A stretch of DNA of 64,000 bases, from positions 35,032 through 99,031 of the forward strand of contig JAZTXJ010000007.1 of assembly GCA_045636285.1 (NCBI GenBank). Direction: 5' to 3'. Both the position numbers and the translations under genes were made by a program. Every line of letters begins with the position of its first letter. Within the stretch, counting starts at the first letter, position 1. Source of the stretch: Eubacteriales bacterium. Lineage in GTDB: Bacteria > Bacillota > Clostridia > Oscillospirales > CAG-382. Below, piece by piece: positions 1 to 64,000 of the stretch. The notes beneath the pieces were generated by a model, which searched no databases, was not told where the DNA came from, and saw only the letters and a list, made by a program, of their open reading frames with translations.

Positions 1-1796
1 CGAGAAGAAATCTCGTGCTCAAGCTTATGCTCGAGCAGGGCAAGATAACCGAAGAGCAGTTCAACGAAGCCTATGACGCACCCATAACACTTGCCGACGG
101 AAGCGACGAAGAATATTCCGAAAACGTCCACTCCTATTATATCGACGCCGTTATGGACGACGTAATAGAAGACCTTATGGCAGAATACGGATACGATAAG
201 CTTACCGCATCGCAGGTGCTTTATTCCGGCGGCTTGCAGATCGTTACCTGCCTTGATCCCGTTATTCAGGACTGTGCCGAAAAGGTATTTACCGACAGCA
301 GCTATTGGCCCGAAACCTCGGGTATGCAGGCGCAGTCTGCGATCTGTATTATGGATCCCTCGTCGGGCGATCTGCTCGCAATAGTCGGCGGCTTGGGCGA
401 AAAGCGCGAAAGCCGCGGTCTTAACCGTGCAACCCATTCCTACCGTCAGTGCGGTTCTTCGATAAAGCCCTTATCGATATACGCGCTTGCACTCGAAAAC
501 GGAGTTATATCTCCGAGCACGCCCGTAGATGACGTCCCCCCCGTTTATTACGAAGATACCGAAACCTACTGGCCCCGCAACTCCAGCAACAAATACGTCG
601 GACTCGTTTCGCCCGACTATGCGATACAGCAATCGCTCAATACGATAGTTGTAAGGCTTTGCGAAAAAATGGGTGTCGAAAGCGTTTACAGCAACCTTAA
701 ATCCTACGGCTATACCACCCTTGTCGATTCGATGACGCTCGCAAACGGCACCATACTTTCGGATATAAACACTTCGCCTCTTGCGCTCGGCGGTCTTACC
801 AAGGGCGTTACCGTGCGCGAGCACACGCAGGCTTATGCGACTCTTGCAAACCGCGGTATTACGTCGAAGGCACGCACCTATTCGGTCGTGCGCGACAGCA
901 CGGGCAAGGTAATACTCGACAACAGCGAACAGCACGAGGTTAAATACCGCGAAACCACCACGGCGATACTTACCGAAATGCTCACCCACGTTGTAGAAAG
1001 CGGTACCGCCGCTTCGCGCATTACCTTCTGGAAGAATTACGGCTTGGAGGTAGCGGGCAAAACCGGTACCACCAACGACAAGAAGGACGTTTACTTTGCG
1101 GGCTACACCCCCGATTTCGTTGCTTGTTGCTGGTACGGCTATGACCGAAACAACGTTATCACCACTTCGGGTAACCCTGCCGCAAGCCTTTGGAACAGCG
1201 TTTTCAAGGAAATATACAAATATTACGAATCCAACGATATAAGCTATCAAAAATCGTTTGACGTTCCCGCCTCCTGCGTTTCGGATATCGAATACTGCAC
1301 GGTTTCGGGCAAGCTTGCAACCGATGCCTGCCGCAACGACCTTTATCATCTTCAGGGCGGCGGAAGCTGTATCGCAAAGGGTATGTTTGAATCGAGCAAA
1401 GCTCCCACCGAATATTGCGATAAGCATATTATGCTTCAGTGGGACCAGGTAACAGGCGGCATCTGCCTTGACGGCTGTGCTTGTCCTCAATCGAACCTTA
1501 TCAACGTCGGCTTCCGTGTGATGACTCTTGCCGACCGTGCCCTCATCGGCAGCGTTAAGGTCGAAGACGCGCAATACACTTATATGGAAGTCGGCGAAGG
1601 ATATATTTATCCGACCAGCCCCGACGTGCCCTTCTTCCAGAATATGTTCCCCGAAAATATCAGCTTCGGATATTCGGTAACCGAAAGACCGGCAAACCGT
1701 GTCTGCACCGAACACCTTGTATCGAACCCCGTATTGCCCGAAATACCCGAAGATCCCTTCTTACCCACAGATCCTTCAACCCCCGTATTGCCTTAA
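1..1796 (+). CDS. Class A penicillin-binding protein (PBP1A-like), transpeptidase half; 5' end outside window
   Basis: ORF 15..1796 stays open in frame to the window edge; transpeptidase motifs SSIKP (SxxK), SLN (SxN), KTGTT (KTG); Cys-rich C-terminal tail; hairpin terminator follows. Confidence 0.85.
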   Translation, partial: RRNLVLKLMLEQGKITEEQFNEAYDAPITLADGSDEEYSENVHSYYIDAVMDDVIEDLMAEYGYDKLTASQVLYSGGLQIVTCLDPVIQDCAEKVFTDSSYWPETSGMQAQSAICIMDPSSGDLLAIVGGLGEKRESRGLNRATHSYRQCGSSIKPLSIYALALENGVISPSTPVDDVPPVYYEDTETYWPRNSSNKYVGLVSPDYAIQQSLNTIVVRLCEKMGVESVYSNLKSYGYTTLVDSMTLANGTILSDINTSPLALGGLTKGVTVREHTQAYATLANRGITSKARTYSVVRDSTGKVILDNSEQHEVKYRETTTAILTEMLTHVVESGTAASRITFWKNYGLEVAGKTGTTNDKKDVYFAGYTPDFVACCWYGYDRNNVITTSGNPAASLWNSVFKEIYKYYESNDISYQKSFDVPASCVSDIEYCTVSGKLATDACRNDLYHLQGGGSCIAKGMFESSKAPTEYCDKHIMLQWDQVTGGICLDGCACPQSNLINVGFRVMTLADRALIGSVKVEDAQYTYMEVGEGYIYPTSPDVPFFQNMFPENISFGYSVTERPANRVCTEHLVSNPVLPEIPEDPFLPTDPSTPVLP

Positions 1797-1817
1797 CGGC
1801 TAAAAAGCATTAAATAA

Positions 1818-1859
1818 AGAGAGAGCCTTACGGAAAAACCGTTTTGCTCTCTCTTTTTT
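1818..1859. terminator. Bidirectional intrinsic terminator (PBP / VOC genes)
   Basis: Stem AGAGAGAGC (1818-26) / GCTCTCTCT (1846-54) flanked by an A-run and a T-run. Confidence 0.75.
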
Positions 1860-1909
1860 GTTATTCGTTTGTTTTTTATGCGAAAGCCGCAGCTTCGCAA
1901 GGACTTGCC

Positions 1910-2302
1910 TTATATTTCTTTGAAGAATTCAAGCAATTCGCCGTCGGGGCCGTAAACGAATGCGACGCACATTTTTATCGGCGGAACGGCATTGGGCGGG
2001 CACGCCTCGTAGGGCTCGTATTTGCTTGTTGCGCCCGCGTTTATTGCGGTGTTGTATGCAAGCTCGACGTTATCGACCTTAAAAGCAAGGTGAAGAAAAC
2101 GCTCGTCAAGGCGTTCCTTGTCCTCGCCGCCCGCGAAAATTTCGATACAGCCGCCGTCGCCCATATCGAGCATAACCGCACGCTTGTCGCCTTCGCCCCA
2201 GCGCACGCGCTCGGTAAACCCTAAAGCCTTGTAAAATTCACAGCTTTTATCGAAATCGCTTGCCTTTAATGCTATGTGGTGAAATCCCTTTACTGCGTTC
2301 AT
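1910..2302 (-). CDS. VOC/glyoxalase-bleomycin resistance family protein
   Basis: 130 aa; N-terminus MNAVKGFHHIALKASDFDKSCEFYKALGF typical of the VOC fold; start overlaps upstream stop as ATGA (2299-2302). Confidence 0.75.
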   Translation of the reverse strand: MNAVKGFHHIALKASDFDKSCEFYKALGFTERVRWGEGDKRAVMLDMGDGGCIEIFAGGEDKERLDERFLHLAFKVDNVELAYNTAINAGATSKYEPYEACPPNAVPPIKMCVAFVYGPDGELLEFFKEI

Positions 2303-4167
2303 CTTCTTTTACCCTTTCTTTGTGCGTTGTTTTTATTTTTTACTGTTTTACGGCTTTGGTTGTCCTTCGGCTTTTCGAACCGCTTTTGCTGTTCGGGACG
2401 GACAAGGCATTCGGTGCCGAAGCCGATAAGCTCTTCCCTGCCCGCTTTAATAAGCGCCTTTCTTACAAGACCTGCATTTGCGGGGCGTGCAAACTGCAAA
2501 AGCGCGCGTTGCATCTGCTTTTCGTGGTAATCACGCGCAACGTAAACCTCTTTTCCGGTAAAGGGGTCGATGCCCGAATAGAACATACAGGTGCTCGCCG
2601 TACCCGGTGTGGGATAGAAATCCTGCACCTGCTCGGGATTCAAATGGTTTTTCTTTAAATAAAGCGCAAGCTCTATTGCAGAATCAAGCGTGCTTCCGGG
2701 GTGCGAGGAGATAAGATAAGGAACGATATACTGCTCCTTGCCCGCCTCTTTTGTAAGAAGCGCGAACTTTTCTTTGAATTTATCGTATTGCTCGATATTC
2801 GGCTTGCCCATAAGCTTGAGCACGTCGTTACAGCAATGCTCGGGCGCGACCTTCAAATGTCCGCTGACGTGGTCGTTTACAAGCTTACGGAAGAATTTAT
2901 TGTTTTTATCGGCAAGAATATAATCGTAACGCAAGCCCGAACGGATAAACACCTTTTTAACGCCCTTAACCGCTTCTATCCGCTTTAAAAGCTCGATATA
3001 TTCGCTGTGATCGACCTGCATATTTTTGCAAACGGTGGGAGTTAAGCAGTTTTTGCCCTTGCAAACGCCGAACTTCTTTGCCTTTTCACAGCCGTTTGTG
3101 CGGAAATTCGCGCTCGGACCGCCGACGTCGTGGATATATCCCTTGAAATCGGGCATTGCGGCGATAGCCTCTGCTTCGGTAACGCAGGATTCGATCGAAC
3201 GCGAGGTAACCGTTCTGCCCTGATGAAACGCAATCGAGCAGAAATTACATCCGCCGAAGCAGCCGCGGTTATGCGCGATAGAAAATTTAACCTCTTCTAT
3301 TGCGGGAACACCGCCCTCTTTTTCATATACGGGGTGATAGGTACGCATATACGGCAGAGAATAAACCGCGTCGAGCTCTTTTTTCGTGAGCGGCGGCATA
3401 GGCGGATTCTGCACGCAGATTTTATCGCCGTAGGATTCGATAATCGCTTTGCCGTATATATGGTCCTGATTGTCGGACTGGATTTTAAAAGCCCTTGCAA
3501 ACGCACGCTTATCGGTCTTTATATCGTCGTAATCGCCGCAGGATTCATATTCGAAGTGGGGAACGAAATCGCTTTTTTCGATAAAGCAGGTACCGCGCAC
3601 GTCGCGTATTTTCTTTATCGGAACACCCTTGTCGAGCAAAAAGGCGATACGGCGCAGAATATTTTCGCCCATTCCGTAGGTAAGCATATCCGCGCGTGAA
3701 TCGACAAGCACGCTTCTGCGAACGCTGTCAGACCAATAATCGTAATGTGCAAAGCGTCTGGTCGATGCTTCAAGCCCGCCTATTATAACGGGAACGTCGC
3801 CGTATGCTTCGCGTATGCGGTTACAATAAACTATAACCGCTCTGTCGGGGCGCCTTCCGATCTTTGCGCCGGGTGAATAATAATCGTCGTTTCTGCGCTT
3901 CTTCGATGCGGTATAATGTGCTACCATCGAATCGATATTGCCCGAATTGACTAAAAATGCCAAACGAGGTCGACCGAAACGCATAAAATCCTCTTTACTT
4001 TTATAGTCGGGTTGGGGTATAATAGCAACAGAGTAACCCTCCGCTTCGAGCACGCGTGAAATTATCGCTGTGCCGAACGAGGGGTGGTCAACGTATGCAT
4101 CGCCCGTGACGATAACAAAATCGGGCTGATAATCTATTTCATTCGCAAAAATAGGCAAAAACGGCAT
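2299..4167 (-). CDS. YgiQ-family (UPF0313) radical SAM protein
   Basis: Conserved N-terminus MPFLPIF..DFVIVTGDAYVDHPSFG and cluster motif CFGGCNFC; start moved from ORF-track 4440 to ATG 4167 because the extension is low-complexity and overlaps the divergent promoter. Confidence 0.85.
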   Translation of the reverse strand: MPFLPIFANEIDYQPDFVIVTGDAYVDHPSFGTAIISRVLEAEGYSVAIIPQPDYKSKEDFMRFGRPRLAFLVNSGNIDSMVAHYTASKKRRNDDYYSPGAKIGRRPDRAVIVYCNRIREAYGDVPVIIGGLEASTRRFAHYDYWSDSVRRSVLVDSRADMLTYGMGENILRRIAFLLDKGVPIKKIRDVRGTCFIEKSDFVPHFEYESCGDYDDIKTDKRAFARAFKIQSDNQDHIYGKAIIESYGDKICVQNPPMPPLTKKELDAVYSLPYMRTYHPVYEKEGGVPAIEEVKFSIAHNRGCFGGCNFCSIAFHQGRTVTSRSIESCVTEAEAIAAMPDFKGYIHDVGGPSANFRTNGCEKAKKFGVCKGKNCLTPTVCKNMQVDHSEYIELLKRIEAVKGVKKVFIRSGLRYDYILADKNNKFFRKLVNDHVSGHLKVAPEHCCNDVLKLMGKPNIEQYDKFKEKFALLTKEAGKEQYIVPYLISSHPGSTLDSAIELALYLKKNHLNPEQVQDFYPTPGTASTCMFYSGIDPFTGKEVYVARDYHEKQMQRALLQFARPANAGLVRKALIKAGREELIGFGTECLVRPEQQKRFEKPKDNQSRKTVKNKNNAQRKGKRR

Positions 4168-4246
4168 ATATAACCTCGCAAAAAGCTTTGATGCACTTAT
4201 TTTAACATCATTTTTAAAAAAAGTAAAGAAAATTATAAATTTCTTA

Positions 4247-4275
4247 TTGACAAACTTTATTATTTGTGGTATCTT
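4247..4275 (+). promoter_or_regulatory. Sigma-A-type promoter of the Fur-family/rubrerythrin operon
   Basis: TTGACA (4247-52) -17 nt- TATCTT (4270-75) with upstream TG; AT-rich repeat cttattaa..cttattaa between the -10 and the RBS could be an operator. Confidence 0.5.
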
Positions 4276-4309
4276 ATTAACAGAAATAATTCTTATTAAG
4301 GAGATGCCG

Positions 4310-4708
4310 ATGATAAAGGAACGACAAACAAAGCAAAAAGCGGTCATTCTTTCGGCGGTGCAGAGCACGAAAACACACCCCACCGCAGAACAGGTATACG
4401 ATATGATCCGCGGCGAAATGCCGAACGTAAGTCTCGGCACGGTCTACCGCAATTTGAACAAGCTCGCCGAAACGGGCACGATAAGGCGCATATCGGTAAT
4501 CAATTCCCCCGATAAATTCGACGGAGATTTAACCCCGCACCACCATATAAGCTGTACCGAATGCGGCAAATTCTGCGACTTTTTCGAAGCGGAATACAAC
4601 GAATCGCTCGACCGTTTTATCGAAGCAAAAACCAACTTCCGTATCGCAAAGCACGAAACGGTATTTTATGGCAAATGTCCCGATTGCAAGCTGATTAAGT
4701 TAAATTAA
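4310..4708 (+). CDS. Fur-family metalloregulator (PerR-like by context)
   Basis: MIKERQTKQK..HPTAEQVY..GTVYRNL winged helix; HHHISCTECGK and CPDC metal sites; GGAG RBS 6 nt upstream of ATG 4310; immediately upstream of rubrerythrin. Confidence 0.8.
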   Translation: MIKERQTKQKAVILSAVQSTKTHPTAEQVYDMIRGEMPNVSLGTVYRNLNKLAETGTIRRISVINSPDKFDGDLTPHHHISCTECGKFCDFFEAEYNESLDRFIEAKTNFRIAKHETVFYGKCPDCKLIKLN

Positions 4709-4746
4709 AAATCACAATACAACTAATTTAAAAGGAGAAAAAACAC

Positions 4747-5286
4747 ATGGAACTCAAGGGCAGCAAGACAGAACAGAATCTTATGACAGCATTCGCGGGC
4801 GAATCTCAGGCTCGCAATAAGTACACCTATTACGCAAGCGAAGCAAGAAAAGCAGGCTACACCGTTATTGCCGACATTTTTGAAGAAACCGCAGGCAACG
4901 AAAAGGAACACGCAAAGCTTTGGTTCAAAATTCTTCACGGCGACAAGGTTCCCGATACCGCTACCAACCTTCTCGATGCGGCTGAAGGCGAAAACTACGA
5001 ATGGACCGATATGTATGCAGGCTTTGCAAAGACCGCTAAAGAAGAAGGCTTCGACAGAATCGCTTATCTCTTCGAAGCAGTAGGCAAGATCGAAAAGGAA
5101 CACGAAGAAAGATACCGCGCACTTCTCGAAAAGCTCAACACCGAAACCATTTTCGTTTCCGAAGAGGTTCAGGTTTGGATCTGCACCAACTGCGGTCATA
5201 TCCACGTAGGCAAGAAGGCTCCCGAAATGTGCCCCGTTTGCCAGCATCCCAAGTCCTACTTCCAGAAGAAAGTAGACAAGTTTTAA
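4747..5286 (+). CDS. rbr: Rubrerythrin
   Basis: 179 aa; N-terminal diiron four-helix region ([17 protein letters not shown] motifs) plus C-terminal rubredoxin CTNCGH..CPVCQH; good RBS AAAGGAG. Confidence 0.9.
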
Positions 5287-5307
5287 TTTATAACAGTTGT
5301 AATAAGA

Positions 5308-5346
5308 AACGAGAGGAAAACAAATTGTGTTCCTCTCGTTTTTTTA
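5308..5346. terminator. Bidirectional terminator (rbr / lipoprotein)
   Basis: AACGAGAGGA / TCCTCTCGTT stem then a T-run. Confidence 0.75.
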
Positions 5347-6177
5347 TTATTCTTCGTCTGTGTTATAATAGGGGTACCACACTACCTCTTGTGTATCTAT
5401 TGTGTATTTCAAAATACCCGACATAGTGCTTATGTAATATGCGCCCTCATACTCAAGCACCGACCGGCTCTGTAAATACGGCCAATAATCCGCGGTGAAA
5501 AGCTGTGTAACGTTACCCTCCGGATCTACCTTATTGAGCGAAGTTGCGGTTGCGACAATGATGTTGTTGTCCGCATCTATCAAAAACGCTTTCGGTTCCG
5601 AATCAAGCTCTACGAATTTTTCGAACGTATATTTCTCTCCGTCGATTATCGTCAACTTATAAATGTAGCCCTTGCTTTCGGCTAAAATGCGGCTGTAATC
5701 ATATACGAAAGCATACGCAATCTTACCGTCGGGTACTATGTGGGTTTCTCCGAAAGCTTCCGTTTCTCTCGACGGTTCCAAAAATCCCACACAGTTCAAG
5801 GTGAGCAACCGTTCCCCTTCGTATCCCTCAAGCTGACTTCTGTAATCCTGACATATCGATACCCAGCCGTCAAACTCTCCGAGGTCAAGCCCGTAAAGAT
5901 AAAATCCGTTATCGAGAAGAATCATACTTGTTTCTCGATCTAATGAATACGGCTTCAAATGCAATTCGCCGCGATACGTAGTCAACTGAACGATAGGACC
6001 GCGGTATCCGTCCTCGTTCGAGAGGTTTCTAAGCCAATTAATATCCACCTCTTTCGCCTCGAGCTCGGTGAAATATCCCGATTTTATGGTAAGGACATCC
6101 TTCTTGGCGCAGGAGCAAAATACCGTCGCGCAAAGGCATACGATCAATAAACAAGCTAAAAAACGTGCTTTTTTCAT
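5347..6177 (-). CDS. Hypothetical lipoprotein
   Basis: Signal peptide with Cys (MKKARFLACLLIVCLCATVFCSCAKK); no recognised domain. Confidence 0.6.
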   Translation of the reverse strand: MKKARFLACLLIVCLCATVFCSCAKKDVLTIKSGYFTELEAKEVDINWLRNLSNEDGYRGPIVQLTTYRGELHLKPYSLDRETSMILLDNGFYLYGLDLGEFDGWVSICQDYRSQLEGYEGERLLTLNCVGFLEPSRETEAFGETHIVPDGKIAYAFVYDYSRILAESKGYIYKLTIIDGEKYTFEKFVELDSEPKAFLIDADNNIIVATATSLNKVDPEGNVTQLFTADYWPYLQSRSVLEYEGAYYISTMSGILKYTIDTQEVVWYPYYNTDEE

Positions 6178-6293
6178 ATCTGTTCCTCCGTATGTGAATA
6201 TTTGTTGTATCTATATTATAAAATACCTGCCTAAAAATGTCAATAAAATATCGAGTTTTCTCTATCAACCTCACGATGCATAAAGCAAACAAA

Positions 6294-7448
6294 TCAATCG
6301 TAATCAAACGAATCGAATATTTCCCACACGTCAAATATCGATTTAGGGCTGTCCTCGTCCTTGTTAAAGCCGAAGAATTCAAACAGCGAGGTATCTCCCT
6401 CGAAAATGCGCTTGAACATAAAGCCCGATTCCTGACTGTCCCTGCCGCCGTCCCTGAACATCGCAAGCAGCACCGTACCGAAGGTAAGCAAATAGGCGAC
6501 AAGACAGAATATCAACCCGCGCTTTAACCAATGCGAAGCTTTGCGCCGCTTTTTCTCCTCTTGCCTTGCAAGGTTTTCTCTCGAACGCTTTATCTCTGCC
6601 TCCCTGCGCTCTTTATCGGCTTGGTTTTGCAGGAATTTATTTTGTGCAAAGCGCGATTTGTCGTGATAACGTATCGCGGTCGGCTGTGAAGCGAGCTCTT
6701 TTTTGCGTTCGTCGATCGCCTCCTCGCTTATAAGCTCCTTTTGAAGCTCGCGCGGGCGCAGACATTTAACGCAGGCTTCGCTTTCGCGCAGATTTTTGTG
6801 TCCGCAGCAGCAAAGCCAGCCCGAATCCGAAAATACCGGAAGGTTTTTTGTCGGGAACACCGATTCCGAGCGGGCAAAGCTTTTTTCTTGCAGTAATATG
6901 CGCTTGGCGATCTCGTCGAGCTCGGAAAAGACTCTTCCCCTGCCGCTTAATAAAATTTCCCGCCGTACCGCTTCGCAGTTTTCAAGCTCGATTTCGGTAA
7001 TATAAAAGGCAATATCGGTATAACTGCTTTCGGGCAGAGGAATATAAGCCCCTTCCCCGAAAACCTCGCCGCAGAGCACCGATTTCCGCTCCAGCGCTTC
7101 GCGCTCCTTCAACGCCTTGCTTCCCGAATATATTTTTCCGAACGTCAAATCGTTTTCGGAATACTCAAAAAAGACCGAGGTATAGGGGATATTCTGGTAG
7201 TAATAAAAATCGAGCCGCACGCAAAGCCGTTTGAGCGGTTGCTCGGACAGATTTTTAAAGGTAAGCTCGGCAAATATGCCCCAACTGTCGCGGTCGGCGA
7301 GTATGTTGCTTTCTATCGGCTGTATCTTGCAGTTTTCGAGCATATACGGGTGCTCAAAATGCTTCACCACGCGCATATCGCGCTCTTTATCGGCGCGTAC
7401 CCGCGCAAAATCGGCTTTTCTTTTTATTTTTTCTTCCCGATTTTCCAT
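6294..7448 (-). CDS. Hypothetical protein with zinc-ribbon-like CCCGH..CVKC motif, charged coiled-coil region and C-terminal TM helix
   Basis: 384-aa ORF with GAGGTGA RBS; Lys/Arg/Glu-rich segment then LIFCLVAYLLTFGTVLLAMF helix; no family recognised. Confidence 0.5.
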   Translation of the reverse strand: MENREEKIKRKADFARVRADKERDMRVVKHFEHPYMLENCKIQPIESNILADRDSWGIFAELTFKNLSEQPLKRLCVRLDFYYYQNIPYTSVFFEYSENDLTFGKIYSGSKALKEREALERKSVLCGEVFGEGAYIPLPESSYTDIAFYITEIELENCEAVRREILLSGRGRVFSELDEIAKRILLQEKSFARSESVFPTKNLPVFSDSGWLCCCGHKNLRESEACVKCLRPRELQKELISEEAIDERKKELASQPTAIRYHDKSRFAQNKFLQNQADKERREAEIKRSRENLARQEEKKRRKASHWLKRGLIFCLVAYLLTFGTVLLAMFRDGGRDSQESGFMFKRIFEGDTSLFEFFGFNKDEDSPKSIFDVWEIFDSFDYD

Positions 7449-7483
7449 AAAATCACCTCACGGTAAGAGCCTAACACAAAATA

Positions 7484-7536
7484 GTAAAGAAAACGGTAAA
7501 GAAAAGTGTAAAGATTTCGTAAAGATTTCGTAAAGA
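7484..7536. promoter_or_regulatory. Five phased GTAAAGA direct repeats abutting a -35 element
   Basis: GTAAAGA at 7484, 7496, 7508, 7519 and 7530 (spacing 12, 12, 11, 11); degenerate GTAAGAG at 7463. Confidence 0.6.
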
Positions 7537-7543
7537 TTGATAC

Positions 7544-7572
7544 TTGAAAAAAAACAAAGCAGGTGATATAAT
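7544..7572 (+). promoter_or_regulatory. Promoter of the PAP2-like gene
   Basis: TTGAAA (7544-49) -17- TATAAT (7567-72) with TG extended -10. Confidence 0.55.
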
Positions 7573-7598
7573 CGAAAAAAGCAAAGGGAGGTCGAATA

Positions 7599-8273
7599 AT
7601 GAAAAAAATAGGCGAATTTATAAAACAACACAAATATTGCCTCATTCTGCTTTATTGGCCGTTTCACTCGCTTTGGTACGAAATACTGCGTATAGCCTAC
7701 CCTTCAGACGAAAGCGTGCTTATTGTCGAAAGCGCGCTCGACCATAAAATCCCCTTCTGCGAATGGTTTTTGATTCCGTACGTTATTTGGTACTTCTGCA
7801 TTGCATACGTTATCGTTTATCCGCTTTTTAAGGATAAGCGCGAATTCTGGCGTGCGAACCTTTTGGTAGACGGCTGTATGATACTGCCGATGATATTCTG
7901 CACCATCGTCCCGAACGGTATCGATACCGCGCTCCGTCCCGATTTCGCAACGCTCGGGCGCGAAAATATACTCACTTGGGGCGTTCAGCTTATCTATGCC
8001 GCCGATTCGCCTCCCAGAAACTGTATGCCCTCTATGCACGTTTCGGTCGCGTGGGCAATGTTTTTTGTTATACTGCAAAGCAAGATTATGCTCAAAAAGC
8101 CGATATACAAGGCACTTTTCGGTGTTTTTGCGATTCTCGTTTCGCTTGCGACGGTGTTTATCAAGCAACACAGCATTCTCGACGTTTTTGCAGGCTTCGG
8201 CGTCGGCGTCTTGGTCTTTTTGATCGTTTTTGTCGCAGAAAAAATATACGATAAGAAAAAATCGACGGTTTGA
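7599..8273 (+). CDS. PAP2-superfamily-like integral membrane protein
   Basis: 224 aa, about 5-6 TM helices, PSMHVSVAW motif resembling the PAP2 C2/C3 histidine motif; RBS AAGGGAGG. Confidence 0.5.
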   Translation: MKKIGEFIKQHKYCLILLYWPFHSLWYEILRIAYPSDESVLIVESALDHKIPFCEWFLIPYVIWYFCIAYVIVYPLFKDKREFWRANLLVDGCMILPMIFCTIVPNGIDTALRPDFATLGRENILTWGVQLIYAADSPPRNCMPSMHVSVAWAMFFVILQSKIMLKKPIYKALFGVFAILVSLATVFIKQHSILDVFAGFGVGVLVFLIVFVAEKIYDKKKSTV

Positions 8274-8287
8274 CCGTCGATTTTTTG
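8256..8287. terminator. Bidirectional terminator (PAP2-like / oxidoreductase)
   Basis: AAAAAA TCGACGG tttga CCGTCGA TTTTTT. Confidence 0.75.
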
Positions 8288-8296
8288 TTTGTTCAT

Positions 8297-9358
8297 TTAT
8301 TTAATAATAACTTCGTGGCCGGTTCTTGCGGATTCGTAAATCGCATCGAGAATCTTCATAAGAACTACGCCGTCCTCCGCGGGAGAGATGCATTCGCAGT
8401 TGCCGAGGCAGGAATCAACAAAGTGCTGAATTTCACGCGAGAAAAGTCCGTCGAAATTGAGCGCGGTATCGCCGAAGGGCTTTATATCCACGAAAACGCC
8501 GTTCATGTCGCCGAAGTATTCAACCTGCGGGCTGATCTTTGCGCCTGCTTTCGTACCGAAGAGCTCGATTTCGCCGCGGTCGTTTTTAAGATTGAGCTTG
8601 AAGGATGCTTCGACCGAAAGGGTAAGACCGTTATCAAAGCGAACCATTGCAGCCGCCATTTCTTCGACGTTGTATTTGAAATCAAAGCCCGTAGTGGTGG
8701 AAACCCAGCTCTGACCGCCGCCTGCGCGGTTGGGGTCGAGGTTATTGTAGGTTACGCCGTATGCCGAAACGGGCTTGGGGTTACCTGCGAGGAAGCGAAC
8801 AAGGTCGATAACGTGAACGCCGAGGTCGAAAAGAGGACCGCCGCCCGAATATTCCTTATCGCCGAACCAGCCGCCGGGACAGCCGTTGCGACGGAGATAG
8901 CTTGCCTTTGCATAGTAAAGGTCGCCCATGGTGCCGCCGTCGATGAATTTGCGGATAAGGTCTGCATCGTTACCGAAGCGGCGAACGAAGCCAACCATCA
9001 AAATTTTGCCGTTCTTTTTAGCGCATTCGAGCATTTCTTCCGCTTCTGCGGTGTTCATTGCCATAGGCTTTTCGCAAAGAACGTGACAGCCTGCGTTGAG
9101 CGCCGCAATAGTCGCGGGCTTGTGCGAGGAGTTCCAGGTGCAGACCGAAACTGCATCGAACTTTTCCTTTGCGAACATTTCGTTAAAATCGGTATAGTAT
9201 GCGGGCACGCCGTATTTTTCCGCATAGTTTTTCGCCTTGTTTTCGTCAAGGTCGCAGACTGCAACGATTTCGCATTTTTCGGGAATTGTTTTATAACCGT
9301 GTGTGTGGCTGTTGCTTATACCGCCCGTGCCGATAATCGCAATTCTGAGCTTTTCCAT
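8297..9358 (-). CDS. Gfo/Idh/MocA-family NAD(P)-dependent oxidoreductase
   Basis: N-terminal Rossmann motif RIAIIGTGGISNSH and EKP motif (VLCEKPMA). Confidence 0.85.
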   Translation of the reverse strand: MEKLRIAIIGTGGISNSHTHGYKTIPEKCEIVAVCDLDENKAKNYAEKYGVPAYYTDFNEMFAKEKFDAVSVCTWNSSHKPATIAALNAGCHVLCEKPMAMNTAEAEEMLECAKKNGKILMVGFVRRFGNDADLIRKFIDGGTMGDLYYAKASYLRRNGCPGGWFGDKEYSGGGPLFDLGVHVIDLVRFLAGNPKPVSAYGVTYNNLDPNRAGGGQSWVSTTTGFDFKYNVEEMAAAMVRFDNGLTLSVEASFKLNLKNDRGEIELFGTKAGAKISPQVEYFGDMNGVFVDIKPFGDTALNFDGLFSREIQHFVDSCLGNCECISPAEDGVVLMKILDAIYESARTGHEVIIK

Positions 9359-9416
9359 TTTTCAATTCTTCGCGGCGAGCCCTGCTCGTTCGCGTTTCCT
9401 TTCGTGTACTATCTTG

Positions 9417-9445
9417 ATAATATTATCATTTTCCCCTTTTGTCAA
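9417..9445 (-). promoter_or_regulatory. Promoter of the Gfo/Idh/MocA gene, with overlapping 14-bp palindrome
   Basis: Minus strand TTGACA (9445-40) -17- TATTAT (9422-17); perfect palindrome TGATAATATTATCA at 9415-9428 covers the -10. Confidence 0.55.
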
Positions 9446-9492
9446 GATATGTCTATAAAAATAAAAATTTTTAACAAAATAATACTTTTCTA

Positions 9493-9521
9493 TTGACAAT
9501 CGCGTGATTGTATGTTATAAT
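9493..9521 (+). promoter_or_regulatory. Consensus promoter of DUF805-A
   Basis: TTGACA -17- TATAAT; spacer contains the palindrome CAATCgcgtGATTG. Confidence 0.65.
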
Positions 9522-9555
9522 CAGTTAACGAATTTAGGAAAGAGGTCTGTTTGCT

Positions 9556-10053
9556 ATGATTAAATCTTATATTGACGGTTTGAAAAAATGGAAGCGCTGG
9601 GACGGCCGCACGAGAAGAAGGGATTATTGGCTGTATACGACTTGCAACGTTCTCGTACTGGCAATCGCGATTCCGCTTTCTTCTCTGTTGAGCACGCTCG
9701 GCTTTACCACGCTTGCAATTCTTTCGTGGGTCGCCACTGTCGGTTATGCGGTGCTTCAATTAATTCCCACGCTGGCAATTACGATAAGAAGACTGCACGA
9801 TACGGGCAGAGGCTTTTTCCACCTGCTTATCCAATACCTCCCCGCCGTTGTTTCGGTTATTCTTTCGGCTATCGGCATAGGCGGTCTTTTTAACTCGATC
9901 ATTTCGAGCGCTTGTGAAATCATATTTTTCGTTTGGATGGTATTGCCCGGCACCGTCGGCAGAAACAAGTTCGGTCCCGACCCGAAGGACACTCAGTTCT
10001 CGCAGGAGGATGCGACCAGCTACGGTGAATACCCCAACTTCAGAGGAGAATAA
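9556..10053 (+). CDS. DUF805-family membrane protein (copy A)
   Basis: GRTRRRDYWLY and IRRLHDTGRG motifs typical of DUF805; consensus promoter upstream. Confidence 0.75.
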   Translation: MIKSYIDGLKKWKRWDGRTRRRDYWLYTTCNVLVLAIAIPLSSLLSTLGFTTLAILSWVATVGYAVLQLIPTLAITIRRLHDTGRGFFHLLIQYLPAVVSVILSAIGIGGLFNSIISSACEIIFFVWMVLPGTVGRNKFGPDPKDTQFSQEDATSYGEYPNFRGE

Positions 10054-10055
10054 CA

Positions 10056-10931
10056 ATGAAGCTTAAACCTTTTTTGGGTTTAGACATTACCCACAACAAG
10101 AAAAACACAAAGTACGACGGCGATATTTTTATTGTCGACAGAGCCACGCTTGCAGAAACCGCCTTATTGGACGAAGCGCTTGAAAACGCAACAGACGTGG
10201 AAAAAAAAGCGCAGTTGCCTTGGGCGCTGACTTTTATTAAGATGATTTGCGAGTTTATGGGCTTGATTTTCGGTTTTGCAGTATTACGCGGATTTATCGA
10301 AAGCGAGCTTACCTTCGCAGAGCGATACAACAATGCGCCTTGGATAGTTTGGTGCGCGGTAATAGGTCTTTTGGGTTGGGTCGTTTTGGGCACGATTTCG
10401 AAGAAAAAGCAAAAAACCGTTTACGAAAGCTCCGAAACCGAAAATGCCCAAACCGCGCTTACCGCCGCCGCAGGCGATATTTACGAAAGATTCAACGTCC
10501 CTGCCGATGCGCCCTACGTGGATATTCTTTCCTTCTGTTACAAAATAAAAGACGGCGAGCCGGTACATAAAGAAAGAGCAACCGATTTAACCTCGCACAT
10601 CAACTATGCTACCCGCGTTTTTATCGAAGGTGAAAACCTTATACTCGCCGACCGTGACAGCAAATTCGCCTTTCCGTTAGACTCGCTTCGCAAAATACAT
10701 ACTGTGAAGAAACGCATTTCTATTCCCGTATGGACAAAAGATACCCCGTGTGACGAAGGCGAATACAAACAATATAAAATGACGGTAAACCAGTTCGGAA
10801 GCATATTTATGAAAACCTATCATATTCTCGAGCTCGACCGCAACGGCGTGGCTTGGGGCATTTACTTCCCCTGCTATGAATTACCCGTAATCGAAAATAT
10901 AACCGGACTTACAGCCGAAGCCGAAGAATAA
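10056..10931 (+). CDS. Hypothetical 2-TM membrane protein
   Basis: 291 aa; two hydrophobic helices (about residues 55-115) then a soluble C-terminal domain; start 2 nt after the DUF805-A stop. Confidence 0.55.
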   Translation: MKLKPFLGLDITHNKKNTKYDGDIFIVDRATLAETALLDEALENATDVEKKAQLPWALTFIKMICEFMGLIFGFAVLRGFIESELTFAERYNNAPWIVWCAVIGLLGWVVLGTISKKKQKTVYESSETENAQTALTAAAGDIYERFNVPADAPYVDILSFCYKIKDGEPVHKERATDLTSHINYATRVFIEGENLILADRDSKFAFPLDSLRKIHTVKKRISIPVWTKDTPCDEGEYKQYKMTVNQFGSIFMKTYHILELDRNGVAWGIYFPCYELPVIENITGLTAEAEE

Positions 10932-10940
10932 ATAAACCTT

Positions 10941-10974
10941 AAAAGCGTATGAAACCGAAATTTCATACGCTTTT
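10941..10974. terminator. Bidirectional terminator after the 291-aa gene
   Basis: AAAA GCGTATGAAA ccgaaa TTTCATACGC TTTT. Confidence 0.8.
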
Positions 10975-11036
10975 CCATTTTTCAATTCTTCGCGGCGAGC
11001 CCTGCTCGTTCGCGTTTCCTTTCGTGTACTATCTTG

Positions 11037-11064
11037 ATAATATTATCATTTTCCACTTTGTCAA
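11037..11064 (-). promoter_or_regulatory. Orphan duplicate of the Gfo/Idh/MocA promoter plus palindrome
   Basis: Minus strand TTGACA (11064-59) -16- TATTAT (11042-37); palindrome TGATAATATTATCA at 11035-11048; points into terminator 10941-10974. Confidence 0.5.
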
Positions 11065-11111
11065 GATATGTCTATAAAAATAAAAATTTTTAACAAAATA
11101 ATGCTTTCCTA

Positions 11112-11140
11112 TTGATAATCACGCGATTGTGTGTTATAAT
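11112..11140 (+). promoter_or_regulatory. Promoter of DUF805-B
   Basis: TTGATA -17- TATAAT; spacer AATCacgcGATT. Confidence 0.6.
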
Positions 11141-11173
11141 CGATCAACAAATCCAAAAAGGAGTTGAATTATA

Positions 11174-11611
11174 GTGTTTAAAGCTTATATTGACGCTGTC
11201 AAAAATTGGCGTAATTGGTACGGCCGCACGAGAAGAAGAGATTATTGGCTGTATCAGCTCTGCAACGTTATCATCTTTATAGGGCTGTATGCGCTCGCAA
11301 CTCTGCTCGCGATGTTGAAGATCAACACGCCCTCGATCCTTTTCTTCGTTGCTGCCTACGCTTACTGCGTTTTACAAATAATCCCCTCGATTGCGATCGA
11401 GATAAGGCGTCTGCACGATACGGGGCGCGGCGGCGGATGGTATTTTATAAGGCTTGTACCCTATGCAGGCAGTATATGGGCGTTCGTGCTCACCCTCTTA
11501 CCCGGCACTAATGGCGGTAACTACTTCGGTCCCGACCCGAGAGACACTTTTATCCCGCAGGACACCAACGCAACCTACAGCGATTACACAGATTTTTCGG
11601 GCAAGGAATAA
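11174..11611 (+). CDS. DUF805-family membrane protein (copy B, GTG start)
   Basis: Paralog of 9556..10053 (same GRTRRRDYWLY / IRRLHDTGRG motifs); AAGGAG RBS; duplicated promoter upstream. Confidence 0.7.
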   Translation: MFKAYIDAVKNWRNWYGRTRRRDYWLYQLCNVIIFIGLYALATLLAMLKINTPSILFFVAAYAYCVLQIIPSIAIEIRRLHDTGRGGGWYFIRLVPYAGSIWAFVLTLLPGTNGGNYFGPDPRDTFIPQDTNATYSDYTDFSGKE

Positions 11612-11619
11612 CAAATCGA

Positions 11620-11657
11620 GGCTTTTTGCGGGCTTTCCCCCGCGGGAAGCCTTTTTT
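11620..11657 (+). terminator. Terminator after DUF805-B
   Basis: GGCTT..GCGGG ctttc CCCGC..AAGCC then TTTTTT. Confidence 0.7.
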
Positions 11658-11658
11658 C

Positions 11659-11687
11659 TTGACAATTTTTGCACGAGGCGGTATAAT
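11659..11687 (+). promoter_or_regulatory. Consensus promoter of the ABC exporter
   Basis: TTGACA (11659-64) -17- TATAAT (11682-87). Confidence 0.65.
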
Positions 11688-11721
11688 AGGATTTAATTCC
11701 ACAATAAAACGTGAGGGAACA

Positions 11722-13464
11722 ATGATACGCGAATTTATAAAGTATTACAAGCCGCACAAAAAGCTGTTTATGTTCGATATGTTCTGTTCGTTCCTTATCG
11801 CATTAACAGATCTTTTTTATCCGATCATCACCAAAAACATAATCAACGATTACGTACCCAACCGAAATTTGCGCCTTGTGCTCACCTGGGCGGGAATAAT
11901 TCTCGTTCTGTACCTTGCGAAAATGGGGCTTAACTACTTCGTTTCCTATTGGGGACACGTTGTCGGCGTGCGTATGCAGGGCGATATGCGAAAGGATATG
12001 TTCGCACACCTGCAAAAGCTTCCCTTTTCGTTCTTCGACGAAAACAAAACCGGCACGGTAATGTCGCGCCTTATCAACGACCTTATGGACGTTTCGGAGC
12101 TTGCACACCACGGACCCGAGGATTTGTTCCTTTCGATAATAATGTTTATCGGCTCGTTTATCGCGCTTTCGACAATAAATATCTGGCTCACGCTTATTAT
12201 TTACGCGCTTATTCCCTTCGTTGTGTTTTTCTCGGTAAAAATGCGTAAGAGAATGAAGGACGCCTTCACCCGCACGCGCGAAGAGGTTGCGGAAGTCAAT
12301 TCGAACGTCGAAACCTCTATTTCGGGCATACGCGTTTCGCGCGCTTATACGAGCGAAGGTCACGAAATAAACAAGTTCGATAAAGCGAACGAGCGATTCA
12401 AAACCGCACGCGGCTTTGCCTATAAGGCAATGGGGCAGTTCCACTCCGCGATGACCTTCTTTACCGATTTTCTTTACCTCGCGGCGCTTGTTGCGGGCGG
12501 TATATTCTTCTATAACGGTTATGCCGATCCGAACGGTGCTTTCTCGATCGACAGCGGTGAATTCGCGGCGTTTATACTTTATATGGCTATGCTTTTGAAG
12601 CCGATAAACCGCTTTATTTCGCTTTTCGAGCAGCTACAAAACGGTATGACGGGCTTTTCGCGCTTCCGCGAAATCATGGAACAGCCGACAGAAGCGGAAA
12701 GCGAAAACGCAATCGAGCTCACAAATGCACGCGGCGATATCGAATTCCAAAACGTTTCCTTCTCCTACCCCACGGGCGATACAGGCAAGGGCGTTCTCAC
12801 AAACCTTTCTCTAAAAATCGAGTCGGGCAAAACCATTGCCTTGGTCGGTCCCTCGGGCGGCGGCAAAACCACGCTCTGCAACCTTATCCCCCGCTTTTAC
12901 GAGCTTGACGGCGGCAGAATTGCGATTGACGGAAACGATATTACCGAGCTCACGCGCTATTCGCTCCGCCGTAATATCGGCATAGTCGCGCAGGACGTTT
13001 TCCTTTTCTCCGGCACGGTGCGCGAAAATATCGCATACGGCAATCTCGATGCGAGCGAGGAAGAAATTATCGAAGCGGCAAAGCGTGCAAATATCCACGA
13101 TTACATAATGACGCTCGAAAAGGGATACGATACCAAGGTCGGCGAGCGCGGAATTAATCTTTCGGGCGGTCAGAAGCAAAGAATATCGATTGCTCGCGTA
13201 TTCCTGAAAAATCCCCCGATTCTTATTCTCGACGAAGCGACAAGCGCGCTCGACAACGTTACCGAAATGCAGATTCAGGCATCATTGGAGGAGCTTGCAA
13301 GGGGCAGAACGGTTATCGTCGTGGCGCACCGCTTGTCTACCATTCAAAGCGCCGATGAAATACTCGTTATCAATCAGGACGGTATCGCCGAACGCGGCAC
13401 GCACGAACAGCTCTTGCAGGCAAACGGCATTTACGCAGGACTTTATAACAGAAGAAATATGTAA
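11722..13464 (+). CDS. ABC exporter, fused permease/ATPase (MsbA/multidrug type)
   Basis: 6-TM N-terminal half; Walker A GPSGGGKTT, signature LSGGQKQR, Walker B ILILDEATSALD; start moved to ATG 11722 downstream of a consensus promoter. Confidence 0.9.
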   Translation: MIREFIKYYKPHKKLFMFDMFCSFLIALTDLFYPIITKNIINDYVPNRNLRLVLTWAGIILVLYLAKMGLNYFVSYWGHVVGVRMQGDMRKDMFAHLQKLPFSFFDENKTGTVMSRLINDLMDVSELAHHGPEDLFLSIIMFIGSFIALSTINIWLTLIIYALIPFVVFFSVKMRKRMKDAFTRTREEVAEVNSNVETSISGIRVSRAYTSEGHEINKFDKANERFKTARGFAYKAMGQFHSAMTFFTDFLYLAALVAGGIFFYNGYADPNGAFSIDSGEFAAFILYMAMLLKPINRFISLFEQLQNGMTGFSRFREIMEQPTEAESENAIELTNARGDIEFQNVSFSYPTGDTGKGVLTNLSLKIESGKTIALVGPSGGGKTTLCNLIPRFYELDGGRIAIDGNDITELTRYSLRRNIGIVAQDVFLFSGTVRENIAYGNLDASEEEIIEAAKRANIHDYIMTLEKGYDTKVGERGINLSGGQKQRISIARVFLKNPPILILDEATSALDNVTEMQIQASLEELARGRTVIVVAHRLSTIQSADEILVINQDGIAERGTHEQLLQANGIYAGLYNRRNM

Positions 13465-13468
13465 GCAA

Positions 13469-13500
13469 AAAAGGACTTCGCTCGGAAGTCCTTTCTTTTT
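13469..13500. terminator. Bidirectional terminator (ABC exporter / MT-fold gene)
   Basis: AAGGACTTC gctcg GAAGTCCTT then tcttttt. Confidence 0.75.
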
Positions 13501-14374
13501 ACATATAAAGCTTTAAGGTCTTTTCTATCCAATAATCGAACTCGGTGTTCGGGCAAAGGTGCTCGAGCGATTTGAAGCGCTTATACGCCTCGACACCGTC
13601 GGACGGGTCGTGCCAGATGTCCGCAAAAACGTAATCGAAGTTACGTTGCTTTGCTTCGTTTTCGGCAAATTCAAAGGCATCGGCGCAGACGATTTCGATT
13701 TTTTCTTTGTTTTCGAAGCAAGGAAGAAGCATTTCCTTAAAGAGCGAAATTACGCTTTCGTCGCGCTCGACGATTGTGACGCTTTCGACCTCGCTCTTTC
13801 TTGCACACATAAAGGCAAAATACCCCAAGCCGAGCCCATAGGTGCAAACCCTGCCGCGAGCTCTTTTTATCGGGAAGCGCTGGGTAACAAGCTCGTTCGG
13901 CATCATCGTCATCCATTCCCTGCCGTTTTGAAGCACCGAAAGAAAGCTGAATTCGCAATCGAAATAGCCGATTTGCGGAATTATTCTGCCGTCGGGCAAG
14001 GTCAGCGGGTCGTCGCAAACGAACGCGGTATAAGGCGCAAGCTTATCGGTGCGGAGCTCCCATTCGTTAAGGATTTTTTTGCCGTTCGGCTTTACCGCCT
14101 TGCAGTAGGGGTCCTCGGTGAAAAGCTTTTCATCTAAATGATGAAGCATAAAGGGGGCGTATGCTTCCCAAATTTCGCGGTCGTATTCAAGCTCGGTATC
14201 GAATCCGAGCGCGGCGCAGAAAAGAAGCGAAAAGGCATCTTCTTCCGAAAGAGAGAAGCTTTCTGTCAGCTCCTTTACCATTTCTTGAGTCACGAAATCG
14301 GGTCGGTTGTTCAAAAGTATCGCCAAGCGTTCGAAAACAAGACCGTTTGCGCGCTTTATTTCATCGTAGGTCAT
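13499..14374 (-). CDS. Hypothetical protein with class I methyltransferase / spermidine-synthase-like fold
   Basis: VCTYGLGLGYF..VERDESV..CADAFEF pattern resembles SAM-binding motifs I-III; ATGA overlap with the upstream MATE gene stop (14371-14374). Confidence 0.45.
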   Translation of the reverse strand: MTYDEIKRANGLVFERLAILLNNRPDFVTQEMVKELTESFSLSEEDAFSLLFCAALGFDTELEYDREIWEAYAPFMLHHLDEKLFTEDPYCKAVKPNGKKILNEWELRTDKLAPYTAFVCDDPLTLPDGRIIPQIGYFDCEFSFLSVLQNGREWMTMMPNELVTQRFPIKRARGRVCTYGLGLGYFAFMCARKSEVESVTIVERDESVISLFKEMLLPCFENKEKIEIVCADAFEFAENEAKQRNFDYVFADIWHDPSDGVEAYKRFKSLEHLCPNTEFDYWIEKTLKLYM

Positions 14375-15759
14375 ACATATACCTCGGCTTTTTTAGTGGC
14401 TTTTATTCGCTTCCTTAATATTATCACAAAGCAGGTGAAATGTGCAAGCGCGGTTATTACCCAAGTGGCAGGATAGGAAATATAGAGTATTTCTATTTCG
14501 CTGTATTGCTGGAAAACGGTGTATATCCATATAACGCGAAGCACGCACGAGCCGAGCAGAGAAACGGTCGCCGAAACGAGCGAAGCGCCCAAGCCGCGAA
14601 GCATACCCGACATTACCTCCATTATGCCGCACAGAAAATAAGGCAAGCCGACAATCAAAAGCCTTTGCATACCGACGCGCATCGAATCGCTGGTTTCGAC
14701 GCTTCCTTCGATACCGAACAGCGACAAAAGGTTCGGGCCGAGCAGGTAACAGATGCTTCCCATCGCCAAGCCGAACACCACTACCATTGCGGTACACATA
14801 CCGCAGACCTTTTTAATACGGTCGTATTTGAGCGCGCCCGAGTTCTGTCCCGTAAAGGCAAGCGCGGCGTGGTAAAATGAATTCATTGCGATATAAATAA
14901 TTCCGTCGATATTCGCGCCCGCGGTATTGCCCGCCATTGTCGCAGGGCCGAAGCCGTTGATCGACGACTGTATGAGCACGTTGGAAATCGAAAACAAACA
15001 GCCCTGCAAGCCTGCGGGAAGTCCGATTTTGATTATCTTCAAAAGCTTATCCTTGCGGACGTACAAATGCTTTATATCGAGCTTACAGCAATCATCGAAT
15101 TTGGTAAGCAGGCGCAACACAAGAAACGCCGAAAGATATTGCGAAATTATCGTCGCAAGTGCAACACCCGCAACGTCAAGACGGCAAACAACGACGAAAA
15201 ACAGATTAAGACAAACGTTCAGAGCGCCCGAAAACAGCAGGAAATAAAACGGGTGCTTCGTATCGCCGCGCGCGTTCAGCACCGCCGCGCCGTAGTTATA
15301 AGCCATTTGCGCGGGCATTCCCAAAAATATAGTACGCATATATAAGGTCGATTTCGCTATAACCGTGTTCGGCACGCCCATAAGTCCGAGCAGGGGCTCT
15401 GCCGCAAAAACACCGAATACGGCGATCAACAAGCCGAGCACGAACGAAATCGTTACCGAGGTGTGCACTATGTCCTTAACGCTGTCGTCACGCCCCGAGC
15501 CGAATGCGTGCGATATAGAAACGTTCGCACCGACCGCAAGACCGATAAACAACCCCGTTATAAGCGCGGTGAGAGAGCCTGTCGAGCCGACCGCCGCCAG
15601 CGCGGTTTCGCCGTCTTCGGCAAAGCGGCCGACGATAACGGTATCGGCAGAGTTATATAAAAACTGCAAAACCCCCGTTGCAAGCACGGGAAGTGCATAA
15701 ACGAGCAGCTTTTTAAAAAGCGGACCTTCGGTCATATTCATTCTCGCGCTTACTGCCAT
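14371..15759 (-). CDS. MATE-family efflux transporter
   Basis: 462 aa, 12 predicted TM helices, N-terminus GPLFKKLLVYALPVLATGVLQFLYNSADTVIVGRF typical of MATE; GGAGG RBS. Confidence 0.85.
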   Translation of the reverse strand: MAVSARMNMTEGPLFKKLLVYALPVLATGVLQFLYNSADTVIVGRFAEDGETALAAVGSTGSLTALITGLFIGLAVGANVSISHAFGSGRDDSVKDIVHTSVTISFVLGLLIAVFGVFAAEPLLGLMGVPNTVIAKSTLYMRTIFLGMPAQMAYNYGAAVLNARGDTKHPFYFLLFSGALNVCLNLFFVVVCRLDVAGVALATIISQYLSAFLVLRLLTKFDDCCKLDIKHLYVRKDKLLKIIKIGLPAGLQGCLFSISNVLIQSSINGFGPATMAGNTAGANIDGIIYIAMNSFYHAALAFTGQNSGALKYDRIKKVCGMCTAMVVVFGLAMGSICYLLGPNLLSLFGIEGSVETSDSMRVGMQRLLIVGLPYFLCGIMEVMSGMLRGLGASLVSATVSLLGSCVLRVIWIYTVFQQYSEIEILYISYPATWVITALAHFTCFVIILRKRIKATKKAEVYV

Positions 15760-15959
15760 AATCAGCCTCCAACGTGAAAAATCAACTAAATTATAAACCT
15801 TTTAATTATAAAGTCAAGCAAATTCGAAAGATAAATATTTTTCTGCGAAAATGTCAAATTTTTTTAATTTGTCTGTCCGAAAATAAGCATTTTGCGTTAC
15901 TTATTATATGAAACCAACGACGTCAACGGTTAATCGATTAAAAAAGGAGATATTAATCT

Positions 15960-16700
15960 ATGAAACTCAAAGCACTTATCGCTTTTGTCTGTGTTGTTGC
16001 GACGGTGTTCGCCTGCTCGGCGTTTGCGCTTGCAGAGGAAAGCGGTATCGAAAACGCTATTCCCGCCGCGGCTGAAAGCATAGCAGAGGACGCGCCCATT
16101 GTTGAGGATGCACCCGCAGTTGAAGAAGTTCCCGCAGTTGAGGAAGCGCCCGCAGTTGAGGATGCTCCCGCAGTTGAGGAAGCTCCCGCAGTTGAGGATG
16201 AAGCGGAAGAAGCCGTTATCGAGCGTTCCGAAAAGTGTACCGCAGACTTTAACGTTCATATACTCGACTACATAAACGATTCGAGCTGCTACTACCGTTC
16301 GGTAAAGGATGTTGTTGCAGACTACGGCGAAGACCTTTACTACCCCGCTTACGAGGGTTATGAAAACGCATGCCAAGCGTACATAATCTATGCGGAAAGA
16401 GGCTATGCCGACGGAAGAATCGGCCCTAAGGTTCTCCAGATCGAATATGCATGTGAGTATCTCGAAATCTGCTGGATCAAGATCGGCGCAACTGTTGCAA
16501 ACGAGGGTATGAATCCCGTTGCGGAAATATACGAAAGCCACGGAGCAGAATTTTATATCAGCGAATACTTCGAGGAAGGCCCCAACAACTACGGCGGTCA
16601 TATCGTCGAAGGCGTTATTGAAGGAAACTGCTACCAATTTTTCGTTAAAACCGTTGAAGAAGGCAAGCTTATTGTTGACAGCTTAACAAAAGCGGAATAA
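15960..16700 (+). CDS. Secreted protein: signal peptide, APAVEE/D tandem repeats, C-terminal domain paralogous to the adjacent putative anti-sigma ectodomain
   Basis: Signal peptide MKLKALIAFVCVVATVFACSAFA; six 18-bp repeats; residues about 95-246 align at roughly 75-80% identity (by eye) to residues about 103-248 of ORF 17305..18051. Confidence 0.65.
   Translation: MKLKALIAFVCVVATVFACSAFALAEESGIENAIPAAAESIAEDAPIVEDAPAVEEVPAVEEAPAVEDAPAVEEAPAVEDEAEEAVIERSEKCTADFNVHILDYINDSSCYYRSVKDVVADYGEDLYYPAYEGYENACQAYIIYAERGYADGRIGPKVLQIEYACEYLEICWIKIGATVANEGMNPVAEIYESHGAEFYISEYFEEGPNNYGGHIVEGVIEGNCYQFFVKTVEEGKLIVDSLTKAE
16091..16198 (+). repeat. Six tandem 18-bp in-frame repeats encoding (A/V)P(A/I)VE(E/D)
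   Basis: Units gcNcccgcagttgagga(a/t) read directly at 16091, 16109, 16127, 16145, 16163 and 16181. Confidence 0.9.
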
Positions 16701-16713
16701 TATTTTTATGTAT

Positions 16714-16741
16714 CCGCCCCGAATATCTATTTTCGGGGCGG
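16714..16741 (+). other. GC-rich hairpin without U-tract between the secreted paralog gene and the sigma gene
   Basis: CCGCCCCGAA tatctat TTCGGGGCGG followed by acgcctc (no T-run); only 34 nt before the sigma start, with no promoter seen in between. Confidence 0.6.
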
Positions 16742-16775
16742 ACGCCTCAAAACAAATTTTCGACAGAGGGTTAGA

Positions 16776-17300
16776 ATGTTTGAAAACGCATTTTTGAACA
16801 CGGTATGCGATAACGCCTTGCGTTCGATAGCATCGGGCGATAAAAGCGCGCTTGCCGTTATATACGACAAAATGCACAGGCAGATATATTCGGCGGCGTG
16901 GGCTATACTGAACAATCATCAGGATGCCGAGGACGCATTGCAGAATACCCTTTGCGAAATACTTTATTGTGCAGACAGCTACAAAGGGCCGAACGCAAAG
17001 GCTTTTATAATATCGGTCGCGCGGAACCAAGCGCGAAACATTTTGAGAAAACGCAAAAACGAAACCGTTTTACCGCCGGACGAAACACACGCATCCGACT
17101 TTAACGCAGAATCGGAATTTATTTATCTCGATGCGCTCTCGACGCTTAGCGAAAGAGAACGCGAAGCGGTGATACTTAAAATATACTGCAAAATGAAGCA
17201 CAAAGAAATCGCCGGACTTTTGGGCATAACCGCTTCGGCGGCAGAGAAGCTTTACCAAAGAGGAATAAGCAAGCTTCGCAAATACTATAAAGGAGGGTAG
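16776..17300 (+). CDS. ECF-type RNA polymerase sigma-70 family factor
   Basis: 174 aa; region 2-like (DAEDALQNT) and region 4 HTH (KHKEIAGLLGITASAAEKLYQRGISKLR). Confidence 0.8.
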   Translation: MFENAFLNTVCDNALRSIASGDKSALAVIYDKMHRQIYSAAWAILNNHQDAEDALQNTLCEILYCADSYKGPNAKAFIISVARNQARNILRKRKNETVLPPDETHASDFNAESEFIYLDALSTLSEREREAVILKIYCKMKHKEIAGLLGITASAAEKLYQRGISKLRKYYKGG

Positions 17301-17304
17301 CTCC

Positions 17305-18051
17305 GTGAAAAATATTAAAAAAGGTATTAAAAACGACTTCGACAGTATCGAACACAGGTCAAAAGAAGAAATGCTCGGATTTGCGGGAATAAGACCGTCC
17401 GCACCGCGAAAAAGGCGCAGACTGTGCGCCGACAGGCTGATAAGCGTCGCGCTTGCGGCGGCAATGCTGCTTTCGTTCGGGGCAATCCTCACGCTTGCCG
17501 AAAACAACAATGCGCTTATTGACGAAATATTTGTCAAAATAGAAAATATGTTTCCCGATAAAGATGCCGAAAAATCACCCGCGCCTATCGACCGCAGAAT
17601 GAAACCGAGTAACGAATTCAACGTTCTTCTGCTCGACTACGCAAACGACTCGAAATATTACTACCGTTCGGTAAAGGACGCCGTTGCCGACTACGGCGAA
17701 AACCTTTACTACCCCGCTTACGAGGGCTATGAAAACGCATTCCAAGCGCACATAATCTACTCGATGAGAGGCGATAATCCCTCTTTCCAGATCGAATATG
17801 CACGCGAAACTCTCGAAATCTGCTGGATCAAGATCGGCGTAACGGTTGCAAACGGAGGCATGAATCCCTTTGTGGAAAAATACGAAAGCCACGGAGCAGA
17901 ATTTTATATCAGCGAATACATCAAGGAAGGTCCCAACAATTACAGCGGTCATCTCGTCGAAGGTGTTCTTGAAGGAAACAGCTATCAATTCTTCGTTAAA
18001 ACCGTTGAAGAAGGCAAGCTTATCGTCGACAGCCTTGCAAAAGCGGAATAA
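17305..18051 (+). CDS. Putative single-pass anti-sigma factor with extracytoplasmic sensor domain (GTG start)
   Basis: Starts 4 nt after the sigma gene with an AGGAGGG RBS; short cytoplasmic N-terminus, TM helix LISVALAAAMLLSFGAILTLA, 150-aa outer domain; role assigned by position only. Confidence 0.5.
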   Translation: MKNIKKGIKNDFDSIEHRSKEEMLGFAGIRPSAPRKRRRLCADRLISVALAAAMLLSFGAILTLAENNNALIDEIFVKIENMFPDKDAEKSPAPIDRRMKPSNEFNVLLLDYANDSKYYYRSVKDAVADYGENLYYPAYEGYENAFQAHIIYSMRGDNPSFQIEYARETLEICWIKIGVTVANGGMNPFVEKYESHGAEFYISEYIKEGPNNYSGHLVEGVLEGNSYQFFVKTVEEGKLIVDSLAKAE

Positions 18052-18062
18052 GGGCAAAAATT

Positions 18063-18092
18063 CTCTCCGAATAAAAATCGGAGAGTTTTTTT
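18063..18092 (+). terminator. Terminator after the anti-sigma gene
   Basis: CTCTCCGA ataaaaa TCGGAGAG TTTTTTT. Confidence 0.8.
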
Positions 18093-18100
18093 CGTTCTTC

Positions 18101-18121
18101 TAACAAATTCATCACAAATAT
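18101..18121 (+). promoter_or_regulatory. Two ACAAAT boxes 11 bp apart upstream of the two-component operon
   Basis: taACAAATtca tcACAAATatg (boxes at 18103-08 and 18114-19), then weak -35 TTTATA (18124-29) -17- TATAAT (18147-52). Confidence 0.5.
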
Positions 18122-18186
18122 GATTTATAATTGCAAAAAAGTATGTTATAATAAGTGCAGTTACTGCAAAGGCGGTGAAAATTTTT

Positions 18187-18834
18187 ATGGCGAGAATTCT
18201 TATCGTAGAAGACGAACGGCCGATTCGCAACCTTATTCAGCGCAATTTAGAGCTTGTCGGTCACACCTGCGTAGGCTTGAGCGACGGAAACGAAGCACTT
18301 GAAATTATGGAGAGCGACAGATTCGACCTTATGATATTCGACATTATGCTCCCGCACGCATCGGGTTACGAGCTTATAACCCACGCAAGCGGAACACCCG
18401 TTATTTTCGTAACGGCAAAAGAGGGCATAAACGATCGATTAAAGGGGCTTTCCTTGGGCGCGGACGATTATATTGTAAAGCCGTTCGAAATTCAGGAGCT
18501 TCTTTTGCGCGTGCGTGCCGTTTTGCGACGCACCAAAAAAGAAGACGAAATGCTTAATTTCGACGACGTAACTATCGATTTTTCGGCGAAGAAGGTTTTC
18601 CGTTCGGGAATCGAGGTAGTCCTTACCCCAAAGGAATATTCCCTGCTCGAAACGCTTATTCTTAACCGAAACATCGCCCTCTCGCGCGAGAAGCTTATTG
18701 CGCTCGTTTGGGGATATGATTACGAGGGCGACACCCGCACGGTCGACGTGCATATACGCCAGCTTCGCGCAAAGCTCGGTCTTTCGGAACGCTTAAAAAC
18801 ACTCTACAAAACAGGATACAGGTTCGAGCTATGA
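18187..18834 (+). CDS. OmpR/PhoB-family response regulator
   Basis: Receiver (ILIVEDE..DLMIFDIMLP) plus winged-helix output (LTPKEYSLLETL..VDVHIRQLR..YKTGYRFE); ATG 18187 preferred over GTG 18175. Confidence 0.9.
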   Translation: MARILIVEDERPIRNLIQRNLELVGHTCVGLSDGNEALEIMESDRFDLMIFDIMLPHASGYELITHASGTPVIFVTAKEGINDRLKGLSLGADDYIVKPFEIQELLLRVRAVLRRTKKEDEMLNFDDVTIDFSAKKVFRSGIEVVLTPKEYSLLETLILNRNIALSREKLIALVWGYDYEGDTRTVDVHIRQLRAKLGLSERLKTLYKTGYRFEL

Positions 18835-20198
18835 GATTCAAGGACAAAACCTATCTTATCACGCTCGTGCTCTTTTTGCTGTTTCTGAACACGGGAATCT
18901 TTTCGCTCGCCTATTACACACAGCAGAAAAACATCGATGCCGCCGAAGCGCTTGCAAAATCCGAGCAAAGCGTTATTGCGAAATCCTTCGAGGACGATAT
19001 TACCTATCTCGGCAATATCGGCAGAGCACAGGTTATGAACTCCTATGGCAGCTACTACGTCGAAAAGGATATAGGGCTCTGCTTTTATTCGTTTATCGAC
19101 AGCGAAACGAAATACACCAATCTCCCCAAGGGCTCTGTCATTCCGCCGAGCGGAAGCTGTTCGACACAGCGCATAAACGGAAAACGTATATTTTTTATAA
19201 GCGAAACGATTGCAAACGGACAGTATCGGATTACCTATGCAAAGGATATAACCTATCTCGACGAGGATTTTAAAAACCTTTCGATAGTTTATATCTTCAC
19301 CTCGCTGGGTGCTTCGGCACTGCTTGCATTTATACTTTTCTTCGTGCTTCACAAGCTTTCGAGCCCGCTTGAGCGCTTGAGCAAGGCAACGCAGGAATTT
19401 GCAAACGGCAACTATGCAATACGCGCCGACGAATCGGGCAAGGACGAATTTTCGCTTCTTGCCGCCGACTTCAACCGTATGGCAGAGCATATCGGCGCAC
19501 AAATGAACGAGCTCGAGGAAAACGCCGAAATAAAACAGCGTATGCTCGATAATCTCGCCCACGAAATGCGTACACCGCTTACCTCTATCCGCGGCTATGC
19601 CGAATATCTGCTGAACGCAAATATAGGCGAGGACGAAAAAATCGAAGCTACCGAATTTATAATAAGTGAAGCGGAGCGCTTGAAGCTGATAAGCGAGCGC
19701 CTGCTCGACGATGCGTTTATAAGAGCAAACGGCATTCAGCCCGAAAACACGAATTTGGGCGAAATCACCGCAAACGCCGTTAAGAAGCTTTCGTTCACCG
19801 CGGCTTCGAGCGGGGTCGAGCTTCGCGTTTCGGCAAAGAGCGTTCACTGCGTATGCGATTCGGTTCTTGTCGGAATGGCTGTTACAAACCTTATCGGCAA
19901 CGCAATAAAAGCCTGCAAGGGCGGCGGCAGGGTCGAAGCAAGCTGTTACTGCGAAAACGGTCACGCCGTTATTTCGGTGTGCGACAGCGGTATCGGTATG
20001 ACCGAAGAACAGCTAAAGCGAATCACGGAGCCCTTTTACCGCACCGATAAATCGCGCAACCGCGCAGACGGCGGCACGGGCTTGGGACTTGCGCTGTGCG
20101 ACCGTATCGCAAAGGCGCACGGAGCGGTTTTGCGGTTCGAATCCCGCGTGGGCGAAGGCACGAAAGCCTTTTTGATGTTCCCGATAGCGCAAGAATAA
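18831..20198 (+). CDS. Sensor histidine kinase (2 TM, HAMP, HisKA, HATPase_c)
   Basis: H-box LAHEMRTPLTSIRGYAEYL; N, G1 and G2 boxes (NLIGNAIKA, DSGIGM, GTGLGLAL); ATGA overlap with the response-regulator stop. Confidence 0.9.
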   Translation: MRFKDKTYLITLVLFLLFLNTGIFSLAYYTQQKNIDAAEALAKSEQSVIAKSFEDDITYLGNIGRAQVMNSYGSYYVEKDIGLCFYSFIDSETKYTNLPKGSVIPPSGSCSTQRINGKRIFFISETIANGQYRITYAKDITYLDEDFKNLSIVYIFTSLGASALLAFILFFVLHKLSSPLERLSKATQEFANGNYAIRADESGKDEFSLLAADFNRMAEHIGAQMNELEENAEIKQRMLDNLAHEMRTPLTSIRGYAEYLLNANIGEDEKIEATEFIISEAERLKLISERLLDDAFIRANGIQPENTNLGEITANAVKKLSFTAASSGVELRVSAKSVHCVCDSVLVGMAVTNLIGNAIKACKGGGRVEASCYCENGHAVISVCDSGIGMTEEQLKRITEPFYRTDKSRNRADGGTGLGLALCDRIAKAHGAVLRFESRVGEGTKAFLMFPIAQE

Positions 20199-20201
20199 CT
20201 T

Positions 20202-20254
20202 TTACAAATCTCTAATATTTTCCGAACAAATTCAGAATATCGCGCAGTTATGCT
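20202..20254 (+). promoter_or_regulatory. ACAAAT boxes 22 bp apart plus putative -10 upstream of paralog 1
   Basis: ttACAAATctc (20204-09) .. gaACAAATtca (20226-31) -17- TATGCT (20249-54). Confidence 0.5.
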
Positions 20255-20279
20255 GTTTTCACAGAAAGGAGGAGTGTTT

Positions 20280-21146
20280 ATGAAAAATAAGACACTCGCA
20301 TTAATAACTGCGGCACTTATCACCGCCGCGGCGCTTATTCTCACCGCAGGTCTTTCTCTGCTCGATACCTCGGCTATCGATGATTCTGTTGTGGAATCGA
20401 CCGCTGACAGCGGAACTGTCGGCGCAGAGCTTCCCGAAGAAATCGTAACCGAAAACGAAGCGGAAGAAGCACCCGAAGAGGACGCACCCGCAGAAGACGC
20501 GCCCGCAGAATATCCCGACACTACTCTCCCCGCGCTCGATACTCTCGAAGCCGTCACCACAAGCGACGAAACCGGTTACGATAACCCCGGCTTTGAATAC
20601 GTTATCTGGAAGGATATCGTTATCGACGTATTCGAGCACAAAACCGGCAAGCTTGTCGGTCAGGTATGGCTTACCGAAGACGAGCTCTATAACGAATTCT
20701 GCAAAATCTTCGAAGCCGATTTCGACCACACCGCAGGTCTTTTCGACCCCAACAACCCCGAAGACGTTCCCGTTTATATTCCCGAAGCGGAATACCGTGT
20801 TGAATTCTATTGGGTACACCGCCTTACCGAAAGAGCAAGCGGTTGCTGCGGCAGCCTTGCATTTTCCTACGGTGTAGAGAATAACGAAATTTACGAATAC
20901 ACCCAAACAGGCTATTCTCTCGCAAACGGCGAAACGGTTATCGCGTTTATGGAATCGCTCGTAGCGAAAAAGATCGCACAGCTCGAAAACGGCGTTATCG
21001 ACGAGCTCGAAGCAGAGGAATCCTTTGCACACATTATCGGCTTTGACGGCGAAAACAGCTGCTGGAACGGCACCACCCTTTCTACCGGCGAATTTATCCC
21101 CGGTTCTCCCCGCTATGCAGAAAGATTCCCCTATTTAGCAAATTAA
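20280..21146 (+). CDS. Membrane-anchored/secreted protein of unknown function (paralog 1)
   Basis: N-terminus MKNKTLALITAALITAAALILTAGLS, acidic Pro/Ala/Glu linker, C-terminus ..ERFPYLAN; AGGAGG RBS; paralog of 22926..23831. Confidence 0.65.
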   Translation: MKNKTLALITAALITAAALILTAGLSLLDTSAIDDSVVESTADSGTVGAELPEEIVTENEAEEAPEEDAPAEDAPAEYPDTTLPALDTLEAVTTSDETGYDNPGFEYVIWKDIVIDVFEHKTGKLVGQVWLTEDELYNEFCKIFEADFDHTAGLFDPNNPEDVPVYIPEAEYRVEFYWVHRLTERASGCCGSLAFSYGVENNEIYEYTQTGYSLANGETVIAFMESLVAKKIAQLENGVIDELEAEESFAHIIGFDGENSCWNGTTLSTGEFIPGSPRYAERFPYLAN

Positions 21147-21187
21147 TTCCCCTCCTTACTTATTACATCCCTCAATCCCTTACACAA

Positions 21188-21222
21188 AACAGCTCGGTCT
21201 TTCACTGACCGAGCCGTTTTGT
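21188..21222 (+). terminator. Terminator after paralog 1
   Basis: GCTCGGTC tttcact GACCGAGC then cgttttgtt. Confidence 0.65.
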
Positions 21223-21257
21223 TCAGAGCGAGAGAAATGAGGCTATTTTTGAAGTGT

Positions 21258-21288
21258 GGGGTCCCCGAAAACATTTATGTTTTTGGGG
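21258..21288. repeat. Mini-palindrome GGGGTCCCCGAAAA..TTTTTGGGG, copy a
   Basis: ggggtccccgaaaacatttatgtttttgggg; absent from the equivalent position of element copy 2. Confidence 0.75.
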
Positions 21289-21385
21289 TATAAATAACGA
21301 GCGTAGGCTTACAAATGTAAGGTAGTCGAGTTTTTTGTAAAAGCCCTTGAAAATACAATAAAAAATCTATTTCCTTATAAAAAAA

Positions 21386-21424
21386 GAATCAAGCTTCACA
21401 ATTAAAATGAAGCTTGATTTTTCT
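21386..21424. terminator. Core hairpin of element copy 1 (terminator-like)
   Basis: GAATCAAGCTTCA caattaaaa TGAAGCTTGATTT TTT, A-run upstream. Confidence 0.65.
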
Positions 21425-21453
21425 ATTGATTATTTTTTTCAAGGGCGTAAATC

Positions 21454-21484
21454 GGGGTCCCCGAAAATGCTAGCATTTTTGGGG
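21454..21484. repeat. Mini-palindrome GGGGTCCCCGAAAA..TTTTTGGGG, copy b
   Basis: ggggtccccgaaaatgctagcatttttgggg; the stem interior differs from copy a but stays self-complementary. Confidence 0.75.
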
Positions 21485-21517
21485 TGGCTTAGTCCATTTC
21501 TCCGCGCTCTGATATGT

Positions 21518-22672
21518 TTATTGGGGTTTTTTGATGGTATCCTTAATGTTATCGTAAATATACTGTGCAAAGGTTTTGTAGGTTTCGTCCTTCGGGTGCA
21601 AGCCGTCGGTGAAGACCTCTTTGTTTTCCTTCGACCAGGGGAACATATCGACCGTCTGAAGTCCGCGGTCCTTTGCTATCTGCACGAGCAAGGGGTGCGA
21701 ATATTTAACGATATTTGCGGTCCACGCTTCTGCATTCCAGCCGTCTGCGCCGACCTTGAAGAGCGATGCGGGAAGGATCATAATAATCTGAACGTCGGGG
21801 TTTGCGTTCTTATAAGCATCGAGCAGGTCGTTGGTGCTCTTTATAAATACGTTAGTTCTGTCGTACTGCGGATCTTCCCAATTTTTATAGGGCTGATTGG
21901 GAGTGGGGTTTGCATCGTTGGTGCCGAGCGCGAAAAGTACAACGTCGGGGCGAAGCTCGCGCGATTCGGTGAACTGCTTCGATTTGAAATACGCGTAATC
22001 ATCGATATTGCAGATCGAATAGCCGCTGAGTCCCGCATTGAGAACGTAGTAATCGTAGCCGAGCATTTCCTGAATATATACGGGGTAGGTTTTGTTCACG
22101 GGGTCGGTCGAGTTGATACCCTGCGTGATACTGTCGCCGACACAGGCAACCTTTATAATCTTCTTTTCGCCGCTTACTTCCATATCTGTAAACACTCCGT
22201 CGGACGAATTCTTGATTTTTTCAAGAAGCGCTTCGCTTCCCGCATTACAGCCCTGAGGATAAGAGCTTGCGATAAGCACCTTACTGCCCTTGATAACGAG
22301 CTTGTATTCGCCGAATGCGTATTCGGCTTTGTATTCCGCCGAAATATCGCGGTTTGCGGCAAGACCGAAGATTATTTCGTTTTCCGCCGCGGGAATGGTT
22401 TCTTCGCGGCAAGGAAGAGTAATATCGAACGTATCCTTTACGTAATTCGCAAAATTCTTCGCAATAGTCTTGTAATCGACTCCGCTCTTAACGCTTTTGT
22501 AAACAACGGTGAATTCCGAAAGGTCGATACCGTTTATAACCGGCTTTTTCGGCGGTATCGATTCTTCGACAGAAGATTCTGCCACCGATGAATCTTCGCC
22601 GTTTTCCTTGCAAGCCGCAAAGGAAACGAGCATAAGCATACAAAGCAGTATGCACAAAATTTTCTTTTTCAT
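21518..22672 (-). CDS. SGNH/GDSL-family hydrolase lipoprotein
   Basis: Lipobox LVSFAAC; block I VACVGDSITQG; C-terminal DGLHP (block V); start moved to ATG 22672 behind a GGAGG RBS. Confidence 0.75.
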   Translation of the reverse strand: MKKKILCILLCMLMLVSFAACKENGEDSSVAESSVEESIPPKKPVINGIDLSEFTVVYKSVKSGVDYKTIAKNFANYVKDTFDITLPCREETIPAAENEIIFGLAANRDISAEYKAEYAFGEYKLVIKGSKVLIASSYPQGCNAGSEALLEKIKNSSDGVFTDMEVSGEKKIIKVACVGDSITQGINSTDPVNKTYPVYIQEMLGYDYYVLNAGLSGYSICNIDDYAYFKSKQFTESRELRPDVVLFALGTNDANPTPNQPYKNWEDPQYDRTNVFIKSTNDLLDAYKNANPDVQIIMILPASLFKVGADGWNAEAWTANIVKYSHPLLVQIAKDRGLQTVDMFPWSKENKEVFTDGLHPKDETYKTFAQYIYDNIKDTIKKPQ

Positions 22673-22847
22673 AATAGTTCCTCCGAATTTTTTATCGCGC
22701 AATGCAAAACAGCAGCGCTTCCCGCGAAAGCGACTTTAAACGCCTTGGGGGCTTATGCGCCTCTTTTAACTGTAATTTTATACCAAATGAATCCATTTGT
22801 CAATCCTCTGAACGAACAGAACAAATTTATCGGTTTTCGCGTAACTT

Positions 22848-22900
22848 TTACAAATTCATAACAACGCCCGAACAAATCCAGAATATTGACATTTTAAGAT
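22848..22900 (+). promoter_or_regulatory. ACAAAT boxes 22 bp apart plus putative -10 upstream of paralog 2
   Basis: ttACAAATtca (22850-55), taACAACgccc, gaACAAATcca (22872-77) -17- TAAGAT (22895-900). Confidence 0.5.
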
Positions 22901-22925
22901 ATTCACACAGAAAGGAGGAGTGTTT

Positions 22926-23831
22926 ATGAAAAACAAGACACTCGCATTAATCACTGCGGTGCTTATCACCGCATCGGCGCTTATCCTTACTGCGGGACTT
23001 TCGTTCCTGAACACCTCTGCGATCGACGATTCGACCGTTGAATCGACAGCAGACAGCGGAACCTCGGGCGCAGAGCTCGAAAATACCGTGACCGACGAAA
23101 ACTATCCCGTTATCGAGGAAGGCCCTCTCACAGATATTCCCGCGTATGATCCCGAAACCGCAATTCCCGAAGCGGAAAACGCACCTCTCGAAGAGGAAAC
23201 TCCCGTTGTTGACGGTTCTGTTCCCGTTGAAAACGCTCCCGTCGAAAACGCACCCGCTTACGAATACCCCGTTTTCGATTACGTTGAAGGCGACGCAAGA
23301 AACGTTTACGTCTGCGGCGGAGAACACGTCGACAAGGGCGTTGTTATCGACGTTTATTCCCACAAAACAGGCAAGCTCGTAGGTCAGCTCGCGTTCACCT
23401 CGCAGGAGGTCACAAGCTATATCAGCTCGCTTATGCGTGAAGAATTCAAGCCCGAAAACGAGCTTTGGATCGAACAGGATATAAGCTGTGTTGCTCTTCC
23501 CGAGGGTGATTACAGAATCGAAGTCTATGCAGGCACGTGGTTCTCCTACACCTACGGCACAAGCGGCATTTTTGAGCTTACTCAGTGCACCCTTACCTTC
23601 AGCGGCGGCGAAAAGCTCACCGGCTATATCGATTTCCTTATCGCAGACCTTATTGCCGATATCGAAGCAGGTAACGTCGAAGCTCCCGATCCCGAAATGG
23701 CGGTTTCCAAGCTCATTTACGCAGGAATCGAAGGCTATTGGGAAGGATATTACAACGAAGTTTGCGATATGTATATCCCCGGCGCAGGCAGATGGTGCGA
23801 ACGCTTCCCCTACCTTGCAACCGAAGAATAA
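22926..23831 (+). CDS. Membrane-anchored/secreted protein of unknown function (paralog 2)
   Basis: First about 48 residues nearly identical to 20280..21146, C-terminus ..CERFPYLATEE; identical AGGAGGAGTGTTTATG translation-initiation region. Confidence 0.65.
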   Translation: MKNKTLALITAVLITASALILTAGLSFLNTSAIDDSTVESTADSGTSGAELENTVTDENYPVIEEGPLTDIPAYDPETAIPEAENAPLEEETPVVDGSVPVENAPVENAPAYEYPVFDYVEGDARNVYVCGGEHVDKGVVIDVYSHKTGKLVGQLAFTSQEVTSYISSLMREEFKPENELWIEQDISCVALPEGDYRIEVYAGTWFSYTYGTSGIFELTQCTLTFSGGEKLTGYIDFLIADLIADIEAGNVEAPDPEMAVSKLIYAGIEGYWEGYYNEVCDMYIPGAGRWCERFPYLATEE

Positions 23832-23874
23832 TAAATGACTTTCACTCTTTAAACTTTTCCCAAAGTCTAAATAG

Positions 23875-24082
23875 GAGTAAGAGAAATGAGGCTATTTTTT
23901 ACGAAAAAGGAGCGTAGGCGTACGATTGTACGACAGTCGAGTTTTTCGTAAAAGCCCTTGAAAATACAATAAAAAATCAAATTCCTTATTAAAAGAAATC
24001 AAGCTTCACCATAAAAATGAAGCTTGATTTTTTCTTTGCTTTGTTATTTCAAGGGCGTAAAGAGCCCATTTCTCCGCGCTCC
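23875..24082. repeat. Nested-palindrome intergenic element, copy 2 (short form)
   Basis: GAGAAATGAGGCT (23881-93) pairs with AGCCCATTTCTC (24063-74); TTTTACGAAAAA (23897-908) with TTTTTCGTAAAA (23942-53); GCCCTTGAAA (23954-63) with TTTCAAGGGC (24047-56); core hairpin 23996-24030. Confidence 0.8.
23996..24034. terminator. Core hairpin of element copy 2 (terminator-like)
   Basis: AAATCAAGCTTCA ccataaaaa TGAAGCTTGATTT TTTT. Confidence 0.65.
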
Positions 24083-24087
24083 GTATC

Positions 24088-24522
24088 TTATAAATATTGG
24101 CGCATCTGTATAGCAAGATCGTCTTCGAGCTTGATAAGCCTGTTTGCGAAGCCCTTCGAAACGCTGTCCGCCGCCTTGTATTGATTAATATAGCGGTTAA
24201 GCGATTTAACGCCCATATTACAGCCGTCGGTAATAAGGTCGGCTACCGTTTTGTCGGAATCGTCAAGCGCCATTTTCACGTTGGTCTTAATCCAGCTCAT
24301 TCCCTTTGCGGCGGGTGCGGGCTCTTTGCCCTTGTCGCAATTTTCTTCGAGCTTCTGCTTTATTTCGGAAAGCAGGGTTTCGTGCTGGTTGCGGCAATCT
24401 GCAAGACAGTTTCGCATCGGCTCGGACTTAACCGAGGAAATAACCTCGTTTATCGAGGAAACACCCATCTTCACGCCCGCATCGCATTCGCGCAGTAATT
24501 TTAAAGTATCGTTTTCGTACAT
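24088..24522 (-). CDS. Hypothetical helical protein
   Basis: 144-aa ORF with coding-like composition, predicted all-helical; no family confidently recognised. Confidence 0.5.
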   Translation of the reverse strand: MYENDTLKLLRECDAGVKMGVSSINEVISSVKSEPMRNCLADCRNQHETLLSEIKQKLEENCDKGKEPAPAAKGMSWIKTNVKMALDDSDKTVADLITDGCNMGVKSLNRYINQYKAADSVSKGFANRLIKLEDDLAIQMRQYL

Positions 24523-24635
24523 ATCTTCGCTCCTTGTTTTTTCTTATTATGCTCAAATTGACACAACAACATTCGTTTTTGTTGACAAAGATAATTTTTG
24601 TATGTAGAATAAAGAAAATAAAGGAGGGTATATTT

Positions 24636-26636
24636 ATGAAAAAACGTTTTTTACCGCTGTTTCTTTGTGTTTTAATGCCGTTTTCGCTTGTTTTTGCCGC
24701 GTGCGGCAACGAAGCAGGCAACAGCTCTTCACAGGAAGCAAGCGATATTTCCAATCAGGAAAGCGAAAGCATAAGCAACGATACAAGCAACGAAGCAAGT
24801 AACGATACGAGCACCGAGGAAAGCAACGGCTTACAAGGGGACGAAAGCCAGAGCGACGAAAGCCAAAGCGACGAAAGTCAGAACGACGAAACGGTCGAAA
24901 ACAAACCGATCGCGCGGCCCGAAGGATACCCCACGCTTTGCGGAGGCTTTATGCAGCCGAATGCGTTCAAGGGCTATACCGAAAAGCAGATGATAAAGCA
25001 TTTGCAGGATATGTATGACGTCGGTATAGATACCCTTATTCTTCAATGGTCGTTCACCACCGAAGGCGGCAAGGTAACCGACGCATATTTCGAAAGCGCG
25101 TTTAACGGCAACGAATACGCCGCAGGCTTTGACGAAAGCGGCAAGGGACTGGTAAATACCATTCTTTCGGCGGCGGAAAAGGTCGGCGTGAAGGTGTTTA
25201 TCGGTCTTAACGACAGCGCGGAATGGTGGCAGATGGGCGTGCTCGACAGAGCTTGGATCGAAAACCAGAGCGAGCTTGGATTAAAGGGCGCAAAACAGCT
25301 TTATGACGAATACAAGGAAAAATATCCGAACGCGTTCCACGGCTGGTATTTTGTTTTTGAATTCTATAATATGCAGGCAAACAAGGCAATAACCGATAAC
25401 GCCGCTTATCTTCTTAACCTTTACAGAAACGGTCTTTACGGTATCGACGGTGAAATGCCGATGATGCTTTCGCCTTATATCTCGTCGGCGGGCGCAAACC
25501 CCGAACAAACCGGTATTCTTTGGAAAACCGTATTTGCGGCAACCGATTTCCGCGCAGGCGATATTTTCTGCTGTCAGGATTCGGTTGGTGCGGGCCATAT
25601 TACAATGGATCAGCTTGAACCCTATTATGCCGAAATCAAAAAAGCGGTCGACAGCAAGGCAGGGCTTTTGTTCTGGGCGAACAACGAGGATTTTACTCAG
25701 TCCACTTGGTCGACAGCACCGCTCGACAGATTTATAGAACAGCTTAAAATAACCGACAAATACGTTTCGGCGCATATTACCTTTGCGTATTCCCACTACC
25801 AGCACCCCGATATGGGCAAAACGGGGCACCACCTTGCTTATAAGGAATATTACAACAGCGGCAAGCTTCCGAAAACGAATATTTCTGTTCCGAAGCTCGA
25901 ATCTGTTTCGGGTACGAACGAAGGCGGTAATAATTCGGTTGCTTTGAATATTACGATAGAAAACCCCGATAAAAACATTATGGGAATCCGCGTGTATAAA
26001 GACGGCGAGCAGGTGCATTTTGCGGATTTCACGAACGATTACGGCAAAAATTCCTATACGTTTTTATTTAAAGACAGCAATATGAGCGGCGACGGAAGTG
26101 CCGAATACCGCGTTTGCGGCGTTGACTATTACAACAACGAAGGCGCCGCGGCGACCTTTACCGCAAAATACGAATCCAAGGACGGCAAAAACGTTGCGCT
26201 CGGAAAGAGCTATAAGCTTACTCCCGCACCCGAATCGAATTACCCCGACGAAGACGGCAAGGCGTTGACCGACGGCAAGCTCGGCAAAGCCGCTTACTTC
26301 GACAGCGCGTGGGTCGGCTTTTTGAGCAAGCCCGAAATCGTTATCGACCTCGCGGGGAAGAACGACGTTTATGCGGTTTCGGTCGATACGCTCGGCGGCG
26401 GTGAAGCGTCGGTCTATCACCCCAACGCAATTACCGTTTCGGTTTCGGACGACGGAATAAATTTCACCGTGCTGAAAACCGAAAGCTTTGGCGCGGATCA
26501 AGGCGTCAATACACTCAATACTCTTAAACACACCGTCGCGCTCGATAATTCGGTTTCCTGCCGATACGTTAAAATCGCGGTTTCTACAAACCAAAGCTGG
26601 ATATTTATCGACGAAATCGAGGTATTTGCGGAATAA
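24636..26636 (+). CDS. Lipoprotein with glycoside-hydrolase-like (DUF4434-like) domain and C-terminal F5/8 type C (discoidin)-like domain
   Basis: Lipobox SLVFAAC; Ser/Glu/Asp-rich linker with ESQSD repeats; GIDTLILQWSF segment; C-terminal about 140 aa resembles a discoidin fold; start moved to ATG 24636 behind AAGGAGGG. Confidence 0.55.
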   Translation: MKKRFLPLFLCVLMPFSLVFAACGNEAGNSSSQEASDISNQESESISNDTSNEASNDTSTEESNGLQGDESQSDESQSDESQNDETVENKPIARPEGYPTLCGGFMQPNAFKGYTEKQMIKHLQDMYDVGIDTLILQWSFTTEGGKVTDAYFESAFNGNEYAAGFDESGKGLVNTILSAAEKVGVKVFIGLNDSAEWWQMGVLDRAWIENQSELGLKGAKQLYDEYKEKYPNAFHGWYFVFEFYNMQANKAITDNAAYLLNLYRNGLYGIDGEMPMMLSPYISSAGANPEQTGILWKTVFAATDFRAGDIFCCQDSVGAGHITMDQLEPYYAEIKKAVDSKAGLLFWANNEDFTQSTWSTAPLDRFIEQLKITDKYVSAHITFAYSHYQHPDMGKTGHHLAYKEYYNSGKLPKTNISVPKLESVSGTNEGGNNSVALNITIENPDKNIMGIRVYKDGEQVHFADFTNDYGKNSYTFLFKDSNMSGDGSAEYRVCGVDYYNNEGAAATFTAKYESKDGKNVALGKSYKLTPAPESNYPDEDGKALTDGKLGKAAYFDSAWVGFLSKPEIVIDLAGKNDVYAVSVDTLGGGEASVYHPNAITVSVSDDGINFTVLKTESFGADQGVNTLNTLKHTVALDNSVSCRYVKIAVSTNQSWIFIDEIEVFAE

Positions 26637-26637
26637 T

Positions 26638-27153
26638 ATGCAAACGGCAAGCGTTATCGTTCTTCCTTATAACGAAGAATGGAAAAGTGATTTCGAAAAA
26701 ATAAAAAAAGAGCTCTGTTGCGCGCTCGAAGGCTTGATTATCGGTATCGAGCACGTGGGGAGCACGTCGGTAGAGGGGCTTTCCGCCAAGCCTTGTATCG
26801 ATATAGACGTAATAATCAAGGATTATTCGGTGTTCGAAGCCGTCGTTTCCGATTTGGCGGCTATAGGCTATACTCACGAGGGAAATCTCGGAATAAAGGA
26901 CAGAGAGGCTTTTAAATATTCAAATAAGCCCCACCTGAAAAAGCACCATTTGTACGTCTGCCCGCAAGACTCTGCAGAGCTTTATCGGCATATCACCTTC
27001 CGTAATTTTCTTCGCGCCAACCCCGATGCGATAAAAAAATACAGCGCGGCAAAAGAAACCGCCGCAAAGCTCTTCCCGAACGATATTGATAAATATATCG
27101 AATATAAATCCCCCTGTATCGAAGAGCTCTACGCCCTGTGCGGTTTGAAATAA
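26638..27153 (+). CDS. GrpB-family protein
   Basis: IEHVGSTSVEGLSAKPCIDIDV motif characteristic of GrpB/nucleotidyltransferase-like fold; ATG 26638 two nt after the upstream stop. Confidence 0.8.
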   Translation: MQTASVIVLPYNEEWKSDFEKIKKELCCALEGLIIGIEHVGSTSVEGLSAKPCIDIDVIIKDYSVFEAVVSDLAAIGYTHEGNLGIKDREAFKYSNKPHLKKHHLYVCPQDSAELYRHITFRNFLRANPDAIKKYSAAKETAAKLFPNDIDKYIEYKSPCIEELYALCGLK

Positions 27154-27160
27154 GAAATAC

Positions 27161-27200
27161 GGCTGTGACAGGTATTTTACATCTGTCACAGCCACTTTTT
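27161..27200 (+). terminator. Terminator after grpB-like gene
   Basis: GGCTGTGACAG gtattttacat CTGTCACAGCC acttttt. Confidence 0.75.
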
Positions 27201-27302
27201 ATTCCCTATTAAAAAAACTTATTTTTAAAGTAAAAAATCCCCACTGTTAATTTCTTCAATGTTATGCTCGGAGTAAAAAACGCTCACGGTGGATGCAGAA
27301 TG

Positions 27303-27356
27303 AAAAATCGGCTCCCGCCGCTGTAGATGACTACTGCAAGTGGAGCCGATTTTTTA
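27303..27356. terminator. Bidirectional hairpin downstream of the antiporter gene
   Basis: AAAAATCGGCTCC .. GGAGCCGATTTTTT; nested inside a second inverted repeat AAAAAACGCTCAC (27275-87) / GTGAGCGTTTTTT (27379-91). Confidence 0.65.
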
Positions 27357-27389
27357 TAGCTACGCGTTCTGCGCCGCTGTGAGCGTTTT

Positions 27390-28694
27390 TTAGTCGTCGT
27401 CTTCTTCGCCGAGGTTAATAACCTTACGAGGAATAATATCGCCCGATTTGGTAAGAGCTATCTTGGTAAGCATAGGACCTACAAGCTCGTAAATGAGCAC
27501 TGCGAAGAGGGTGATGTTACGAACGATTGCGCCGACTGCTTCGAAGCCGGGGGTGTTTGCCACGATAAGCGACATACCGAGCGCAACGCCCGCCTGGGGA
27601 AGAAGGGTTATACCGAGATATTTAACGATTTTAGGTTCGCATTTGGTTGCTTTCGCACTGACTGCGGAGCCGAGCAGCTTACCTGCCGCACGAACAAGGA
27701 TATATACCAAGCCGATAAGGATTACGGTGTAATCGCTGAACACGCCGAAATCCAATTCCGAGCCGGAAAGCACGAAGAAGAGAAGGAAGAGGGGCGCGGT
27801 CCATTTATCCGTCTTGCCCATGATTTCCTCGGAGAAGTCACACATATTGCAGAATACGGTACCGAGCATCATACAAACAAGAAGCGAGGAGAACTTGATA
27901 TGGAGCTCCATGCCCGCAACCTCAATAGTTTTGCTATACATGGAAAGCGCAACCGACATAATAACGAAGGTGATGGAAAGGGTAAGACGTTTACTGTTGG
28001 AGTTGAAGAACTTTTCGGCAAAGCTGAAGAATACGCCCATCACGAAGCCCAAGAGCAACGAGAGCACGACCTCCAACAAGGGATTTATAAGAACCGAGCC
28101 GATATCCAAGCCAGCGCCGCTGTTCAAGGACTGCGCGATACCGAAGGAAACCGCGAAAACAACAAGACCGACAGCGTCGTCGATAGCAACGACGGGAAGA
28201 AGAATATCGGTCAATTTACCCTTCGCCTTGTACTGACGTACAACCATAAGGGTTGCGGCGGGAGCGGTCGCGGTTGCAACTGCACCGAGAACGATTGCCG
28301 CTTCGACCGAAATCACTTCGGGGAATGCAAGGTGTATACCGATAAGAGCCGCATCGACAAGGATAGTGGCAACGATCGCCTGAACTATACCGATAACGGT
28401 TGCCTGTCTGCCGATTTTCTTCAGGGAAGAAAGACGGAATTCATCGCCGATAGCGAACGCGATAAAGCCGAGTGCAACGTCGCAAAGGATAGAATTGCTC
28501 TTTACCGCTTCTTCGGTAGCAAAGCCGAGCCAAGAGATATTCAACCATTGTGCAAGCTGACCGAGGCAATAAGGGCCGACAAGAATACCTGCGATAAGAT
28601 ATCCGGTTACTGCGGGAAGCTTTAATTTTTTAACAAGACGAGAAAGCAGAAGACCTGCTGTCATCGCTATGCCTATTGGCATCAACTGTTCCAT
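27390..28694 (-). CDS. Cation:proton antiporter (CPA2/Kef-like Na+/H+ exchanger family)
   Basis: About 12 TM helices, N-terminus ..LPAVTGYLIAGILVGP typical of CPA family; ATG 28694 preferred (AAGGTGG RBS contains the ORF-track GTG). Confidence 0.8.
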   Translation of the reverse strand: MEQLMPIGIAMTAGLLLSRLVKKLKLPAVTGYLIAGILVGPYCLGQLAQWLNISWLGFATEEAVKSNSILCDVALGFIAFAIGDEFRLSSLKKIGRQATVIGIVQAIVATILVDAALIGIHLAFPEVISVEAAIVLGAVATATAPAATLMVVRQYKAKGKLTDILLPVVAIDDAVGLVVFAVSFGIAQSLNSGAGLDIGSVLINPLLEVVLSLLLGFVMGVFFSFAEKFFNSNSKRLTLSITFVIMSVALSMYSKTIEVAGMELHIKFSSLLVCMMLGTVFCNMCDFSEEIMGKTDKWTAPLFLLFFVLSGSELDFGVFSDYTVILIGLVYILVRAAGKLLGSAVSAKATKCEPKIVKYLGITLLPQAGVALGMSLIVANTPGFEAVGAIVRNITLFAVLIYELVGPMLTKIALTKSGDIIPRKVINLGEEDDD

Positions 28695-28918
28695 AATATC
28701 CACCTTAATATGAATAATTTGTATTTTTCTTGTTTTCCAAGCGAAGATATTAGCACAATATTAACGGATTTTCAAGCGGTTTTAAAGATTTGTATTTTTT
28801 TCTAAATTCGACACATTTCTATAACATCGAAGCGAGAAAAAGGGTACGTTTTTCACAAAAGCTTGACAGATTTATTATATATGATATGATATAAGCAAAG
28901 ATTTCGGAGGGTTTTGAT

Positions 28919-29653
28919 ATGAAAAAACGGGTTGTTGTTGCGGTTGCGGCTTGCCTTGCCTTAATATGCATACTGTTTGCTTTTTTGATATACAACGGTT
29001 ATATCCTTTTGAACAACCCAAGCACAAGCGATTACCCTGTGCGCGGTGCCGATATTTCGCGGTATCAAGGCAAAATAGATTGGCAAACCTTTAGCAAAAA
29101 CGGTATTTCGTTTGTGTTTATTAAAGCAACCGAGGGCTCGAAACACACCGACGAATACTTCGAATACAACTATTCCGAAGCAACAAAAACAAAGCTTCGC
29201 GTAGGCGCTTACCACTTTTTCAGCTTTGAAAGCACAGGGCTCGCGCAGGCAAACCATTTTATAAATACCGTACCGAAAACCGAAAATATGCTTCCGCCGG
29301 TTATCGATTTTGAATTTTACGGAGAGTTTGCAAAGCAACCTCCCGATAAAGAACGTGTAACGAGCGAGCTTTTCGCGATGATAAACGAGCTTTATGCACA
29401 TTACGGCGTGATGCCGATAATATACACCGCGGAAGAGGAGTATTCGCTTTATCTTGCTTTCGGCTTCAAGGAAAACCCGATATGGATACGTTCGGTATAC
29501 AAAAAGCCCTCTCCCCTGCCCGACGGCAGAGGCTGGACCTTTTGGCAATATACCAACCGCGCACGCTTGAACGGACACAACGGCGAAGAAAAATTTATCG
29601 ATATGAACGTTTTTAACGGCACCGAAAAGGAATTTTTGAATTTCGGAAAATAA
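28919..29653 (+). CDS. GH25-family lysozyme/muramidase with N-terminal membrane anchor
   Basis: RGADISRYQGKIDWQTFSKNGISFVFIKATEG matches the GH25 catalytic N-terminus (DxSxxQ). Confidence 0.8.
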   Translation: MKKRVVVAVAACLALICILFAFLIYNGYILLNNPSTSDYPVRGADISRYQGKIDWQTFSKNGISFVFIKATEGSKHTDEYFEYNYSEATKTKLRVGAYHFFSFESTGLAQANHFINTVPKTENMLPPVIDFEFYGEFAKQPPDKERVTSELFAMINELYAHYGVMPIIYTAEEEYSLYLAFGFKENPIWIRSVYKKPSPLPDGRGWTFWQYTNRARLNGHNGEEKFIDMNVFNGTEKEFLNFGK

Positions 29654-29702
29654 AAAAAGAGTGAATGAAGCGGCAAAGCCGTAACGTTCACTCTTTGTTT
29701 TT

Positions 29703-30593
29703 TTAGGGAATATCCTCGATAATGCTTTCGGGCGGGGTATCGAGCAGCTCGGGCTTGCGAATAAGGCTGTTGAAGTAGCGCAAGGCGAGAGAATAGGCGT
29801 GCCCGTCGGCGATACGTTCGTCGCAGGTGATGCGGTAATCCATATAAGTATGCTTTTCGGGGTTGCCTTCCTTCGAAATTTCGTATTTGTTGTAGCGTTT
29901 GCCGAAGGCAAAGAATATGGGAATATTACCGAAATCGTAAAGGTGATGATAAATCGGCGGAATACCCAACGATGCAAGCGAGGTCACAACAAGACTTCCG
30001 TGGAACGGCGAAACGCTCACCAAGCTCTTCGGAAGCGCACCGTAATAATCGAGCTTTTTGATAACCCACGCGACAAGTCGCATAATACAACGCGGAATCT
30101 TGTTCAAAAGCTTTGCAACCGAATCGAAATCGCTTTCCTCGCTAAGCGCTTCGGTTATAACCCTTTGGGTTATTTCATAAACCTGTTCTGCGGTAGCGTC
30201 GGGCTCATAGGCGAGCTTTATTACCGTATCGTCGGCGTTGAGCTTCATTTCCTTTTTTATGGTCATCGCTATTTCGATATTGTTGCGCGCGTAAATACGG
30301 TGACCGCGAATAAATCGGTTCATTTGCGGATGCTGGGAGTACATACGCACGAATGCGGCGAGATAAAGGTGCATTACGCTGAAATCCTTCAAGCCCTTTT
30401 CACGCATTTTTTTGACGTATTCCTCTGCAACGCCGATATCGAGCGTACCTGTAAAATAGTTGCTCGCGCCCGTGCGGTCGTCCATCAGATATATGCCGAC
30501 GTAGTGCATAGGGTCGAGCGTGCGGACACGTCTTCCCTCTTTTTTGTTTTTGTTTTTTCTTGCTTTTTCAAGCTTTTTTTCTTCTTTTGTCAC
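29703..30593 (-). CDS. Stand-alone 2-oxoacid dehydrogenase E2 catalytic-domain-like acyltransferase
   Basis: CAT-like fold signature near the C-terminus (CDERIADGHAY, variant of DHRxxDG); Lys-rich N-terminus; no lipoyl domain. Confidence 0.55.
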   Translation of the reverse strand: MTKEEKKLEKARKNKNKKEGRRVRTLDPMHYVGIYLMDDRTGASNYFTGTLDIGVAEEYVKKMREKGLKDFSVMHLYLAAFVRMYSQHPQMNRFIRGHRIYARNNIEIAMTIKKEMKLNADDTVIKLAYEPDATAEQVYEITQRVITEALSEESDFDSVAKLLNKIPRCIMRLVAWVIKKLDYYGALPKSLVSVSPFHGSLVVTSLASLGIPPIYHHLYDFGNIPIFFAFGKRYNKYEISKEGNPEKHTYMDYRITCDERIADGHAYSLALRYFNSLIRKPELLDTPPESIIEDIP

Positions 30594-30752
30594 GGATTTG
30601 CTCCTTTCGGCAAAAAGATTAACGCTATTTTAACACATATTTCGCATTTTTTCAACACAAAGATTATTTTATTAAGCAATAATTAATAAATACTTGAAAT
30701 TGTGCGATTTTCGTGGTATCATATAATGTGATTATTTTTAGGAGGAAACTAT

Positions 30753-32300
30753 ATGAAACACTCGAAGCTTTTTGCATTGCTTCTCGTTATCTGCCTTGTT
30801 TGCGCGGCTTTCCTTACTGCCTGCGATAAGAACGAAGAAGGCGGCGAAAGCAGCGTTGCTGAACAGAGCGGCTCGACAAGCCCCTACCAGAACGCAAGCG
30901 GCAAATACGTCGGCAGCTATTCCAATACGTATGAAGGCGAAACCATCACCTTCCTTACCTGCAGCGTTAACGCGACCTACGAATCCGAAATTCTTTTCAA
31001 TACCTATGAAGACGGCACCCAGCAGAGCATGCCCGAGGTTCTTAACGACAACCTCAAATACCGTGCCGATTTCGTTGAAGACACTCTCGGCATAACCCTT
31101 CTCGAAGAAAAGGTGCTCGATACCGGCCGTCCCGGCGGCGGTATGTGCACTCACATCCGCGAAGGCAACCTTTCGGCTACCGAAGATTACCAGATCGTTG
31201 TTCCCTGTCTTTACGACGGCGCAACTCTCGCGGTTGAAGGACATCTTTACAACCTTCTCGGCAAGGAATTCAACAACCTTCAGATCGAAGCACCCTGGTG
31301 GAATCAGGAATTCAACAACAATATGACCTACGGCGGTCAGCTCTACTTCACTATCGGCGACCTCGGTACCGTTAACAAGGGCTCCACCGCGGCTCTCTAC
31401 GTAAACCTCGAGCTTTGGGAAAAGCACGGCCTTTCCGAAAAATACGGCGGCACCCCCTATGAGCTCGTTCGTAACGGCAAGTGGACCGTTGATACCGTTT
31501 TCGAAGCTGCTACCACTATCGGCAGTGACGACGACAACAGCGGCAAGATCGACTATAAGGATACGTTCGGCTGGGGCGGTCAGCTCGACGATATGTGGAG
31601 CGTATTCTATGCTTCCGGCGAAAAGATTGCAAAGGCAAACGCAGACGGTTATCCCTCGATCACCATATACAACGAACGCAGTGCAAGACTTATGGAAAAG
31701 CTTCAGGAGCTTGTTCAGGATAAAGAGCACTACATTTCCGCAAACGACTACTTCGGCGTAGTTCAGTGGCCCAGCGTGCTTGTTGAAGAAGGCTTTACCG
31801 ACGGCAGAGCGCTCTTCTACAACGCAAGCGTAGGCACCGTTATCAACCTCGGCGTTATGGAACAGGCATTCGGTATGGTTCCCGTTCCCAAAGCAGACGA
31901 AACTCAGGACGATTACTATTCTCTCGTTAACCCCTGGACGAGTACCTGCTTTGCTGTTCCCACCTGCGTTGTCGGCGAAAAGCTCGCTATGACTATCGAC
32001 GTTCTTAACGTAATGGGCGCAGAAAGCCTTAACACCGTTGCTCCCAACTATCAGGAAATTCTTGAATACATGAAGATACGCGACGACGACTCCGCAGATA
32101 TGCTTAACAACTACATCCTTCCCAACCGCGGATGCGACGTAGGTATGGTATATAAGTGGGGCAACCTCGATACCCTTCTTCACGATATGGCAAGCCAGAA
32201 CATAGGCACCTTCGCTTCCAACTACGAAGCAAAGAAGGATGCTGCCGAAAACGCACTTCAGGAAACCATTGATTTCTTCAAGGACAACGAAGACAAATAA
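30753..32300 (+). CDS. Extracellular solute-binding lipoprotein (ABC transporter substrate-binding family 1-like)
   Basis: Lipobox FLTAC; 515 aa, size and composition of large sugar-binding SBPs; no permease or ATPase genes adjacent. Confidence 0.65.
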   Translation: MKHSKLFALLLVICLVCAAFLTACDKNEEGGESSVAEQSGSTSPYQNASGKYVGSYSNTYEGETITFLTCSVNATYESEILFNTYEDGTQQSMPEVLNDNLKYRADFVEDTLGITLLEEKVLDTGRPGGGMCTHIREGNLSATEDYQIVVPCLYDGATLAVEGHLYNLLGKEFNNLQIEAPWWNQEFNNNMTYGGQLYFTIGDLGTVNKGSTAALYVNLELWEKHGLSEKYGGTPYELVRNGKWTVDTVFEAATTIGSDDDNSGKIDYKDTFGWGGQLDDMWSVFYASGEKIAKANADGYPSITIYNERSARLMEKLQELVQDKEHYISANDYFGVVQWPSVLVEEGFTDGRALFYNASVGTVINLGVMEQAFGMVPVPKADETQDDYYSLVNPWTSTCFAVPTCVVGEKLAMTIDVLNVMGAESLNTVAPNYQEILEYMKIRDDDSADMLNNYILPNRGCDVGMVYKWGNLDTLLHDMASQNIGTFASNYEAKKDAAENALQETIDFFKDNEDK

Positions 32301-32316
32301 ACGAATTTAACTATGC

Positions 32317-32348
32317 GAAGCCCGAAACACACCTTTCGGGCTTCTTTT
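32317..32348 (+). terminator. Terminator after the SBP gene
   Basis: GAAGCCCGAAA cacacc TTTCGGGCTTC TTTT. Confidence 0.8.
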
Positions 32349-32361
32349 CAAAGGTGCAGAT

Positions 32362-33210
32362 ATGAAAATTTTATCGTTCGGAGAAATTCTTTGGGACGTT
32401 TTCCCCGAGGAAAAGAAAATAGGCGGCGCGCCCTTTAATTTTGCGGCACACTGCGCGCGCTTAGGCGCGGAAAGCTATATGGTTTCCTGCGTGGGAAGCG
32501 ACGAAAACGGCACAGACGCGCTTTTGGAGGTCGACCGTCTGGGTATCAAGCGCGATTATATCGCGGTGGACCGCAAATACAAAACCGGATATTGCGCGGT
32601 AACGCTCAACGAAGGCAAGCCCACCTACGACCTCGTGCGTGACGTCGCATACGACCATATCCCGTTCGTATGCCCGCGCGGCAGGTTCGATGCGCTTTAT
32701 ATGGGCACGCTCGCAATGCGCTCTCCCGATTCGCGCAGAACCTTCGAAAAGCTTATTAAATATACCGAAGCGAAAGAGGTTTTCTTCGACGCAAACTTCC
32801 GCGGCAGCTTCTACACGCGCGAGCTTGTTAACAGCCTGCTCAAAGAAACCACAATACTCAAAATAAGCGACGAGGAAATATCGTTTTTCGGCACGCGCGA
32901 CCATATAAACGTTTTGCTCGATATTTCGAAAAATAACCCGAAGCTAAAGTATATTTGCCTTACTCTCGGCAAGGACGGCGCGCTTGTTTTCGATTGCCGC
33001 AACCGCACGCTTCTTTATTCCGAAAAGCCCAAGGGCAAGGTGGTTTCCACCGTCGGCGCGGGCGACAGCTTCGCCGCCTGCTTCTTATCGAGTCTGCTTT
33101 CGGGCTATAAGGTCGAGCAGTGCCTCGACCGCGCGGTCAAATTGAGCGATTTTGTAGTAACACAGCTCGGCGCGATACCCGATTACGACCCGAAGGAGCT
33201 TTTTGCTTAA
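32362..33210 (+). CDS. PfkB-family carbohydrate kinase (fructokinase-like)
   Basis: N-terminal GGAPFNFA and C-terminal TVGAGDSF motifs. Confidence 0.85.
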   Translation: MKILSFGEILWDVFPEEKKIGGAPFNFAAHCARLGAESYMVSCVGSDENGTDALLEVDRLGIKRDYIAVDRKYKTGYCAVTLNEGKPTYDLVRDVAYDHIPFVCPRGRFDALYMGTLAMRSPDSRRTFEKLIKYTEAKEVFFDANFRGSFYTRELVNSLLKETTILKISDEEISFFGTRDHINVLLDISKNNPKLKYICLTLGKDGALVFDCRNRTLLYSEKPKGKVVSTVGAGDSFAACFLSSLLSGYKVEQCLDRAVKLSDFVVTQLGAIPDYDPKELFA

Positions 33211-33285
33211 AAATCAAAAAAACTATTGCTTTCGGGCATAAAACACGCTATAATGTAATAAACATAACAATTCAGGAGGAATATT

Positions 33286-33525
33286 ATGGATCTTCTTAAA
33301 AAGCTTTGGCCGTTTTCTTTCAAAGAAAGAAACGAAGTTGCATCTCTCGTTATCGCAGTAATTCTTCACGTTGTAGCTGATATTATTATCGGCGTGCTTA
33401 TCGGCGTACTTGCAAAAATCGCAATTATCGCCGTTATCTTCTCGCTTCTCGGCAGCCTTATCGGTCTTTATATCACCGCAGGTATCGTATTCTGCTTCCT
33501 TTCCTACTTCAAGGTACTCAAATAA
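33286..33525 (+). CDS. Small 2-TM membrane protein
   Basis: 79 aa, two long hydrophobic helices; own promoter-like TTGCTT-17-TATAAT and terminator. Confidence 0.5.
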   Translation: MDLLKKLWPFSFKERNEVASLVIAVILHVVADIIIGVLIGVLAKIAIIAVIFSLLGSLIGLYITAGIVFCFLSYFKVLK

Positions 33526-33545
33526 GTAAAGAAAAACACAAAAAT

Positions 33546-33581
33546 CAACTGTTGCAAATTCATTTTTGCAACAGTTTTTTT
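33546..33581 (+). terminator. Terminator after the small membrane protein gene
   Basis: AACTGTTGCAAA ttcatt TTTGCAACAGTT TTTTT. Confidence 0.8.
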
Positions 33582-33582
33582 G

Positions 33583-33611
33583 TTGACTTTATGCCTTTTC
33601 GGTGGTACAAT
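33583..33611 (+). promoter_or_regulatory. Promoter of polA
   Basis: TTGACT -17- TACAAT with TG extended -10. Confidence 0.55.
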
Positions 33612-33641
33612 AATACTGAATAATTATGTGAGGCGAAGCTA

Positions 33642-36125
33642 ATGGGAAAAGCGTTGATATTCGACGGAAACAGCATACTTAACAGGGCGTTTTACGGCGT
33701 GCGTCCCTTAAACGCGCCCGACGGCTTGCCGACCAACGCGCTGTTCGGATTTGTCGGAATGATAAACAAGGCGTTTTCGCAAATCGGCGGCAATCCCGAT
33801 TATTGCGCGATAGCCTTCGATTTAAAAGAAAAAACCTTCCGCCACAAAGCGTGCGACAGCTATAAAACAACCCGAAAGCCCATGCCCGAGGAATTGGCGC
33901 TTCAGCTTCCGTTGGCACACGAGCTCGCAGGCGCGCTCGGCTTGAAGGTAATAGAAATCGCAGGCTACGAAGCCGACGATATTCTCGGTACGCTTTCCTA
34001 TGAATTCACAAAAAGCGGCGACCACACCTTTATCGTAACGGGCGACCGCGACAGCTTTCAGCTTATAAACGCAAACGTTACGGTTCTGCTCACCGCGAAC
34101 GACGAAACAAAGGTGACAACGCCTGCCGAAATAAAGGAAAAATACGGCGTAGAGCCGAAAAAGCTTATCGATATAAAGGCGATAATGGGCGACAGCTCGG
34201 ACAATATTACGGGTGTCCCCGGTATCGGCGAAAAGGGAGCGATAAAGCTTATAACCGAATACGGCTCGCTCGATAACGTTTATGCAAATCTCGATAATAT
34301 TACGGGAAGCACCAACAAAAAGCTTACAGAGGGCAAAGAAAGCGCATATACCTCTCGTTTTCTTGCCGAAATCAAGCTCGACGTTCCGCTCGGATGCGAT
34401 ATAAGCGACTGCGCTTATAATGGCGGCGATATTCCCGCGCTCCGCGCGCTTTACACCAGATTGGGTTTCCGTCAGTTTTTGGAAAGGCTCGAAGCCTCTG
34501 CACCCCAAGCAGCAAGCGACGAGGAATTCCTTCCGATTACAAGCATCCCCGCTGTCGAAGGAGAAACGGTTTTTCTTCACACCGAAAACGGCGAGATTTT
34601 CGTATCCTTCGGCGGTAAGCTTTATAAAGGCGATTCCGAAAGCGGATTGGCTTTGCTTACGGGAGCAAAAAAAGCGGTCTGCTGGTCGGTTAAGGAAATT
34701 TTGCATATCGCAAAAAAGGCAAAGCTTGAATTCAAGCACGAGCTTGACGATATTTCGCTTATGGCATATATCGTCGCCCCTGCCGATAACGGCGTTACGT
34801 TCGGCAAGCTTGCGCTCGACCTTTTGGGGATTTCCTCTGCCGAGGTCAAGCCCTCGCTTCTTGAAAAGCTTTATGAAAAGCTGAACGAAATGCTCACTCC
34901 CGCCCTGCGCGAGCTTTACAAAAATATCGAGCTTCCGCTTGCAAGAGTGCTTTGCGATATGGAGCACCGCGGGTTCAGGGTCGATAAAGGAGCGCTTTAT
35001 ACCTTCGGAAACGCACTCGAACGCGCAATTTACGAAGAAGAAGAGGCGATCTGGGCGCTTGCGGGCGAAAAATTCAATATAAACTCAACAAAGCAGTTGG
35101 GGGTCATACTCTTCGAAAAGCTTATGCTTCCCCACTACCGCAAAACGAAAAGCGGATATTCGACCGACGTTTCGGTGCTTGAAAAGCTTGTTGATTACCA
35201 CCCGATAATCGAGCTCATTCTCGATTATCGCAAAAATACAAAGCTCAAAAACACCTATTGCAACGGCTTGGGCAAGCAGATAAGCGAAGACGGCAGAATC
35301 CACACCACCTTCAAGCAATCGCAAACGCTTACGGGCAGGCTTTCCTCGGCAGAGCCGAACCTGCAAAACATTCCCGTGCGGAGCGAAAAGGGTAAGGAAT
35401 TGCGTAAATTCTTTGTAGCAGATGAAGGACACGTGCTTATCGACGCCGACTATTCGCAGATAGAATTACGCGTGCTTGCACACGTTGCGAACGACGAAAC
35501 GCTTATAAACGCCTTTATCAACGGCGAGGACATACACACCGTAACCGCAAGTCAGGTGTTCGGTGTCCCGCTCGAATCGGTCACGGGCGAAATGAGAAAG
35601 CGCGCAAAGGCGGTAAACTTCGGAATAATCTACGGTATCGGCGATTATTCGCTTTCGCAGGATCTTAAGATCCCGAAAAAGACCGCCGCAGAATATATAA
35701 AGAATTATCTCGAAAAATATTCGGGCGTACGCGAATATCTGGAAGAAACCAAGAAAAGCGCGCACGAAAACGGCTTTGTCGAAACGATGTTCGGCAGAAT
35801 CCGCTATATACCCGAAATATCGTCAAGCAACAAAAATTTACAGGCGTTCGGAGAACGCGTTGCAATGAACACGCCTATTCAGGGCGCGGCGGCGGATCTG
35901 ATTAAAATTGCAATGATCCGCACCGATAAAATGCTTGCCGAAGCAGGCTTGAAGGCAAGGCTTATATTGCAGATACACGACGAACTGATAATAGAAGCTC
36001 CCGCAGAGGAAGCAGACCGCGCAAAAGAAATCCTGCGCGAAGCAATGCAGGGAGCGGCAGAATTGCGAGTACCGCTTCAGGTCGATATAGGTATCGGAAA
36101 AAGCTGGTACGACGCAAAAGATTAA
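33642..36125 (+). CDS. polA: DNA polymerase I
   Basis: 5' nuclease domain (ALIFDGNS.., GDRDSFQL), polymerase motifs DYSQIELRVLAH, RRxAKxxNFG-like KRAKAVNFGIIYG, QIHDELI. Confidence 0.95.
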   Translation: MGKALIFDGNSILNRAFYGVRPLNAPDGLPTNALFGFVGMINKAFSQIGGNPDYCAIAFDLKEKTFRHKACDSYKTTRKPMPEELALQLPLAHELAGALGLKVIEIAGYEADDILGTLSYEFTKSGDHTFIVTGDRDSFQLINANVTVLLTANDETKVTTPAEIKEKYGVEPKKLIDIKAIMGDSSDNITGVPGIGEKGAIKLITEYGSLDNVYANLDNITGSTNKKLTEGKESAYTSRFLAEIKLDVPLGCDISDCAYNGGDIPALRALYTRLGFRQFLERLEASAPQAASDEEFLPITSIPAVEGETVFLHTENGEIFVSFGGKLYKGDSESGLALLTGAKKAVCWSVKEILHIAKKAKLEFKHELDDISLMAYIVAPADNGVTFGKLALDLLGISSAEVKPSLLEKLYEKLNEMLTPALRELYKNIELPLARVLCDMEHRGFRVDKGALYTFGNALERAIYEEEEAIWALAGEKFNINSTKQLGVILFEKLMLPHYRKTKSGYSTDVSVLEKLVDYHPIIELILDYRKNTKLKNTYCNGLGKQISEDGRIHTTFKQSQTLTGRLSSAEPNLQNIPVRSEKGKELRKFFVADEGHVLIDADYSQIELRVLAHVANDETLINAFINGEDIHTVTASQVFGVPLESVTGEMRKRAKAVNFGIIYGIGDYSLSQDLKIPKKTAAEYIKNYLEKYSGVREYLEETKKSAHENGFVETMFGRIRYIPEISSSNKNLQAFGERVAMNTPIQGAAADLIKIAMIRTDKMLAEAGLKARLILQIHDELIIEAPAEEADRAKEILREAMQGAAELRVPLQVDIGIGKSWYDAKD

Positions 36126-36149
36126 AACATTTTAACGAGGGAATAAAAA

Positions 36150-37703
36150 ATGGGACTTAAAAATTTAAACGGCAGAAAAGTAAGAGAATTGCTTGTCTAT
36201 CCCGACTATACGGACAGAGAGCTTACCGGCAAGCTTACGGGCGGTAACTATTCCGAAGGCTTGGCTTCTATTTCGGCAGTAATGAAGCAGGGCGGACACG
36301 ACGTTAAATTAATGCACCTGCTTTACCTTCACAGCGAGCAGGAATTCAAGGAAAAATTAAAGGCTTTGGGTGAATTCGATATTATCGGCTTTTCGATCCG
36401 TACCACCGCATTCCCCGACAGCCAGCTTTATATAAAGTGGACCAAAGAGGTTATGCCCGAAGCGTTTATCACCGCGGGCAGTTATCACTGTACCCTCGCG
36501 CCCGATGAGGTTATGTCGCTTTCGGGCATCGATGCACTCACTATCGGCGACGGCGAATACCAAGCTCTTGAGCTTGCCGATAAAATGAGCGCGGGTGAGG
36601 ATTACACAAATATCCTTTCGATGTGGTTCAGAATGGAAGACGGAAGCATTAAAAAGAACCCCGTCGCTCCCCTTTTCGAAGACCTCGACAGACTTCCCAT
36701 TCCCGATTTCGAGCTTTTTGATTACGACAATCTCGACAGCGTTAAGGTCGGCACCGCTATCGTTATGATGAGCCGCGGTTGCCGCTACAACTGTACCTAT
36801 TGCGGAAACTCGCAATTCAGAAACGTATACCCCAACAAGAAGATATATTCCCGCTTCCGCTCGCCCGAAAACGGTATTCTTTATCTCAAAACCCTTCTCG
36901 CAAAGCATCCGCAGATAAAGGTTATCAACTTCCGCGACGCGATATTCAATATGATGCCCGACTGGACCGAAAAGTTCCTCGATCTTTATACAAAGGAAAT
37001 CCATCTTCCCTTTACCGGCAATATCCGCTTCGATATTCTTACCGAAGAATCGGTCAAGAAGATGAAAGAAGCAGGCTGTTATACTATCGATATGGGCTTG
37101 GAAAGCGGCGATCAGGAAATGCGCTTTAAGTATCTCAAGCGCTATATGACCGACGAAATGATCATCAACTGCAGTAAGTGGTTCCACAAATACGGCATCG
37201 CACAGCTTACCTACAATATAATCGGTCTTCCCTACGAGGATAAATACCGCGCGCTCAAAACCATTAAGCTCAACGCAAAGGCAGGCGCAGACAGAGTTAT
37301 CCCCAACATTTTCTACCCCTACCCCGGAACAAAGCTTTACGATATAGCAAAGGAAGGCGGCTTTATTCCCGAAGGCGGCGTTTCGCCCGATGCGCGCGTT
37401 CCCCTCGTTCAGCCGCAGTTCCCCGAACACGAGGTTTTGTATCTTCAGGCATATTTCGCACACTTCGTTCGCAGATACAAGTGGGCTTACGCTATGCCCG
37501 CATGGCTCGGCAAGCCCTATGAAAAGTGGCTTGACCACCGTGCAACAGGCAAGCACGTTCCCTATAAGTTCCTCGTATGGCTTCACGACGGCTATTCGAA
37601 GGTGCGTAACGGACTTAAAAACATTCTTATCGACCATCTCCCCAAGGTTTATATGAAGCTTCGTATCTGGAAGCACAAGAAAAAAGCTAAAAAAGTAGAC
37701 TGA
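36150..37703 (+). CDS. B12-binding-domain radical SAM protein
   Basis: N-terminal cobalamin-binding-like domain then CRYNCTYC (CxxxCxxC) cluster motif. Confidence 0.85.
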   Translation: MGLKNLNGRKVRELLVYPDYTDRELTGKLTGGNYSEGLASISAVMKQGGHDVKLMHLLYLHSEQEFKEKLKALGEFDIIGFSIRTTAFPDSQLYIKWTKEVMPEAFITAGSYHCTLAPDEVMSLSGIDALTIGDGEYQALELADKMSAGEDYTNILSMWFRMEDGSIKKNPVAPLFEDLDRLPIPDFELFDYDNLDSVKVGTAIVMMSRGCRYNCTYCGNSQFRNVYPNKKIYSRFRSPENGILYLKTLLAKHPQIKVINFRDAIFNMMPDWTEKFLDLYTKEIHLPFTGNIRFDILTEESVKKMKEAGCYTIDMGLESGDQEMRFKYLKRYMTDEMIINCSKWFHKYGIAQLTYNIIGLPYEDKYRALKTIKLNAKAGADRVIPNIFYPYPGTKLYDIAKEGGFIPEGGVSPDARVPLVQPQFPEHEVLYLQAYFAHFVRRYKWAYAMPAWLGKPYEKWLDHRATGKHVPYKFLVWLHDGYSKVRNGLKNILIDHLPKVYMKLRIWKHKKKAKKVD

Positions 37704-37704
37704 T

Positions 37705-38541
37705 ATGGCAGGAACACTTTATATCGTACCCACCCCGATAGGAAATCTGGGTGACATAACCCTTCGCGCAAAGGAAACGCTCGAAAATATCGATTTCGTT
37801 GCCGCAGAGGATACTCGCGTCGGCGGCAAGCTTTTGATGCTTTTGGGTATCAAAAAGCCGCTTATCGCTTATCACGAGCATACCTCGCGCAGAGATACCG
37901 AAGTAATTATCGAACGCATTCAAGGCGGCGAAAGCTGTGCGCTTATAACCGATGCGGGCACCCCCGCGGTTTCCGACCCCGGCGAAAGATTGGTGCTTGC
38001 CTGCTCGCAGGCGGGTATTAACGTCTGTGCGCTCCCCGGTGCGTGTGCGGCAATAGTCGCAATATCGGCTTCGGGACTTCCCTCGCGCCGTTTCTGCTTC
38101 GAAGGCTTTCTGCCCGAAAACAACCGCGAAAGAAGAGAACGCATAAGCGAGCTCGCGCGCGAAAAGCGCACCTTTATACTGTATATTTCACCGCACGATA
38201 TTGAACGCTATTTGAACGAGCTCGAGCACGAGCTCGGCGAACGCAGATGCGTGCTCTGCAAGGAGCTTACCAAGCTGCACGAACGCTATTTTCGCGGAAC
38301 TGTAAGCGAGCTTGCCGCAGGCTTTAAATCGCTTGCCCCCGCCGAAAAGAAGGGCGAATACGTTATGGTTATCGAAGGAATGCCCGAAGAGGAGGCGTTC
38401 TGGGCGGAAATGAGTATCGAAGAGCACGTAACGCACTATATTTCGCTCGGTCTTTCGAAAATGGATGCCTGCAAAGCTGTTTCGCGCGATCGCGGTGTGG
38501 GAAAAGGCGAAATCTACAAAAAGATCAACAATCAGGATTGA
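37705..38541 (+). CDS. rsmI: 16S rRNA (cytidine1402-2'-O)-methyltransferase
   Basis: GTLYIVPTPIGNLGDIT N-terminus and tetrapyrrole-methylase-like fold typical of RsmI. Confidence 0.9.
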   Translation: MAGTLYIVPTPIGNLGDITLRAKETLENIDFVAAEDTRVGGKLLMLLGIKKPLIAYHEHTSRRDTEVIIERIQGGESCALITDAGTPAVSDPGERLVLACSQAGINVCALPGACAAIVAISASGLPSRRFCFEGFLPENNRERRERISELAREKRTFILYISPHDIERYLNELEHELGERRCVLCKELTKLHERYFRGTVSELAAGFKSLAPAEKKGEYVMVIEGMPEEEAFWAEMSIEEHVTHYISLGLSKMDACKAVSRDRGVGKGEIYKKINNQD

Positions 38542-38543
38542 AG

Positions 38544-39956
38544 ATGAAGAAGCTTATTTTGAAATTTTCCGCATTTTTGCTTTTGCTCTGCTTGCTTCTA
38601 CCTTCGTTTGCCGTGCAGGCAAGCGCAAGCGCGGTCGGCGTTACGGTCGACTGCGGCGGCGACGCATACGTAGGCGGTGAATTAAGAATAAAAATAACCG
38701 TTTCCAAGCCCTCGTTGGCACTTGCAGGGCTTGAATTCGTGTTGAAATACGATTCCGAATACGTTTCTCCGCTTATAACCGAAAACACCGAAGACGGAAA
38801 GGAAATGGATGCGCTCGTTTCGAAAATGCCTGACGGCTGGGAGCAGATGAGCATTCATTACGCCGACGGAAGCTATCGCTTTCGCTTTGCGATGAACGAC
38901 GATGAAAAAAGCCTGCTCGATTCCGAAAACGAGCTTTCGCTTGAAATCCCCTTCGCCGTTAAAAAAGCGGGCAGCTTCGATTTTGTCGTGCCCGATGCCG
39001 AAATTATCGCAATCGCTTCGGACAACGCGAACACCCCGCACGGCGGCACGGGAAGCTCGGTTACCGTTTATGCGGACAGCGAAGCGCAGAAATTATCAAC
39101 CGAGCTTATCGGCACCCCCGTTGCAAACGAAAAGGGGACCTACAATCTCGATATAAAAATCACCAATCTCGGCGATACGGCGGGCATTGTCGCGCTCCAA
39201 TTCGCTTTGGTTTACGATAAATCGGTATTCCTTCCGACCGTAACCGAAAACGACAGCGCCCAAATGGACGTATTTATGAAGGATATGCCGCAGGGAAAAT
39301 GGGAGCAGATGTGCTCTCTCGATAAAGACAAGGGTATATATACCCTGCGCTTTGCCGCGCTGAAGGCGGAATCGGTATCGGATTCCGAAAAGCTCACCGC
39401 GGGAAGCTCGCTCACGATTACTATTCCCTTTAAAACCGTCGCAAACGAAGGCGAAATCGGCAGTTTTTCGATCAGCGGAGCTTCGGTGCTTGCGATAAAC
39501 AATATAAACGGTATCGTTTCGGGCAGTGGAAGCAGTCTTTCGGTTTCGGTCGAAAAGAGTGCAGAGGGCATTATCCCCGAAGAGCTCGGCTATAAAATAG
39601 AAAACGGCGTGCTCTGCTACGTTTCCGAAAAAACCGAGGTGGATGAATTTTTATCCGCCCTCAACGGCTTCACCCTTACCGACGCGAACGGCAAAGAGGT
39701 AAGCGGCTACGTCTGCACCGGATATGTGCTGAGCGACGGCATAAACAGCTATATAGTTGCGGTGCTCGGCGACGTGAACGGAAGCGGAGTTATCGAAACC
39801 TACGACTATATTTTGGCAACCCGCGTTCACTTCGGCACCTTTACGCCGAACGAACACCAAAAGCTCGCCTGCGATGCAAACGGCGATAAGGTTCTCAACC
39901 AATACGACTATATACTTATAAAGCGCCATTATTTCGGCACTTACGTTATAAAATAA
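38544..39956 (+). CDS. Secreted protein with two cohesin-like domains and a C-terminal type I dockerin
   Basis: Signal peptide ..SFAVQASA; two repeats of a cohesin-like module (..GLEFVLKYDSEYV.. / ..ALQFALVYDKSVF..); dockerin duplicated Ca-loops GDVNGSGVIETYDYIL and CDANGDKVLNQYDYIL; ATG 38544 preferred over TTG 38538. Confidence 0.7.
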   Translation: MKKLILKFSAFLLLLCLLLPSFAVQASASAVGVTVDCGGDAYVGGELRIKITVSKPSLALAGLEFVLKYDSEYVSPLITENTEDGKEMDALVSKMPDGWEQMSIHYADGSYRFRFAMNDDEKSLLDSENELSLEIPFAVKKAGSFDFVVPDAEIIAIASDNANTPHGGTGSSVTVYADSEAQKLSTELIGTPVANEKGTYNLDIKITNLGDTAGIVALQFALVYDKSVFLPTVTENDSAQMDVFMKDMPQGKWEQMCSLDKDKGIYTLRFAALKAESVSDSEKLTAGSSLTITIPFKTVANEGEIGSFSISGASVLAINNINGIVSGSGSSLSVSVEKSAEGIIPEELGYKIENGVLCYVSEKTEVDEFLSALNGFTLTDANGKEVSGYVCTGYVLSDGINSYIVAVLGDVNGSGVIETYDYILATRVHFGTFTPNEHQKLACDANGDKVLNQYDYILIKRHYFGTYVIK

Positions 39957-39971
39957 ATTCAGGATGACGAT

Positions 39972-40412
39972 ATGAAAAGAACGATTCTTTTACTGCTTGC
40001 GGCACTGCTCGCTTTTTCGCTTTCGGCTTGCACGGAAAGCTACGAAAAGGCGGATGAATATGCAAACAAATTCATAACGGCTCTGCTTATCCGCGACGAA
40101 GCGGAAATGAAGCTTTATCTTCACCCCGAGCATACCGAATCGGCAATGCCGAACGACGCTTTTTACGAAACCCTTAAAAAGCAGTTTCTCACCGTCGGTC
40201 ACCCGCTTACGAGCTTAAGCGGTGTCGGCAAGGCGAAGATAAAGGATATGGATAACACCCTGCGTTGTACCTATATCGCGCGCGTCAACGAATTGTTCTA
40301 TACGGTCGAGCTTATTATTCTCGACAACGAAAACGGTTACGGCATCGTTTCGGTCGCAATGGTATTAAACACCGAAATTGATTATTATTATAACGAATCG
40401 CAGGTTAATTAA
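39972..40412 (+). CDS. Hypothetical lipoprotein
   Basis: Lipobox FSLSAC; 146 aa; no family recognised. Confidence 0.55.
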   Translation: MKRTILLLLAALLAFSLSACTESYEKADEYANKFITALLIRDEAEMKLYLHPEHTESAMPNDAFYETLKKQFLTVGHPLTSLSGVGKAKIKDMDNTLRCTYIARVNELFYTVELIILDNENGYGIVSVAMVLNTEIDYYYNESQVN

Positions 40413-41282
40413 ATGAACAAAAACCTTATGCTCACACTCAAAAACTACGGACTTATCACGGTAGGATGCATACTTTACGCTGTGGGTGTTTCGCTCTTTC
40501 TCGGCCCGAACGAGCTTGCATCGGGCGGTGTTTCGGGTGTTGCGATAATTATCAACAGTGTTTTCGATTCGCTCCCCACGGGTACCTGGGTAATAATTTT
40601 CAATATCCCCATAATGATTGCGGGTGTTTGGAAGCTGGGTGCAAAAATTTTGCTCCCCACCTTTTACGCGCTCGCGCTCAGCTCGGGTATAATGACTCTG
40701 CTCGAGCTTTTCCTGCCGCCTCTTACCGACAACATATTGCTTGCCTGCGTCGGCGGCTCTGTAATCGTTGCGGCGGGTATAGGTCTTGTTTTCCGCGGCG
40801 GCGCGACGACAGCGGGCACCGATATTATCGTTAAGCTTCTGCGATTGAAGTTTCAGCATATTTCCACGGGTGCGATATTCCTGTTTACCGACGGACTTGT
40901 CTGTCTTGCATCGGGTATCGTTTTCGCCGATATGGATAAAGCACTCTATGCGGGTATTGCGATATTCTTGCAGATGAACGTGCTCAATACCGTGCTTTAC
41001 GGCTCGGACGAAGCGCGTATGGTTTATATTATAAGCGACCACGACAACGAAATCGCCGAAAGACTTTTGAAGGAGGTCGATGCCGGCGCAACCTTTTTGC
41101 ACGGCAACGGCGCATATACGGGAAAGGAACGCAAGGTGCTTATGTGCGCGCTGAAAATGCGTTCGGTCCCCCAAGCGCGAGAAATTATAAGACAGGTTGA
41201 CAGCGACGCCTTCGTTATCGTCACAAAAGCAACAAACGTATTCGGCGAAGGCTTTAAAAGCCACGTTGACGAAGACCTATGA
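40413..41282 (+). CDS. YitT-family membrane protein (with DUF2179-like C-terminal domain)
   Basis: Five TM helices with GGVSGVAIII and GGATTAGTDI motifs, soluble C-terminal domain. Confidence 0.8.
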   Translation: MNKNLMLTLKNYGLITVGCILYAVGVSLFLGPNELASGGVSGVAIIINSVFDSLPTGTWVIIFNIPIMIAGVWKLGAKILLPTFYALALSSGIMTLLELFLPPLTDNILLACVGGSVIVAAGIGLVFRGGATTAGTDIIVKLLRLKFQHISTGAIFLFTDGLVCLASGIVFADMDKALYAGIAIFLQMNVLNTVLYGSDEARMVYIISDHDNEIAERLLKEVDAGATFLHGNGAYTGKERKVLMCALKMRSVPQAREIIRQVDSDAFVIVTKATNVFGEGFKSHVDEDL

Positions 41283-42349
41283 TACACGAGCTTATCTCCC
41301 CTATCCCCTCGGTTTGTGAAAGCCTGCTTGCCGAATCACGCCCGATATTTCTTTACGGTATGGGCAACGGCGCAGAAAAGATTTATGCCTATCTTTGTGA
41401 AAACGGCGTTAAAATACACGGCGTTGTCGCTTCCGACGGGTTTGTGCGCGGGCAGGAATTTTTGGGGTTCGGTGTTACCGCGATTTCGGAAGCCGAAGCG
41501 AAGCACGGCTCGCTCTGCTTGGTGCTCTGCTTTGGGTTAGAGGGCGAAAAATCCCGATTTTTAAAGGAAATCGAAAAAAAGCACCGTATTATATCGCCGA
41601 GCCTGCCGGTTTTCGGCGAAGGCGTGTGCGACAAAAAATATATTCTCGCAAACCGCGAACGCTTTGAACGCGTTTACAATTTGCTTGCCGATGAAGCGTC
41701 GAAGGAAATATTTTTAAGCCTGCTCAAATATACTGTAAGCGGAGATATTTCTTATCTCGACGGCAACAACGGACTTATTCCCCCTGCAAGCTTTTACAAC
41801 CACACGAAACGGCATATCGACATCGGCGCGTACGACGGCGATACGGCAAACGAATTTATCGGCTATAACAGCGAATACAGCGATATAATCGCGTTCGAGC
41901 CCGATAAAAGCACCTATAAAAAGCTTTTGAAAAACACAAAGCATATACGCGATTGCAAATGCATAAATGCCGCCGCGGGTCAAAAAAACGGCAGTCTTTC
42001 CTTCGCTTCGGGCGGGGGGCGCGCCTCGCATTGCGGCGAAGGCGAGGAAATAGACTGCTATTCGGTCGATGAATACTGCGGTTATACTCATATCGCGGCA
42101 AACGGAACGCCCGTCGGCAGTATAAAAATAGATGCCGAGGGTATGGACGAAGCCGTTATTTGCGGTGCGGTAAACACGCTTTACTGCTGTAAGCCGAACG
42201 TTTGCGTCGCGCTGTACCACCGCGCATACGATATTATCGATATTCCCCTTCTTTTGCGTATGCACAACCACAGATATAAATTTTACTTGCGAAAAAAGGA
42301 ATACGTTCCCGCTTGGGACGTTTTCCTCTATGCTACGGAGGCTGAATAA
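41279..42349 (+). CDS. FkbM-family methyltransferase
   Basis: IDIGAYDGDTANEF and IKIDAEGMDEAVI motifs; overlaps the upstream stop by 4 nt. Confidence 0.7.
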   Translation: MIHELISPIPSVCESLLAESRPIFLYGMGNGAEKIYAYLCENGVKIHGVVASDGFVRGQEFLGFGVTAISEAEAKHGSLCLVLCFGLEGEKSRFLKEIEKKHRIISPSLPVFGEGVCDKKYILANRERFERVYNLLADEASKEIFLSLLKYTVSGDISYLDGNNGLIPPASFYNHTKRHIDIGAYDGDTANEFIGYNSEYSDIIAFEPDKSTYKKLLKNTKHIRDCKCINAAAGQKNGSLSFASGGGRASHCGEGEEIDCYSVDEYCGYTHIAANGTPVGSIKIDAEGMDEAVICGAVNTLYCCKPNVCVALYHRAYDIIDIPLLLRMHNHRYKFYLRKKEYVPAWDVFLYATEAE

Positions 42350-42852
42350 TGGCTTTTAAAGAAATCAGGGCAGAAGAGCTCAACAACTGCGTTTTTACCG
42401 ATATAGGCAAAAAATGGATGCTTATCAGCGCACAAAAGAGTGACGGAAGCATTAACACGATGACGGCAAGCTGGGGCGCAATGGGCGTGCTCTGGAACAA
42501 AAACGTATTTTTCTGTTTTGTAAGACCGCAACGCTATACACACGAATTCACCGAGCAAAGCGACCGTATTTCTATCTCCTTCTTCGGCGAGGAATACCGC
42601 GAAGCTCTGACAATCTGCGGCAGAAAGAGCGGCAGAGATTGCGAAAAAATCGCACTGGCGGGGCTTACACCCTTTTCGAATAATGGCGACGTCGGGTTCG
42701 AGGAAGCCGAACGAATTATATACGGCAAAAAAATATATGCGGGCAAGCTTGACCCGAAGGCTTTTATATCCGAGGATATCGAAAAGCATTACAACGGCGA
42801 TTATCACACCGTTTATATTTGTGAAATAGAAAAGATTGAAGTGAAGGACTAA
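42349..42852 (+). CDS. Flavin reductase-like (FMN-binding split-barrel) protein
   Basis: 167 aa; INTMTASWGAMG segment typical of the flavin reductase-like domain. Confidence 0.65.
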   Translation: MAFKEIRAEELNNCVFTDIGKKWMLISAQKSDGSINTMTASWGAMGVLWNKNVFFCFVRPQRYTHEFTEQSDRISISFFGEEYREALTICGRKSGRDCEKIALAGLTPFSNNGDVGFEEAERIIYGKKIYAGKLDPKAFISEDIEKHYNGDYHTVYICEIEKIEVKD

Positions 42853-42855
42853 AAA

Positions 42856-44139
42856 ATGCAGGCAAGCCAATTTATAAAGGCCGTAACCGACGGCAAATAC
42901 GATAACAGCATAAAGGCGTTATACCCCAACAAAAACATAAACGACAGAAGAGAAAGAATTTTAAAGCTCGCAAAGGATTTCGTTGAGCTTTACGGCGATT
43001 TGGATATCGCGCTCTTTTCCGTCCCCGGCAGAACCGAGCTTTCGGGTAACCATACCGACCACAACAACGGCAGAGTGCTCGCCGCTTCGGTCGATATAGA
43101 TATAATCGCTATCGCCGCAAAGGTAGAGGGCGATACCGTAAGAATCAAATCGGTCGGCTACCGCGAGGACACCGTCGATATTTCCGCCCCCTCTCCCGAA
43201 AACGTTCGCAAGGGCAGCTCTTCGGCGATAATTGCCGGCATTGCGGATTATTTCGGCAAGCAGGGCTATAACTTCGGCGGCTTTTACGCCCACACCACGA
43301 GCGACGTTATGACAGGCTCGGGACTTTCGTCCTCCGCCGCGTTCGAGGTTATGTGCGCGCGCATTTTCTCGGAATTTTACAACGACGGAAGCATTCCCGC
43401 AATGGAGCTCGCAAAAGCGGGCAAATATGCCGAAAACGAATTCTTCGGCAAGCCCTGCGGACTTATGGACCAGGCGGCGTGCGCTTCGGGCGGATGTCTG
43501 TGGATGGATTTCGAAAACAGCCTCGATCCCAAAACCGAAAAGATCGATTTTGATCTTAAAAAATACGGTTACAGCCTTTGTATCGTAAACACCGGCGGCA
43601 ACCACGCCGACCTTACCGACGACTATGCCGCTGTTCCCGCAGAAATGAAATCGATTGCGGCGCTTATGGGCAAGCCCGTTCTTCGCGCCTGCGATGAAGA
43701 CGATTTTATGGGACGTATTTCCTATATGCGTTCGATCGTCGGCGACAGAGCAATAATGCGCGCAATGCATTATTTTGCCGAAAACAAGCGTGTTGACGCG
43801 CAAAAATCGGCTCTCCTGCGCGGCAATTTCGATGAATATCTTAAATACGTTAAGCTTTCGGGCGATTCCTCGTTTAAATTCCTGCAAAACGTTTATACGA
43901 ACAAAAACGTAAGCGAGCAGGGTATTTCGCTCGCGCTGGCAATAACCGAACGCTTCGGCGCAACCTGCCGAGTTCACGGCGGCGGCTTTGCGGGCACCGT
44001 TCAGGCATACATAAAAACCGAACAGGTTCCCGAATATAAAAAGGCTATCGAATCGGTGTTCGGCGAAAATAACTGTCAGGTTTATACGATTCGCCCCTAT
44101 GGCGCTTCGGCTGTAACCGAAAACGAAATAAAAGGCTGA
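42856..44139 (+). CDS. galK: Galactokinase
   Basis: Galactokinase signature GRTELSGNHTDHNNGRVLA and GHMP motif GSGLSSSAAFEV. Confidence 0.85.
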   Translation: MQASQFIKAVTDGKYDNSIKALYPNKNINDRRERILKLAKDFVELYGDLDIALFSVPGRTELSGNHTDHNNGRVLAASVDIDIIAIAAKVEGDTVRIKSVGYREDTVDISAPSPENVRKGSSSAIIAGIADYFGKQGYNFGGFYAHTTSDVMTGSGLSSSAAFEVMCARIFSEFYNDGSIPAMELAKAGKYAENEFFGKPCGLMDQAACASGGCLWMDFENSLDPKTEKIDFDLKKYGYSLCIVNTGGNHADLTDDYAAVPAEMKSIAALMGKPVLRACDEDDFMGRISYMRSIVGDRAIMRAMHYFAENKRVDAQKSALLRGNFDEYLKYVKLSGDSSFKFLQNVYTNKNVSEQGISLALAITERFGATCRVHGGGFAGTVQAYIKTEQVPEYKKAIESVFGENNCQVYTIRPYGASAVTENEIKG

Positions 44140-44148
44140 TCTCCCGCT

Positions 44149-44946
44149 ATGGAAAAAGCAAAGGTCTTTACCCTTTTTTCATCCTCGAAGGGAAACTGCA
44201 CTTATATTAAATACGGCAGTGACGAAATTCTTATCGATTGCGGTGCTTCGGCAAGAGCTATCGAAAATTCGCTCAGGCTTTTGGGCACGAGCCTTGATAA
44301 CGTAAATGCGATTTTTATCACGCACGAGCACACCGACCATATATGCGGATTGACGACCATAACGAAAAACCACAATATTCCGATATATGCCCCCGAACCG
44401 AGCTGTAATTATATTTACGAGCGTATGCCTGCCGAAAAACCGCTTATCGCAATAAATTCGGGCAAGGCGGTCGAGCTTTCCGATCTCGCCTTGTGTCCGA
44501 TTGCAACCCCGCACGATGCACGCGGAAGCGTCGGCTTTCGTATCCGCGCGGGCGAGGAAAAAATAGGCTATTTTACCGATATAGGTCATCTTTCGGAAAA
44601 TGTGTTGCGCGGACTTTCGGGCTGTGAGCGCGTGATTATCGAATCGAACCACGATATCGAAATGCTCAAAAACGGGTCTTACCCCTACCAGTTAAAGCAA
44701 CGCATTCTCGGCGACAGAGGACATCTTTCGAACGAAATGTGTGCAAAGCTTTTGCCTCATCTCGCCAACCACGGAACGCGCTCCTTTGCGCTCGCACATT
44801 TGAGCGAGGAAAACAACCGTGTAGAAATCGCGTATAACGAAAGTCTGGTTTCTCTGCACGAAAGCGGGTTTACCGTTAATTCCGAAAGCGGATGCGGCTT
44901 AACGCTTGCCGTTGCTTCTGCTTGCGGAATATGCGAGGTTAAATAA
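44149..44946 (+). CDS. MBL-fold metallo-hydrolase (YycJ-like)
   Basis: HEHTDH zinc motif, 265 aa. Confidence 0.8.
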   Translation: MEKAKVFTLFSSSKGNCTYIKYGSDEILIDCGASARAIENSLRLLGTSLDNVNAIFITHEHTDHICGLTTITKNHNIPIYAPEPSCNYIYERMPAEKPLIAINSGKAVELSDLALCPIATPHDARGSVGFRIRAGEEKIGYFTDIGHLSENVLRGLSGCERVIIESNHDIEMLKNGSYPYQLKQRILGDRGHLSNEMCAKLLPHLANHGTRSFALAHLSEENNRVEIAYNESLVSLHESGFTVNSESGCGLTLAVASACGICEVK

Positions 44947-44951
44947 AAAAA

Positions 44952-44990
44952 GAATCAAGCTTCACGGTTAATGAAGCTTGATTTTTTGTT
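44952..44990. terminator. Bidirectional terminator (MBL / YgjV genes) with the same stem as the element core hairpins
   Basis: GAATCAAGCTTCA cggttaa TGAAGCTTGATT TTTT. Confidence 0.75.
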
Positions 44991-45006
44991 CCTTAAAGGG
45001 TATTCG

Positions 45007-45555
45007 TTATTCTTCTTTTTTCTTTTTATCCAAGCGGTACATTGCGGTGATTATCGAAATAAGCGCCAACACCTCGCAAATGATTCCGCCGATAGCCAAA
45101 TTGAAGATATTATACACGAGCCAAGAGGGCGAGCTCACAAGCCCTGCTCTTCGCACCGAGCGCGCTTCTTTCAGATAAAAGCCGATACCCGTTGCGAACA
45201 TACCGATTATCGGAAGGAATTCCACGATAAGATTAAGCTTTGTCGGTTCTTTATCGAACACCAAAAAGGTGAGCGCATAGGAAACGAGGTAAAGCACGCC
45301 GAACCCCAAAACCCAAATAAATTTATCGGCACGGAATTTTTGCTTGTTCGAATAAATTATCGCACGGACCGCGCCGACAGCGTTCAGAAAACCGCCGACT
45401 ATCGCGCCGATCATAAACATATTAACGGTAAAGAGCGCCGCGCCGAAGAACTGCATTACGATAATGCTTTTTTGCTTTTTCATTTGATAAGAAAGTATAT
45501 TGAGCGCCATTGCCACTATACCGATCGATTGTGCGATCATCTGATATTTGTCCAT
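45007..45555 (-). CDS. YgjV-family inner membrane protein
   Basis: 182 aa, about 5 TM helices, N-terminus ..IGIVAMALNILSYQMK resembles YgjV family. Confidence 0.6.
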   Translation of the reverse strand: MDKYQMIAQSIGIVAMALNILSYQMKKQKSIIVMQFFGAALFTVNMFMIGAIVGGFLNAVGAVRAIIYSNKQKFRADKFIWVLGFGVLYLVSYALTFLVFDKEPTKLNLIVEFLPIIGMFATGIGFYLKEARSVRRAGLVSSPSWLVYNIFNLAIGGIICEVLALISIITAMYRLDKKKKEE

Positions 45556-45615
45556 AATTATATCCTTGTTGCTTTATTTTTATTTTTGTGTTAAAATAGG
45601 CTTGAGGTGGTAAAA

Positions 45616-46809
45616 ATGTTTTACGAAAAGTTACCCGAAGAAATTGAAAACAAAATAAAATACGACCGCACACACGGCACGCTTCCGCGTGTTGCGTTTC
45701 CCGATTTTTTTGCTTCCCGCCGTGATCCCGAACACGACCAGCCGACAATTTTGCGGAGCGCGTTCGTTCGTGATGCCGAAAAAATCCTGCATTGTCCCTA
45801 TTATAACCGCTATGCCGACAAAACGCAAGTTTTTTCGTTCTATAAAAACGACGATATTACAAGACGCGCGCTCCACGTTCAGCTCGTTTCGCGCATTGCG
45901 CGCACTATCGGTCAGGCGTTGTTCCTTAATCCCGATCTTATCGAAGCGATCGCGCTCGGCCACGATATAGGTCACACCCCCTTCGGTCACAAGGGCGAAA
46001 CCTATCTTGACGAGCTGTATTCGCTCCACACGGGCAGGCGCTTTTCGCACAATATCCATTCGGTGCGCGTGCTCGATAAAATTTTCCCTCTCAACCTCAC
46101 CCTGCAAACCTTAAACGGCATTGCCGCGCACGACGGCGAAATGGAGCTTGAAAAATATTCACCCAAGCCGATTCGAAGCTTTTCGGAATTCGATAACCAA
46201 ATCGAAGCCTGCTATATCGACAAAGCGAACGTAAAGCGGCTTACCCCTGCCACGCTTGAAGGCTGTGTGGTGCGGATTTCGGATATTATCGCATATCTCG
46301 GCAAGGACAGGCAGGACGCCGAAAAGGCAAAGCTGAACGAAAGCGAAAGCTTCGACGACGGCGCGATAGGCAAGCACAATTCCGAAATTATTAATAATAT
46401 GACGGTAAACATCGTCACGCACAGCTACCGCAAGCGCTATATTAAAATGGACGAAGCCCACTTTGCCGCGCTTAAAAAGGCAAAATCGGATAACTACGAA
46501 CAGATCTATACCAGCAAGCCGGTCGAAGAAATGCTTAATAACACCGTCCGCCCGATGATGCGTGAGCTTTACGAGCGCCTGCTTTGCGATCTGATAAACA
46601 AAAATACCCAATCGCCGATATTCACGCACCATATCGCAGTGGTGGACAAGCCTTATTATAAGCGCGATATTCCCTATTGCGAAACCGAGCCCAATTTGAT
46701 AGTTGTCGATTATATCGCAAGTATGACCGACGATTATTTTGTAGACCTTTATTCCCACCTCTTCCCCGAAAGCAATCTGAGCATTAAATATAAAGGATAT
46801 TTTGATTGA
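45616..46809 (+). CDS. HD-domain phosphohydrolase, dGTPase-like
   Basis: RRALHVQLVSRIA..ALGHDIGHTPFGH (HD motif) and AAHDGE; ATG 45616 preferred, GAGGTGG RBS covers the ORF-track GTG 45607. Confidence 0.75.
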   Translation: MFYEKLPEEIENKIKYDRTHGTLPRVAFPDFFASRRDPEHDQPTILRSAFVRDAEKILHCPYYNRYADKTQVFSFYKNDDITRRALHVQLVSRIARTIGQALFLNPDLIEAIALGHDIGHTPFGHKGETYLDELYSLHTGRRFSHNIHSVRVLDKIFPLNLTLQTLNGIAAHDGEMELEKYSPKPIRSFSEFDNQIEACYIDKANVKRLTPATLEGCVVRISDIIAYLGKDRQDAEKAKLNESESFDDGAIGKHNSEIINNMTVNIVTHSYRKRYIKMDEAHFAALKKAKSDNYEQIYTSKPVEEMLNNTVRPMMRELYERLLCDLINKNTQSPIFTHHIAVVDKPYYKRDIPYCETEPNLIVVDYIASMTDDYFVDLYSHLFPESNLSIKYKGYFD

Positions 46810-47435
46810 TGAAGCGCTGTGTAATAATCGGCGGCGCGCCGATAAACGATTACAACCGAATAAAAAAACTGCTTCGCGGGGACGATTTTTGTATCGCGTG
46901 CGATTCGGGGCTCAAGCATTTAAGCGGCTTGGGAATTCAACCGAGCCTTATTATCGGTGATTTCGATTCTTATGAAAAGCCGAGCACCGATACCGAAACA
47001 ATAATTCTCCCGCGCGAAAAGGACGATACCGACAGCTTTTTCGCGGTTAAGGAAGGCATATCTCGCGGTTTTTGCGAATTTCTGCTTATAGGCGCAATCG
47101 GAAAAAGGCTCGACCACAGCTTAGGCAACATTTCCGCACTGCTTTATCTCGATTCACTCGGCAAAAAAGCAAGCATAGCCGACGATTATTCGGTTATGGA
47201 AATAGTTTCGAGCACGCCTGCCTTCGTTACTGATGAATACCCTTATTTTTCGTTACTCGCTGTCGACGGCGACGCAAGCGGAATAACCGTGAAAAACGCA
47301 AAATTTCCGCTTGAAAACGCAAAAATCACCGCAGGCTACCAATACGGAATAAGCAACGAGGTGATAAAAGGCAAAACCGCCGAAATCAGCGTTAAAGACG
47401 GTAAATTACTTCTTGTTAAGGTTATATCCGAATAA
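46809..47435 (+). CDS. thiN: Thiamine diphosphokinase
   Basis: IIGDFDS and GAIGKRLDHSLGNI motifs; ATG overlaps the upstream TGA (TGATG). Confidence 0.85.
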   Translation: MKRCVIIGGAPINDYNRIKKLLRGDDFCIACDSGLKHLSGLGIQPSLIIGDFDSYEKPSTDTETIILPREKDDTDSFFAVKEGISRGFCEFLLIGAIGKRLDHSLGNISALLYLDSLGKKASIADDYSVMEIVSSTPAFVTDEYPYFSLLAVDGDASGITVKNAKFPLENAKITAGYQYGISNEVIKGKTAEISVKDGKLLLVKVISE

Positions 47436-47436
47436 A

Positions 47437-47466
47437 GAAAACGGTTGCAATGCAACCGTTTTTATT
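47437..47466. terminator. Bidirectional terminator (thiN / tandem array)
   Basis: AAACGGTTGCA a TGCAACCGTTT TT. Confidence 0.7.
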
Positions 47467-48023
47467 TATTGCTCTGTGTTCAAATCAATCATTTCGTAAT
47501 ATTTTGTATTGTACATAAATACAGGAATTTGAGGTTTATCTTTTCTTATTACGATATAAAACACGTCCCCCTCGCTGTGAATCCGCATTTCTTCGATTGT
47601 CTTAACAACCCTTCCGCACCTTTCGAAATACATTGCGTGCTGCATAACGTAACGGCCTCTGCGGTTTTTTACCTCTTGATCGTTTTCGGAAACACGTAAA
47701 AGCTTATCGATTATGATCGAATAAGAGCCGTCGGCAAGTTGTTTTTTTGATTTGTAATAGTACCATACGCAAAAAACACTCGCAGCGATCGGCACCGCCA
47801 TAATAAGCATTTGCACGACTTCTTTGCCTTTCATGTTGAGAGGAGCAGTGATTGCAAGAATCCCAAACAGAACAAACCAAACGGCACATCCGCAAAGACA
47901 GAATTTTAATTCAGATTTCACACCGTCCGCAAGCTCTGAAAAAATCGAGCTTGGAGATATTATTTGCTTTTTCTGTATGGCGTTTGCATCGCTTTTCGTG
48001 CTATCACTGTTGTAGTTTGCCAT
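47466..48023 (-). CDS. Tandem-array 2-TM protein, member 4 (unknown family)
   Basis: MANYNSDSTKSD N-terminus, two TM helices, C-terminal domain with QHAMYFERCGRV..GDVFYIV..YNTKYYEMIDLNTEQ; AAGAGGT RBS in the 13-nt gap. Confidence 0.6.
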   Translation of the reverse strand: MANYNSDSTKSDANAIQKKQIISPSSIFSELADGVKSELKFCLCGCAVWFVLFGILAITAPLNMKGKEVVQMLIMAVPIAASVFCVWYYYKSKKQLADGSYSIIIDKLLRVSENDQEVKNRRGRYVMQHAMYFERCGRVVKTIEEMRIHSEGDVFYIVIRKDKPQIPVFMYNTKYYEMIDLNTEQ

Positions 48024-48036
48024 CTTTACCTCTTAT

Positions 48037-48570
48037 TTATTGCTCGGTATTCAAATCGACCAATTCGTAATATTTCGAATTATAGGTAAGCAAGGGTGTG
48101 GTGGGGTGTGTTTTTGTTACGACAACATAGAATATATCGCCCACGCTGTTCGTGTTGGTTTCTCCGTAAGTAACGAGCACTCTTCCGCATTTTTCGAGAT
48201 AAATTGCGTGCTGCACGCTGACCGACGCATAGTTCCCCTGCAGTCTTACTTTCACTTTTTCCTCGGGAGCGACACGTTCGACCTTATCGGTAATAATCAT
48301 AAATTCGCCGTTTTTCAGCATTTGCATTGTCTTGCGGTAAGAAAAAATCCCACCCACAAGCACAACGACAGGAAGACAATAAAATATCGTGCTTATTATT
48401 CTGTGGTCTATAATTATCGCCGTAATAATAAACATAACGCATACTAAAGGCAACGCCCAAACCGATTGCTTTGCCGGCTTTTCGAAATGATCGTATATCA
48501 TTTTCGGCGTTATTTTTCTTTTGCCGTCGGAGTAATCGCTTTTCGTGCTGTTGCTGTTGTAGTTTGCCAT
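48037..48570 (-). CDS. Tandem-array 2-TM protein, member 3
   Basis: Same architecture; QHAIYLEKCGRV..GDIFYVVV..YNSKYYELVDLNTEQ; AAGAGGA RBS in the 13-nt gap. Confidence 0.6.
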   Translation of the reverse strand: MANYNSNSTKSDYSDGKRKITPKMIYDHFEKPAKQSVWALPLVCVMFIITAIIIDHRIISTIFYCLPVVVLVGGIFSYRKTMQMLKNGEFMIITDKVERVAPEEKVKVRLQGNYASVSVQHAIYLEKCGRVLVTYGETNTNSVGDIFYVVVTKTHPTTPLLTYNSKYYELVDLNTEQ

Positions 48571-48583
48571 TTTTTCCTCTTAT

Positions 48584-49144
48584 TTATTGCTCGGTATTCA
48601 AATCAACCAGTTCGTAATATTTAGTGTTGTATGCGAAAAGTGCTTTATTAGGTCTTTCTTTACTTACGACCACAAAAAATTCGTCGCCCTCGCTGTTTGT
48701 ATAGGTTTCCTGGAGCGAAATCACCACTCTGCCGCAACGGTAAAGATACATAGCGTGCTCCATATACGAATGTCTTCCGTAGCGCACGTATCTGTCGTCG
48801 GTAACGATTCGGTCGGCAGTATCCGTAATTATTTTATACCCGCCGTCCGCGAGCTTTTTCATATTGCGGTAATAGCTGTAAACGCTCGCCATAAAGATCA
48901 AAAACGGAACGCTCAACAGCAAAATATTAACAAGCGTTGCCCACTTTTTCTCCATACCGCTGACGTTTACAATCAATACAAAAAGCAGCGCAACGATCAA
49001 AAACGCAACCGATACGATAGTCATCCCCCAAAGCTCGCCCTTGTGCGAATTGGAAAGTGCATCGTATATTCTTTGGGGCGTTATCTGCTTTTTCTTATTG
49101 TCGTCGGGGGCGATTTCTGTGCTTTTGCTTACGTAATTAGCCAT
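48584..49144 (-). CDS. Tandem-array 2-TM protein, member 2
   Basis: Same architecture; EHAMYLYRCGRV..GDEFFVVV..YNTKYYELVDLNTEQ; start overlaps member 1 stop by 8 nt. Confidence 0.6.
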   Translation of the reverse strand: MANYVSKSTEIAPDDNKKKQITPQRIYDALSNSHKGELWGMTIVSVAFLIVALLFVLIVNVSGMEKKWATLVNILLLSVPFLIFMASVYSYYRNMKKLADGGYKIITDTADRIVTDDRYVRYGRHSYMEHAMYLYRCGRVVISLQETYTNSEGDEFFVVVSKERPNKALFAYNTKYYELVDLNTEQ

Positions 49145-49679
49145 TTTTTATATCCTCAAGCTTATATTCCTTGGCGTTGTATATATTCACGACGGTCTTT
49201 GGGTCGTGCCGATACACGACTATATAAAAGGTGTCGCCCACGTTTGCCGTATAGGTTTGATCGAACACAACGGCGACTCTTCCGCATCTTTCGAAATAAA
49301 GCGCGTGCTCTCTGATTTCTGTCCCTGCGCTCTTTTCGACCTTATCGTTGGGGGAAACGGCTATAACCGTATCCTCGAAAACGTAATAGGCTTCTTTCGG
49401 CTTGATTACAAGAAAGGCTACGAGCATTAACGCATAGAACAGCACTATAAGCACCGAAGCAATGATCAGCAAAACCTTTACCACGGTAGCCCAAGTAGTA
49501 TCATCGGGCAGGCAGAGCAACAGTATAACAAACGAGATCAGCAGCGAACCGAACAAAATCCCCGCAAAGAGAAGCATCTGCCGTTCCTGCGAGTTAACGG
49601 TTTTCTGCACCGAGCTGTGATCCAACTGCTTCTTTTCGGAATCCGTAATTTTTGTATTTTCGCTTACGTAATTACCCAT
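49137..49679 (-). CDS. Tandem-array 2-TM protein, member 1 (most divergent)
   Basis: MGNYVSENTK N-terminus, two TM helices, EHALYFERCGRV..GDTFYIVV core but different C-terminal end (..YKLEDIKNG); start overlaps the kinase gene by 16 nt. Confidence 0.6.
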   Translation of the reverse strand: MGNYVSENTKITDSEKKQLDHSSVQKTVNSQERQMLLFAGILFGSLLISFVILLLCLPDDTTWATVVKVLLIIASVLIVLFYALMLVAFLVIKPKEAYYVFEDTVIAVSPNDKVEKSAGTEIREHALYFERCGRVAVVFDQTYTANVGDTFYIVVYRHDPKTVVNIYNAKEYKLEDIKNG

Positions 49680-50227
49680 TCGTTACCTCTCGGATAAGCT
49701 CCGTCTATCTCAGTAACATTATACACTATATCTTTGCTTCCGTCAAGGGTTATTATTTTGCATTTAAGGAGCTTCTGCCATTCGTCGTGCATCGCGCGGG
49801 AACGCATATCGGCTCCGCCGTTGTCATACCTGCCTGCCCATTCAATAAACGCAGTATGCGTATCGTACATATCGCCGCCCGCCTCTATTCTGCTTCCGAA
49901 GCGCTCTCTTTCGCGCGATTTCAAGCGTTTGATTCTCGTTTCGGTATCGGTAACGAGCCTTATGGCAAGCGTAAACAGCGGTATCAGTTCATCACCCCAG
50001 CCCGAAAGCGAACCGGATATAACCACGTTTTCGTGTGCTTCAATATCGCGCTTCATAAGCGCAATCCGCTCTGCTTTTTCGCGTTTTACCGTGAATTTAG
50101 GGTCGGTCGGCAACCAAAAATAATCGTCGGTATCCATAAAGAAATAACCCGATTTTTCGCAAAAAGCACGCCCAAGCGTGCTCGTTCCCGCACCCGAAGC
50201 GCCAAAAATATGTATGATTTGCTTCAT
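49664..50227 (-). CDS. P-loop NTPase, FlaR/adenylate-kinase-like small kinase
   Basis: Walker A IFGASGAGTSTLGRA followed by MDTDDYFWLP, as in FlaR-like 'topology modulation' kinases; ATG 50227 forms an ATGA overlap with the upstream stop. Confidence 0.7.
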   Translation of the reverse strand: MKQIIHIFGASGAGTSTLGRAFCEKSGYFFMDTDDYFWLPTDPKFTVKREKAERIALMKRDIEAHENVVISGSLSGWGDELIPLFTLAIRLVTDTETRIKRLKSRERERFGSRIEAGGDMYDTHTAFIEWAGRYDNGGADMRSRAMHDEWQKLLKCKIITLDGSKDIVYNVTEIDGAYPRGNEWVIT

Positions 50228-50895
50228 CTGTATTCCTCGCACAGCATTTTTTTACACCAGCAAAGCAAGGTATTGAAGGCGGTATCAAAATCGTAATCGG
50301 GGTTATTTGCAATCGCTTGTGCCGTTTCGAAAACAGCCTTGTCTTCGCAAGAAAGCGCGGAAGAAAGCTCGCGCTTGGTTTGATAAAACACATTTTCGCG
50401 CAGGTAATAGCTGTTTTGCAGAATAAAAAAGACGCTCTTATAGGTAAAAGGAAGAGATTCGCGGTTATTGCCCGAATCGGAATAAATATATCGGTGGCAG
50501 AGCTCGTGATAAATATTGCCGACGCTGAGCTTAATAAAGCTCCTTATATCGCGTTCGTCATAGTGCGGAACAAGCGCCGAGAGCTCGCCGTAATAATCCT
50601 TTGTCGTATGTAAAAGATGAGCGATTTCAAGCGCGTTCCAATTACGAAGCTCTTCGCTTCCGCAAATAAACCCGCAAGCCTTTTCGCTGTGCGGTAACGA
50701 GCCGATAACGCTTTTGTATAAATCGAGGTCGGTTGCCGAAAGTTCTTTTATAACGACCATAATATCGAAATCGCTCTGCTCGGTCGCTTCGCCGCGAAGA
50801 TAACTGCCCTGCAAGCCAAGATAGACAAGCCGAGCGCCGAACACCTTCTTCAGCTCGGATAAAATATTCTGTATATGCAATTCTGCTTCAATCAT
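50224..50895 (-). CDS. Pol-beta-superfamily nucleotidyltransferase, ANT/Lnu-like
   Basis: GLQGSYLRGEATEQSDFDIMVVI matches the GS..(D/E)xD minimal NTase motif of aminoglycoside/lincosamide nucleotidyltransferases; helical C-terminal half; ATG 50895 forms an ATGA overlap with the regulator stop. Confidence 0.7.
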   Translation of the reverse strand: MIEAELHIQNILSELKKVFGARLVYLGLQGSYLRGEATEQSDFDIMVVIKELSATDLDLYKSVIGSLPHSEKACGFICGSEELRNWNALEIAHLLHTTKDYYGELSALVPHYDERDIRSFIKLSVGNIYHELCHRYIYSDSGNNRESLPFTYKSVFFILQNSYYLRENVFYQTKRELSSALSCEDKAVFETAQAIANNPDYDFDTAFNTLLCWCKKMLCEEYR

Positions 50896-51713
50896 TCTTC
50901 GTTCCCCCGTGCACAAAGCTCTGTAATCCTTGCTATCTGCCGTTCGAAAAAGGTTACGTAATTTTCATAGAAATAGTTCGCGTCGGTTGTAGAATTTCCG
51001 AGTATCGCGATAAGCGAAAGCGCCTTTTCGGTTTCGGATATTGCGCTTTCGTATTCGCCCCTCTCCTCGAAGCATTCGGCAAGGTGCCACATCATTTGTA
51101 TTAAATTTTCAAAAGAAACCCATTTTTGCTTTTCCGCCGCCTCTTGCTTTTCTTCGCCGGTTAAAACGTAGGCGGTTTCGGTAAGGCGGGTAAAATACAT
51201 TTCGGGTATCTGCTCAATCGCCATTTTCGCGCTTTGAAGGTCGCCCTTCGCCTTATAAGCATACGCCATAAAGCGCAGTGCATCGTATTTTATACCGTGG
51301 TCGGTCGCCTTTTCGATCAGCTTGCTTGCGATTGCTATGGCGGTATCGGGATTGTTCGAATAATCGATAACGTAAAGCAGGCTGTTAAGAAGAATATCGT
51401 TTTCGGGATATTTACGCAAACCGTCTTCGAGAATACGGCGGCTTCGTTCGGGATCGCCCGTGCGGTATTTATAAGCCTCGTCGGCGATCGCTTCAACCTC
51501 CGCCTCTATCGCCTGAAGGTTGAAATCGAAAAGCTCGTCCATACTAACCCCGAAATAGCTTGCAAGCATCGGCGCAAGCGTTATATCGGGCAGTGCAATG
51601 TTGTTTTCCCACTTGCTCACCGCCTGAAACGATATACCTATGCTCGTCGCGAGCTGTTCTTGGGTTATTCCGCGCTGTTTTCTTAATTCCTTTATTTTGT
51701 TGCCGATATTCAT
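50892..51713 (-). CDS. XRE-family HTH regulator with C-terminal TPR-like repeats (RNPP-like architecture)
   Basis: IKELRKQRGITQEQLATSIGISFQAVSKWENN HTH_XRE; about 200-aa helical repeat C-terminus; TTGCAA-17-TATACT promoter upstream. Confidence 0.8.
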   Translation of the reverse strand: MNIGNKIKELRKQRGITQEQLATSIGISFQAVSKWENNIALPDITLAPMLASYFGVSMDELFDFNLQAIEAEVEAIADEAYKYRTGDPERSRRILEDGLRKYPENDILLNSLLYVIDYSNNPDTAIAIASKLIEKATDHGIKYDALRFMAYAYKAKGDLQSAKMAIEQIPEMYFTRLTETAYVLTGEEKQEAAEKQKWVSFENLIQMMWHLAECFEERGEYESAISETEKALSLIAILGNSTTDANYFYENYVTFFERQIARITELCARGNEE

Positions 51714-51744
51714 TATTTACCCCGCAAATTTTCGTAGTTTTTAC

Positions 51745-51773
51745 AGTATAGCATTTAATTTTTCTTTTTGCAA
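51745..51773 (-). promoter_or_regulatory. Promoter of the seven-gene operon (XRE-TPR regulator first)
   Basis: Minus strand TTGCAA (51773-68) -17- TATACT (51750-45). Confidence 0.5.
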
Positions 51774-51812
51774 TAACCTCGCAAACGACACGCTTCAACT
51801 ATGGGTTGAATG

Positions 51813-51841
51813 TTGACAAACCTTTGTAACGGGTATATAAT
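51813..51841 (+). promoter_or_regulatory. Consensus promoter of the zinc-ribbon/serine-hydrolase operon
   Basis: TTGACA (51813-18) -17- TATAAT (51836-41). Confidence 0.65.
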
Positions 51842-51860
51842 CAAGCTTGAGGTGGCGAAA

Positions 51861-52304
51861 ATGAGTCTGCTTTATAAATTTATATGTAAAGGTCCGAACC
51901 TTGTTACCGAAAAAGGTGTTATCGGTGCAAAATGCAACCTTTGCAACGGCGTAATTTCAACAAACGACGATTCATGCCCTTGCGGAAATATCACAAACGA
52001 CAAACCTGTCGCGCGTTTTTCGGCAAAAGGCGGCAAAAAATCTATCGAATATATCCACAATAGCTATAAGGTCTGGGGCGGTTTTCCCGTAACCCACGCA
52101 AAATGCCCGATTTGCGAAAAATACGTTAAAATAAACGGCAACAGCGGCTGTGAATGCGGCAAAATAAGCATAGACAGTCATTCGGGGCGGTTTTCGGTAA
52201 AGGGCGACGAAAACGAAGTTTCGCTTTACGCCAAGCGCACGTTCGGTTACTTTATTTACAAGACCGTATGCTTTTTCGAAGAAATAATGGATTATTTTAT
52301 ATAG
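51861..52304 (+). CDS. Internally duplicated zinc-ribbon protein
   Basis: Two repeats KCNLCNG..CPCGNI..RFSAKG and KCPICEK..CECGKI..RFSVKG; ATG 51861 behind a GAGGTGG RBS and a consensus promoter. Confidence 0.55.
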   Translation: MSLLYKFICKGPNLVTEKGVIGAKCNLCNGVISTNDDSCPCGNITNDKPVARFSAKGGKKSIEYIHNSYKVWGGFPVTHAKCPICEKYVKINGNSGCECGKISIDSHSGRFSVKGDENEVSLYAKRTFGYFIYKTVCFFEEIMDYFI

Positions 52305-52314
52305 GAGAACAAAA

Positions 52315-53223
52315 ATGATAAATAAAGTCGAAGCATTGATAGAAATATTAAACCGGGAAAACACCGGTATCGAATCTATCGCGCTGTGGCAGGACGGCGA
52401 AATGAAGCTCGTTCACCGTTTCGTACCCGCAGGACCGCGCCTTATTTATTCCCACACAAAAAGCTTTATCTCCACCGCGGCGGGTATCGCTATCGATGAA
52501 GGCTTGCTCACGCTCGATACGACCGTTTATGAGCTTTTCCCCGATTATGCCGATATTATCACCGACGACCGCGTGAAAAACATAACTCTCCGCCATTTTT
52601 TAACAATGAGCTCGGGCTTCGGTGGCTCGTTTTTGATGAGCGCAAACCGCAGAAAGCTCGAAGGCTACCCCGATTATATCGGATATATGCTTTCAAAGGA
52701 GCTCAAGTACGCTTCGGGCGAAAAATTCGTATATTCGAATGCCGACACGCATTTAGCGGGCTGTATGGTGCAAAAGGCTTGCAAAAAACCGCTTTTGCAG
52801 TATTGCTGTGAAAAGCTCTTTACTCCGCTCGAAATGGGCTTTCCCGCTTGGGAAACCGCGCCCGACGGCACTGCCTTCGGCGGAAGCGGTCTTTATCTCG
52901 ATATAACCGAAATGATGAAGCTCGGTATTCTTTATCTCAACAAGGGCGTTTATAACGGCAAGCGCGTCGTTTCGGAAAAATGGGTAGAGCTTGCGGGAAG
53001 CAGGCAGATAAACACGGGGCACGAAGCACCGTGGCACAGCGGCTACGGTTTTCAGTTCTGGACTGTCGGCCAGCGTGAAAACGCCTTCCGCGCCGACGGT
53101 ATGTACGGTCAGTTTTCGATAGTGCTTCCCGACGAAAACGCAGTTCTCGCAATACAAAGCTCTGAACAAAACGACGTTGCGAAATTTATAGAAATATTAA
53201 TTAAGACGGTTATAGAAAAATGA
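52315..53223 (+). CDS. Serine hydrolase, beta-lactamase/class C-like family
   Basis: SHTKSF (SxxK) and YSN (YxN) motifs. Confidence 0.8.
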   Translation: MINKVEALIEILNRENTGIESIALWQDGEMKLVHRFVPAGPRLIYSHTKSFISTAAGIAIDEGLLTLDTTVYELFPDYADIITDDRVKNITLRHFLTMSSGFGGSFLMSANRRKLEGYPDYIGYMLSKELKYASGEKFVYSNADTHLAGCMVQKACKKPLLQYCCEKLFTPLEMGFPAWETAPDGTAFGGSGLYLDITEMMKLGILYLNKGVYNGKRVVSEKWVELAGSRQINTGHEAPWHSGYGFQFWTVGQRENAFRADGMYGQFSIVLPDENAVLAIQSSEQNDVAKFIEILIKTVIEK

Positions 53224-55064
53224 AAAAGCTTATTATAACGCGCGCACAAAGCGACCTTTCGGAACTTATATCTCGCATTTGCGATTGCGATATTTTATCC
53301 CCCGCAGAATCCGAAAAAGCAGATTTATTTGCATATTCGGGCATTGCCGTTCTCGGCGGAACCGAGCAGGATGCGATAATGCTTAATCCCTTCTTGCGCT
53401 CCTCGCTCGAAAAATACGCAGACAGCGGAAAACCGCTCTTTCTTGAATACCTTCATTCCTTCCGTTGCGTTTATTCGGCACAGCCGGTTCGCATCACCTG
53501 CGACAGACTCGTTTCGGCTATGGAATACGGCAGTATCGGGCAAAACAGCCTGCTCGACAGCCACTATAACCTCTATATCCGCCCGCATTTCTTAATGCCC
53601 GAAACCGAAATATTGCTTTATTATCAAAAATACACCACCGCGCACGACACGCTCGATAACCTTTCCGAAACCGACCGCCCCGCGCTTTTTAAATACGGCA
53701 ACGTAATGCACTGCGCCTTCCGTATGTCCGATTTTCTGAAAGCCGCGTTCGCTCCGTGGGAACGCTGGTGCGATCTCGTTTCCTATATTCTTTCGTTTTT
53801 GGGAATCACGCCGCCCGAGCAATACGAAAAGGGCGCGCTCCGTATTCCCGATTCTCTTCCCGAAGGTCTTGGCGAAATGCTCGACTCCTGCACCTCCCGC
53901 GCGATAACGCTTTTGCGTAATTATCTTATCTCGCCCGACGGTGTTTACGGCATACGCGAGGGCTTGAGCCACAATATCGCGCCCGACGGAAGCCGCACTC
54001 TTGCAGGCTACGTCCGCGCCGATTGCTGCGGCGAAGCGGCAGGCGTATTTCTCTTTGCAAATAACGACGAGCTTGCAAAAATTGCCGACAACCTTCTCTC
54101 GCTTTGCTACGGCCCGCTTACAATACACGAGGGCGAATTTAAGGGAATGATGCGCTGGACCGAGGAAGCTTGGAACGTTTGCTATCAGGACGACGTCGCG
54201 CGTGCCGTGCTTTCGTCGCTTCTTGCTTCTTATTTCGGTATCAGCGATAAATATTCTGCCCCCGCCTGCGATGCGCTCGAATTTCTTTGCAAAACCTCTG
54301 CAAAGGACGGCTTGCGCCCCGCAAGAACCGATATACTTGAATTCCTGCGCGAAAACAAATCGCCCCTTACGATAGCAGAATCCGAAAACGGCTATGCCAG
54401 CGCGCACTACAACGCCTATTACTCGGCGGCTCTGCTTTTGGGTTATCTTATAAACGGCAACGAGGATTTTAAAACGGTTGGTATTCGCGGGCTCGAAACG
54501 CTCATACACCTCTACCCCGAAACCGTGCGCGAGCACAGCGAAACGAGCGAGCTCTGCCGTCTTATCCTTCCGCTTGCTATATTATATAAGGTAAGCGGCG
54601 AGGACAGACACAAGGAAATGCTCTACCGCGTTTTCAACGACCTGCAAAAATACCGTCACGAATCGGGCGGTTATGCCGAATGGGACAGTGGCTACAAGGC
54701 GGCTTGCTTTAACAACGCGGGCGGCGAATGCTCGCTTCTTGCGAAAAACGGCGACCCCGTTGCCGACCTTCTTTATTCGGTCAACTGGCTGCCGCTCGGA
54801 TTTATATTCGCTTATCACGTTACCGAGGATAAGGTATTTTATAACGCTTTTGCCGACATCTGCCGTTTCTTCGCAAAAACGCAGATAGTAAGCGAAAATC
54901 CCCTTGCAGACGGCGCTTGGTGCAGAGGTATCGACCTCAACAGGCTCGAATTTTTCGGAATCCCGCACGACGTTGGCTGGGGTCCCTGCTGTATCGAAAC
55001 GGGCTGGACCGTTGCCGAAATAGCACTCGGTATGCTTTTGGGAAAAAGAATTCTCGGAATTTAA
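53220..55064 (+). CDS. Large cytoplasmic hypothetical protein (possibly alpha/alpha-toroid glycoside-hydrolase-like)
   Basis: 614-aa ORF, ATGA overlap with the upstream gene; no signal peptide; fold guess is weak. Confidence 0.5.
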   Translation: MKKLIITRAQSDLSELISRICDCDILSPAESEKADLFAYSGIAVLGGTEQDAIMLNPFLRSSLEKYADSGKPLFLEYLHSFRCVYSAQPVRITCDRLVSAMEYGSIGQNSLLDSHYNLYIRPHFLMPETEILLYYQKYTTAHDTLDNLSETDRPALFKYGNVMHCAFRMSDFLKAAFAPWERWCDLVSYILSFLGITPPEQYEKGALRIPDSLPEGLGEMLDSCTSRAITLLRNYLISPDGVYGIREGLSHNIAPDGSRTLAGYVRADCCGEAAGVFLFANNDELAKIADNLLSLCYGPLTIHEGEFKGMMRWTEEAWNVCYQDDVARAVLSSLLASYFGISDKYSAPACDALEFLCKTSAKDGLRPARTDILEFLRENKSPLTIAESENGYASAHYNAYYSAALLLGYLINGNEDFKTVGIRGLETLIHLYPETVREHSETSELCRLILPLAILYKVSGEDRHKEMLYRVFNDLQKYRHESGGYAEWDSGYKAACFNNAGGECSLLAKNGDPVADLLYSVNWLPLGFIFAYHVTEDKVFYNAFADICRFFAKTQIVSENPLADGAWCRGIDLNRLEFFGIPHDVGWGPCCIETGWTVAEIALGMLLGKRILGI

Positions 55065-55070
55065 TAGAAA

Positions 55071-55109
55071 TAACTGCGGAAAACCAACCGTTTCCGCAGT
55101 TATTTTTTT
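55071..55109. terminator. Bidirectional terminator (614-aa gene / GNAT)
   Basis: TAACTGCGGAAA accaaccg TTTCCGCAGTTA TTTTTTT. Confidence 0.8.
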
Positions 55110-55536
55110 ACAGCTTTTTCTTAAAGTTTTTCTGCATTTTGTTGCTTGTGTATCCACATTTTTCGTAAAACGCGTGTGCGCCCTTACGGCTTTCGCCCGA
55201 AACAAGACGGACGTAAGCGGCGCCCCGCTCACTTGCCCATTCCTCTGCTTTGTTCATAAGCGCACGTCCGATACCCTTGCAGACATATTCGGGCGCTACT
55301 GCGATGCCGAGAACGTTCACGCCCTTTTCGGCAAACAGCAATCCGTATTCCGCAATGTGAATATATCCTAAAACACTTTCATCATCCTGCGCGACAAAAA
55401 CAGCTTCGTAATCCTTTTCAAGCGTGTTTTTTAAATTTTCGGCTGTATTTTCGGGAGAAAATTCATAGCCCATAGATTTGCGGTTTATTTCGCAAAGCGA
55501 ATTTGCATCTGCGACAGTAGCTTTTCTTATTATCAT
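55108..55536 (-). CDS. GNAT-family N-acetyltransferase
   Basis: VLGIAVAPEYVCKGIGRALMNKAEEWA (motif A Q/RxxGxG/A). Confidence 0.8.
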   Translation of the reverse strand: MIIRKATVADANSLCEINRKSMGYEFSPENTAENLKNTLEKDYEAVFVAQDDESVLGYIHIAEYGLLFAEKGVNVLGIAVAPEYVCKGIGRALMNKAEEWASERGAAYVRLVSGESRKGAHAFYEKCGYTSNKMQKNFKKKL

Positions 55537-55848
55537 TTACTTAAATTTAACCGCAGTGCCGTAGGCAATAACCTCTGCCGCACCCTGCATTACGCCCGCA
55601 GAAGCATAGCGGATATTGACTATCGCATCTGCGCCGAGCGCTTCTGCTTCGGCAACCATACGCGCGGTCGCAATATCGCGTGCTTCGTTCATCATTTGGG
55701 TATAGGCTTTAAGCTCGCCGCCGACAAGAGTTTTGAAACTCTGGGTAAAATCCTTGCCGATATGCTTGCTCTGTATCGTACTGCCGCGCACAAGACCGAG
55801 CATTTCGAGCTCCTTGCCGCTGATATAATCTGTGTTTACTAAAATCAT
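55537..55848 (-). CDS. YbjQ/UPF0145-family protein
   Basis: 103 aa; ..GGELKAYTQMMNEARDIATARMVAEAEALGADAIVNIRY.. matches UPF0145. Confidence 0.85.
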   Translation of the reverse strand: MILVNTDYISGKELEMLGLVRGSTIQSKHIGKDFTQSFKTLVGGELKAYTQMMNEARDIATARMVAEAEALGADAIVNIRYASAGVMQGAAEVIAYGTAVKFK

Positions 55849-57035
55849 TGCTCGTCCTCCGTTTTGTCGAATCTGATTTTGTGTCCCTTTTTAGCCATAA
55901 AATCGGTTACTCTGCGTTCTATATCCTTTTGATGAACTTTTGAAATTTTTTGCGTTGTCGGGTAGCTCCAAAGCTCAGGATAGGTTACCGTCAGCACACC
56001 GTTTTCCTCAAGCGTCGGCAAGACAGCGGTGCGTTTGCCGATTTTAATATAGACCGCGTCGTCCTCGAACGCTATTTCGTTTTCCTTTAACGCCTTTACC
56101 GATTTCTTTTCCTTGCGCTTAATGCCCTTTTCCTCGTTGCGAAGCATACGCCAAAGCGCCCAAAGCGAAGTTTCTTCGTTAAAGCTTTCGTCGCCGTAGT
56201 TTGTTTTTATCTTGTCTTCGTTATTTTTAAATGGCAATTTCCCGCCGAAAACATAGCGTTTTATCAGGTTGTAGGCGCGGCTTTTTGCGCTGTAACCAAA
56301 CCCAAAGTAAGGTTCCTTTTCGCTGTTGAAAACGCAAATACCTCTTTCGACATCGATAACGCAGGGCAAAAACGCCTTATCGTCGGTTCCGTTGCCCTTA
56401 CAAACGGTGTCGAAAAGCTTTTGCGACAGTTTTTCGTCAACCCTGCTTGCAATAATAACAGGAACGCAGGCAACCGAAAGCGGCGCTTTCTTTTGATGCT
56501 TGTCGGTGATAATACGCTTTTTCGTGCCGGCGTATTTTTCGGTATTCGTCTTTGCGGATTGGATTGTCGCGTCATACAGCGTTTTGTCGAGCGTTTCGGT
56601 TCGGTAGATTATAACAAACTTGTTTACCGCCTTGTTGTATATCGTCCACGAGATTCGCGCGCTGTATTTGATAAGGCTCGGTATCGGCTCGCGGCTTAGG
56701 GGCTTGCATTTACTGCCCCAAAGGCAAAGTCTTTTTTCGATAAGCCTTGCAACCTCATCTCCGCCGTTTTTTGTCGGGTAATCGAAATGCTTTCTCACAC
56801 GGCTGTGTGCGCGTATAGAAGCCAACAGAACATCGAGCATTATTAAGGTCATCGCGTTTTTAATGATGATTACGATAAGTGCAATATTGCTCACAATAAA
56901 GATTGCTATTCTTGCTACATCGTGAAGCGCTTCGATAAAGAACACACCCCAACCGAAAACAAGACACGGCACAATAATGGCGACGTACACCGTTATTCTG
57001 CACAAGAGCGGATTTTTTAATTTAGGAAAGCTCAT
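55845..57035 (-). CDS. Hypothetical membrane protein (N-terminal TM helices, large soluble domain)
   Basis: 396 aa; ATGA overlaps at both ends (57032-57035, 55845-55848); no family recognised. Confidence 0.55.
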   Translation of the reverse strand: MSFPKLKNPLLCRITVYVAIIVPCLVFGWGVFFIEALHDVARIAIFIVSNIALIVIIIKNAMTLIMLDVLLASIRAHSRVRKHFDYPTKNGGDEVARLIEKRLCLWGSKCKPLSREPIPSLIKYSARISWTIYNKAVNKFVIIYRTETLDKTLYDATIQSAKTNTEKYAGTKKRIITDKHQKKAPLSVACVPVIIASRVDEKLSQKLFDTVCKGNGTDDKAFLPCVIDVERGICVFNSEKEPYFGFGYSAKSRAYNLIKRYVFGGKLPFKNNEDKIKTNYGDESFNEETSLWALWRMLRNEEKGIKRKEKKSVKALKENEIAFEDDAVYIKIGKRTAVLPTLEENGVLTVTYPELWSYPTTQKISKVHQKDIERRVTDFMAKKGHKIRFDKTEDEQ

Positions 57036-58084
57036 TTTTTATAAAACTTATCGATAATCGGCAGGGTCTTTATCAACGTTTCGGGTGCGCCCGCATAATA
57101 AGCGGTCGGGCGAACGCCTACGAATTCGCCGAATCCCTTTTCGTATGCATAATAGCGTTCGGGGTAGCCCTCTCTGTCGTAGAACTGCTCGTCAATCTCC
57201 ATTTCGAAGCCGATTTCGCTGTTCGACACCTTCTTGCCGCCGATAATATTGCCGTTTATATCGACAACCGCCTGCTTGCGAACGCAGTTGCTTACGATTT
57301 CGATTTCATCAACACGCGCCGAATTGAAGAAGAACGACGGCTGAATAATAACGGTATCGAAGATATTTGTAAGATTTACAACGTGCCCGAGGTTCTTCGA
57401 GCTCGAAGCCGCTTCGTGATAATAAGGGATCCAAAGGCAATTTTTACCGAACGAGCGAACGCGGTCGGAAACGGCGTGCATCGCTTTAACGATCGGATTA
57501 TTGAAATCATCTTCGGGCTTATCGTTATCGAATCTTGTGTAGCCCGCGGTAACGATGTCCTCGCCTGCGAAATAGATACCCTGAACGTTGTTGTCCCAAA
57601 TATCTGCGCGCACGGTGTTCTTTATAAGATCAACCGTATCTGCCCAGGGAGAAGCGAAAAGATGAGTGAGCGCGTGCCAGCATTCCGAATGAGGCACCGA
57701 AAACCAAAGCTTAACGTCGGGCTTTATCGCAACAAGTCGTTCCGCATAGGAATTTGCATCGTCGATATAATCTTTAATATGATAATTGCCGGCAAGAATC
57801 TTATCTGCCGTTGCGTGATATTCCTTCTTTATCGTTTCCAATCTATTAGGGTCGCCTACCATATCGGGCGTCATGCTGTCGATAATTTCGCGGGTAACGA
57901 CCTCGACCTCGTTGCCGTTTCTGTCGGTATAACGGTTAAAGGTCGCAATAGGAATAAGCAATATTTCGTCGGTTACGGTTAAAAGATTCTTCAGTTCCTC
58001 GTCGGTCGGTACGCTGTATTTACCACCGCTGTATCCGCGATAGCTTGTGTATAACAATACGCCCTTTTTCATTAAAGTGTTCAT
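57032..58084 (-). CDS. Hypothetical cytoplasmic protein (possibly glycoside-hydrolase-like TIM barrel, DUF4855-like)
   Basis: 350-aa ORF with coding-like composition; family guess from memory is weak. Confidence 0.5.
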   Translation of the reverse strand: MNTLMKKGVLLYTSYRGYSGGKYSVPTDEELKNLLTVTDEILLIPIATFNRYTDRNGNEVEVVTREIIDSMTPDMVGDPNRLETIKKEYHATADKILAGNYHIKDYIDDANSYAERLVAIKPDVKLWFSVPHSECWHALTHLFASPWADTVDLIKNTVRADIWDNNVQGIYFAGEDIVTAGYTRFDNDKPEDDFNNPIVKAMHAVSDRVRSFGKNCLWIPYYHEAASSSKNLGHVVNLTNIFDTVIIQPSFFFNSARVDEIEIVSNCVRKQAVVDINGNIIGGKKVSNSEIGFEMEIDEQFYDREGYPERYYAYEKGFGEFVGVRPTAYYAGAPETLIKTLPIIDKFYKK

Positions 58085-58144
58085 AATCGTTTCCTTTCTT
58101 CGTCCGAGTCTGATTATATTTTAATTTATTTCGCATAAAAAGTC

Positions 58145-58172
58145 AACACCGCAGAAAAAATCCGCGGTGTTT
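58145..58172 (-). terminator. Terminator between the zinc-ribbon genes and the downstream four-gene unit
   Basis: Minus strand ACACCGC ggattttttct GCGGTGT tgac TTTTT. Confidence 0.55.
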
Positions 58173-58177
58173 TAAGA

Positions 58178-58519
58178 TTATTCTCCGTCTTGGTCGTAAG
58201 ATTTTTGGCAAAGCGTGCGCTTTTTGCAGTACGGACATTTAGTTACGAATTCAAAGCTGTCCTCGGGCGAATGCGATGCGGCAAATCTCACAACGCGCTT
58301 TTTAACCCAAAAATGCCCATAGCACTTACTGCATCGCGCCCAAAAGTTCTTTGGCATATTCACTATAAACAATACCGTGCTGAAAATCACTATCGGAAGC
58401 GGCACAAGAAGGCAAACCCACCACGGAACGTCGTAGGTCGCGCCGCCCCAGTGCAGTTCACACCCCGAAAGCAAAAGAATATTACATATAAACGCTAAAA
58501 CCAAAAGCGATTTTTTCAT
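58178..58519 (-). CDS. Small membrane/lipoprotein with C-terminal zinc ribbon
   Basis: MKKSLLVLAFICNILLLSGC lipobox, second TM, CSKC..CPYC pairs; ATG 58519 forms an ATGA overlap with the upstream stop. Confidence 0.5.
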   Translation of the reverse strand: MKKSLLVLAFICNILLLSGCELHWGGATYDVPWWVCLLVPLPIVIFSTVLFIVNMPKNFWARCSKCYGHFWVKKRVVRFAASHSPEDSFEFVTKCPYCKKRTLCQKSYDQDGE

Positions 58520-58752
58520 TCTTCTATCCTCGATTCGTTGCATATACCGCGTTTTTTGCAGTGCGGACACTTTAAAAATGCCGAATTGTTCGCCATATTA
58601 GAAAAATATATGTTTTTACGCTTTTCCTGCACAAACCTTTGCTTACAGTGCGGACAAACAAAAGTCTTTCCGGTTATATTTCTTTTGCTGCACAGAGCGA
58701 TTATTATCAGAAACAAAATCAAAGCTATTGCGCCGATAATAAAATTACCCAT
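58516..58752 (-). CDS. Small single-TM zinc-ribbon protein
   Basis: 78 aa; N-terminal TM helix then CPHCKQ..CPHCKK; paralogous ribbon to 58178..58519. Confidence 0.5.
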   Translation of the reverse strand: MGNFIIGAIALILFLIIIALCSKRNITGKTFVCPHCKQRFVQEKRKNIYFSNMANNSAFLKCPHCKKRGICNESRIEE

Positions 58753-58761
58753 ACTGCCCTC

Positions 58762-59448
58762 CTAAAGCTCGTAATAACTCAACCAAAGTCCGTTTATCTT
58801 GTTTTCGAAAACCACAAATTTTATACGCAAGCCAAGCTTTTCGTATCGCAAATGGCTGTAATAAACGTTTTCCGTACCGCTGTCGCGCGTGATTCCTTCG
58901 AACGATATAAATCTGCCGAGCGGCAAAACCGTATCTGCAACAATACTTTTCAAAGCGGAAAGCGGAGTATATTCCTGCATCGTTTTTCCGAAAGCGTCGA
59001 ACAGCTTTTCGTATTCCCCGTTTATAAACGCTTCGGTATTTTCGGAAACAAAATCATTTTGCAGCTGTGCGTGTTCGGGCAACTGCGTTTTCGGTTCGAA
59101 AATATTTCCGCCGTTTTCTATAACGTTGAGCGCATTATCGAGCAGGCGCGCCGTTTTCGAGAGTTCCGCAAGCTTGGCAATAATTTCGGCTTTGCGCCCG
59201 ATAATCGCCTGCGCGAGCTCGCTGTCGCCCTTTTGTATTTCTGATATTTGCGAAACGGAAAGACCGAGCGACCGCAAAACCAAAATCTTTTTTATAAGCT
59301 CAAGCTGATTTTGGGAATACTTGCGCCGATTCGAAAAGCACTTTATGCTTTTTATTATACCCTTTTCCTCGTAAAAGCGCAAGGTTCTCGACGTTACTCC
59401 GAGCATTTCGCAAACTGCACTTATATCGTAAAGCTCTTCCTTTTGCAC
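58762..59448 (-). CDS. MerR-family transcriptional regulator with about 150-aa C-terminal effector domain
   Basis: YDISAVCEMLGVTSRTLRFYEEKGII HTH_MerR; GTG 59448 preferred (GGAGGTG RBS 7 nt upstream); MerR-type 19-bp-spacer promoter upstream. Confidence 0.8.
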   Translation of the reverse strand: MQKEELYDISAVCEMLGVTSRTLRFYEEKGIIKSIKCFSNRRKYSQNQLELIKKILVLRSLGLSVSQISEIQKGDSELAQAIIGRKAEIIAKLAELSKTARLLDNALNVIENGGNIFEPKTQLPEHAQLQNDFVSENTEAFINGEYEKLFDAFGKTMQEYTPLSALKSIVADTVLPLGRFISFEGITRDSGTENVYYSHLRYEKLGLRIKFVVFENKINGLWLSYYEL

Positions 59449-59473
59449 GCTACACACCTCCGATTGCACTTTT

Positions 59474-59506
59474 ATTATAGCACTTGACGCTGGGTCAATG
59501 TCAAGT
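59474..59506 (-). promoter_or_regulatory. MerR-type promoter/operator with 19-bp spacer
   Basis: Minus strand TTGACA (59504-499) -19- TATAAT (59479-74); 7-bp inverted repeat ACTTGAC (59482-88) / GTCAAGT (59500-06) spans the spacer. Confidence 0.65.
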
Positions 59507-59514
59507 AGGCGCAA

Positions 59515-59545
59515 CAAAAAAGCAGACAATACGTCTGCTTTTTTC
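59515..59545. terminator. Terminator after the 650-aa lipoprotein gene
   Basis: AAAAA AGCAGAC aatac GTCTGCT TTTTT. Confidence 0.8.
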
Positions 59546-59661
59546 GGTTATAAGCTATAAGCTTGCTTCGCAAGCGTTATACAATAATTAATCCTTGTAT
59601 TTTTCGGGGAAATGCGCCTCGAAAAAACACCTTGGAGCTTCGCGAATTTGGACAAGCGCTT

Positions 59662-61602
59662 TTAATTCAACTTTACTGCGTGAGTAACACTGCCGTAAGA
59701 GCACGCCACAAGCAGATAATCGAGCGTGATTTGCTTAACGCTGTGCGGAGGGATTGTGATTTCGTACTGATAGTTACTGAAAATACCGCCGTTTTCGCCC
59801 AAGCCCGCGGTATAATCCGCCGAAAACACCTCGCCCGTTTTGCTGTCGCGCACAAGTATCGCAAGAGTACCGTGGTCGCGCAGGTGGAGCGTGATTTTGC
59901 GTTCCTTATCGCCCTGATTAACAAACGTGAAGTGATCCTGATATTCGATCATCCAGTTTGCCGTATTTGCGGGTGCGCCTGCGCCGTCGGAATGGTCGTT
60001 ATCGAAGATTATTTCGTTCCCCTTCGTATCGTGCCATATATATTCGACCATATCCATACCCACTGCCTGATGATTGTTTTGCGGGTTGAGATGAGTCATC
60101 CAGCTCGTGCTGTTAACGGTATGCGCCGTGCTGTTGTAGGACGAATAGGGTTTTAGATAAGAAGGAACGCTGTTGCTGTAATAGGTCGTATAGGTAACGG
60201 GAAGGAAGCGGCTCTTCGTATTGTCGTTAAAGGTCCACGACATATAATTGTCGATAACGCCGTGATGGTGCGCGATGCCCGAATATTGCTGTGAATATCC
60301 GCCCGCAACGTAGCCGAGCGGTTCGGGGTCGGAAACCAACTGCGAAGCGTTTCTGTAGCAATACATCGTGCCGGTAACCTCTCCGCCGGTTACGGAGAAT
60401 TTAACGTTGCCGTTCGCACAGCGAATGGGGTTTACGGGATTGTTCGCAGAGCCGTCGACGTTGATTTTGCGGTAAGCGTCTGCGCTCGTGCCGCCGATAA
60501 CCCAAAAATATTCACCCGCAGGCAAGCGGTAGGTTGTAGGCTGATAAACGCGGGGATTGATCTTGCTGTATGCGTAATCGAGTCCCGCATACTTTGCGGA
60601 AATCGTGCCGTTCGCGTTGAAATAATCGTCGGGAAGCTTAAAGGACGTATTGTAGAACTTATACCAAGCCTGCTGACCGAACCAAGTGCCGATCCACTGA
60701 TATCCGACGTTTGTAATCGTGATATAAACGTCGTGATCTGTATTGTTTTTCAGCTGATAGCCGAGATAAACGTTATTGCCGGAATAGTTTGCGTGCTCGA
60801 AGGTAACGTATACCTCGCCTTGCAATCCGTCGTTTCGCATAAACGCCTTGCCGACGTGCTGTGCGCCGAACTGCTCGGGATTGTTCGAATAAACGTAAGT
60901 ACCGCCCTCGCGCTTGATATAATCGACCTTTGCGGCAACGAGCGGGCTTTCGCCGTCGTTATAAAGCTCGAGCTTCGAGGTATCGACAGGGCTTTGGACG
61001 TCGTAGGGCAGAGTAACCACGTGGTTTTCGGCGGTTGTAGTAAGCTTGAAATCGCCGTTTTTCTTTTCGGTTTCAACCGTAAGCGTATAAACCGTGTTCG
61101 CTTTAAGCGATGCGGTTATTTCGGTTTTGCCCGATTCTATCTCTTCGCCCTTTTTCGATATGGTTATCGATTTTGTATCCGTGCCCTTAATTACGTATTT
61201 ATCGGTATAGGGCGCATATACGATATAGGAGCGTGTTCCGTTTTCGTCGGTAAGGTCATCGATGCTCGAAAGGCGGAACGCCTTGTCCATATCCTCGCCG
61301 TAATCGATTTCGGGCTCGGATGATTCTTCGGACGTTTCGGAGCTTTCTTGCTCGGAGCTTTCTGCGCTCGTTTCGTCGCCGCTCGATTCCGCTTCGGAGG
61401 AAGCTTCGCTCGATTCCGCTTCGGAAGAAGGAGCCGAGGAAGCGTTCGGGCTTTCATCGACTTGCGAAGAAGCGGCACTGCTTTCCGAAGCCGCTTCGGA
61501 AGAGGTGCTTTCGGCTTCACCGCAGGCGGCAAAGACAGACAACAGCATTAAAACCGCCAAAAGCAACGAAATTGTTCTAAAAGAATGTGTCCTTCTTTTC
61601 AT
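59662..61602 (-). CDS. Large lipoprotein of unknown function with Ser/Glu-rich linker
   Basis: Lipobox LSVFAAC; about 90-aa S/E/A low-complexity linker; beta-rich remainder; the start could also be ATG 61614. Confidence 0.6.
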   Translation of the reverse strand: MKRRTHSFRTISLLLAVLMLLSVFAACGEAESTSSEAASESSAASSQVDESPNASSAPSSEAESSEASSEAESSGDETSAESSEQESSETSEESSEPEIDYGEDMDKAFRLSSIDDLTDENGTRSYIVYAPYTDKYVIKGTDTKSITISKKGEEIESGKTEITASLKANTVYTLTVETEKKNGDFKLTTTAENHVVTLPYDVQSPVDTSKLELYNDGESPLVAAKVDYIKREGGTYVYSNNPEQFGAQHVGKAFMRNDGLQGEVYVTFEHANYSGNNVYLGYQLKNNTDHDVYITITNVGYQWIGTWFGQQAWYKFYNTSFKLPDDYFNANGTISAKYAGLDYAYSKINPRVYQPTTYRLPAGEYFWVIGGTSADAYRKINVDGSANNPVNPIRCANGNVKFSVTGGEVTGTMYCYRNASQLVSDPEPLGYVAGGYSQQYSGIAHHHGVIDNYMSWTFNDNTKSRFLPVTYTTYYSNSVPSYLKPYSSYNSTAHTVNSTSWMTHLNPQNNHQAVGMDMVEYIWHDTKGNEIIFDNDHSDGAGAPANTANWMIEYQDHFTFVNQGDKERKITLHLRDHGTLAILVRDSKTGEVFSADYTAGLGENGGIFSNYQYEITIPPHSVKQITLDYLLVACSYGSVTHAVKLN

Positions 61603-61867
61603 TGTTTTCCCCATCCTTGAATTTTCTGTTCATATAATTTTATTATAAACTCCCCGACAAGTCAATTACCTTATCGTTTAGCGGTTCTCAACTTAAGGTT
61701 GATTTCTAACCTACATATATAGTGTCTGAAATCGCGAAAAGGTTTGCGAAAAAATGAAAAATTTTCGCAATCCAAGACCAAAAACCGCAGTAAGAACCGA
61801 TAAACCGCAAAATATTCGGGTGGTTTATTTGGTTATTATATGCCCGAAATGTAATGGATTTGTAAAA

Positions 61868-62761
61868 TCACAGAGAAAATTCGAAAACAATATCCTCGGT
61901 ATTCTGCTCGGAATATTCAAGCTCCTCGGATATAATGCGCGCAAGCGTCAATACGTCTTCCCCGCCGTTTCGCAAAAGCGATGCCAGCAGTCTTTCGCAA
62001 AACAGGCAAAAGCCGAGCAAGGAATTGAATTCCTCTTCACTTTGCGCGGCGGTGCAATGGCGGTAAACGAAATATGCAAGCGCGCGTTCAAGCGTTTTTT
62101 CCTGCTCTGCACAAACAAAAAGCTTTGAAGAATAGCAGGAAAACATATCTCTGTGCGAATTATCGAGATATTCAAGCTCTGCTATAACCGACTTCCATTC
62201 GCTGTCGCTAAGCTTTTCGGGCGTGACCGAAAATTCGCGGTAAATATTCAAAAGCCGTTGGTTGTAATCTGTTTTGCGGTCGGAAAGCAACGAATAAACG
62301 CGGTTTCGCAATATCCGCGGGTCGAATTCGAATTTGTTTCCCGCTTCGGCTTCACCGATTTCGATAATATCGCCATAAGAATCGGAGTTAAGTATAAGCC
62401 GACACGCCTCCTCGCACGCCAAGCCAAGCCCGACCTCAAGGCCGTTTTGGGTTTGGTTATAAAAACGCGGGTGCTCGCGGCATATATCGCAAAGAAACCC
62501 CTCGCCGAGATTAAGAATTATCCTGCAAAGCCCTTTTTTATCAAGGTGCGGGCATCTCTCGCCCTCGCAAAGCCTAAAGTGCGCGCTTTCGCCCTGCTCG
62601 ATGCTGTTCAGAACCTCGCTTGCATACGGATGCTTGCTCGCGCGGTATTTGCAGAGCGCGGCTTCGTCTATATCGATTTCCCAGCCGATACAACAGCTAT
62701 GGTTGCATTTTTCGGCAATGCACTTGAATTCATTGTAATATTTCGGTGCGTAAAGCTTCAT
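61868..62761 (-). CDS. FliB/YkgJ-like Cys-cluster protein (flagellin lysine-N-methylase family-like)
   Basis: N-terminal FKCIAEKCNHSCCIGWEIDID matches the CxxxCxxCC zinc/iron-chelating motif of the FliB family. Confidence 0.5.
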   Translation of the reverse strand: MKLYAPKYYNEFKCIAEKCNHSCCIGWEIDIDEAALCKYRASKHPYASEVLNSIEQGESAHFRLCEGERCPHLDKKGLCRIILNLGEGFLCDICREHPRFYNQTQNGLEVGLGLACEEACRLILNSDSYGDIIEIGEAEAGNKFEFDPRILRNRVYSLLSDRKTDYNQRLLNIYREFSVTPEKLSDSEWKSVIAELEYLDNSHRDMFSCYSSKLFVCAEQEKTLERALAYFVYRHCTAAQSEEEFNSLLGFCLFCERLLASLLRNGGEDVLTLARIISEELEYSEQNTEDIVFEFSL

Positions 62762-62816
62762 TGCGTGCCCTCTCGGTCGGTTAAATTACGTTTTTATTCT
62801 ACCACACCAAGCCTGT

Positions 62817-63668
62817 TTAGTCAACGAAAGAAACCGCCAACAAATGCCCCGAAAGACCGATTATTTCATCGTGGAAATCAAGCATACGCACCGTACGCAT
62901 AAGTGCTTCGCGCGTTTCGGCGTTGCTCCACAGTCCTTCTATATCCTGCGCCAGCCACGCACCGCCCATAACTCCGTGAATGCGGGTGTTTGATAAACCG
63001 CAATCGCAAAGCTCTGCTTTTAATTCCTTTGCGGTATGCAGGTGCGAGGTTCCAAGCCCGCCGACGATGCTTTTTTCGGGGTTGATATGTGAGCCGTCGC
63101 AAAGCTCGCGCTCGACCATATTAAAGAAGTCGGGGTTATCCAGCCTTCGTGCTTTGCTCCCCTCGCCTGCTCGGTAAAGCGTTATGCTGTGAAGCAGTAC
63201 CGAATAGGGCGTTATTGCCCCCGAAAACAGCAAGCCGCCGTCCTTTAACAATCGTTTGCTTTCGTTGATCGCCAATATTCTGTCCTTGTATTCGAGCAAA
63301 TGATAAAGCGGTCCCATAAGTAATACCGCATCTGCGCTTTTGTCGCCGCGGGGAACCGAACGAGCGTCGCATACTTCGCATGCGGCGAGCTTTGCTTTGG
63401 GATATTCCGCCTTCAACGTCGCACTCATTTCGATATTTCTTTTTGAAAGGTCAAACAAATGCACCTCGTATCCCTTATCCGCAAGCCAATACGAATATTC
63501 ACCGTAACCCCCGCCTATATCGTAAATAACCGCGGGCGGCTTCGGAAGATATTGCAAAAGAAGCTCCTTTGTCCTCTCGAATTCGATTAAGCCGATACCC
63601 TCTCTTAACCTGTTCATTTCACCGCCGCACTCATAAAAGTCCAGCACCGATTTGTCGATAGATTCCAT
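62817..63668 (-). CDS. Class I SAM-dependent methyltransferase
   Basis: Motif I VIYDIGGGYGEYS, acidic loop HLFDLS, motif III AVLLMGPLYHL; ATG 63668 preferred. Confidence 0.8.
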   Translation of the reverse strand: MESIDKSVLDFYECGGEMNRLREGIGLIEFERTKELLLQYLPKPPAVIYDIGGGYGEYSYWLADKGYEVHLFDLSKRNIEMSATLKAEYPKAKLAACEVCDARSVPRGDKSADAVLLMGPLYHLLEYKDRILAINESKRLLKDGGLLFSGAITPYSVLLHSITLYRAGEGSKARRLDNPDFFNMVERELCDGSHINPEKSIVGGLGTSHLHTAKELKAELCDCGLSNTRIHGVMGGAWLAQDIEGLWSNAETREALMRTVRMLDFHDEIIGLSGHLLAVSFVD

Positions 63669-63690
63669 AATTTTTCCTTTCAAAATCAAA

Positions 63691-63735
63691 TAAAAATAAA
63701 AACGGTTAAAGGCTCGGCGCGAGCTTTTAACCGTT
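63691..63735 (-). terminator. Strong intrinsic terminator/attenuator between the leader ORF and the methyltransferase
   Basis: Minus strand AACGGTTAAAAGCTCG cgc CGAGCCTTTAACCGTT (16-bp stem, one mismatch) then TTTTTATTTTTATTT; only about 33 nt to the MT start. Confidence 0.75.
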
Positions 63736-63766
63736 CTTGTGTAGAATTATTGTTGCATGAACAACA

Positions 63767-63850
63767 TTATGAACGCAAGAAAACAAGCCCGTTGCCGATT
63801 GCGACAATGGGTTGCTGCTGATTCATTTTTGCATTGAATATACGAATCAT
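63767..63850 (-). CDS. Candidate 27-aa leader peptide ORF (MIRIFNAKMNQQQPIVAIGNGLVFLRS)
   Basis: Not in the ORF track (below its size cutoff); AAGGAG RBS 8 nt upstream of the ATG, consensus promoter upstream, strong intrinsic terminator downstream; coding status unproven. Confidence 0.3.
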   Translation of the reverse strand: MIRIFNAKMNQQQPIVAIGNGLVFLRS

Positions 63851-63877
63851 TTTCCGCGCTCCTTTGGATTTTCACTT

Positions 63878-63906
63878 AATATATCACAATAAGTTGATTT
63901 TGTCAA
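63878..63906 (-). promoter_or_regulatory. Consensus promoter of the leader ORF / methyltransferase unit
   Basis: Minus strand TTGACA (63906-01) -17- TATATT (63883-78) with TG extended -10. Confidence 0.6.
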
Positions 63907-63930
63907 TAAACTAATACTTATCAACGAAAG

Positions 63931-63968
63931 AAACCGCCGAAGGCTATCCCTCGGCGGTTTTGTGTTTT
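63931..63968. terminator. Hairpin terminator, probably for a minus-strand gene beyond the window
   Basis: AAACCGCCGA aggctatccc TCGGCGGTTT with T-rich flanks on both strands. Confidence 0.55.
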
Positions 63969-64000
63969 TATTGGCTTTTGCCTTTTGCGGATTTATACCG

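Follow-up and report, generated by a model that had tools for sequence, protein, structure and literature searches.

A candidate ECF sigma factor operon of gut Clostridia in which the ectodomain of a putative anti-sigma factor recurs as a secreted paralog

What might a bacterium gain by encoding the extracellular part of a presumed membrane sensor a second time, in free, secreted form? Among the single-pass transmembrane signalling devices of bacteria, ECF sigma/anti-sigma pairs are the commonest, and for most of them, to our knowledge, neither the signal nor the logic of any accessory protein is known. We examined a locus that raises this question within a 64-kb stretch of DNA (the window, meaning that whole stretch). 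Three open reading frames follow one another on the + strand: sec (15960..16700, 246 aa), whose product is the secreted protein; an ECF-type sigma factor gene (16776..17300, 174 aa); and a gene for a membrane-anchored protein (17305..18051, 248 aa). The third gene begins with a GTG codon 4 nt past the sigma stop codon and has the ribosome-binding site GGAGGG. Genes for an OmpR-family response regulator (18175..18834) and a HAMP/HisKA histidine kinase (18831..20198), both assigned by NCBIfam and Pfam, lie downstream on the same strand.

The middle gene had been labelled an ECF sigma factor in the initial annotation, and profile searches bore this out. Its product matched Sigma70_r2 (1.6e-11) and Sigma70_r4_2 (3.7e-12) in Pfam and scored 74.9 bits against the NCBIfam model TIGR02937 (sigma70-ECF; cut-off 42.9). 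It contains regions 2 and 4_2 only and, at 174 aa, falls within the size range of about 170–200 aa of ECF (group 4) sigma-70 factors. Sigma identity between deep lineages is 57–64%, compared with 24–46% for the ectodomain encoded by the third gene.

We analyzed the anchored protein by alignment of its family members, hydropathy and hydrophobic moment. A cytoplasmic N-terminus of 44 aa, strongly conserved over aa 1–30 (nt 17305–17394; consensus MK+IK.GI.KDFD.I.HK.KEE in an alignment of 10 anchored members), precedes a single predicted transmembrane (TM) segment at aa 45–63 (nt 17437–17493). An AxA-like sequence, TLA|E, occupies aa 63–65 (nt 17491–17499); Ala65 is invariant and position -3 is T, V or A in 12/12 anchored members. 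An amphipathic helix follows at aa 70–83 (nt 17512–17553), with a hydrophobic moment of at least 0.45 in nine of the 12 members and of 0.35–0.39 in the remaining three, and the ectodomain extends over nt ~17611–18048. The distance between the sigma and anchored genes, 4 nt here, is 4–14 nt, or the genes overlap, across ten lineages. The protein had no match in Pfam (E <= 1), NCBIfam or PDB sequences, and its N-terminus matched no known anti-sigma domain. Its gene nonetheless shows the layout of an ECF sigma/anti-sigma module, directly downstream of the sigma gene and encoding an N-in, single-pass protein. This position and topology support its earlier designation as a putative anti-sigma factor.

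Which kind of anti-sigma factor might it be? The Class I ASD/ZAS (zf-HC2) type, with its four-helix cytoplasmic domain of about 80 aa, often bearing HxxxCxxC, does not fit: there is no Pfam match (zf-HC2 or RskA-type) at E <= 1, the cytoplasmic part is only 44 aa long, and it has no CxxC. The arrangement of parts resembles that of the SigV/RsiV systems of B. subtilis and C. difficile (ECF30; DUF4179), in which an ECF sigma gene is likewise followed by a gene for a single-pass anti-sigma factor. RsiV shares with the anchored protein a short N-terminus on the cytoplasmic side, a TM segment acting as a latent signal peptide, an AxA-type site near residue 65 and an amphipathic helix. Signal peptidase cuts RsiV between residues 66 and 67, at a site protected by amphipathic helices until lysozyme binds, and the ligand-binding ectodomain is released on cleavage (PMC6066255). 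The features of the anchored sequence, namely an AxA site of the signal-peptidase type at the outer end of the TM segment and then an amphipathic helix, are consistent with such gating, and we call the protein RsiV-like in this sense of layout alone. Unlike RsiV, it has no DUF4179 profile (Pfam, E <= 1), its ectodomain is unrelated, with no Pfam match to the DUF3298/PdaC-like lysozyme-binding type in 23 family members and no PDB sequence match, and its cleavage is a prediction. RsiV systems, for their part, are not known to encode the ectodomain a second time as a separate, secreted copy.

Such a copy is what sec encodes. We characterized it from its translation, by BLASTP against the anchored protein and through its orthologs in related genomes, which are 214–246 aa long. 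A signal peptide (aa 1–25, AFALA|EE; nt 15960–16034) is followed by an acidic (APAVEE)n linker and a domain of ~150 aa (nt ~16242–16697). Tandem Repeats Finder resolved the Ala/Pro/Val/Glu linker into 5.4 copies of an 18-nt unit (16101..16198, + strand), and the linker length varies among lineages. The two proteins were identical at 120 of 171 positions (70%, E = 2e-83), rising to 78–79% over their last ~146–150 aa. The domain DNA differs at 78 of 450 ungapped positions (~83% identity) and includes identical runs of up to 40 nt. This similarity is far beyond chance and stops at both stop codons. In the other direction, sec can be aligned from the TM segment of the anchored protein onward, the end of its signal peptide (xLA|E) being similar to the AxA-like site. 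Within the shared ~150 aa, sec has four additional Cys residues (in SSC, NAC, YAC and GNC), and a fifth, at EKC, lies directly ahead of it. The initial annotation had described, by eye, a secreted paralog of the ectodomain upstream of the sigma gene, long nucleotide-level identity, the linker and the four extra Cys; all of these were recovered.

The domain shared by the two proteins is, as far as our searches reach, previously undescribed. We found no match to it in Pfam, using single proteins as well as all 23 family members, or in NCBIfam, PADLOC, PHROGs or PDB sequences; the "hits" in Pfam and PHROGs fell only on the low-complexity linker. The initial annotation had proposed a structural search for CBM-like or other binding folds. 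An AF2 model of the domain, mostly beta, was confident (pLDDT 89), but Foldseek found neither a CBM nor any other matching fold in the PDB (best E = 0.21, TM 0.35), so the fold gives no pointer to a bound ligand.

The possibility that the domain is a common repeat of surface proteins was rejected. Using tblastn, we found only two copies in the 64-kb window, in sec and in the anchored gene, and all relatives in the databases are of one type or the other. A search of 5.8 billion clusters returned 12 matches and no more; among 1.84 billion representatives there were 17, comprising 12 sec or anchored forms and five spurious fn3-repeat giants. Giant proteins matching profile positions ~114–136 (P0018, P0020, P0024 and P0026–28) were rejected as relatives. 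The three that we inspected (P0018, P0020 and P0026) are Fn3 or Ig-like repeat proteins, and we regard the matches as spurious because a single short G..Y.F.V hairpin was matched many times over in the repeats. The lineages in which the domain occurs number about ten, all of them MAGs of gut Clostridia. The locus also encodes further secreted proteins that have acidic linkers and no assigned function; we rejected the downstream one (20250..21146) as a relative of the domain, since comparison revealed no homology.

Comparison of related genomes, a check suggested at the outset, showed that the order sec–sigma–anchored gene is kept in nine lineages. One lineage, L025, has no sec and retains the sigma and anchored genes. 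Upstream of sec we identified a bipartite promoter-like motif, GTCCGAAAA-N14-TACTTA (15875..15903, + strand), as an exact, single-copy match in the window, where 0 chance matches are expected. The same motif occurs exactly and once upstream of sec in all ten related loci that include the region. Directly upstream of sigma, L025 carries TGTCCGAAAA-N12-GTTATATA, which has the same -35 block and resembles the motif in its -10 block, together with a homologous 5'UTR block. Because these elements directly precede sigma where sec is absent, the motif is best read as an operon promoter with sec as the first gene, that is, as the putative promoter of a sec–sigma–anti-sigma operon. Nine lineages keep sec in this leading position, even those with saturated synonymous sites. 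The motif does not fit the sigma-70 consensus, and the AAC/CGT signature frequent in ECF promoters is absent; it could be read by another sigma factor or need the neighbouring response regulator. Scanning the window with up to three mismatches gave only chance-level matches and no other regulon members, and the exact pattern was present in JGI metagenomes on seven unrelated contigs, none with sec, sigma or anti-sigma genes.

Between sec and sigma lies a GC-rich hairpin (16710..16745, core 16713–16742, + strand; -24.2 kcal/mol, z = -5.6) that is followed by GCCUCAAAAC and so has no U tract. In 7/9 lineages a hairpin occupies this position, the stems falling into three different sequences; L009 has none in its 18-nt gap, and folding is weak across the 32 nt of L011. 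Neither the hairpin nor the leader matched Rfam. The initial annotation had recorded the missing U tract and the lack of a promoter in the 34 nt between the hairpin and sigma. Both points hold, but a consensus scan placed a sigma-70-like promoter candidate, TTGACA-17-TAATAT (16675..16703, + strand; 10/12 matches), just 5' of the hairpin, where it overlaps the final codons of sec and its stop codon. Seven of the nine sec-bearing lineages retain TTGACA together with a TAAnAT/TAGTAT box 17 nt further on. Coding constraint accounts for part of this conservation, and the site remains a candidate; the corresponding sequence where the anchored gene ends is TCGACA...TAAGGG. A terminator scan detected an intrinsic terminator at the end of the putative operon (18063..18092, + strand; an 8-bp stem, then TTTTTTT). 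Most related loci also have a U-tract hairpin 3' of the anchored gene, and a canonical U-tract terminator was found only there. The position of the conserved motif, the short gaps and the placement of the terminator, together with L025, support the earlier suggestion that sec is co-transcribed with the sigma and anchored genes.

Could the two-component system, rather than the anchored protein, control the sigma factor? In Streptomyces coelicolor, the SigE-CseA-CseB-CseC cluster joins an ECF sigma gene to an extracytoplasmic protein and an OmpR-type two-component system. Our locus combines the same three elements, with an accessory protein in the place of CseA, and the response regulator and kinase immediately follow the anchored gene in nine lineages. 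Under this reading, the system would act on sigma through the conserved motif, as CseBC does on sigE, the anchored protein would not be an anti-sigma factor, and the domain proteins would be output or accessory envelope proteins. The similarity of the regulator to CseB (2.9e-50, sub-threshold), the lack of an anti-sigma family match in the anchored N-terminus and a motif that is not a textbook ECF promoter all speak for it. By contrast, the sigma and anchored genes are tightly spaced or overlap in all lineages, and the conserved short cytoplasmic N-terminus with a single TM segment is the standard anti-sigma layout. L025 has the motif, sigma and the anchored protein with no adjacent two-component system, and inspection of the motif revealed no direct repeats of the kind bound by OmpR-family regulators. 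We consider control by the two-component system highly improbable. The Streptomyces cluster also differs: no anti-sigma factor is known from it, and CseA, a lipoprotein, is not known to have a paralog that serves as a sensor. The two-component genes here lie 3' of the canonical terminator behind a promoter-like site of their own, TTTATA-17-TATAAT (18124–18152, + strand; found by scan), and are probably conserved neighbours in a separate transcription unit.

Comparison of the two domain copies across lineages revealed that they do not evolve independently. Within one genome, the sec and anchored domains are 43–81% identical, whereas domains of the same type from deep lineages are 24–50% identical. 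In a neighbor-joining tree, the two copies of one lineage clustered together in five lineages (bootstrap 92–100). The dS value between the paralogs in the window was 0.34, against 0.50–1.49 to their orthologs, and both copies are under purifying selection (dN/dS 0.07–0.38). The DNA of L002 is a mosaic, with one tract 89% identical to the paralog and the remainder 57% (Fisher p = 2e-10); in the former tract, distance to the orthologs is greater. Clustering by lineage rather than type, together with the mosaic DNA, indicates that recurrent gene conversion homogenizes the two copies within genomes. Independent duplication in each lineage was judged unlikely, because the type-specific N-termini (a MKLKALIA... 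signal peptide in sec and MKRIK.GI.KDFD... in the anchored protein), the gene order and the promoter are common to the lineages and conversion tracts are visible in the DNA. In the window's clade, a central loop region resists conversion and stays type-specific. That the copies are kept alike suggests a common binding target, or binding of one copy to the other. The copies are also direct repeats 1.3 kb apart, and conversion could be a neutral by-product of this proximity and not evidence of a shared ligand.

Taken as a whole, the explanation we prefer, at somewhat less than even confidence, is that of a three-gene ECF signalling operon in the order promoter–sec–sigma–anti-sigma with RsiV-like sensing and a secreted protein that shares the sensor's ligand. 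The 44-aa cytoplasmic N-terminus of the anchored protein would hold sigma. Binding of a ligand to the ectodomain would displace the amphipathic helix next to the membrane, giving signal peptidase access to the AxA-like site at residue 65, and site-2 proteolysis would then free sigma. Sigma would transcribe its own operon from the conserved motif, so that induction would also yield the secreted copy. This copy, in effect the ectodomain in a constitutively released form, would bind the same extracellular ligand and buffer or neutralize it, which would restrain the sensor by negative feedback, protect the cell, or do both. A higher ratio of sec to the regulators is probably set by the hairpin, which lacks a U tract, and a basal supply of sigma and anti-sigma factor would come from the sigma-70-like promoter where sec ends. 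Two further observations count against this explanation: L025 apparently works without sec, and the sigma-70-like promoter would permit expression of sigma and anti-sigma factor independently of sec.

The same two observations would sit easily with an absence of functional coupling, in which sec encodes an ordinary protein, secreted or attached to the cell wall, that arose as a tandem duplicate of the ectodomain, has a role of its own, such as adhesion or nutrient binding, and owes its likeness to conversion. The direct orientation and 1.3-kb spacing of the copies favour conversion, and the locus has further secreted proteins with acidic linkers. Such independence appears quite improbable to us, given that sec keeps its first place behind the operon promoter in nine lineages despite saturated synonymous sites, that selection is purifying on both copies, and that the domain occurs nowhere outside this gene pair.

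Another reading takes the two domains to bind each other. The secreted protein would form a pseudo-homodimer with the anchored ectodomain, either guarding it against site-1 cleavage, much as RseB protects RseA, or acting as an autocrine trigger, and the surfaces through which the two interact would be kept matched by gene conversion. Co-evolution of the copies within each lineage and the place of sec in the same operon agree with this, and dimers, homo- or hetero-, are frequent among paralogs that share a fold. RseA/RseB of the E. coli SigE system offers a parallel, a soluble extracytoplasmic protein encoded in a sigma operon that could modulate site-1 cleavage, but RseB is not known to be paralogous to the periplasmic domain of RseA, and its gene comes after that for RseA. 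RseB did appear among the weak Foldseek matches of the domain, at noise level (TMq 0.33, E = 1.0, not significant). The type-specific central region that resists conversion is compatible with this reading, though not required by it. Overall we consider such a partnership rather unlikely. A more specific form, in which the secreted domain is itself the signal and its homotypic binding to the anchored copy triggers or blocks cleavage, would make the locus an autocrine or kin-sensing ECF loop. Conversion would then keep signal and receptor matched in each genome while lineages diverge into private channels; we regard this as very doubtful.

The initial annotation had pointed to RsgI of Clostridium (Acetivibrio) thermocellum, which has homologs of its extracellular module among the modules of secreted proteins (PMC10328401, PMC6582324). 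SigI/RsgI likewise pairs a membrane sensor with a secreted protein, in Clostridia from a polysaccharide-rich habitat. This comparison survives as an analogy only: the sigma factor fits ECF models and is not of the SigI type, RsgI_N (PF12791) had no match, and no sensing module of the RsgI kind (CBM3, PA14 or GH) was found in Pfam, nor any significant Foldseek match to a CBM. Whereas the secreted homolog of RsgI is an enzyme of the regulon, here it is a dedicated paralog whose gene apparently heads the operon of the sensor itself, with conversion maintaining the likeness. The initial annotation had contained neither the concerted evolution nor the RsiV-like anatomy, nor the sigma-70-like promoter candidate in the last codons of sec.

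In animals, soluble decoy receptors such as IL-1R2, sFlt-1 and osteoprotegerin are secreted receptor ectodomains that titrate the ligand of a membrane receptor, and many are products of the receptor gene itself, through shedding or alternative splicing. The likeness to sec is one of logic alone, with no homology, and a decoy role for sec, raised in the initial annotation beside those of co-receptor and ligand-sharing partner, is hypothetical. If both copies bind one ligand, the locus would be a bacterial counterpart, a buffer or neutralizer coupled to its own sensor, and sec would be an easy soluble bait for a ligand search; if they bind each other, it would represent a new kind of protein-based self-signal. 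In either case it is a clean natural instance of a sensor ectodomain that is also a free secreted protein, apparently under the same promoter, with the copies repeatedly re-synchronized. The locus also adds a new family of extracellular domains, with a confident structural model, and, judged by sequence features, a second candidate class of signal-peptidase-gated anti-sigma factors outside DUF4179. Members of the family come only from a few uncultured Clostridia of the gut, and its proposed function rests on inference.

Beta-rich ectodomains of the DUF4367 or LolA-like type are frequent among Firmicute ECF anti-sigma factors, and the mostly beta domain described here is similar in that respect. 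Comparison gave little support for kinship with DUF4367: none of the 23 family members matched it in Pfam, and hhalign gave probabilities of 3–9%. Profile–profile comparison (probability 8.7%) picked up a weak local resemblance, YxPEGY ... QIEY. A DUF4367 pair is present in the genome of lineage L001.

We located three plus-strand open reading frames, in the layout proposed by the initial annotation: sec (15960..16700, 246 aa), which encodes the secreted protein; the sigma gene (16776..17300, 174 aa); and the gene for the anchored single-pass protein (17305..18051, 248 aa), which starts with GTG 4 nt past the sigma stop codon and has GGAGGG as its ribosome-binding site. On profile evidence, the second of these genes encodes an ECF-type sigma factor, as had been proposed: its product matched Pfam regions 2 and 4_2 only and scored 74.9 bits against a threshold of 42.9 with the NCBIfam ECF superfamily model. 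The similarity reported between the secreted protein and the anchored ectodomain was confirmed by BLASTP (120/171 identities, E = 2e-83), with 78-79% identity over the final ~146-150 residues. Their DNA differed at 78 of 450 ungapped positions; the longest stretches of full identity reached 40 nt, and the likeness ended at the stop codons. The sec linker consisted of 5.4 tandem copies of an 18-nt unit. Cysteine codons of sec lie at 16233-16310, 16368-16376, 16449-16457 and 16629-16637; two sec-specific cysteines (S.C-YY and GNC-Y) are kept in secreted orthologs of the window's clade and mostly missing from anchored copies, and may form a disulfide peculiar to the secreted form.

The annotation had considered that the shared domain might be a common surface repeat, but tblastn found two copies only in the 64-kb window. 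Beyond the low-complexity linker, neither protein had a match in Pfam, NCBIfam, PADLOC or PHROGs, and neither had a PDB sequence match. Twelve proteins came out of a search of 5.8 billion protein clusters. A profile search of 1.84 billion representatives gave 17 matches, 12 of which were secreted (~210-246 aa) or anchored (~210-254 aa) forms; we set aside the other five, all giant proteins, the three checked being Fn3/Ig-like repeat proteins that repeatedly matched a short hairpin motif. The family is tiny and confined to a few uncultured gut Clostridia, its hosts being Clostridia/Eubacteriales MAGs, with water buffalo caecum named as the source in two records. One secreted-type member, P0007 (ENA contig, 1571 nt), has a sec-like N-terminal half and ~115 C-terminal residues identical to those of the anchored protein P0004 (L003); this reflects either a chimera made across the repeat during metagenome assembly or a conversion that was nearly complete.

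The annotation had suggested checking relatives for the three-gene arrangement. The order sec, sigma, anchored gene, OmpR-type response regulator, histidine kinase and one or two further secreted proteins was kept in nine lineages (the window, L001, L002, L003 with L013/L014, L008, L009/L010, L011, L012 and L024), and sigma and the anchored gene were separated by 4-14 nt or overlapped in every lineage. The L001 lineage has lost the usual sigma stop codon: its sigma ORF (5472-6029) extends 11 codons beyond the usual ...YYKGG end and overlaps the anchored start by 29 nt. This genome also has another ECF sigma gene, ~4 kb upstream from the sec locus, and genes for a DUF4367 anti-sigma-like protein and a 151-aa protein without assigned function come after it (1-1391).

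The motif GTCCGAAAA-N14-TACTTA occurred as one exact copy upstream of sec in 10 out of 10 loci covering that region, where spacers have otherwise diverged; the copy at 15875-15903 is unique in the window. Its geometry is promoter-like, with two blocks ~16-17 nt apart, but its sequence does not match the sigma-70 consensus. Decisive here was L025 (Logan SRR30205944 contig, 1-2908), which holds a minimal system of promoter motif, 166-aa sigma and 210-aa anchored protein, the latter without linker or amphipathic helix; the locus lacks both an upstream sec and a downstream two-component system. In it, TGTCCGAAAA-N12-GTTATATA comes after a dapB-like gene with a U-tract terminator, and the 5'UTR block that precedes sec in L008 comes next. 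Because motif and block stand directly before sigma in this sec-less locus, the motif belongs to the sigma operon, and sec, where present, is the gene that comes first after it. ECF sigma factors are as a rule autoregulated, so the simplest reading is that the motif would be sigma's own promoter. If the anchored protein were not an anti-sigma factor, control could run through the adjacent two-component system, as in CseBC/sigE; the L025 arrangement, whether ancestral or a secondary loss, speaks against this explanation, which we consider very improbable.

The sec-sigma gap measured 65-93 nt and held a GC-rich hairpin in 7 out of 9 lineages, and was shortest in L009 (18 nt) and L011 (32 nt). 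Hairpin stems had three different sequences among lineages, with a U-rich tail in L024 only; the window's hairpin (-24.2 kcal/mol, z = -5.6) lacks a U tract, as had been noted. A canonical U-tract terminator (18063-18092) was found only after the anchored gene. From the motif, L025, gap and terminator comparisons, the co-transcription of sec and sigma envisaged in the annotation is well supported but not proven. A sigma-70-like TTGACA-17-TAATAT site at 16675-16703, overlapping the end of sec, is a candidate internal promoter, and sites of this type recur in 7 of the 9 sec-bearing lineages, a conservation that partly reflects coding constraint. Transcripts from it would begin right at the hairpin and may provide basal sigma and anti-sigma expression.

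Most unexpected was the concerted evolution of the two domain copies. Within genomes they were 79, 81, 61, 74, 66, 43 and 64% identical, whereas same-type domains across deep lineages shared only 24-50%, and a neighbour-joining tree grouped secreted and anchored copies by lineage in five lineages (bootstrap 92-100). The window paralogs had a dS of 0.34, and every comparison with an ortholog gave a higher value (0.50-1.49); dS is saturated in the L008 clade, but paralog dN there was 0.24 compared with ~0.5-0.6 to other clades. The window's domain DNA is a mosaic, its flanks nearest the paralog (82-92%) and its central loop region nearest the L001 ortholog (88-93%). One 114-nt tract of L002 shares 89% identity with the paralog, compared with 57% for the remainder (p = 2e-10), and orthologs are more distant in this tract. 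The pattern is one of recurrent gene conversion, with the central segment staying type-specific in the window's clade, where DNA is comparable. Independent duplications in each lineage are unlikely because type-specific N-termini, gene order and promoter are shared across lineages. Selection on the two copies is purifying (dN/dS 0.07-0.38), and the ectodomain changes faster than sigma (29-71% versus 57-90% identity in the same genome pairs). We think it unlikely that the copies are functionally uncoupled and that conversion simply results from their proximity.

The module pairs a true ECF sigma with a putative anti-sigma factor. It is not a system of the RsgI/SigI kind with which the annotation had compared it: the sigma is of another type, and neither an RsgI_N domain nor a CBM-type sensor was found; a class I anti-sigma domain was likewise absent from the anchored protein. 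Comparing 12 anchored members, we found a highly conserved N-terminus (MK(R)IK.GI.KDFD.I.HK.KEE.L..AG), ~44 predicted cytoplasmic residues, one predicted TM segment (aa 45-63), at which the alignment with sec begins, and Ala65, which never varies and has a small residue at -3 (TLA, ALA, AFA, VFA or TAA). An amphipathic helix (hydrophobic moment at least 0.45) directly follows this site in 9 out of 12 members, and a comparable xLA|E closes the signal peptide of sec. This layout of N-terminus, TM segment, AxA-like site and amphipathic helix parallels that of RsiV, where the signal-peptidase site lies between residues 66 and 67 and is cut only once lysozyme binding moves protective amphipathic helices aside, after which RasP finishes SigV release (PMC6066255); RsiP is a second case of signal-peptidase site-1 cleavage (PMC8844934). 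The anchored protein had no DUF4179 profile match and by sequence falls outside the DUF4179/RsiV family; we therefore propose that it may work like RsiV, not that it belongs to that family.

The best-supported model, which we hold tentatively, is that both domain copies would bind one extracellular ligand in common. In the anchored copy, binding would lead to regulated proteolysis and sigma release, and freed sigma would drive its own operon; the secreted copy, as the first product and probably the more abundant one, would buffer or neutralise the ligand. Such sharing would explain the place of sec in the operon and the upkeep of a matching binding domain. The secreted copy might instead bind the anchored ectodomain itself, as protector or autocrine signal, a possibility we regard as doubtful. 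What is new in this system is the ectodomain family and the accessory logic; the ECF chassis is standard. We know of no other operon that encodes a secreted paralog of its anti-sigma ectodomain and in which gene conversion keeps the pair alike, and a full-text search of a literature collection found no precedent, although absence is not thereby proven. The evolutionary signal is clean, and the soluble copy makes the system experimentally tractable.

Flanking the locus, the divergent MatE efflux gene (14371..15759) has a near-consensus sigma-70 promoter (TTGACT-16-TATAAT, 15790-15817, minus strand). Related loci retain this site, which explains the first conserved spacer block (15782-15803). 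Upstream of the response-regulator gene, TATAACAAATTCAyCACAAAT followed by TATAAT (18100-18152) is probably a promoter or operator of the two-component system; the block recurs at this place, downstream of the anchored gene, in most of the related loci compared (L001, L002, L003, L008, L009, L011 and L012), more diverged in L008 and L012. Farther downstream lies a second paralogous envelope-protein pair (20250-21146 and 22920-23831, plus strand), whose members share an N-terminal anchor or signal (MKNKTLALITA.LITA.ALILTAGLS) and have an acidic linker and a C-terminal domain without a Pfam match; they are not homologous to the sec/anchored domain. Most related loci reaching far enough have one or two copies past the two-component genes (L002 10232-11101, L003 8953-9798, L008 7948-9616, L011 3661-5409). 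The L001 ortholog is split into two ORFs (9001-9411 and 9574-9876), reflecting either a pseudogene or an assembly frameshift.

Follow-up and report, generated by a model that had tools for sequence, protein, structure and literature searches.

A modular, branched palindromic repeat at gene 3' ends of uncultured gut Clostridia, probably terminator-targeting and terminator-supplying

The palindromic element at 23868-24092 of the window (the whole 64-kb stretch of DNA analysed here) is one copy of a repeat family, apparently without earlier description, whose hosts are uncultured gut Clostridia (Oscillospirales-like MAGs). We consider it probable that this family is a modular, non-autonomous, non-coding and multi-copy repeat that targets terminators and supplies a bidirectional terminator of its own. 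A palindromic MITE- or REP-like repeat had been one of two readings offered in the first-pass annotation. In outline that reading holds, as the element is multi-copy and dispersed, with an empty site and with target duplications, but it holds neither for a classical MITE, given one-ended copies, no fixed short duplication and no partner transposase found in the loci searched, nor for a REP. The palindrome reaches slightly further on both sides than the limits first drawn, 23875-24082.

Census, fold and covariation of the repeat family

A genome scan returned 22 loci, 18 of them real; the other four (L007, L009, L016 and L018) are chance pattern matches without the element. MAG RGIG3112, from goat-rectum Clostridia, holds nine full and eight partial copies across 11 contigs, and the element was also met in seven further MAGs, in a single metagenome contig and in Logan/ENA assemblies (at least eight other assemblies). 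The first-pass proposal to look for more copies and for empty sites was thus answered by dispersed copies in several genomes and by an empty site 1 in relatives. All copies studied come from MAG or metagenome assemblies, and orthologous loci were reached via homolog searches with window proteins. Of two matches to the core pattern in the JGI metagenomes, L023 is a real copy and L024 a chance hairpin, and a core-free pattern gave nothing there; IMG/VR yielded no copies with two patterns, and blastn with the element found no match in phage and plasmid collections. Rfam has no match to any part of the window at gathering score, and the best scores in E-value mode (at most 26 bits, against thresholds of 44-200) are all implausible, in line with the first-pass annotation, which had recognised no known RNA family. 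Literature searches likewise found no description of the element.

The unit is AT-rich, non-coding and about 205-230 nt long, optional hairpin modules bringing it to as much as 290 nt, and consists of four parts: terminal inverted repeats, a 57-nt left-arm hairpin (Branch 1) whose stems vary with compensation, a 10-bp inner stem (P3) and a central A-run/hairpin/T-run, the core (Table 1). It folds as a three-way junction in which the terminal inverted repeats are able to pair as a long outer stem (P0 and P1). Every helix and coordinate originally claimed for copy 2 is present, and RNAfold recovers the same helices, with a fold energy of -74.7 kcal/mol (z = -6.90) for copy 2 and -101.4 kcal/mol (z = -6.96) for copy 1, no shuffle being equally stable in either case. 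By strand and molecule, z is -6.9 for plus-strand RNA, -9.5 for minus-strand RNA and -8.3 for DNA; folding energy thus does not single out one strand or one molecule. Copy 1 corresponds to copy 2 with two additional 32-nt hairpins, GGGGTCCCCGAAAA..TTTTTGGGGT, and this optional module is also part of L001, L003, L014 and L019, while in L015 and L002 it stands alone.

Table 1. Positions of the two element copies, their parts and the associated terminators in the window
Feature	Position	Strand	Sequence, basis or context
Copy 2, whole element	23868..24092	+	CM R1 match 23867-24089 at 232.8 bits; RNAfold fold; ortholog L026:2616-2838
Outer helix P1	23881-23893 / 24063-24074		GAGAAATG(A)GGCT / AGCCCATTTCTC; pairing read from sequence
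Outer helix extension P0	23874-23878 / 24078-24082		GGAGT / GCTCC
Left terminal inverted repeat	23874..23893	+	5' strand of P0 + P1 (GGAGTAAGAGAAATGAGGCT); partner 24063-24082; family consensus CAGACCGAGAGAAAYGARG
Right terminal inverted repeat	24063..24082	+	3' strand of P1 + P0; end kept by all partial copies in other genomes
Branch 1, left-arm hairpin	23897..23953	+	13-bp outer helix, internal loop, tip 23919-23932
12-bp helix of Branch 1	23897-23908 / 23942-23953		TTTTACGAAAAA / TTTTTCGTAAAA
Small tip hairpin in Branch 1	23919-23932		CGTAC-gatt-GTACG
Inner stem P3, 10 bp	23954-23963 / 24047-24056	+	5' strand GCCCTTGAAA / 3' strand TTTCAAGGGC, then conserved CGTAAA
A-rich 5' linker	23964..23995	+	AATACAATAAAAAATCAAATTCCTTATTAAAAG; sequence conserved among aligned copies
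Core, bidirectional intrinsic terminator	23996..24036	.	A-run + 13-bp hairpin + T-run; terminator-like call, minus strand
Core hairpin, 13 bp	23996-24008 / 24018-24030		AAATCAAGCTTCA / TGAAGCTTGATTT; T-run directly after
Copy 1, whole element	21224..21511	+	CAGAGCG...CGCTCTG; nhmmer + CM matches; lineage-specific insertion just after native terminator of gene 20250-21146
Optional hairpin module	21258..21289	+	GGGGTCCCCGAAAAC..GTTTTTGGGGT; junction between P1 and Branch 1 of copy 1
Optional hairpin module, second copy	21454..21485	+	Between GGGCGTAAA and right P1 strand of copy 1
Native terminator of gene 20250-21146	21192..21222	+	Outside element, marks copy 1 insertion point; orthologous terminators in L025, L026, L028, L031
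Solo core terminator hairpin	44947..44989 (hairpin 44953-44983)	.	Right after stop codon of MBL-hydrolase gene 44149-44946

The fold had first been credited with covariation from a single G:C to T:A double change at the tip of Branch 1, where copy 1 has CTTAC-aaat-GTAAG (21308-21321). This change is real, a second compensated change (G:C to A:T) separates the window copies in the 12-bp helix, and the hint is strongly confirmed in an alignment of 17 full copies. Across 65 proposed pairs, 89.8% are paired, compared with 35-50% when partners are slid, and 24 pairs have changed on both sides, against 11.6 in shuffles, with none of 500 shuffles reaching any of the measures. Ten of the pairs with both-side changes lie in P0 and P1 (74% and 79% paired) and ten in Branch 1 (93-98% paired). 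The imperfect inverted repeats proposed for the element ends are borne out by the same alignment, as CAGACCGAGAGAAAYG and CRTTTCTC..GGTCTG pair in 74-79% of cells and change in concert.

Conservation is distributed unevenly over the unit. Its best conserved parts are the 5' linker and Branch 1, in which an asymmetric internal loop with conserved RAGCGTNG / CAGTCGA(A)G separates the outer helix from a variable tip; this loop motif is confined to elements and occurs once per unit, in the left arm only. P3 and the core are invariant in most copies, partly as an effect of the search pattern, and compensatory variants of P3 exist (GTCC/GGAC in L023, GCGC/GCGC in L034). The central hairpin is wholly different in L012:6709-6902 and in L034, the arms being conserved, and the core is likewise exchangeable for other hairpins in other copies and at other sites. 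Extra hairpins are tolerated in junction loops only, and the element also forms tandem, head-to-tail arrays.

The bidirectional terminator that had been suggested within the element is supported in both window copies: the central hairpin scores as a terminator, with a minus-strand call in each copy, and on the plus strand the core hairpin is followed by T6, though its 9-nt loop is over the scanner limit. Both copies lie between convergent genes, as described before: 20250-21146 (+) and 21518-22672 (-) for copy 1, 22920-23831 (+) and 24088-24522 (-) for copy 2. The core 12-mer, at no more than one mismatch, occurs seven times in the window against 0.48 expected, a count that includes the solo core, which the first-pass annotation had not listed; at sites orthologous to the solo core, relatives have unrelated hairpins or a compensated core-like hairpin. 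Native terminators at orthologous sites in these genomes turn over quickly.

Several other candidates were set aside. The small ORF 24017-24184, which begins with the loop ATG, has no ribosome-binding site, and its frame relative to TTTCAAGGGCGTAAAG differs, by eye, between copy 2 and L002. No conserved promoter was found at the element, and minus-strand promoter-like hexamers in Branch 1 vary in position and are not more frequent than in shuffles. Resemblances to hammerhead, K-turn, sarcin-ricin, attC and dif were considered by eye and none fits; an integron attC in particular would have R''(RYYYAAC)...R'(GTTRRRY) cores, with cassette arrays in one orientation and an integrase nearby, whereas inspection of the ends gave no such cores, the genes beside the copies converge and no integrase was found in the window.

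Insertion footprints beside native terminators

At the site of copy 1 (site 1) the window carries the element, L028-L030 and L031 carry nothing and L025/L026 carry an unrelated insert, and three copies that are 94-97% identical (L002, L006 and L020) are dispersed at unrelated loci of one MAG. In another account of the window, its two copies would be mere by-products of a local segmental duplication. The genes upstream of them, 20250-21146 and 22920-23831, are indeed paralogs (5' ends 78% identical), each followed by an element. Relatives, however, own both paralogs and have site 1 empty or filled with a different insert, the spacers from stop codon to element are unrelated in sequence between copies 1 and 2, and dozens of copies lie at unrelated loci in other genomes. 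Local duplication is refuted by the dispersed copies and the empty site, and we give it practically no credence.

Insertions adjoin native terminator hairpins, in A/T tracts at gene 3' ends. Four of about 20 insertions, three of the four in one subfamily, are flanked by locus-specific duplications of 29, 30, 24 and 22 nt, each holding the whole local terminator hairpin; such whole-hairpin duplication on both sides (22-30 nt) is seen in the youngest copies. The other insertions, about 16, have no flanking duplication longer than 8 nt, and the filled/empty pair of the window lineage at site 1 shows a clean insertion with no duplication. The right end is kept by 11 of 11 partial copies, though the search pattern was symmetric, and one one-ended copy has a flanking duplication of its own; the left junction carries extra bases and an inverted tip palindrome. 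Microhomology is present at junctions, as AAG(A) on the right and as CTTATAA on the left of L019a. A consistent short AAG target duplication was not upheld beyond one subfamily.

These footprints bear on three alternatives to the favoured reading. According to the first, the element would be a classical MITE, derived by deletion from an IS with a DDE transposase and moved by cut-and-paste via its terminal inverted repeats. Imperfect terminal repeats of about 20 nt, small size, dispersal, AT-rich non-coding sequence, intergenic location and the AAG that flanks several copies on both sides would all suit such an origin. However, the long, variable and locus-specific flanking duplications and the one-ended copies make a poor fit to a classical MITE, and the extra bases at the left junction, the single end kept by all partial copies and the filled/empty pair without duplication weigh in the same direction. 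Nor is a parent in sight: Pfam gave no match to a transposase, integrase or RT among the window's approximately 56 ORFs, and no long element bounded by these terminal repeats was seen in about 300 kb of fetched loci. We judge an origin as a classical MITE to be very improbable.

The second alternative invokes a single-strand HUH-type element, REPIN/RAYT-like or of the palindrome-associated IS200/IS605 kind, whose enzyme would recognise a hairpin folded from a single DNA strand. It would account for the strand-specific G-T bias in Branch 1, for the conserved bulge and mismatch that make its hairpin imperfect, for the clean insertion at site 1 and for the head-to-tail arrays; the location at gene 3' ends is that of REP/BIME (PMC3733652). 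The Branch 1 tip recalls CGTC-tagged REPs, as it combines CGTC(G) with a stem of 7 bp and a loop of 4 nt. Yet the stems lack the initial A-T pairs of those REPs, a single Branch 1 per unit does not make a REP doublet, the sequence is AT-rich and the ORFs of the 64-kb window gave no match to a Y1 transposase. HUH transposition is not known to produce long target duplications, which this family does have. On balance, HUH-type movement appears improbable.

The third alternative dispenses with a dedicated enzyme: during replication the template would be switched from one hairpin-forming sequence to another, element or terminator, at A/T-tract microhomologies, and new copies would result. Such switching would leave truncated copies, filler bases, duplicated target segments that vary in length and the inverted palindrome at the left junction; the junction microhomologies are consistent with it, and so is the wholesale swapping seen among central hairpins and among terminators of orthologous sites. 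The right boundary, however, is identical in nearly all copies, and a coherent, selected architecture recurs at many loci in several species, which is more than sporadic rearrangement usually gives. To template switching, too, we assign a low probability.

Constraint on resident copies and a candidate mode of spread

Copy 2 and its ortholog are 95.7% identical, and 100% identical over 23955-24074, whereas the same comparison gives 60-74% identity at third-codon positions of the flanking genes and 72.7% for the next intergenic region; a second ortholog pair of the element gives 97% against 82.6%. Since the element is so much more similar than flanking third-codon positions, resident copies are constrained, and by this measure of sequence divergence they evolve several-fold slower than synonymous sites.

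Such constraint also bears on a further alternative, close to the other first-pass reading, in which the element is first of all a host-functional structured RNA, either a 3'-UTR cis element or a small RNA ending at the core terminator, needed by many genes and mobile only incidentally. Purifying selection on orthologous copies speaks for an RNA, as do covariation together with conserved loops, a bias in Branch 1 towards G-U (17, against two A-C) on one strand over at least nine pair positions, the fact that the best conserved parts, 5' linker and Branch 1, both precede the terminator on this strand, and the restriction of additional hairpins to junction loops. A transcript ending at the core, however, would stop in mid-fold and could not form P1 or P3, yet both covary. 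Moreover, the Branch 1 strand is not that of the upstream gene in L004, L005/L022 and L011, and the L005/L022 copy is still 97% conserved. The lack of a conserved promoter at the element and of any Rfam match argues against an RNA as well, and near-identical dispersed copies, target duplications, truncated copies and the empty site are marks of mobile DNA. We regard a primary RNA function as unlikely.

Strong purifying selection on a resident copy is unexpected of purely selfish DNA, and to that extent it counts against a terminator-targeting repeat as the best explanation. So do the lack of any mobilising gene among the window ORFs, the limitation of flanking duplications to four of about 20 insertions, and the filled/empty pair with no duplication.

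For the terminator-targeting repeat that we favour, new copies would be made in trans by some enzyme that begins with the right end and makes its join across the foot of the target hairpin, a polar copy-in process unlike the cut-and-paste of a DDE transposase. Once inserted, the unit would terminate and insulate two converging transcripts, and it would be retained by selection for this termination and insulation or for a sequence-specific interaction. More specifically, and tentatively, we suggest as one possibility a polar, one-end-initiated copy-in at terminator hairpins, a mode undescribed for bacterial repeats, which could proceed via SINE-like target-primed reverse transcription of a transcript or via an integrase that gauges across the palindrome as Cas1 does; resident copies might then have been adopted by the host as sequence-constrained 3'-end modules. 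By either route the target hairpin would be duplicated in full, and copies truncated on the left would be left behind.

Comparison with known repeats and insertion systems

The interspersed palindromic repeats of Proteobacteria and streptococci have been studied well, those of the uncultured Clostridia that dominate animal guts hardly at all. The family described here combines a branched, compensated fold, a built-in two-way terminator able to replace or supplement native ones, and footprints that misfit standard transposition. If its mechanism is new, it would add a class of terminator-targeting mobile DNA, and if its constraint reflects function, the domestication of mobile DNA as a 3'-end module could be tested on it. 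Copies of the element probably break MAG assemblies and mislead small RNA and terminator predictions, and the covariance model can be used for annotating it in MAGs.

Like the REP, BIME and REPIN sequences of Proteobacteria, the copies are extragenic palindromes at gene 3' ends and between convergent genes, with mosaic hairpin modules, clusters or tandem arrays, a fold kept by paired changes and long persistence at orthologous sites (PMC3116915, PMC3337134, PMC3733652). Roles in termination and in protection of mRNA 3' ends have been proposed for those sequences (PMC3116915, PMC3337134, PMC3733652). A REP or REPIN is built on a palindromic unit of 20-40 nt with an unpaired GTAG or CGTC tag, the CGTC stems having 8-9 bp from A-T pairs and loops of 4-5 nt (PMC3733652). 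The tip of Branch 1 departs from this definition, with CGT[CAT]G on a 5-7-bp stem that starts with G/C, carries a 4-nt loop and sits within a larger hairpin; one Branch 1 motif per unit likewise departs from the inverted REP pair of a mobile hairpin. The element is further unlike REPs in its length of about 200 nt, its AT-rich and branched structure with one Branch 1 hairpin, its embedded A-run/T-run terminator, the absence of a GTAG tag and a CGTC-like tag that misfits the described stems. No RAYT gene was identified with it, the ORFs of the 64-kb window having no Y1 transposase among them, and its long target duplications are not a REP feature.

RUP is a MITE with terminal inverted repeats that is tied to an IS630-type element and makes a short duplication. 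Compared by description rather than alignment, the pneumococcal BOX, RUP and SPRITE sequences resemble the element as small, non-coding, interspersed and modular repeats of Firmicutes with stable predicted folds near gene ends, BOX itself being composed of boxA, variable boxB copies and boxC (PMC3049150). Unlike the element, the three are not known to have a bidirectional terminator at their centre, nor is duplication of a target hairpin reported for any of them. Correia (NEMIS) elements of Neisseria and other MITEs that bear terminators or promoters are similar in being palindromic, with terminal inverted repeats, and about 100-160 nt long; when transcribed, Correia-type MITEs form long hairpins and alter the transcription and termination of neighbouring genes (PMC3184786, PMC10969869). 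The element differs from them in duplications that are 22-30 nt long or absent, in one-ended copies and in a three-way junction with covarying internal hairpins. Correia elements make a TA duplication and have defined 26-nt terminal repeats.

Two other insertion systems invite comparison. Class C group II introns recognise the hairpin of an intrinsic terminator and insert immediately downstream of it, and in this respect resemble the element. Group II introns are, however, ribozymes of at least 600 nt with domains I-VI, GUGYG/AY ends and usually an RT ORF, and make no target duplication; the element has no intron features and no Rfam match. In spacer integration by Cas1-Cas2, and in casposons, two attacks flank a palindromic segment, and the whole segment, tens of bp long, is duplicated on both sides of the insert, as the whole terminator hairpin is at four insertions of this element. 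The insert here, however, is about 100-245 nt of repeated element rather than a spacer, and it enters terminators that are unrelated to each other instead of a single repeat.

Two window copies of a dispersed, modular family

All helices that the first-pass annotation had drawn for copy 2 were present when 21000-24400 was re-read, both copies do lie between convergent genes, and RNAfold regenerated the paper fold (z = -6.9 for each copy, with no shuffle folding equally well). Copy 1 amounts to copy 2 with two 32-nt GGGGTCCCCGAAAA..TTTTTGGGGT hairpins in its junction loops. A third occurrence of the core, the central terminator hairpin, stands alone immediately 3' of a stop codon; the two full copies and this solo core are the only matches in the window to R1, the covariance model built in this analysis.

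Positions of the element's parts, of related hairpins and of flanking duplications (bare numbers, window; L numbers, fetched loci)
Feature	Copy or locus	Position	Remark
Full element	copy 1	21224-21511	
Outer stem	copy 2	23881-23893 / 24063-24074	read from sequence
Outer stem extension GGAGT / GCTCC	copy 2	23874-23878 / 24078-24082	read from sequence
12-bp helix	copy 2	23897-23908 / 23942-23953	read from sequence
Inner stem GCCCTTGAAA / TTTCAAGGGC	copy 2	23954-23963 / 24047-24056	read from sequence
Core hairpin, then T-run	copy 2	23996-24008 / 24018-24030	read from sequence
Small hairpin CGTAC-gatt-GTACG	copy 2	23919-23932	read from sequence
Counterpart CTTAC-aaat-GTAAG	copy 1	21308-21321	read from sequence
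Solo core hairpin	window	44953-44983	
GGGGTCCCCGAAAA(N)TTTTTGGGG hairpin	window	21258-21289, 21454-21485	
GGGGTCCCCGAAAA(N)TTTTTGGGG hairpin	L015	5975-6005	
GGGGTCCCCGAAAA(N)TTTTTGGGG hairpin	L002	590-620, 685-715	
MBL-hydrolase terminator	window	44947-44989	
MBL-hydrolase terminator	L039	1508-1546	
MBL-hydrolase terminator	L043	2299-2345	
MBL-hydrolase terminator	L045	2296-2335	
Flanking duplication	L002		29 nt, identical
Flanking duplication	L020		30 nt, one mismatch
Flanking duplication	L010		24 nt, two mismatches
Flanking duplication	L019, half copy 2551-2650		22 nt, one mismatch

The two copies are members of a wider family. A single scan of species-representative genomes, with the pattern GCCCTTGAAA, 15-45 nt, AATCAAGCTTCA, in which either arm can match, returned 22 loci, 18 of them with real copies. 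L007, L009, L016 and L018 were chance pattern matches, with no element found by nhmmer or the covariance model. The goat-rectum MAG 'Clostridia bacterium RGIG3112' holds nine full and eight partial copies over 11 contigs, and seven more Eubacteriales or Acutalibacteraceae MAGs hold one to three each, numbers that are lower bounds from a single genome scan and skewed towards copies with standard P3 (the inner stem) and core. Additional copies were found in a metagenome contig (L023) and at loci reached via neighbouring proteins (L026, L034); every source sequence comes from a MAG, metagenome or Logan assembly. Searches of IMG/VR and of phage and plasmid collections gave no copies. The annotation had recognised no known RNA family, and in Rfam nothing matched at gathering score and E-value mode yielded nothing credible.

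Alignment A3 of 17 full copies yields a common plan. From 5' to 3' it runs through terminal inverted repeats, which form the outer stems P0 and P1 and include a bulged A; a junction of TTTT; the left-arm hairpin, Branch 1, in which an outer helix of 13 bp is joined by a conserved asymmetric loop (RAGCGTNG / CAGTCGA(A)G) to a tip of 5-7 bp with a 4-nt loop; AAG and then P3; an A-rich linker that is conserved; the central hairpin, with an A-run on one side and a T-run on the other; a T-rich linker that varies; and P3', CGTAAA, P1' and P0'. Standard pairs fill 89.8% of cells (65 specified pairs, 17 copies) against 35-50% with partners slid by 1-3 columns. The covariation hinted at by two copies is upheld on 17, with both-side changes at 24 pairs against 11.6 ± 1.8 in shuffles and none of 500 shuffles attaining any of the five measures used. 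Branch 1 is the main source of this signal (93-98% paired, both-side changes at 10 pairs), and RNAalifold recovered the internal helices independently.

The seeming invariance of P3 and core arises largely because the search pattern demanded them: copies reached by other routes have P3 variants GTCC/GGAC (L023) and GCGC/GCGC (L034), and the central hairpin is wholly substituted in L012:6709-6902, L034 and the L005 partial copy. An optional GGGGTCCCC hairpin occupies the same junction in L001, L003, L014 and L019 and also occurs solo elsewhere. The family is accordingly modular. The GGGGTCCCCGAAAA(N)TTTTTGGGG sequence is a small hairpin repeat of its own, always in junction loops within several family copies, and also alone in other intergenic hairpins.

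Other duplications in the window involve genes. A paralogous family without Pfam match (15960-18051, 20250-21146, 22920-23831) adjoins a sigma factor and a two-component system; it has an N-terminal signal-like segment, judged by eye, an 18-nt tandem repeat encoding acidic-Ala-Pro-x-Val (16068-16211), and 84-89% identical blocks between 16245-16700 and 17614-18051. Four tandem paralogous units of ~550 nt with 65-82% identical blocks lie on the minus strand at 47462-49685, and two of their ORFs had no Pfam matches. Duplicated DUF805 genes (9349-9654, 10969-11272) are 99% identical over the upstream 91 nt and 75-84% in coding sequence, which suggests recent conversion of, or strong constraint on, the leader/promoter.

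Empty sites, junctions and candidate modes of spread

Orthologous loci were obtained via homologs of the GDSL lipase gene located between the two copies. The empty site sought for the element was found at the copy 1 position, where the native terminator alone is present in L028-L030 and in L031, whose lipase proteins are respectively 78% and 71% identical to that of the window. The empty site of L031 reads ...GTTTTGT, TGAG, TATATTTGATTATTCGGG, and the filled site of the window ...GTTTTGT, element, TATGTTTATTGGGG. In L025 and L026 that point is taken up by an unrelated insert of ~150 nt, rich in hairpins. This insert (L025:6150-6390, L026:5080-5320; TTGAGAGAAAAACTTTTTAAAAAAGTTTTTCTCTCAA...CTGCCGTTACGGCAGACCGCC...) adjoins the 3' side of the native terminator and has the 11-nt sequence TTTTGTTTTAT as a direct repeat on its flanks; it could represent a separate repeat family or, because it contains CAGACCG, a distant relative. 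Copies in L002, L006 and L020, at unrelated loci of one MAG, are 94-97% identical, which points to recent spread.

Systematic flank comparison revealed long direct repeats at 4 of ~20 insertions. They differ in sequence and each holds the local A-run, hairpin and T-run terminator; they are target that has been duplicated, and not element-borne sequence. At the right junction, ..G[G/T]CTG is in every case followed by AA..., and the left has 0-3 additional bases; a 21-nt palindrome, CTTGCAGAC-TTT-GTCTGCAAG, lies at the left junction in three cases and nowhere else, and resembles a pair of element tips joined head to head. In all 11 partial copies the right end is kept and the left is missing (model starts 55 and 102-154), and there were no left-end-only copies, although the search pattern matched either arm equally. 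One partial copy bears its own flanking duplication, and head-to-tail tandem arrays occur in L001, L005, L008, L011, L012 and L015. Copying would proceed from the right end, through a DNA or RNA intermediate.

Cut-and-paste by a DDE transposase is at odds with the variable, hairpin-sized duplications, the imprecise left junctions and the one-ended copies. SINE-like target-primed reverse transcription could account for the precise 3' junction, the imprecise 5' junction, 5' truncation and variable-length duplications. Alternatively, an integrase or transposase might attack a hairpin, extruded or folded, from both its sides, for which Cas1-Cas2 repeat duplication is an analog, or templates could switch without an enzyme between hairpins at microhomologies. 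A domain search of ~56 window ORFs turned up no transposase, integrase or reverse transcriptase, and ~300 kb of fetched DNA held no long element with the family's ends. Any enzyme would presumably act in trans.

Constraint on resident copies and the question of strand

Copy 2 has an ortholog in L026 at exactly the corresponding position, between the same flanks; of the 208 positions 9 differ (95.7% identity), none of them within 23955-24074. The two adjoining coding regions are 85-88% identical (third-codon 67-74%), the lipase gene has 60% third-codon identity, and identity over the next intergenic region is 72.7%; even at 15% neutral divergence, the probability of no more than nine differences over 208 nt is below 1e-6. 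The two orthologs have common linker variants absent from other copies, and homogenisation by other copies is therefore not the cause of their identity. The 16-nt Branch 1 tip accounts for six of the nine differences, and alleles are swapped there: CTTAC-aaat-GTAAG, also in window copy 1, against CGTAC-gatt-GTACG, also in L023, which suggests patch conversion or diversifying change. In a second ortholog pair, L005/L022, the element is 97% identical against 82.6% at third-codon positions.

Ordinary terminators nearby lack comparable conservation. The window has the family core hairpin 3' of an MBL-hydrolase gene (44149-44946). At that spot, orthologs whose proteins are 92% and 83% identical bear hairpins unrelated to it, and in a 77% ortholog the hairpin is core-like, with a compensatory A-T to G-C change. 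It seems that terminator hairpins are exchanged as cassettes between A-run and T-run. In L031 (5815-5880, 3' of a 144-aa gene; lipase 71% identical to the window's), TIR-like arms ACCGATATAAACGAAAGAC / GTCTTTTTCGG immediately border a core-like hairpin, AATCAAGCCTCG / CGAGGCTTGATT, with two compensatory changes and without Branch 1 or P3. This minimal element may be an ancestral or reduced form at copy 2's site.

Fold energy does not separate plus-strand RNA, minus-strand RNA and DNA (z -6.9 to -9.5 for all). Branch 1 has 17 G-U against 2 A-C cells over at least nine pair positions, and thus behaves as a one-strand hairpin of RNA or single-stranded DNA; the outer stems (11 against 15, no bias, many other mismatches) behave more like imperfect inverted repeats. 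The reading of the element as primarily an RNA gene is weakened rather than refuted: P1 and P3 are unable to form in a transcript stopping at the central terminator, the strand of Branch 1 differs from that of the upstream gene in L004, L005/L022 and L011, and no conserved promoter is evident.

Proposed model and known systems

In the account that the evidence favours, the element is a member of a modular, non-autonomous repeat family that would be copied into A/T tracts adjoining native terminators at gene 3' ends. Once inserted, it would supply its own bidirectional terminator and be kept under selection, presumably through some benefit to the host. Of this account, the analysis shows membership of a family, the fold, insertion polymorphism, duplication of hairpins, polarity among partial copies and constraint; the enzyme, copying from the right end, the DNA or RNA nature of the intermediate and the host benefit are inferred. 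It is rather unlikely that the mode of spread is itself new.

The right tip TCGGTCTGAA (e.g. L010:3479-3493, L013:768-782) matches 8 of 10 positions of the Neisseria DNA-uptake sequence, GCCGTCTGAA. In Neisseria, inverted pairs of that sequence are likewise found in terminators; its likeness to the element tip is probably coincidence.

Of the suggestion that this is a MITE- or REP-like palindromic repeat, the multi-copy, dispersed state and the empty site stand, and the defining features of REPs and classical MITEs do not. The element belongs, outside any Rfam family, among interspersed palindromic intergenic repeats. It resembles REP/BIME/REPIN sequences in where it lies, in its mosaic build and its arrays, and in its paired changes and its persistence (PMC3116915, PMC3337134, PMC3733652), and, like pneumococcal BOX repeats, it is modular (PMC3049150).

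Follow-up and report, generated by a model that had tools for sequence, protein, structure and literature searches.

A tandem array of four anciently diverged paralogs from an unannotated family of small membrane proteins in gut Clostridia

The 64,000-nucleotide stretch of DNA analysed here (the window) carries, between housekeeping genes, four tandem genes encoding related membrane proteins with conserved termini and diverged middles. What keeps the ends of these genes alike, and what is such an array for? The first-pass annotation of the window had proposed gene conversion or diversifying selection in AT-rich DNA of horizontal origin, and an immunity-like or receptor-like role.

The array as a single transcription unit

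Four consecutive minus-strand ORFs (m1 to m4, Table 1) occupy positions 47466-49679 exactly and match the family HMM with E values of 1e-56 to 1e-84, which bears out their description as tandem paralogs. All of the motifs quoted in the first-pass annotation are present, namely the start M[AG]NY[VN]S, the core [EQ]HA[MLI]Y[FL][EY][RK]CGRV and GDxF[YF][IV]V, and YN[TS]KYYE[LM][VI]DLNTEQ does terminate m2-m4, the end of m1 being different. In our tree m1 is a deep, lone branch, and its only close relative is P0007 (94% identity, on a 1-kb contig).

The array promoter is of the sigma-70 type and near consensus, matching 11 of 12 consensus positions, and is embedded in the 3' end of the AAA_18 gene that precedes the array. 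In every type A locus its -35, spacer and -10 are kept before the first family gene, irrespective of which gene comes ahead of it, and in L010 a terminator-like hairpin lies between the regulator gene and the array promoter. The ribosome-binding sites are GAGG, and consecutive genes are separated by 13-nt gaps or, at the m1 stop and m2 start, overlap by 8 nt. With its own promoter, ribosome-binding sites and a shared terminator, m1-m4 form a single transcription unit. A search for RNA elements at the locus gave only a chance match on the terminator hairpin, which in L007 stands directly after a single m2-like gene.

Table 1. Coordinates of the array, its regulatory and recombining elements, and the adjoining upstream genes
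Feature	Position in window	Strand	Description
m1	49137-49679	-	180 aa; most divergent paralog, 27-28% identity to m2-m4; C-terminal tail differs
m2	48584-49144	-	186 aa; slot A paralog; orthologs L007_1 (91%), L008_1, L001_1, L010_1
m3	48037-48570	-	177 aa; slot B paralog; orthologs L010_2, L008_2, L001_2
m3 TM hairpin, residues 38-84	48319-48459	-	lineage-specific replacement burst
m4	47466-48023	-	185 aa; slot C paralog; ortholog L010_3
m1 5' block	49662-49679	-	encodes MGNYVS (ATGGGTAATTACGTAAGC); one partner of the L007 unequal-recombination junction
m2 5' block	49127-49144	-	encodes MANYVS (ATGGCTAATTACGTAAGC); other partner of the L007 junction
m4 3' block	47466-47513	-	last 15 codons and stop; site class of the L007 3' junction
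Equivalent 3' blocks	48037-48084 (m3), 48584-48631 (m2)	-	counterparts of the m4 3' block
Array promoter	49718-49746	-	TTGACG, 17 nt, TATAAT; TG directly before the -10 hexamer (TGTATAAT)
Intrinsic terminator	47437-47463	.	bidirectional; 12-bp stem; common to the array and the convergent thiamin pyrophosphokinase gene
AAA_18/PRK06217-type kinase	49664-50242	-	192 aa; variable cargo between regulator and array
Nucleotidyltransferase (NTase)	50224-50916	-	230 aa; variable cargo between regulator and array
XRE-family HTH + TPR regulator	50892-51713	-	273 aa; Pfam HTH_3 (1.2e-17) and TPR families

The neighbouring genes encode the HTH-TPR regulator, the NTase, the AAA_18 kinase, TPK, HD, a beta-lactamase-fold protein and an enzyme-like 614-aa protein; a further ten large ORFs in the window are housekeeping genes, with PolA among the core context. 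Neither beside the array nor among the large ORFs of the window did we find a toxin, bacteriocin or secretion gene. The cargo upstream of the array differs between loci: both genes are present in the window, L008 has AAA_18 only, L007 has the NTase with a remnant of the AAA_18 3' end, and L001, L010 and L004 have neither. The NTase matches the PADLOC candidate family PDC-S09 (3.5e-10).

The XRE-TPR regulator lies upstream of the array and on the same strand in 8/8 type A loci with upstream DNA. Because the type A loci form one syntenic clade, this association is a single observation and not independent evidence. On its other side, the regulator is flanked by a divergent 164-aa Cys-rich ORF in the window and by a beta-lactamase-fold gene in relatives that do not have that ORF. 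A palindrome, TTCAACC-N3-GGTTGAA, is conserved upstream of the regulator's own promoter; it was not found at the array promoter, and no operator common to the two promoters was found. Tested as an RRNPP regulator, the protein has the HTH plus TPR layout of about 270-300 aa; no small secreted pro-peptide gene was found among the genes adjacent to it, and it showed no similarity to PlcR, Rgg, PrgX, NprR or AimR, its PDB sequence matches being generic XRE HTH domains only. XRE-type HTH genes also lie beside distant family members in L024 and L027.

Architecture, predicted fold and family range

Each protein is predicted to start with a disordered cytoplasmic M-[AG]-N-Y-x-S tip, followed by a K-x-I-T-P strand and a helix that runs on to the membrane, a TM helical hairpin whose external loop is minimal, and a cytoplasmic five-stranded barrel of OB-fold topology. 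The proposal of two TM helices with both termini in the cytoplasm held up: mean K+R is 3.3 in one cytoplasmic flank and 3.0 in the other vs 0.4 in the loop, two helices are predicted for 101 of the 117 superfamily members, and the AF2 model agrees. Since the external loop is tiny, the receptor-like role suggested at first, with an external ligand, is unlikely.

The AF2 model of full-length m2 has a mean pLDDT of 84.7; the C-domain, with a pLDDT of 91.9, is confidently modelled as an OB-fold-like barrel with the order b1-b2-b3-helix-b4-b5. Foldseek found no significant structural match to this C-domain model, and its best structural neighbours, although weak (best E 0.043), are all OB-type barrels. 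These include 3RD4 (PROPEN_03304; E 0.043, probability 0.99, TM-score 0.44-0.50) and 3Q6C (DUF2500; TM-score 0.48-0.55 on the target, not significant), both with 6-10% sequence identity to the C-domain. Both are functionally uncharacterised small barrels from structural genomics. The family has no Pfam match to DUF2500 (PF10694), and nothing relevant was found in the literature on DUF2500, PROPEN_03304 and YhhM. The bPH_2 proteins (YdbS-YdbT) combine a cytoplasmic N-tail, a TM hairpin and a small cytoplasmic beta domain, and PH folds end in a C-terminal helix. The window proteins share this gross layout; unlike bPH_2, they have no Pfam bPH match and are predicted to have OB strand order, a helix between b3 and b4 and no C-terminal helix.

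The family is rare. Clustering at 90% identity yields 45 clusters and at 50% identity 177 representatives, none of them named and all from gut Clostridia MAGs and metagenomes. As the first-pass annotation had said, the domain is unrecognised by curated families: no significant match to m1-m4 was found in Pfam, NCBIfam, PADLOC or PHROGs, the weak PADLOC match on m1 being to "CARF, 2 TMs" (E 0.018). Pfam searches with isolated C-domains (33), 10 distant members and all 117 members gave only sub-threshold matches on hydrophobic segments. Among them, Holin-X (PF07332) was matched by 15/117 members (best E 9e-6), always on the hairpin only, and the examples with listed scores have 18-22 bits vs a curated cut-off of 28.4 bits. 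PDB sequence-profile searches with the close-family and superfamily profiles returned TM noise only, a scan of metagenome contigs for distant members gave no confirmed locus, and the viral fold library gave no match. Searches of 2.9 million viral contigs, of phage records and of plasmids found no relatives, and a phage or plasmid origin was rejected on these grounds.

Most of the family consists of single standalone genes in housekeeping neighbourhoods. L027, L024 and L025 are independent multi-copy loci among the distant members, and P0105 is a fused double module. The type B loci, found in other MAGs, carry one copy that shares an operon with the genes for a Band_7 protein and an ABC-2 exporter. 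Members of types B, C and D retain the MANY tip with no adjoining XRE-TPR regulator.

Conserved ends, diverged interiors and changing copy number

The contrast between conserved ends and a diverged middle was confirmed at the amino-acid level, identity being 0.80-0.93 in the last 15 residues of m2-m4 vs 0.11-0.22 in the TM region. The description of the nucleotide ends as nearly identical was, however, overstated: the last 15 codons of m2-m4 are 82-87% identical and the first 12 codons 64-92%, with 92% reached by m3/m4 only. The pS is 0.5-1.0 in all segments, conserved ends included; in the 3' blocks it is 0.53-0.70 with a pN of 0.03-0.08 (0.63 and 0.03 at the m2/m3 C-end). According to the tree, slots A, B and C are older than speciation. 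No tract reached significance in a GENECONV-style permutation test (6 pairs, best p 0.04), and in every 90-nt interval scanned the nearest neighbour of each paralog was its positional ortholog elsewhere, never a sister paralog. Per-segment dS, permutation test and nearest-neighbour scan thus reject the gene conversion proposed at first. The ends are cytoplasmic protein elements kept conserved by protein-level purifying selection, and m1-m4 are paralogs that diverged long ago, in a family of small N-in/C-in membrane proteins that has no annotation.

The interior does evolve faster, as had been proposed, with a pooled omega of 0.43 in the TM hairpin vs 0.16 in the C-domain (0.15 in the N-tip and 0.22 in the pre-TM segment). 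Within m3, the hairpin shares 42-44% identity with its orthologs vs 91-100% in the flanks, and omega reaches 0.9-1.4 there vs 0-0.15 in the flanks, at a dS of 0.3-0.5. The three m3 orthologs agree mutually in the hairpin, placing this omega-near-1 burst in one lineage only. The m3 hairpin was not copied from a sister copy, because no other paralog is closer over this stretch.

Copy number varies among relatives, 1, 2, 3 and 4 copies being found at the same syntenic site. The single gene of L007 reveals how such a change can occur. It follows m1 upstream of and through ATGGG and follows m2 after AATTACGTAAGC; it is then m2-like as far as the stop codon, where the post-m4 terminator takes over. 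The gene is an m1/m2 chimera, in which the promoter, 5'UTR and start of m1 are joined to the body of m2 and to the terminator that follows m4, and therefore arose by unequal recombination at the conserved blocks. Unequal crossing-over within the conserved 5' and 3' blocks alters the copy number of the array. In addition, nucleotide identity is mosaic across the segment from the TPK to the NTase gene, a pattern that marks this segment as exchanged between related lineages. Of the original idea of recombination and horizontal transfer, what stood is that the end blocks mediate unequal recombination and that lineages exchange segments; gene conversion and foreign origin did not stand.

The first-pass annotation had put GC at about 22-38% in sample lines of the block, against about 50-58% in neighbouring genes. 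The actual shift is about 4.6 points, not about 20: the block has 42.6% GC vs a window mean of 47.2% (sd 2.0% for stretches of equal size), and its 60-nt lines average 43%, spanning 27-53%. No other stretch of the window has a lower GC, and among stretches of equal size the block ranks in the bottom 2%. The deficit lies chiefly at codon positions 1 and 2, and the lower GC comes mostly via amino-acid composition. The GC3 of m1-m3 (0.51-0.57) falls within the host range of 0.485-0.61, and that of m4 (0.435) is the lowest of the four. The locus lies between housekeeping genes, and its synteny is kept in nine related MAG loci. With this synteny, the host-like GC3 of m1-m3 and the absence of relatives among the phages and plasmids searched, the view of the locus as a foreign AT-rich island is not supported. 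A recently acquired island whose gene ends were homogenised by conversion would agree with the GC minimum, the conserved ends and the low GC3 of m4, but it is hardly credible in the face of saturated synonymous sites in the ends, the absence of conversion tracts, the positional orthologs, the conserved synteny and the GC3 of the other three genes.

Possible roles of the array

The overall explanation that we prefer, with confidence somewhat short of even, joins the array anatomy and the recombination dynamics described above to an immunity-type repertoire. Taken alone, the functional part is slightly more tentative; in it, the array would serve as a small set of intramembrane modules of an immunity or protection type. 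Within the bilayer, the hairpins would each interact with a different antagonist or target embedded in the membrane, and the invariant barrel and N-terminal tip would link every copy to the same cytoplasmic partner, or the copies into an oligomer. The independent multi-copy loci (L027, L024 and L025) and the fused double module P0105 argue for such a repertoire, as do the type B operon with its Band_7 protein and ABC-2 exporter, the variable resistance-like cargo adjoining the array, and the publication of the same recombination mechanism for the T7SS immunity arrays esaG and tipC (PMC9484751).

Those immunity arrays of Firmicutes (esaG, tipC and tsaI) consist of tandem non-identical paralogs with similar 5' and 3' blocks and variable interiors, and homologous recombination between the blocks alters their copy number (Garrett et al. 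2022, PMC9484751). TsaI is a membrane protein whose conserved part was proposed to contact a constant partner and whose variable part was proposed to contact the toxin (PMC9484751). The window array is likewise made of tandem non-identical paralogs with conserved recombining end blocks and a changing copy number. Unlike the T7SS arrays, it has no DUF600, DUF443 or TipC sequence match in Pfam and no adjoining toxin or T7SS genes, its paralogs are far older (dS saturated) with a conserved slot order, and it comprises 1-4 copies vs up to 16. If the immunity or sensor reading is true, the array would represent a new family of intramembrane-recognition proteins in uncultured herbivore-gut Clostridia and a second independent design, after the T7SS arrays, of conserved end blocks with unequal recombination, in this case lacking a linked toxin. 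Should the function turn out to be mundane, an unannotated family of about 177 representative clusters has still been defined. Its fold is confidently predicted, its N-terminal linear motif is strictly conserved and it offers a worked example of copy-number change; these are sufficient for a new family entry.

Several observations weigh against an immunity repertoire. No toxin, bacteriocin or secretion gene accompanies the array or occurs among the large ORFs of the window, most members are single standalone genes in housekeeping neighbourhoods, and the ancient duplications with their kept slot order are unlike fast-turnover immunity islands. Faster evolution of the TM hairpin is also predicted by a composition-only constraint, the omega-near-1 burst is confined to one lineage, and the fold is a predicted one with no significant structural match (best E 0.043). 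The best conserved part is the cytoplasmic domain, which a housekeeping membrane adaptor would fit equally well. Such an adaptor could be an accessory subunit or scaffold with a low-specificity hairpin anchor and subfunctionalised old duplicates; hairpin divergence would then be neutral drift under a hydrophobicity-only constraint, and the copy-number change incidental. We regard this as rather unlikely, though a serious contender. It agrees with the chromosomal core context (PolA etc.) and conserved synteny, the occurrence, in other lineages, of standalone single-copy genes next to housekeeping genes, the near-consensus and probably constitutive promoter, the strong purifying selection on the cytoplasmic parts and the ancient duplications. 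It does not lead one to expect repeated independent multi-copy expansions, 4 vs 1 copies between close relatives via recombination, segment exchange between lineages, the omega-near-1 burst in m3, or a family restricted to a narrow group of gut Clostridia, with no broad conservation. In Bacillus subtilis, the polytopic membrane immunity protein SdpI is encoded beside the ArsR-type repressor SdpR, which is open to sequestration. The array proteins might similarly be signalling partners of the adjacent XRE-TPR regulator, whose TPR would bind the cytoplasmic tip or tail, so that a membrane event sensed by the hairpin sequesters or releases the regulator; SdpI/SdpR serves as an analogy for this model only, homology to the window genes not having been found. 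The 8/8 type A loci with the regulator upstream on the same strand, the short invariant disordered terminal peptides of the kind bound by TPR domains, and the XRE-type HTH genes beside distant members in L024 and L027 would suit this model. We nevertheless consider it improbable: the type A loci amount to a single observation, types B, C and D have the MANY tip but no regulator gene of this kind next to them, a promoter of its own serves the array, set off in L010 by the terminator-like hairpin, the palindrome of the regulator promoter is absent from that of the array, and the regulator has no sequence match to RRNPP structures. Equally much of a long shot is a toxin-less chromosomal repertoire of intramembrane recognition modules, built on a hitherto undescribed family that combines a 2-TM hairpin with a cytoplasmic OB barrel. 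Its hypervariable hairpins would each detect or neutralise a different membrane-inserted antagonist (for instance a phage membrane protein, a bacteriocin or the TM domain of a toxin), signalling to the XRE-TPR regulator would proceed by sequestration through the invariant tip or the acidic C-tail, and unequal crossing-over and interspecies exchange would reshuffle the copies.

Two further readings compete with the immunity-type repertoire. Sub-threshold PF07332 matches on the hairpin (15/117, best E 9e-6), the weak PADLOC "CARF, 2 TMs" match on m1 (E 0.018), the NTase match to PDC-S09 (3.5e-10) and the occurrence of paired copies and a fused double module might point to holin/antiholin-like proteins or defence effectors, in which hairpin oligomers would permeabilise the membrane, gated by the barrel, with paralog pairs acting as activator and inhibitor. 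This is quite improbable, as the listed scores are below the cut-off that defines Holin superfamily III (Phage_holin_3_6, PF07332; 28.4 bits) and all matches are on hydrophobic segments, phage or prophage relatives were not found in the viral contigs, phage records and plasmids and the viral fold library was blank, the NTase is optional cargo absent from most loci, and a lethal effector would not be expected behind a strong promoter of constitutive type. NfeD short forms (PF01957; B. subtilis YuaF, Pyrococcus horikoshii PH0471) are small membrane-anchored proteins with a soluble C-terminal OB-fold barrel. The window proteins, with a TM anchor and then a C-terminal OB-fold barrel in the AF2 models, agree with them in architecture and fold type, and the Band_7 protein of the type B operon would fit a role as NfeD-like partners of SPFH/flotillin proteins. 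We hold that role to be very improbable: no Pfam NfeD match was found in m1-m4, in 33 C-domains or, with E values as high as 1 allowed, in 117 members, the 50 best fold matches include no NfeD structure, and the window locus has neither a family HMM match to NfeD nor an SPFH partner or Band_7 gene. The type B Band_7 gene lies three genes away, and a different gene directly precedes it. The N-terminal tip and the EHAxY...CGR...GDxFY motifs are, as far as tested, features of the window family and not of NfeD. By hhalign the family is unrelated to the gene preceding Band_7 in type B, with probabilities below 1% for that gene and for two other "2-TM plus domain" neighbours. That type B gene, which has no Pfam match, appears NfeD-like by eye only.

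Operon structure and base composition

The four genes of the array (m1-m4) are ancient paralogs that form an operon of their own and belong to an unannotated family that joins a 2-TM hairpin to a cytoplasmic OB-like barrel. The four consecutive ORFs were present exactly as claimed in the first-pass annotation, all on the minus strand, and the motifs quoted for them were correct. They can be aligned end to end, with 27-28% identity between m1 and m2-m4 and 38% for m2 against either m3 or m4, and their family HMM scores (E 1e-56 to 1e-84) place the paralogy far above chance. A near-consensus promoter lies just 5' of m1, within the 3' end of the upstream gene, and every related locus keeps it 5' of its first family gene, whichever gene precedes. 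The genes are closely spaced: m1 runs 8 nt into m2, spacers of 13 nt with a GAGG ribosome-binding site separate m2 from m3 and m3 from m4, and the terminator that ends the array also serves the convergent thiamin pyrophosphokinase (TPK) gene. An Rfam scan of the locus gave no RNA element; an STnc540 match coinciding with the terminator hairpin (score 23.6 bits, gathering threshold 38; E 0.064) was treated as chance. The antisense ORF over m2 and m1 almost certainly arises as a shadow of the genes on the sense strand.

Features of the array, its surroundings and related loci (window coordinates unless a locus is named)
Feature	Position	Strand	Remarks
Array	47466-49679	-	m1-m4
m1	49137-49679	-	ORF, 180 aa
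m2	48584-49144	-	ORF, 186 aa
m3	48037-48570	-	ORF, 177 aa
m4	47466-48023	-	ORF, 185 aa
N-terminal tip of m1-m4 (m1 position)	49662-49679		M-G/A-N-Y-x-S
Array promoter	49746-49718	-	TTGACG-17 nt-TATAAT, TG preceding
Terminator	47437-47463	both	bidirectional, 12-bp stem
STnc540 match	47426-47462	+	Rfam, enterobacterial sRNA
Antisense ORF	48587-49315	+	242 aa
Kinase	49664-50242	-	AAA_18/PRK06217-type, 192 aa; between regulator and array
Nucleotidyltransferase (NTase)	50224-50916	-	NTP_transf_2, 230 aa; PADLOC candidate family PDC-S09, 3.5e-10
Cargo hotspot	49664-50916		NTase and kinase
Regulator	50892-51713	-	XRE-type HTH + TPR; upstream of array
Palindrome	51790-51806		TTCAACC-N3-GGTTGAA; regulator upstream region
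Cys-rich ORF	51810-52304	+	164 aa
Promoter in Cys-rich ORF	51813-51841		perfect TTGACA-17-TATAAT
Soluble protein	53220-55064	+	614 aa
Type B operon	L006 4700-13415		conserved in L016, L017, L018
Duplicated segment	L013 6846-8573		two family copies, partial TPK

The GC contrast first described was wrong in size: GC is 42.6% in the array block and 47.2% in the window (sd 2.0% among equal-sized windows), and its 60-nt lines average 43%. Most of the deficit lies at codon positions 1 (0.456 vs 0.511) and 2 (0.314 vs 0.376), and reflects the abundance of Ile, Leu, Phe, Lys, Asn and Tyr in the proteins. At the third position, m1-m3 (GC3 0.51-0.57) fall within the range of the 27 other window genes (0.485-0.61), m4 being the sole array gene with a low value (0.435). 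The idea of a foreign AT-rich island was rejected.

Protein architecture and family distribution

A full-length AlphaFold2 model, built with a 48-sequence family alignment (mean pLDDT 84.7), places a disordered tip at residues 1-14 and a short strand at 19-21, followed by two long helices (23-61 and 66-99) that pair as a hairpin and by a beta-rich C-domain that reached pLDDT 91.9 when modelled alone. The modelled C-domain order, b1-b2-b3-short helix-b4-b5, is that of an OB fold. Two TM segments were predicted in 101 of the 117 superfamily members, and mean K+R counts (3.3 before TM1, 3.0 after TM2, 0.4 in the loop) follow the positive-inside rule, so both termini, as first proposed, and the barrel are cytoplasmic. 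The external loop is very short; with nearly nothing exposed outside, the receptor-like role also suggested at first is unlikely in the sense of a receptor for a soluble external ligand.

The first-pass annotation had not recognised the C-terminal domain, and our searches agreed. Curated families gave no meaningful match across all thresholds that count, the recurring weak matches (DUF2207_C, Holin-X, DUF4131) every one falling on the hairpin with the scores shown below curated cut-offs. The PDB yielded nothing by sequence and, by fold, only small OB-type barrels that fall short of significance (3RD4, E 0.043, TM-score 0.44-0.50; also LEF-3, Stn1, PriB, Mop and DUF2500/3Q6C); a viral structure library added nothing. 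At the other end of the protein, the tip is near-invariant across the close family and its synonymous sites have diverged like those elsewhere (pooled dS 0.68), which places the constraint on the peptide rather than on RNA. The eukaryotic N-myristoylation pattern is MGxxxS, and the resemblance of the Gly variants of the tip to it is probably a coincidence in bacteria.

Searching 5.8 billion clusters by a word index returned 45 relatives, each of ~180-190 aa, without a Pfam domain and annotated as hypothetical or Clostridia MAG. With the C-domain as query, an exhaustive profile search gave 177 representatives at E <= 1e-3, of which 27 reached <= 1e-10; none is named and nearly all are 160-200 aa long with the domain C-terminal. 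Distant members lack the MANY tip and retain the pre-TM segment K..(I/L)T.E...L together with F.IV.D, YF...GR, GD.FY.VV and YN.K.YE. One metagenomic representative (P0105, 378 aa) carries two complete 2-TM + barrel modules fused head-to-tail in one polypeptide, which hints that modules may act as pairs or oligomers. No relatives were found in the viral contigs, phage genomes and plasmids searched.

Age, selection and copy number of the array

In related herbivore-gut MAGs, nine syntenic (type A) loci have the order 614-aa protein, beta-lactamase-fold gene, HTH-TPR regulator, array and convergent TPK/HD/YgjV/MBL/GalK, and differ in family copy number (1, 2, 3 or 4). In the tree, m2 groups with the first copies of other loci (slot A), m3 with the second copies (slot B) and m4 with the third copy of L010 (slot C), m1 being a lone deep branch. 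This positional orthology indicates that the duplications predate these species.

Gene ends described at first as nearly identical are indeed more alike than the TM region (29-47% nucleotide identity), but near-identity was overstated: 82-87% over the last 15 codons of m2-m4 and 64-92% over the first 12 codons. Gene conversion, first offered as one possible cause, was rejected. Synonymous differences between the window paralogs are near saturation in every segment, conserved ends included (m2/m3 C-end: pS 0.63, pN 0.03), a permutation test for conversion tracts was negative, and in a scan by 90-nt windows each paralog was always closest to its ortholog, never to a sister paralog. The ends are therefore kept by protein-level selection. 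Between orthologs, the cytoplasmic parts are strongly constrained at the protein level and the hairpin is fast-evolving (pooled omega: tip 0.15, pre-TM 0.22, hairpin 0.43, C-domain 0.16). For the window m3, omega in the hairpin alone is 0.9-1.4 and identity 42-44%, with 91-100% identity on either side (dS 0.3-0.5); because the three m3 orthologs agree among themselves, this burst is specific to the window lineage.

Unequal recombination at the conserved blocks of the gene ends alters copy number. The single family gene of L007 has the promoter, 5'UTR and ATGGG start of window m1, switches from m1 to m2 sequence inside the shared block AATTACGTAAGC (N-Y-V-S), and stays m2-like up to the stop codon, where the terminator found after m4 in the window follows. 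Both junctions thus fall within conserved end blocks, a signature of unequal homologous recombination, the published mechanism for esaG and tipC immunity arrays (PMC9484751). Window and L007 share 0.75-0.83 nucleotide identity across the housekeeping flank, 0.85 in TPK, 0.90 in m2, 0.95 in the AAA_18 remnant and 0.93 in the NTase; for L008 and L001 the values are 0.81-0.89 in the flank, 0.74 in TPK and 0.78-0.83 in m2. Related lineages have exchanged the array segment, and the horizontal origin suggested at first stands in that sense only. As the locus is mosaic, the change in copy number may have been a loss in L007 or a gain in the window. In L013, a partial (152-aa) TPK duplicate stands between the two family copies, and each copy has the same promoter before it: promoter, gene and a piece of the neighbouring gene were duplicated as one segment. 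In the tree, one of these copies falls with L019_1 and the other with L011_1.

Genomic context and possible function

No partner gene is universal across family loci. Type B loci, found in four MAGs, some of which also have a type A locus, hold a single copy within a tight operon. In L006 this runs from a MerR/DUF1836 regulator, a 206-aa membrane protein of NfeD-like look without a Pfam match and a Band_7 protein (473 aa), through three unannotated membrane proteins, the family member and a 153-aa 2-TM + beta domain protein unrelated to the family by hhalign, to an ABC-2 exporter (ABC ATPase and ABC-2 permease) and a 180-aa membrane protein. Members of types C and D, like the more distant ones, stand alone beside housekeeping genes, and independent multi-copy arrangements occur in distant members (L027, L024, L025), two of them near XRE-type HTH genes. 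Among the array neighbours and ten other large window ORFs, which include PolA, radical-SAM enzymes, MatE, an ABC exporter and a histidine kinase, there was no toxin, bacteriocin or secretion gene.

On the grounds of the copy-number and exchange dynamics, the independent expansions and the type B exporter association, our leading, tentative guess is that the array might be an intramembrane repertoire of immunity or protection type, so that the immunity-like reading first suggested stands as a hypothesis. A housekeeping membrane adaptor comes a close second. A holin-like role is less likely, the Holin-X matches being weak and confined to the hairpin, as is an NfeD-like role.

A link to the HTH-TPR regulator, which lies upstream in type A loci, is also less likely, as these loci form one syntenic clade. 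A palindrome ~85-100 nt 5' of the regulator start codon, kept in the window, L001, L010 and L004, is probably an autoregulatory operator; it is absent from the array promoter, and in L010 a terminator-like hairpin separates regulator from array, so direct control is not indicated. Regulator, NTase and kinase share the strand of the array, with overlapping stops and starts. Between regulator and array the window has both NTase and kinase, L008 the kinase only, L007 the NTase and a kinase remnant, and L001, L010 and L004 neither, which marks this interval as a small cargo hotspot.

Divergent from the regulator is a Cys-rich ORF that carries several CxxC pairs and matches no family, found only in the window and L010; as a perfect promoter lies inside it, its true start is probably a downstream Met near 51861. 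The 614-aa soluble protein, translationally coupled to the beta-lactamase-fold gene, has no Pfam or NCBIfam match; kept in all type A loci at 62-68% protein identity versus 85-93% for neighbouring genes, it evolves unusually fast.
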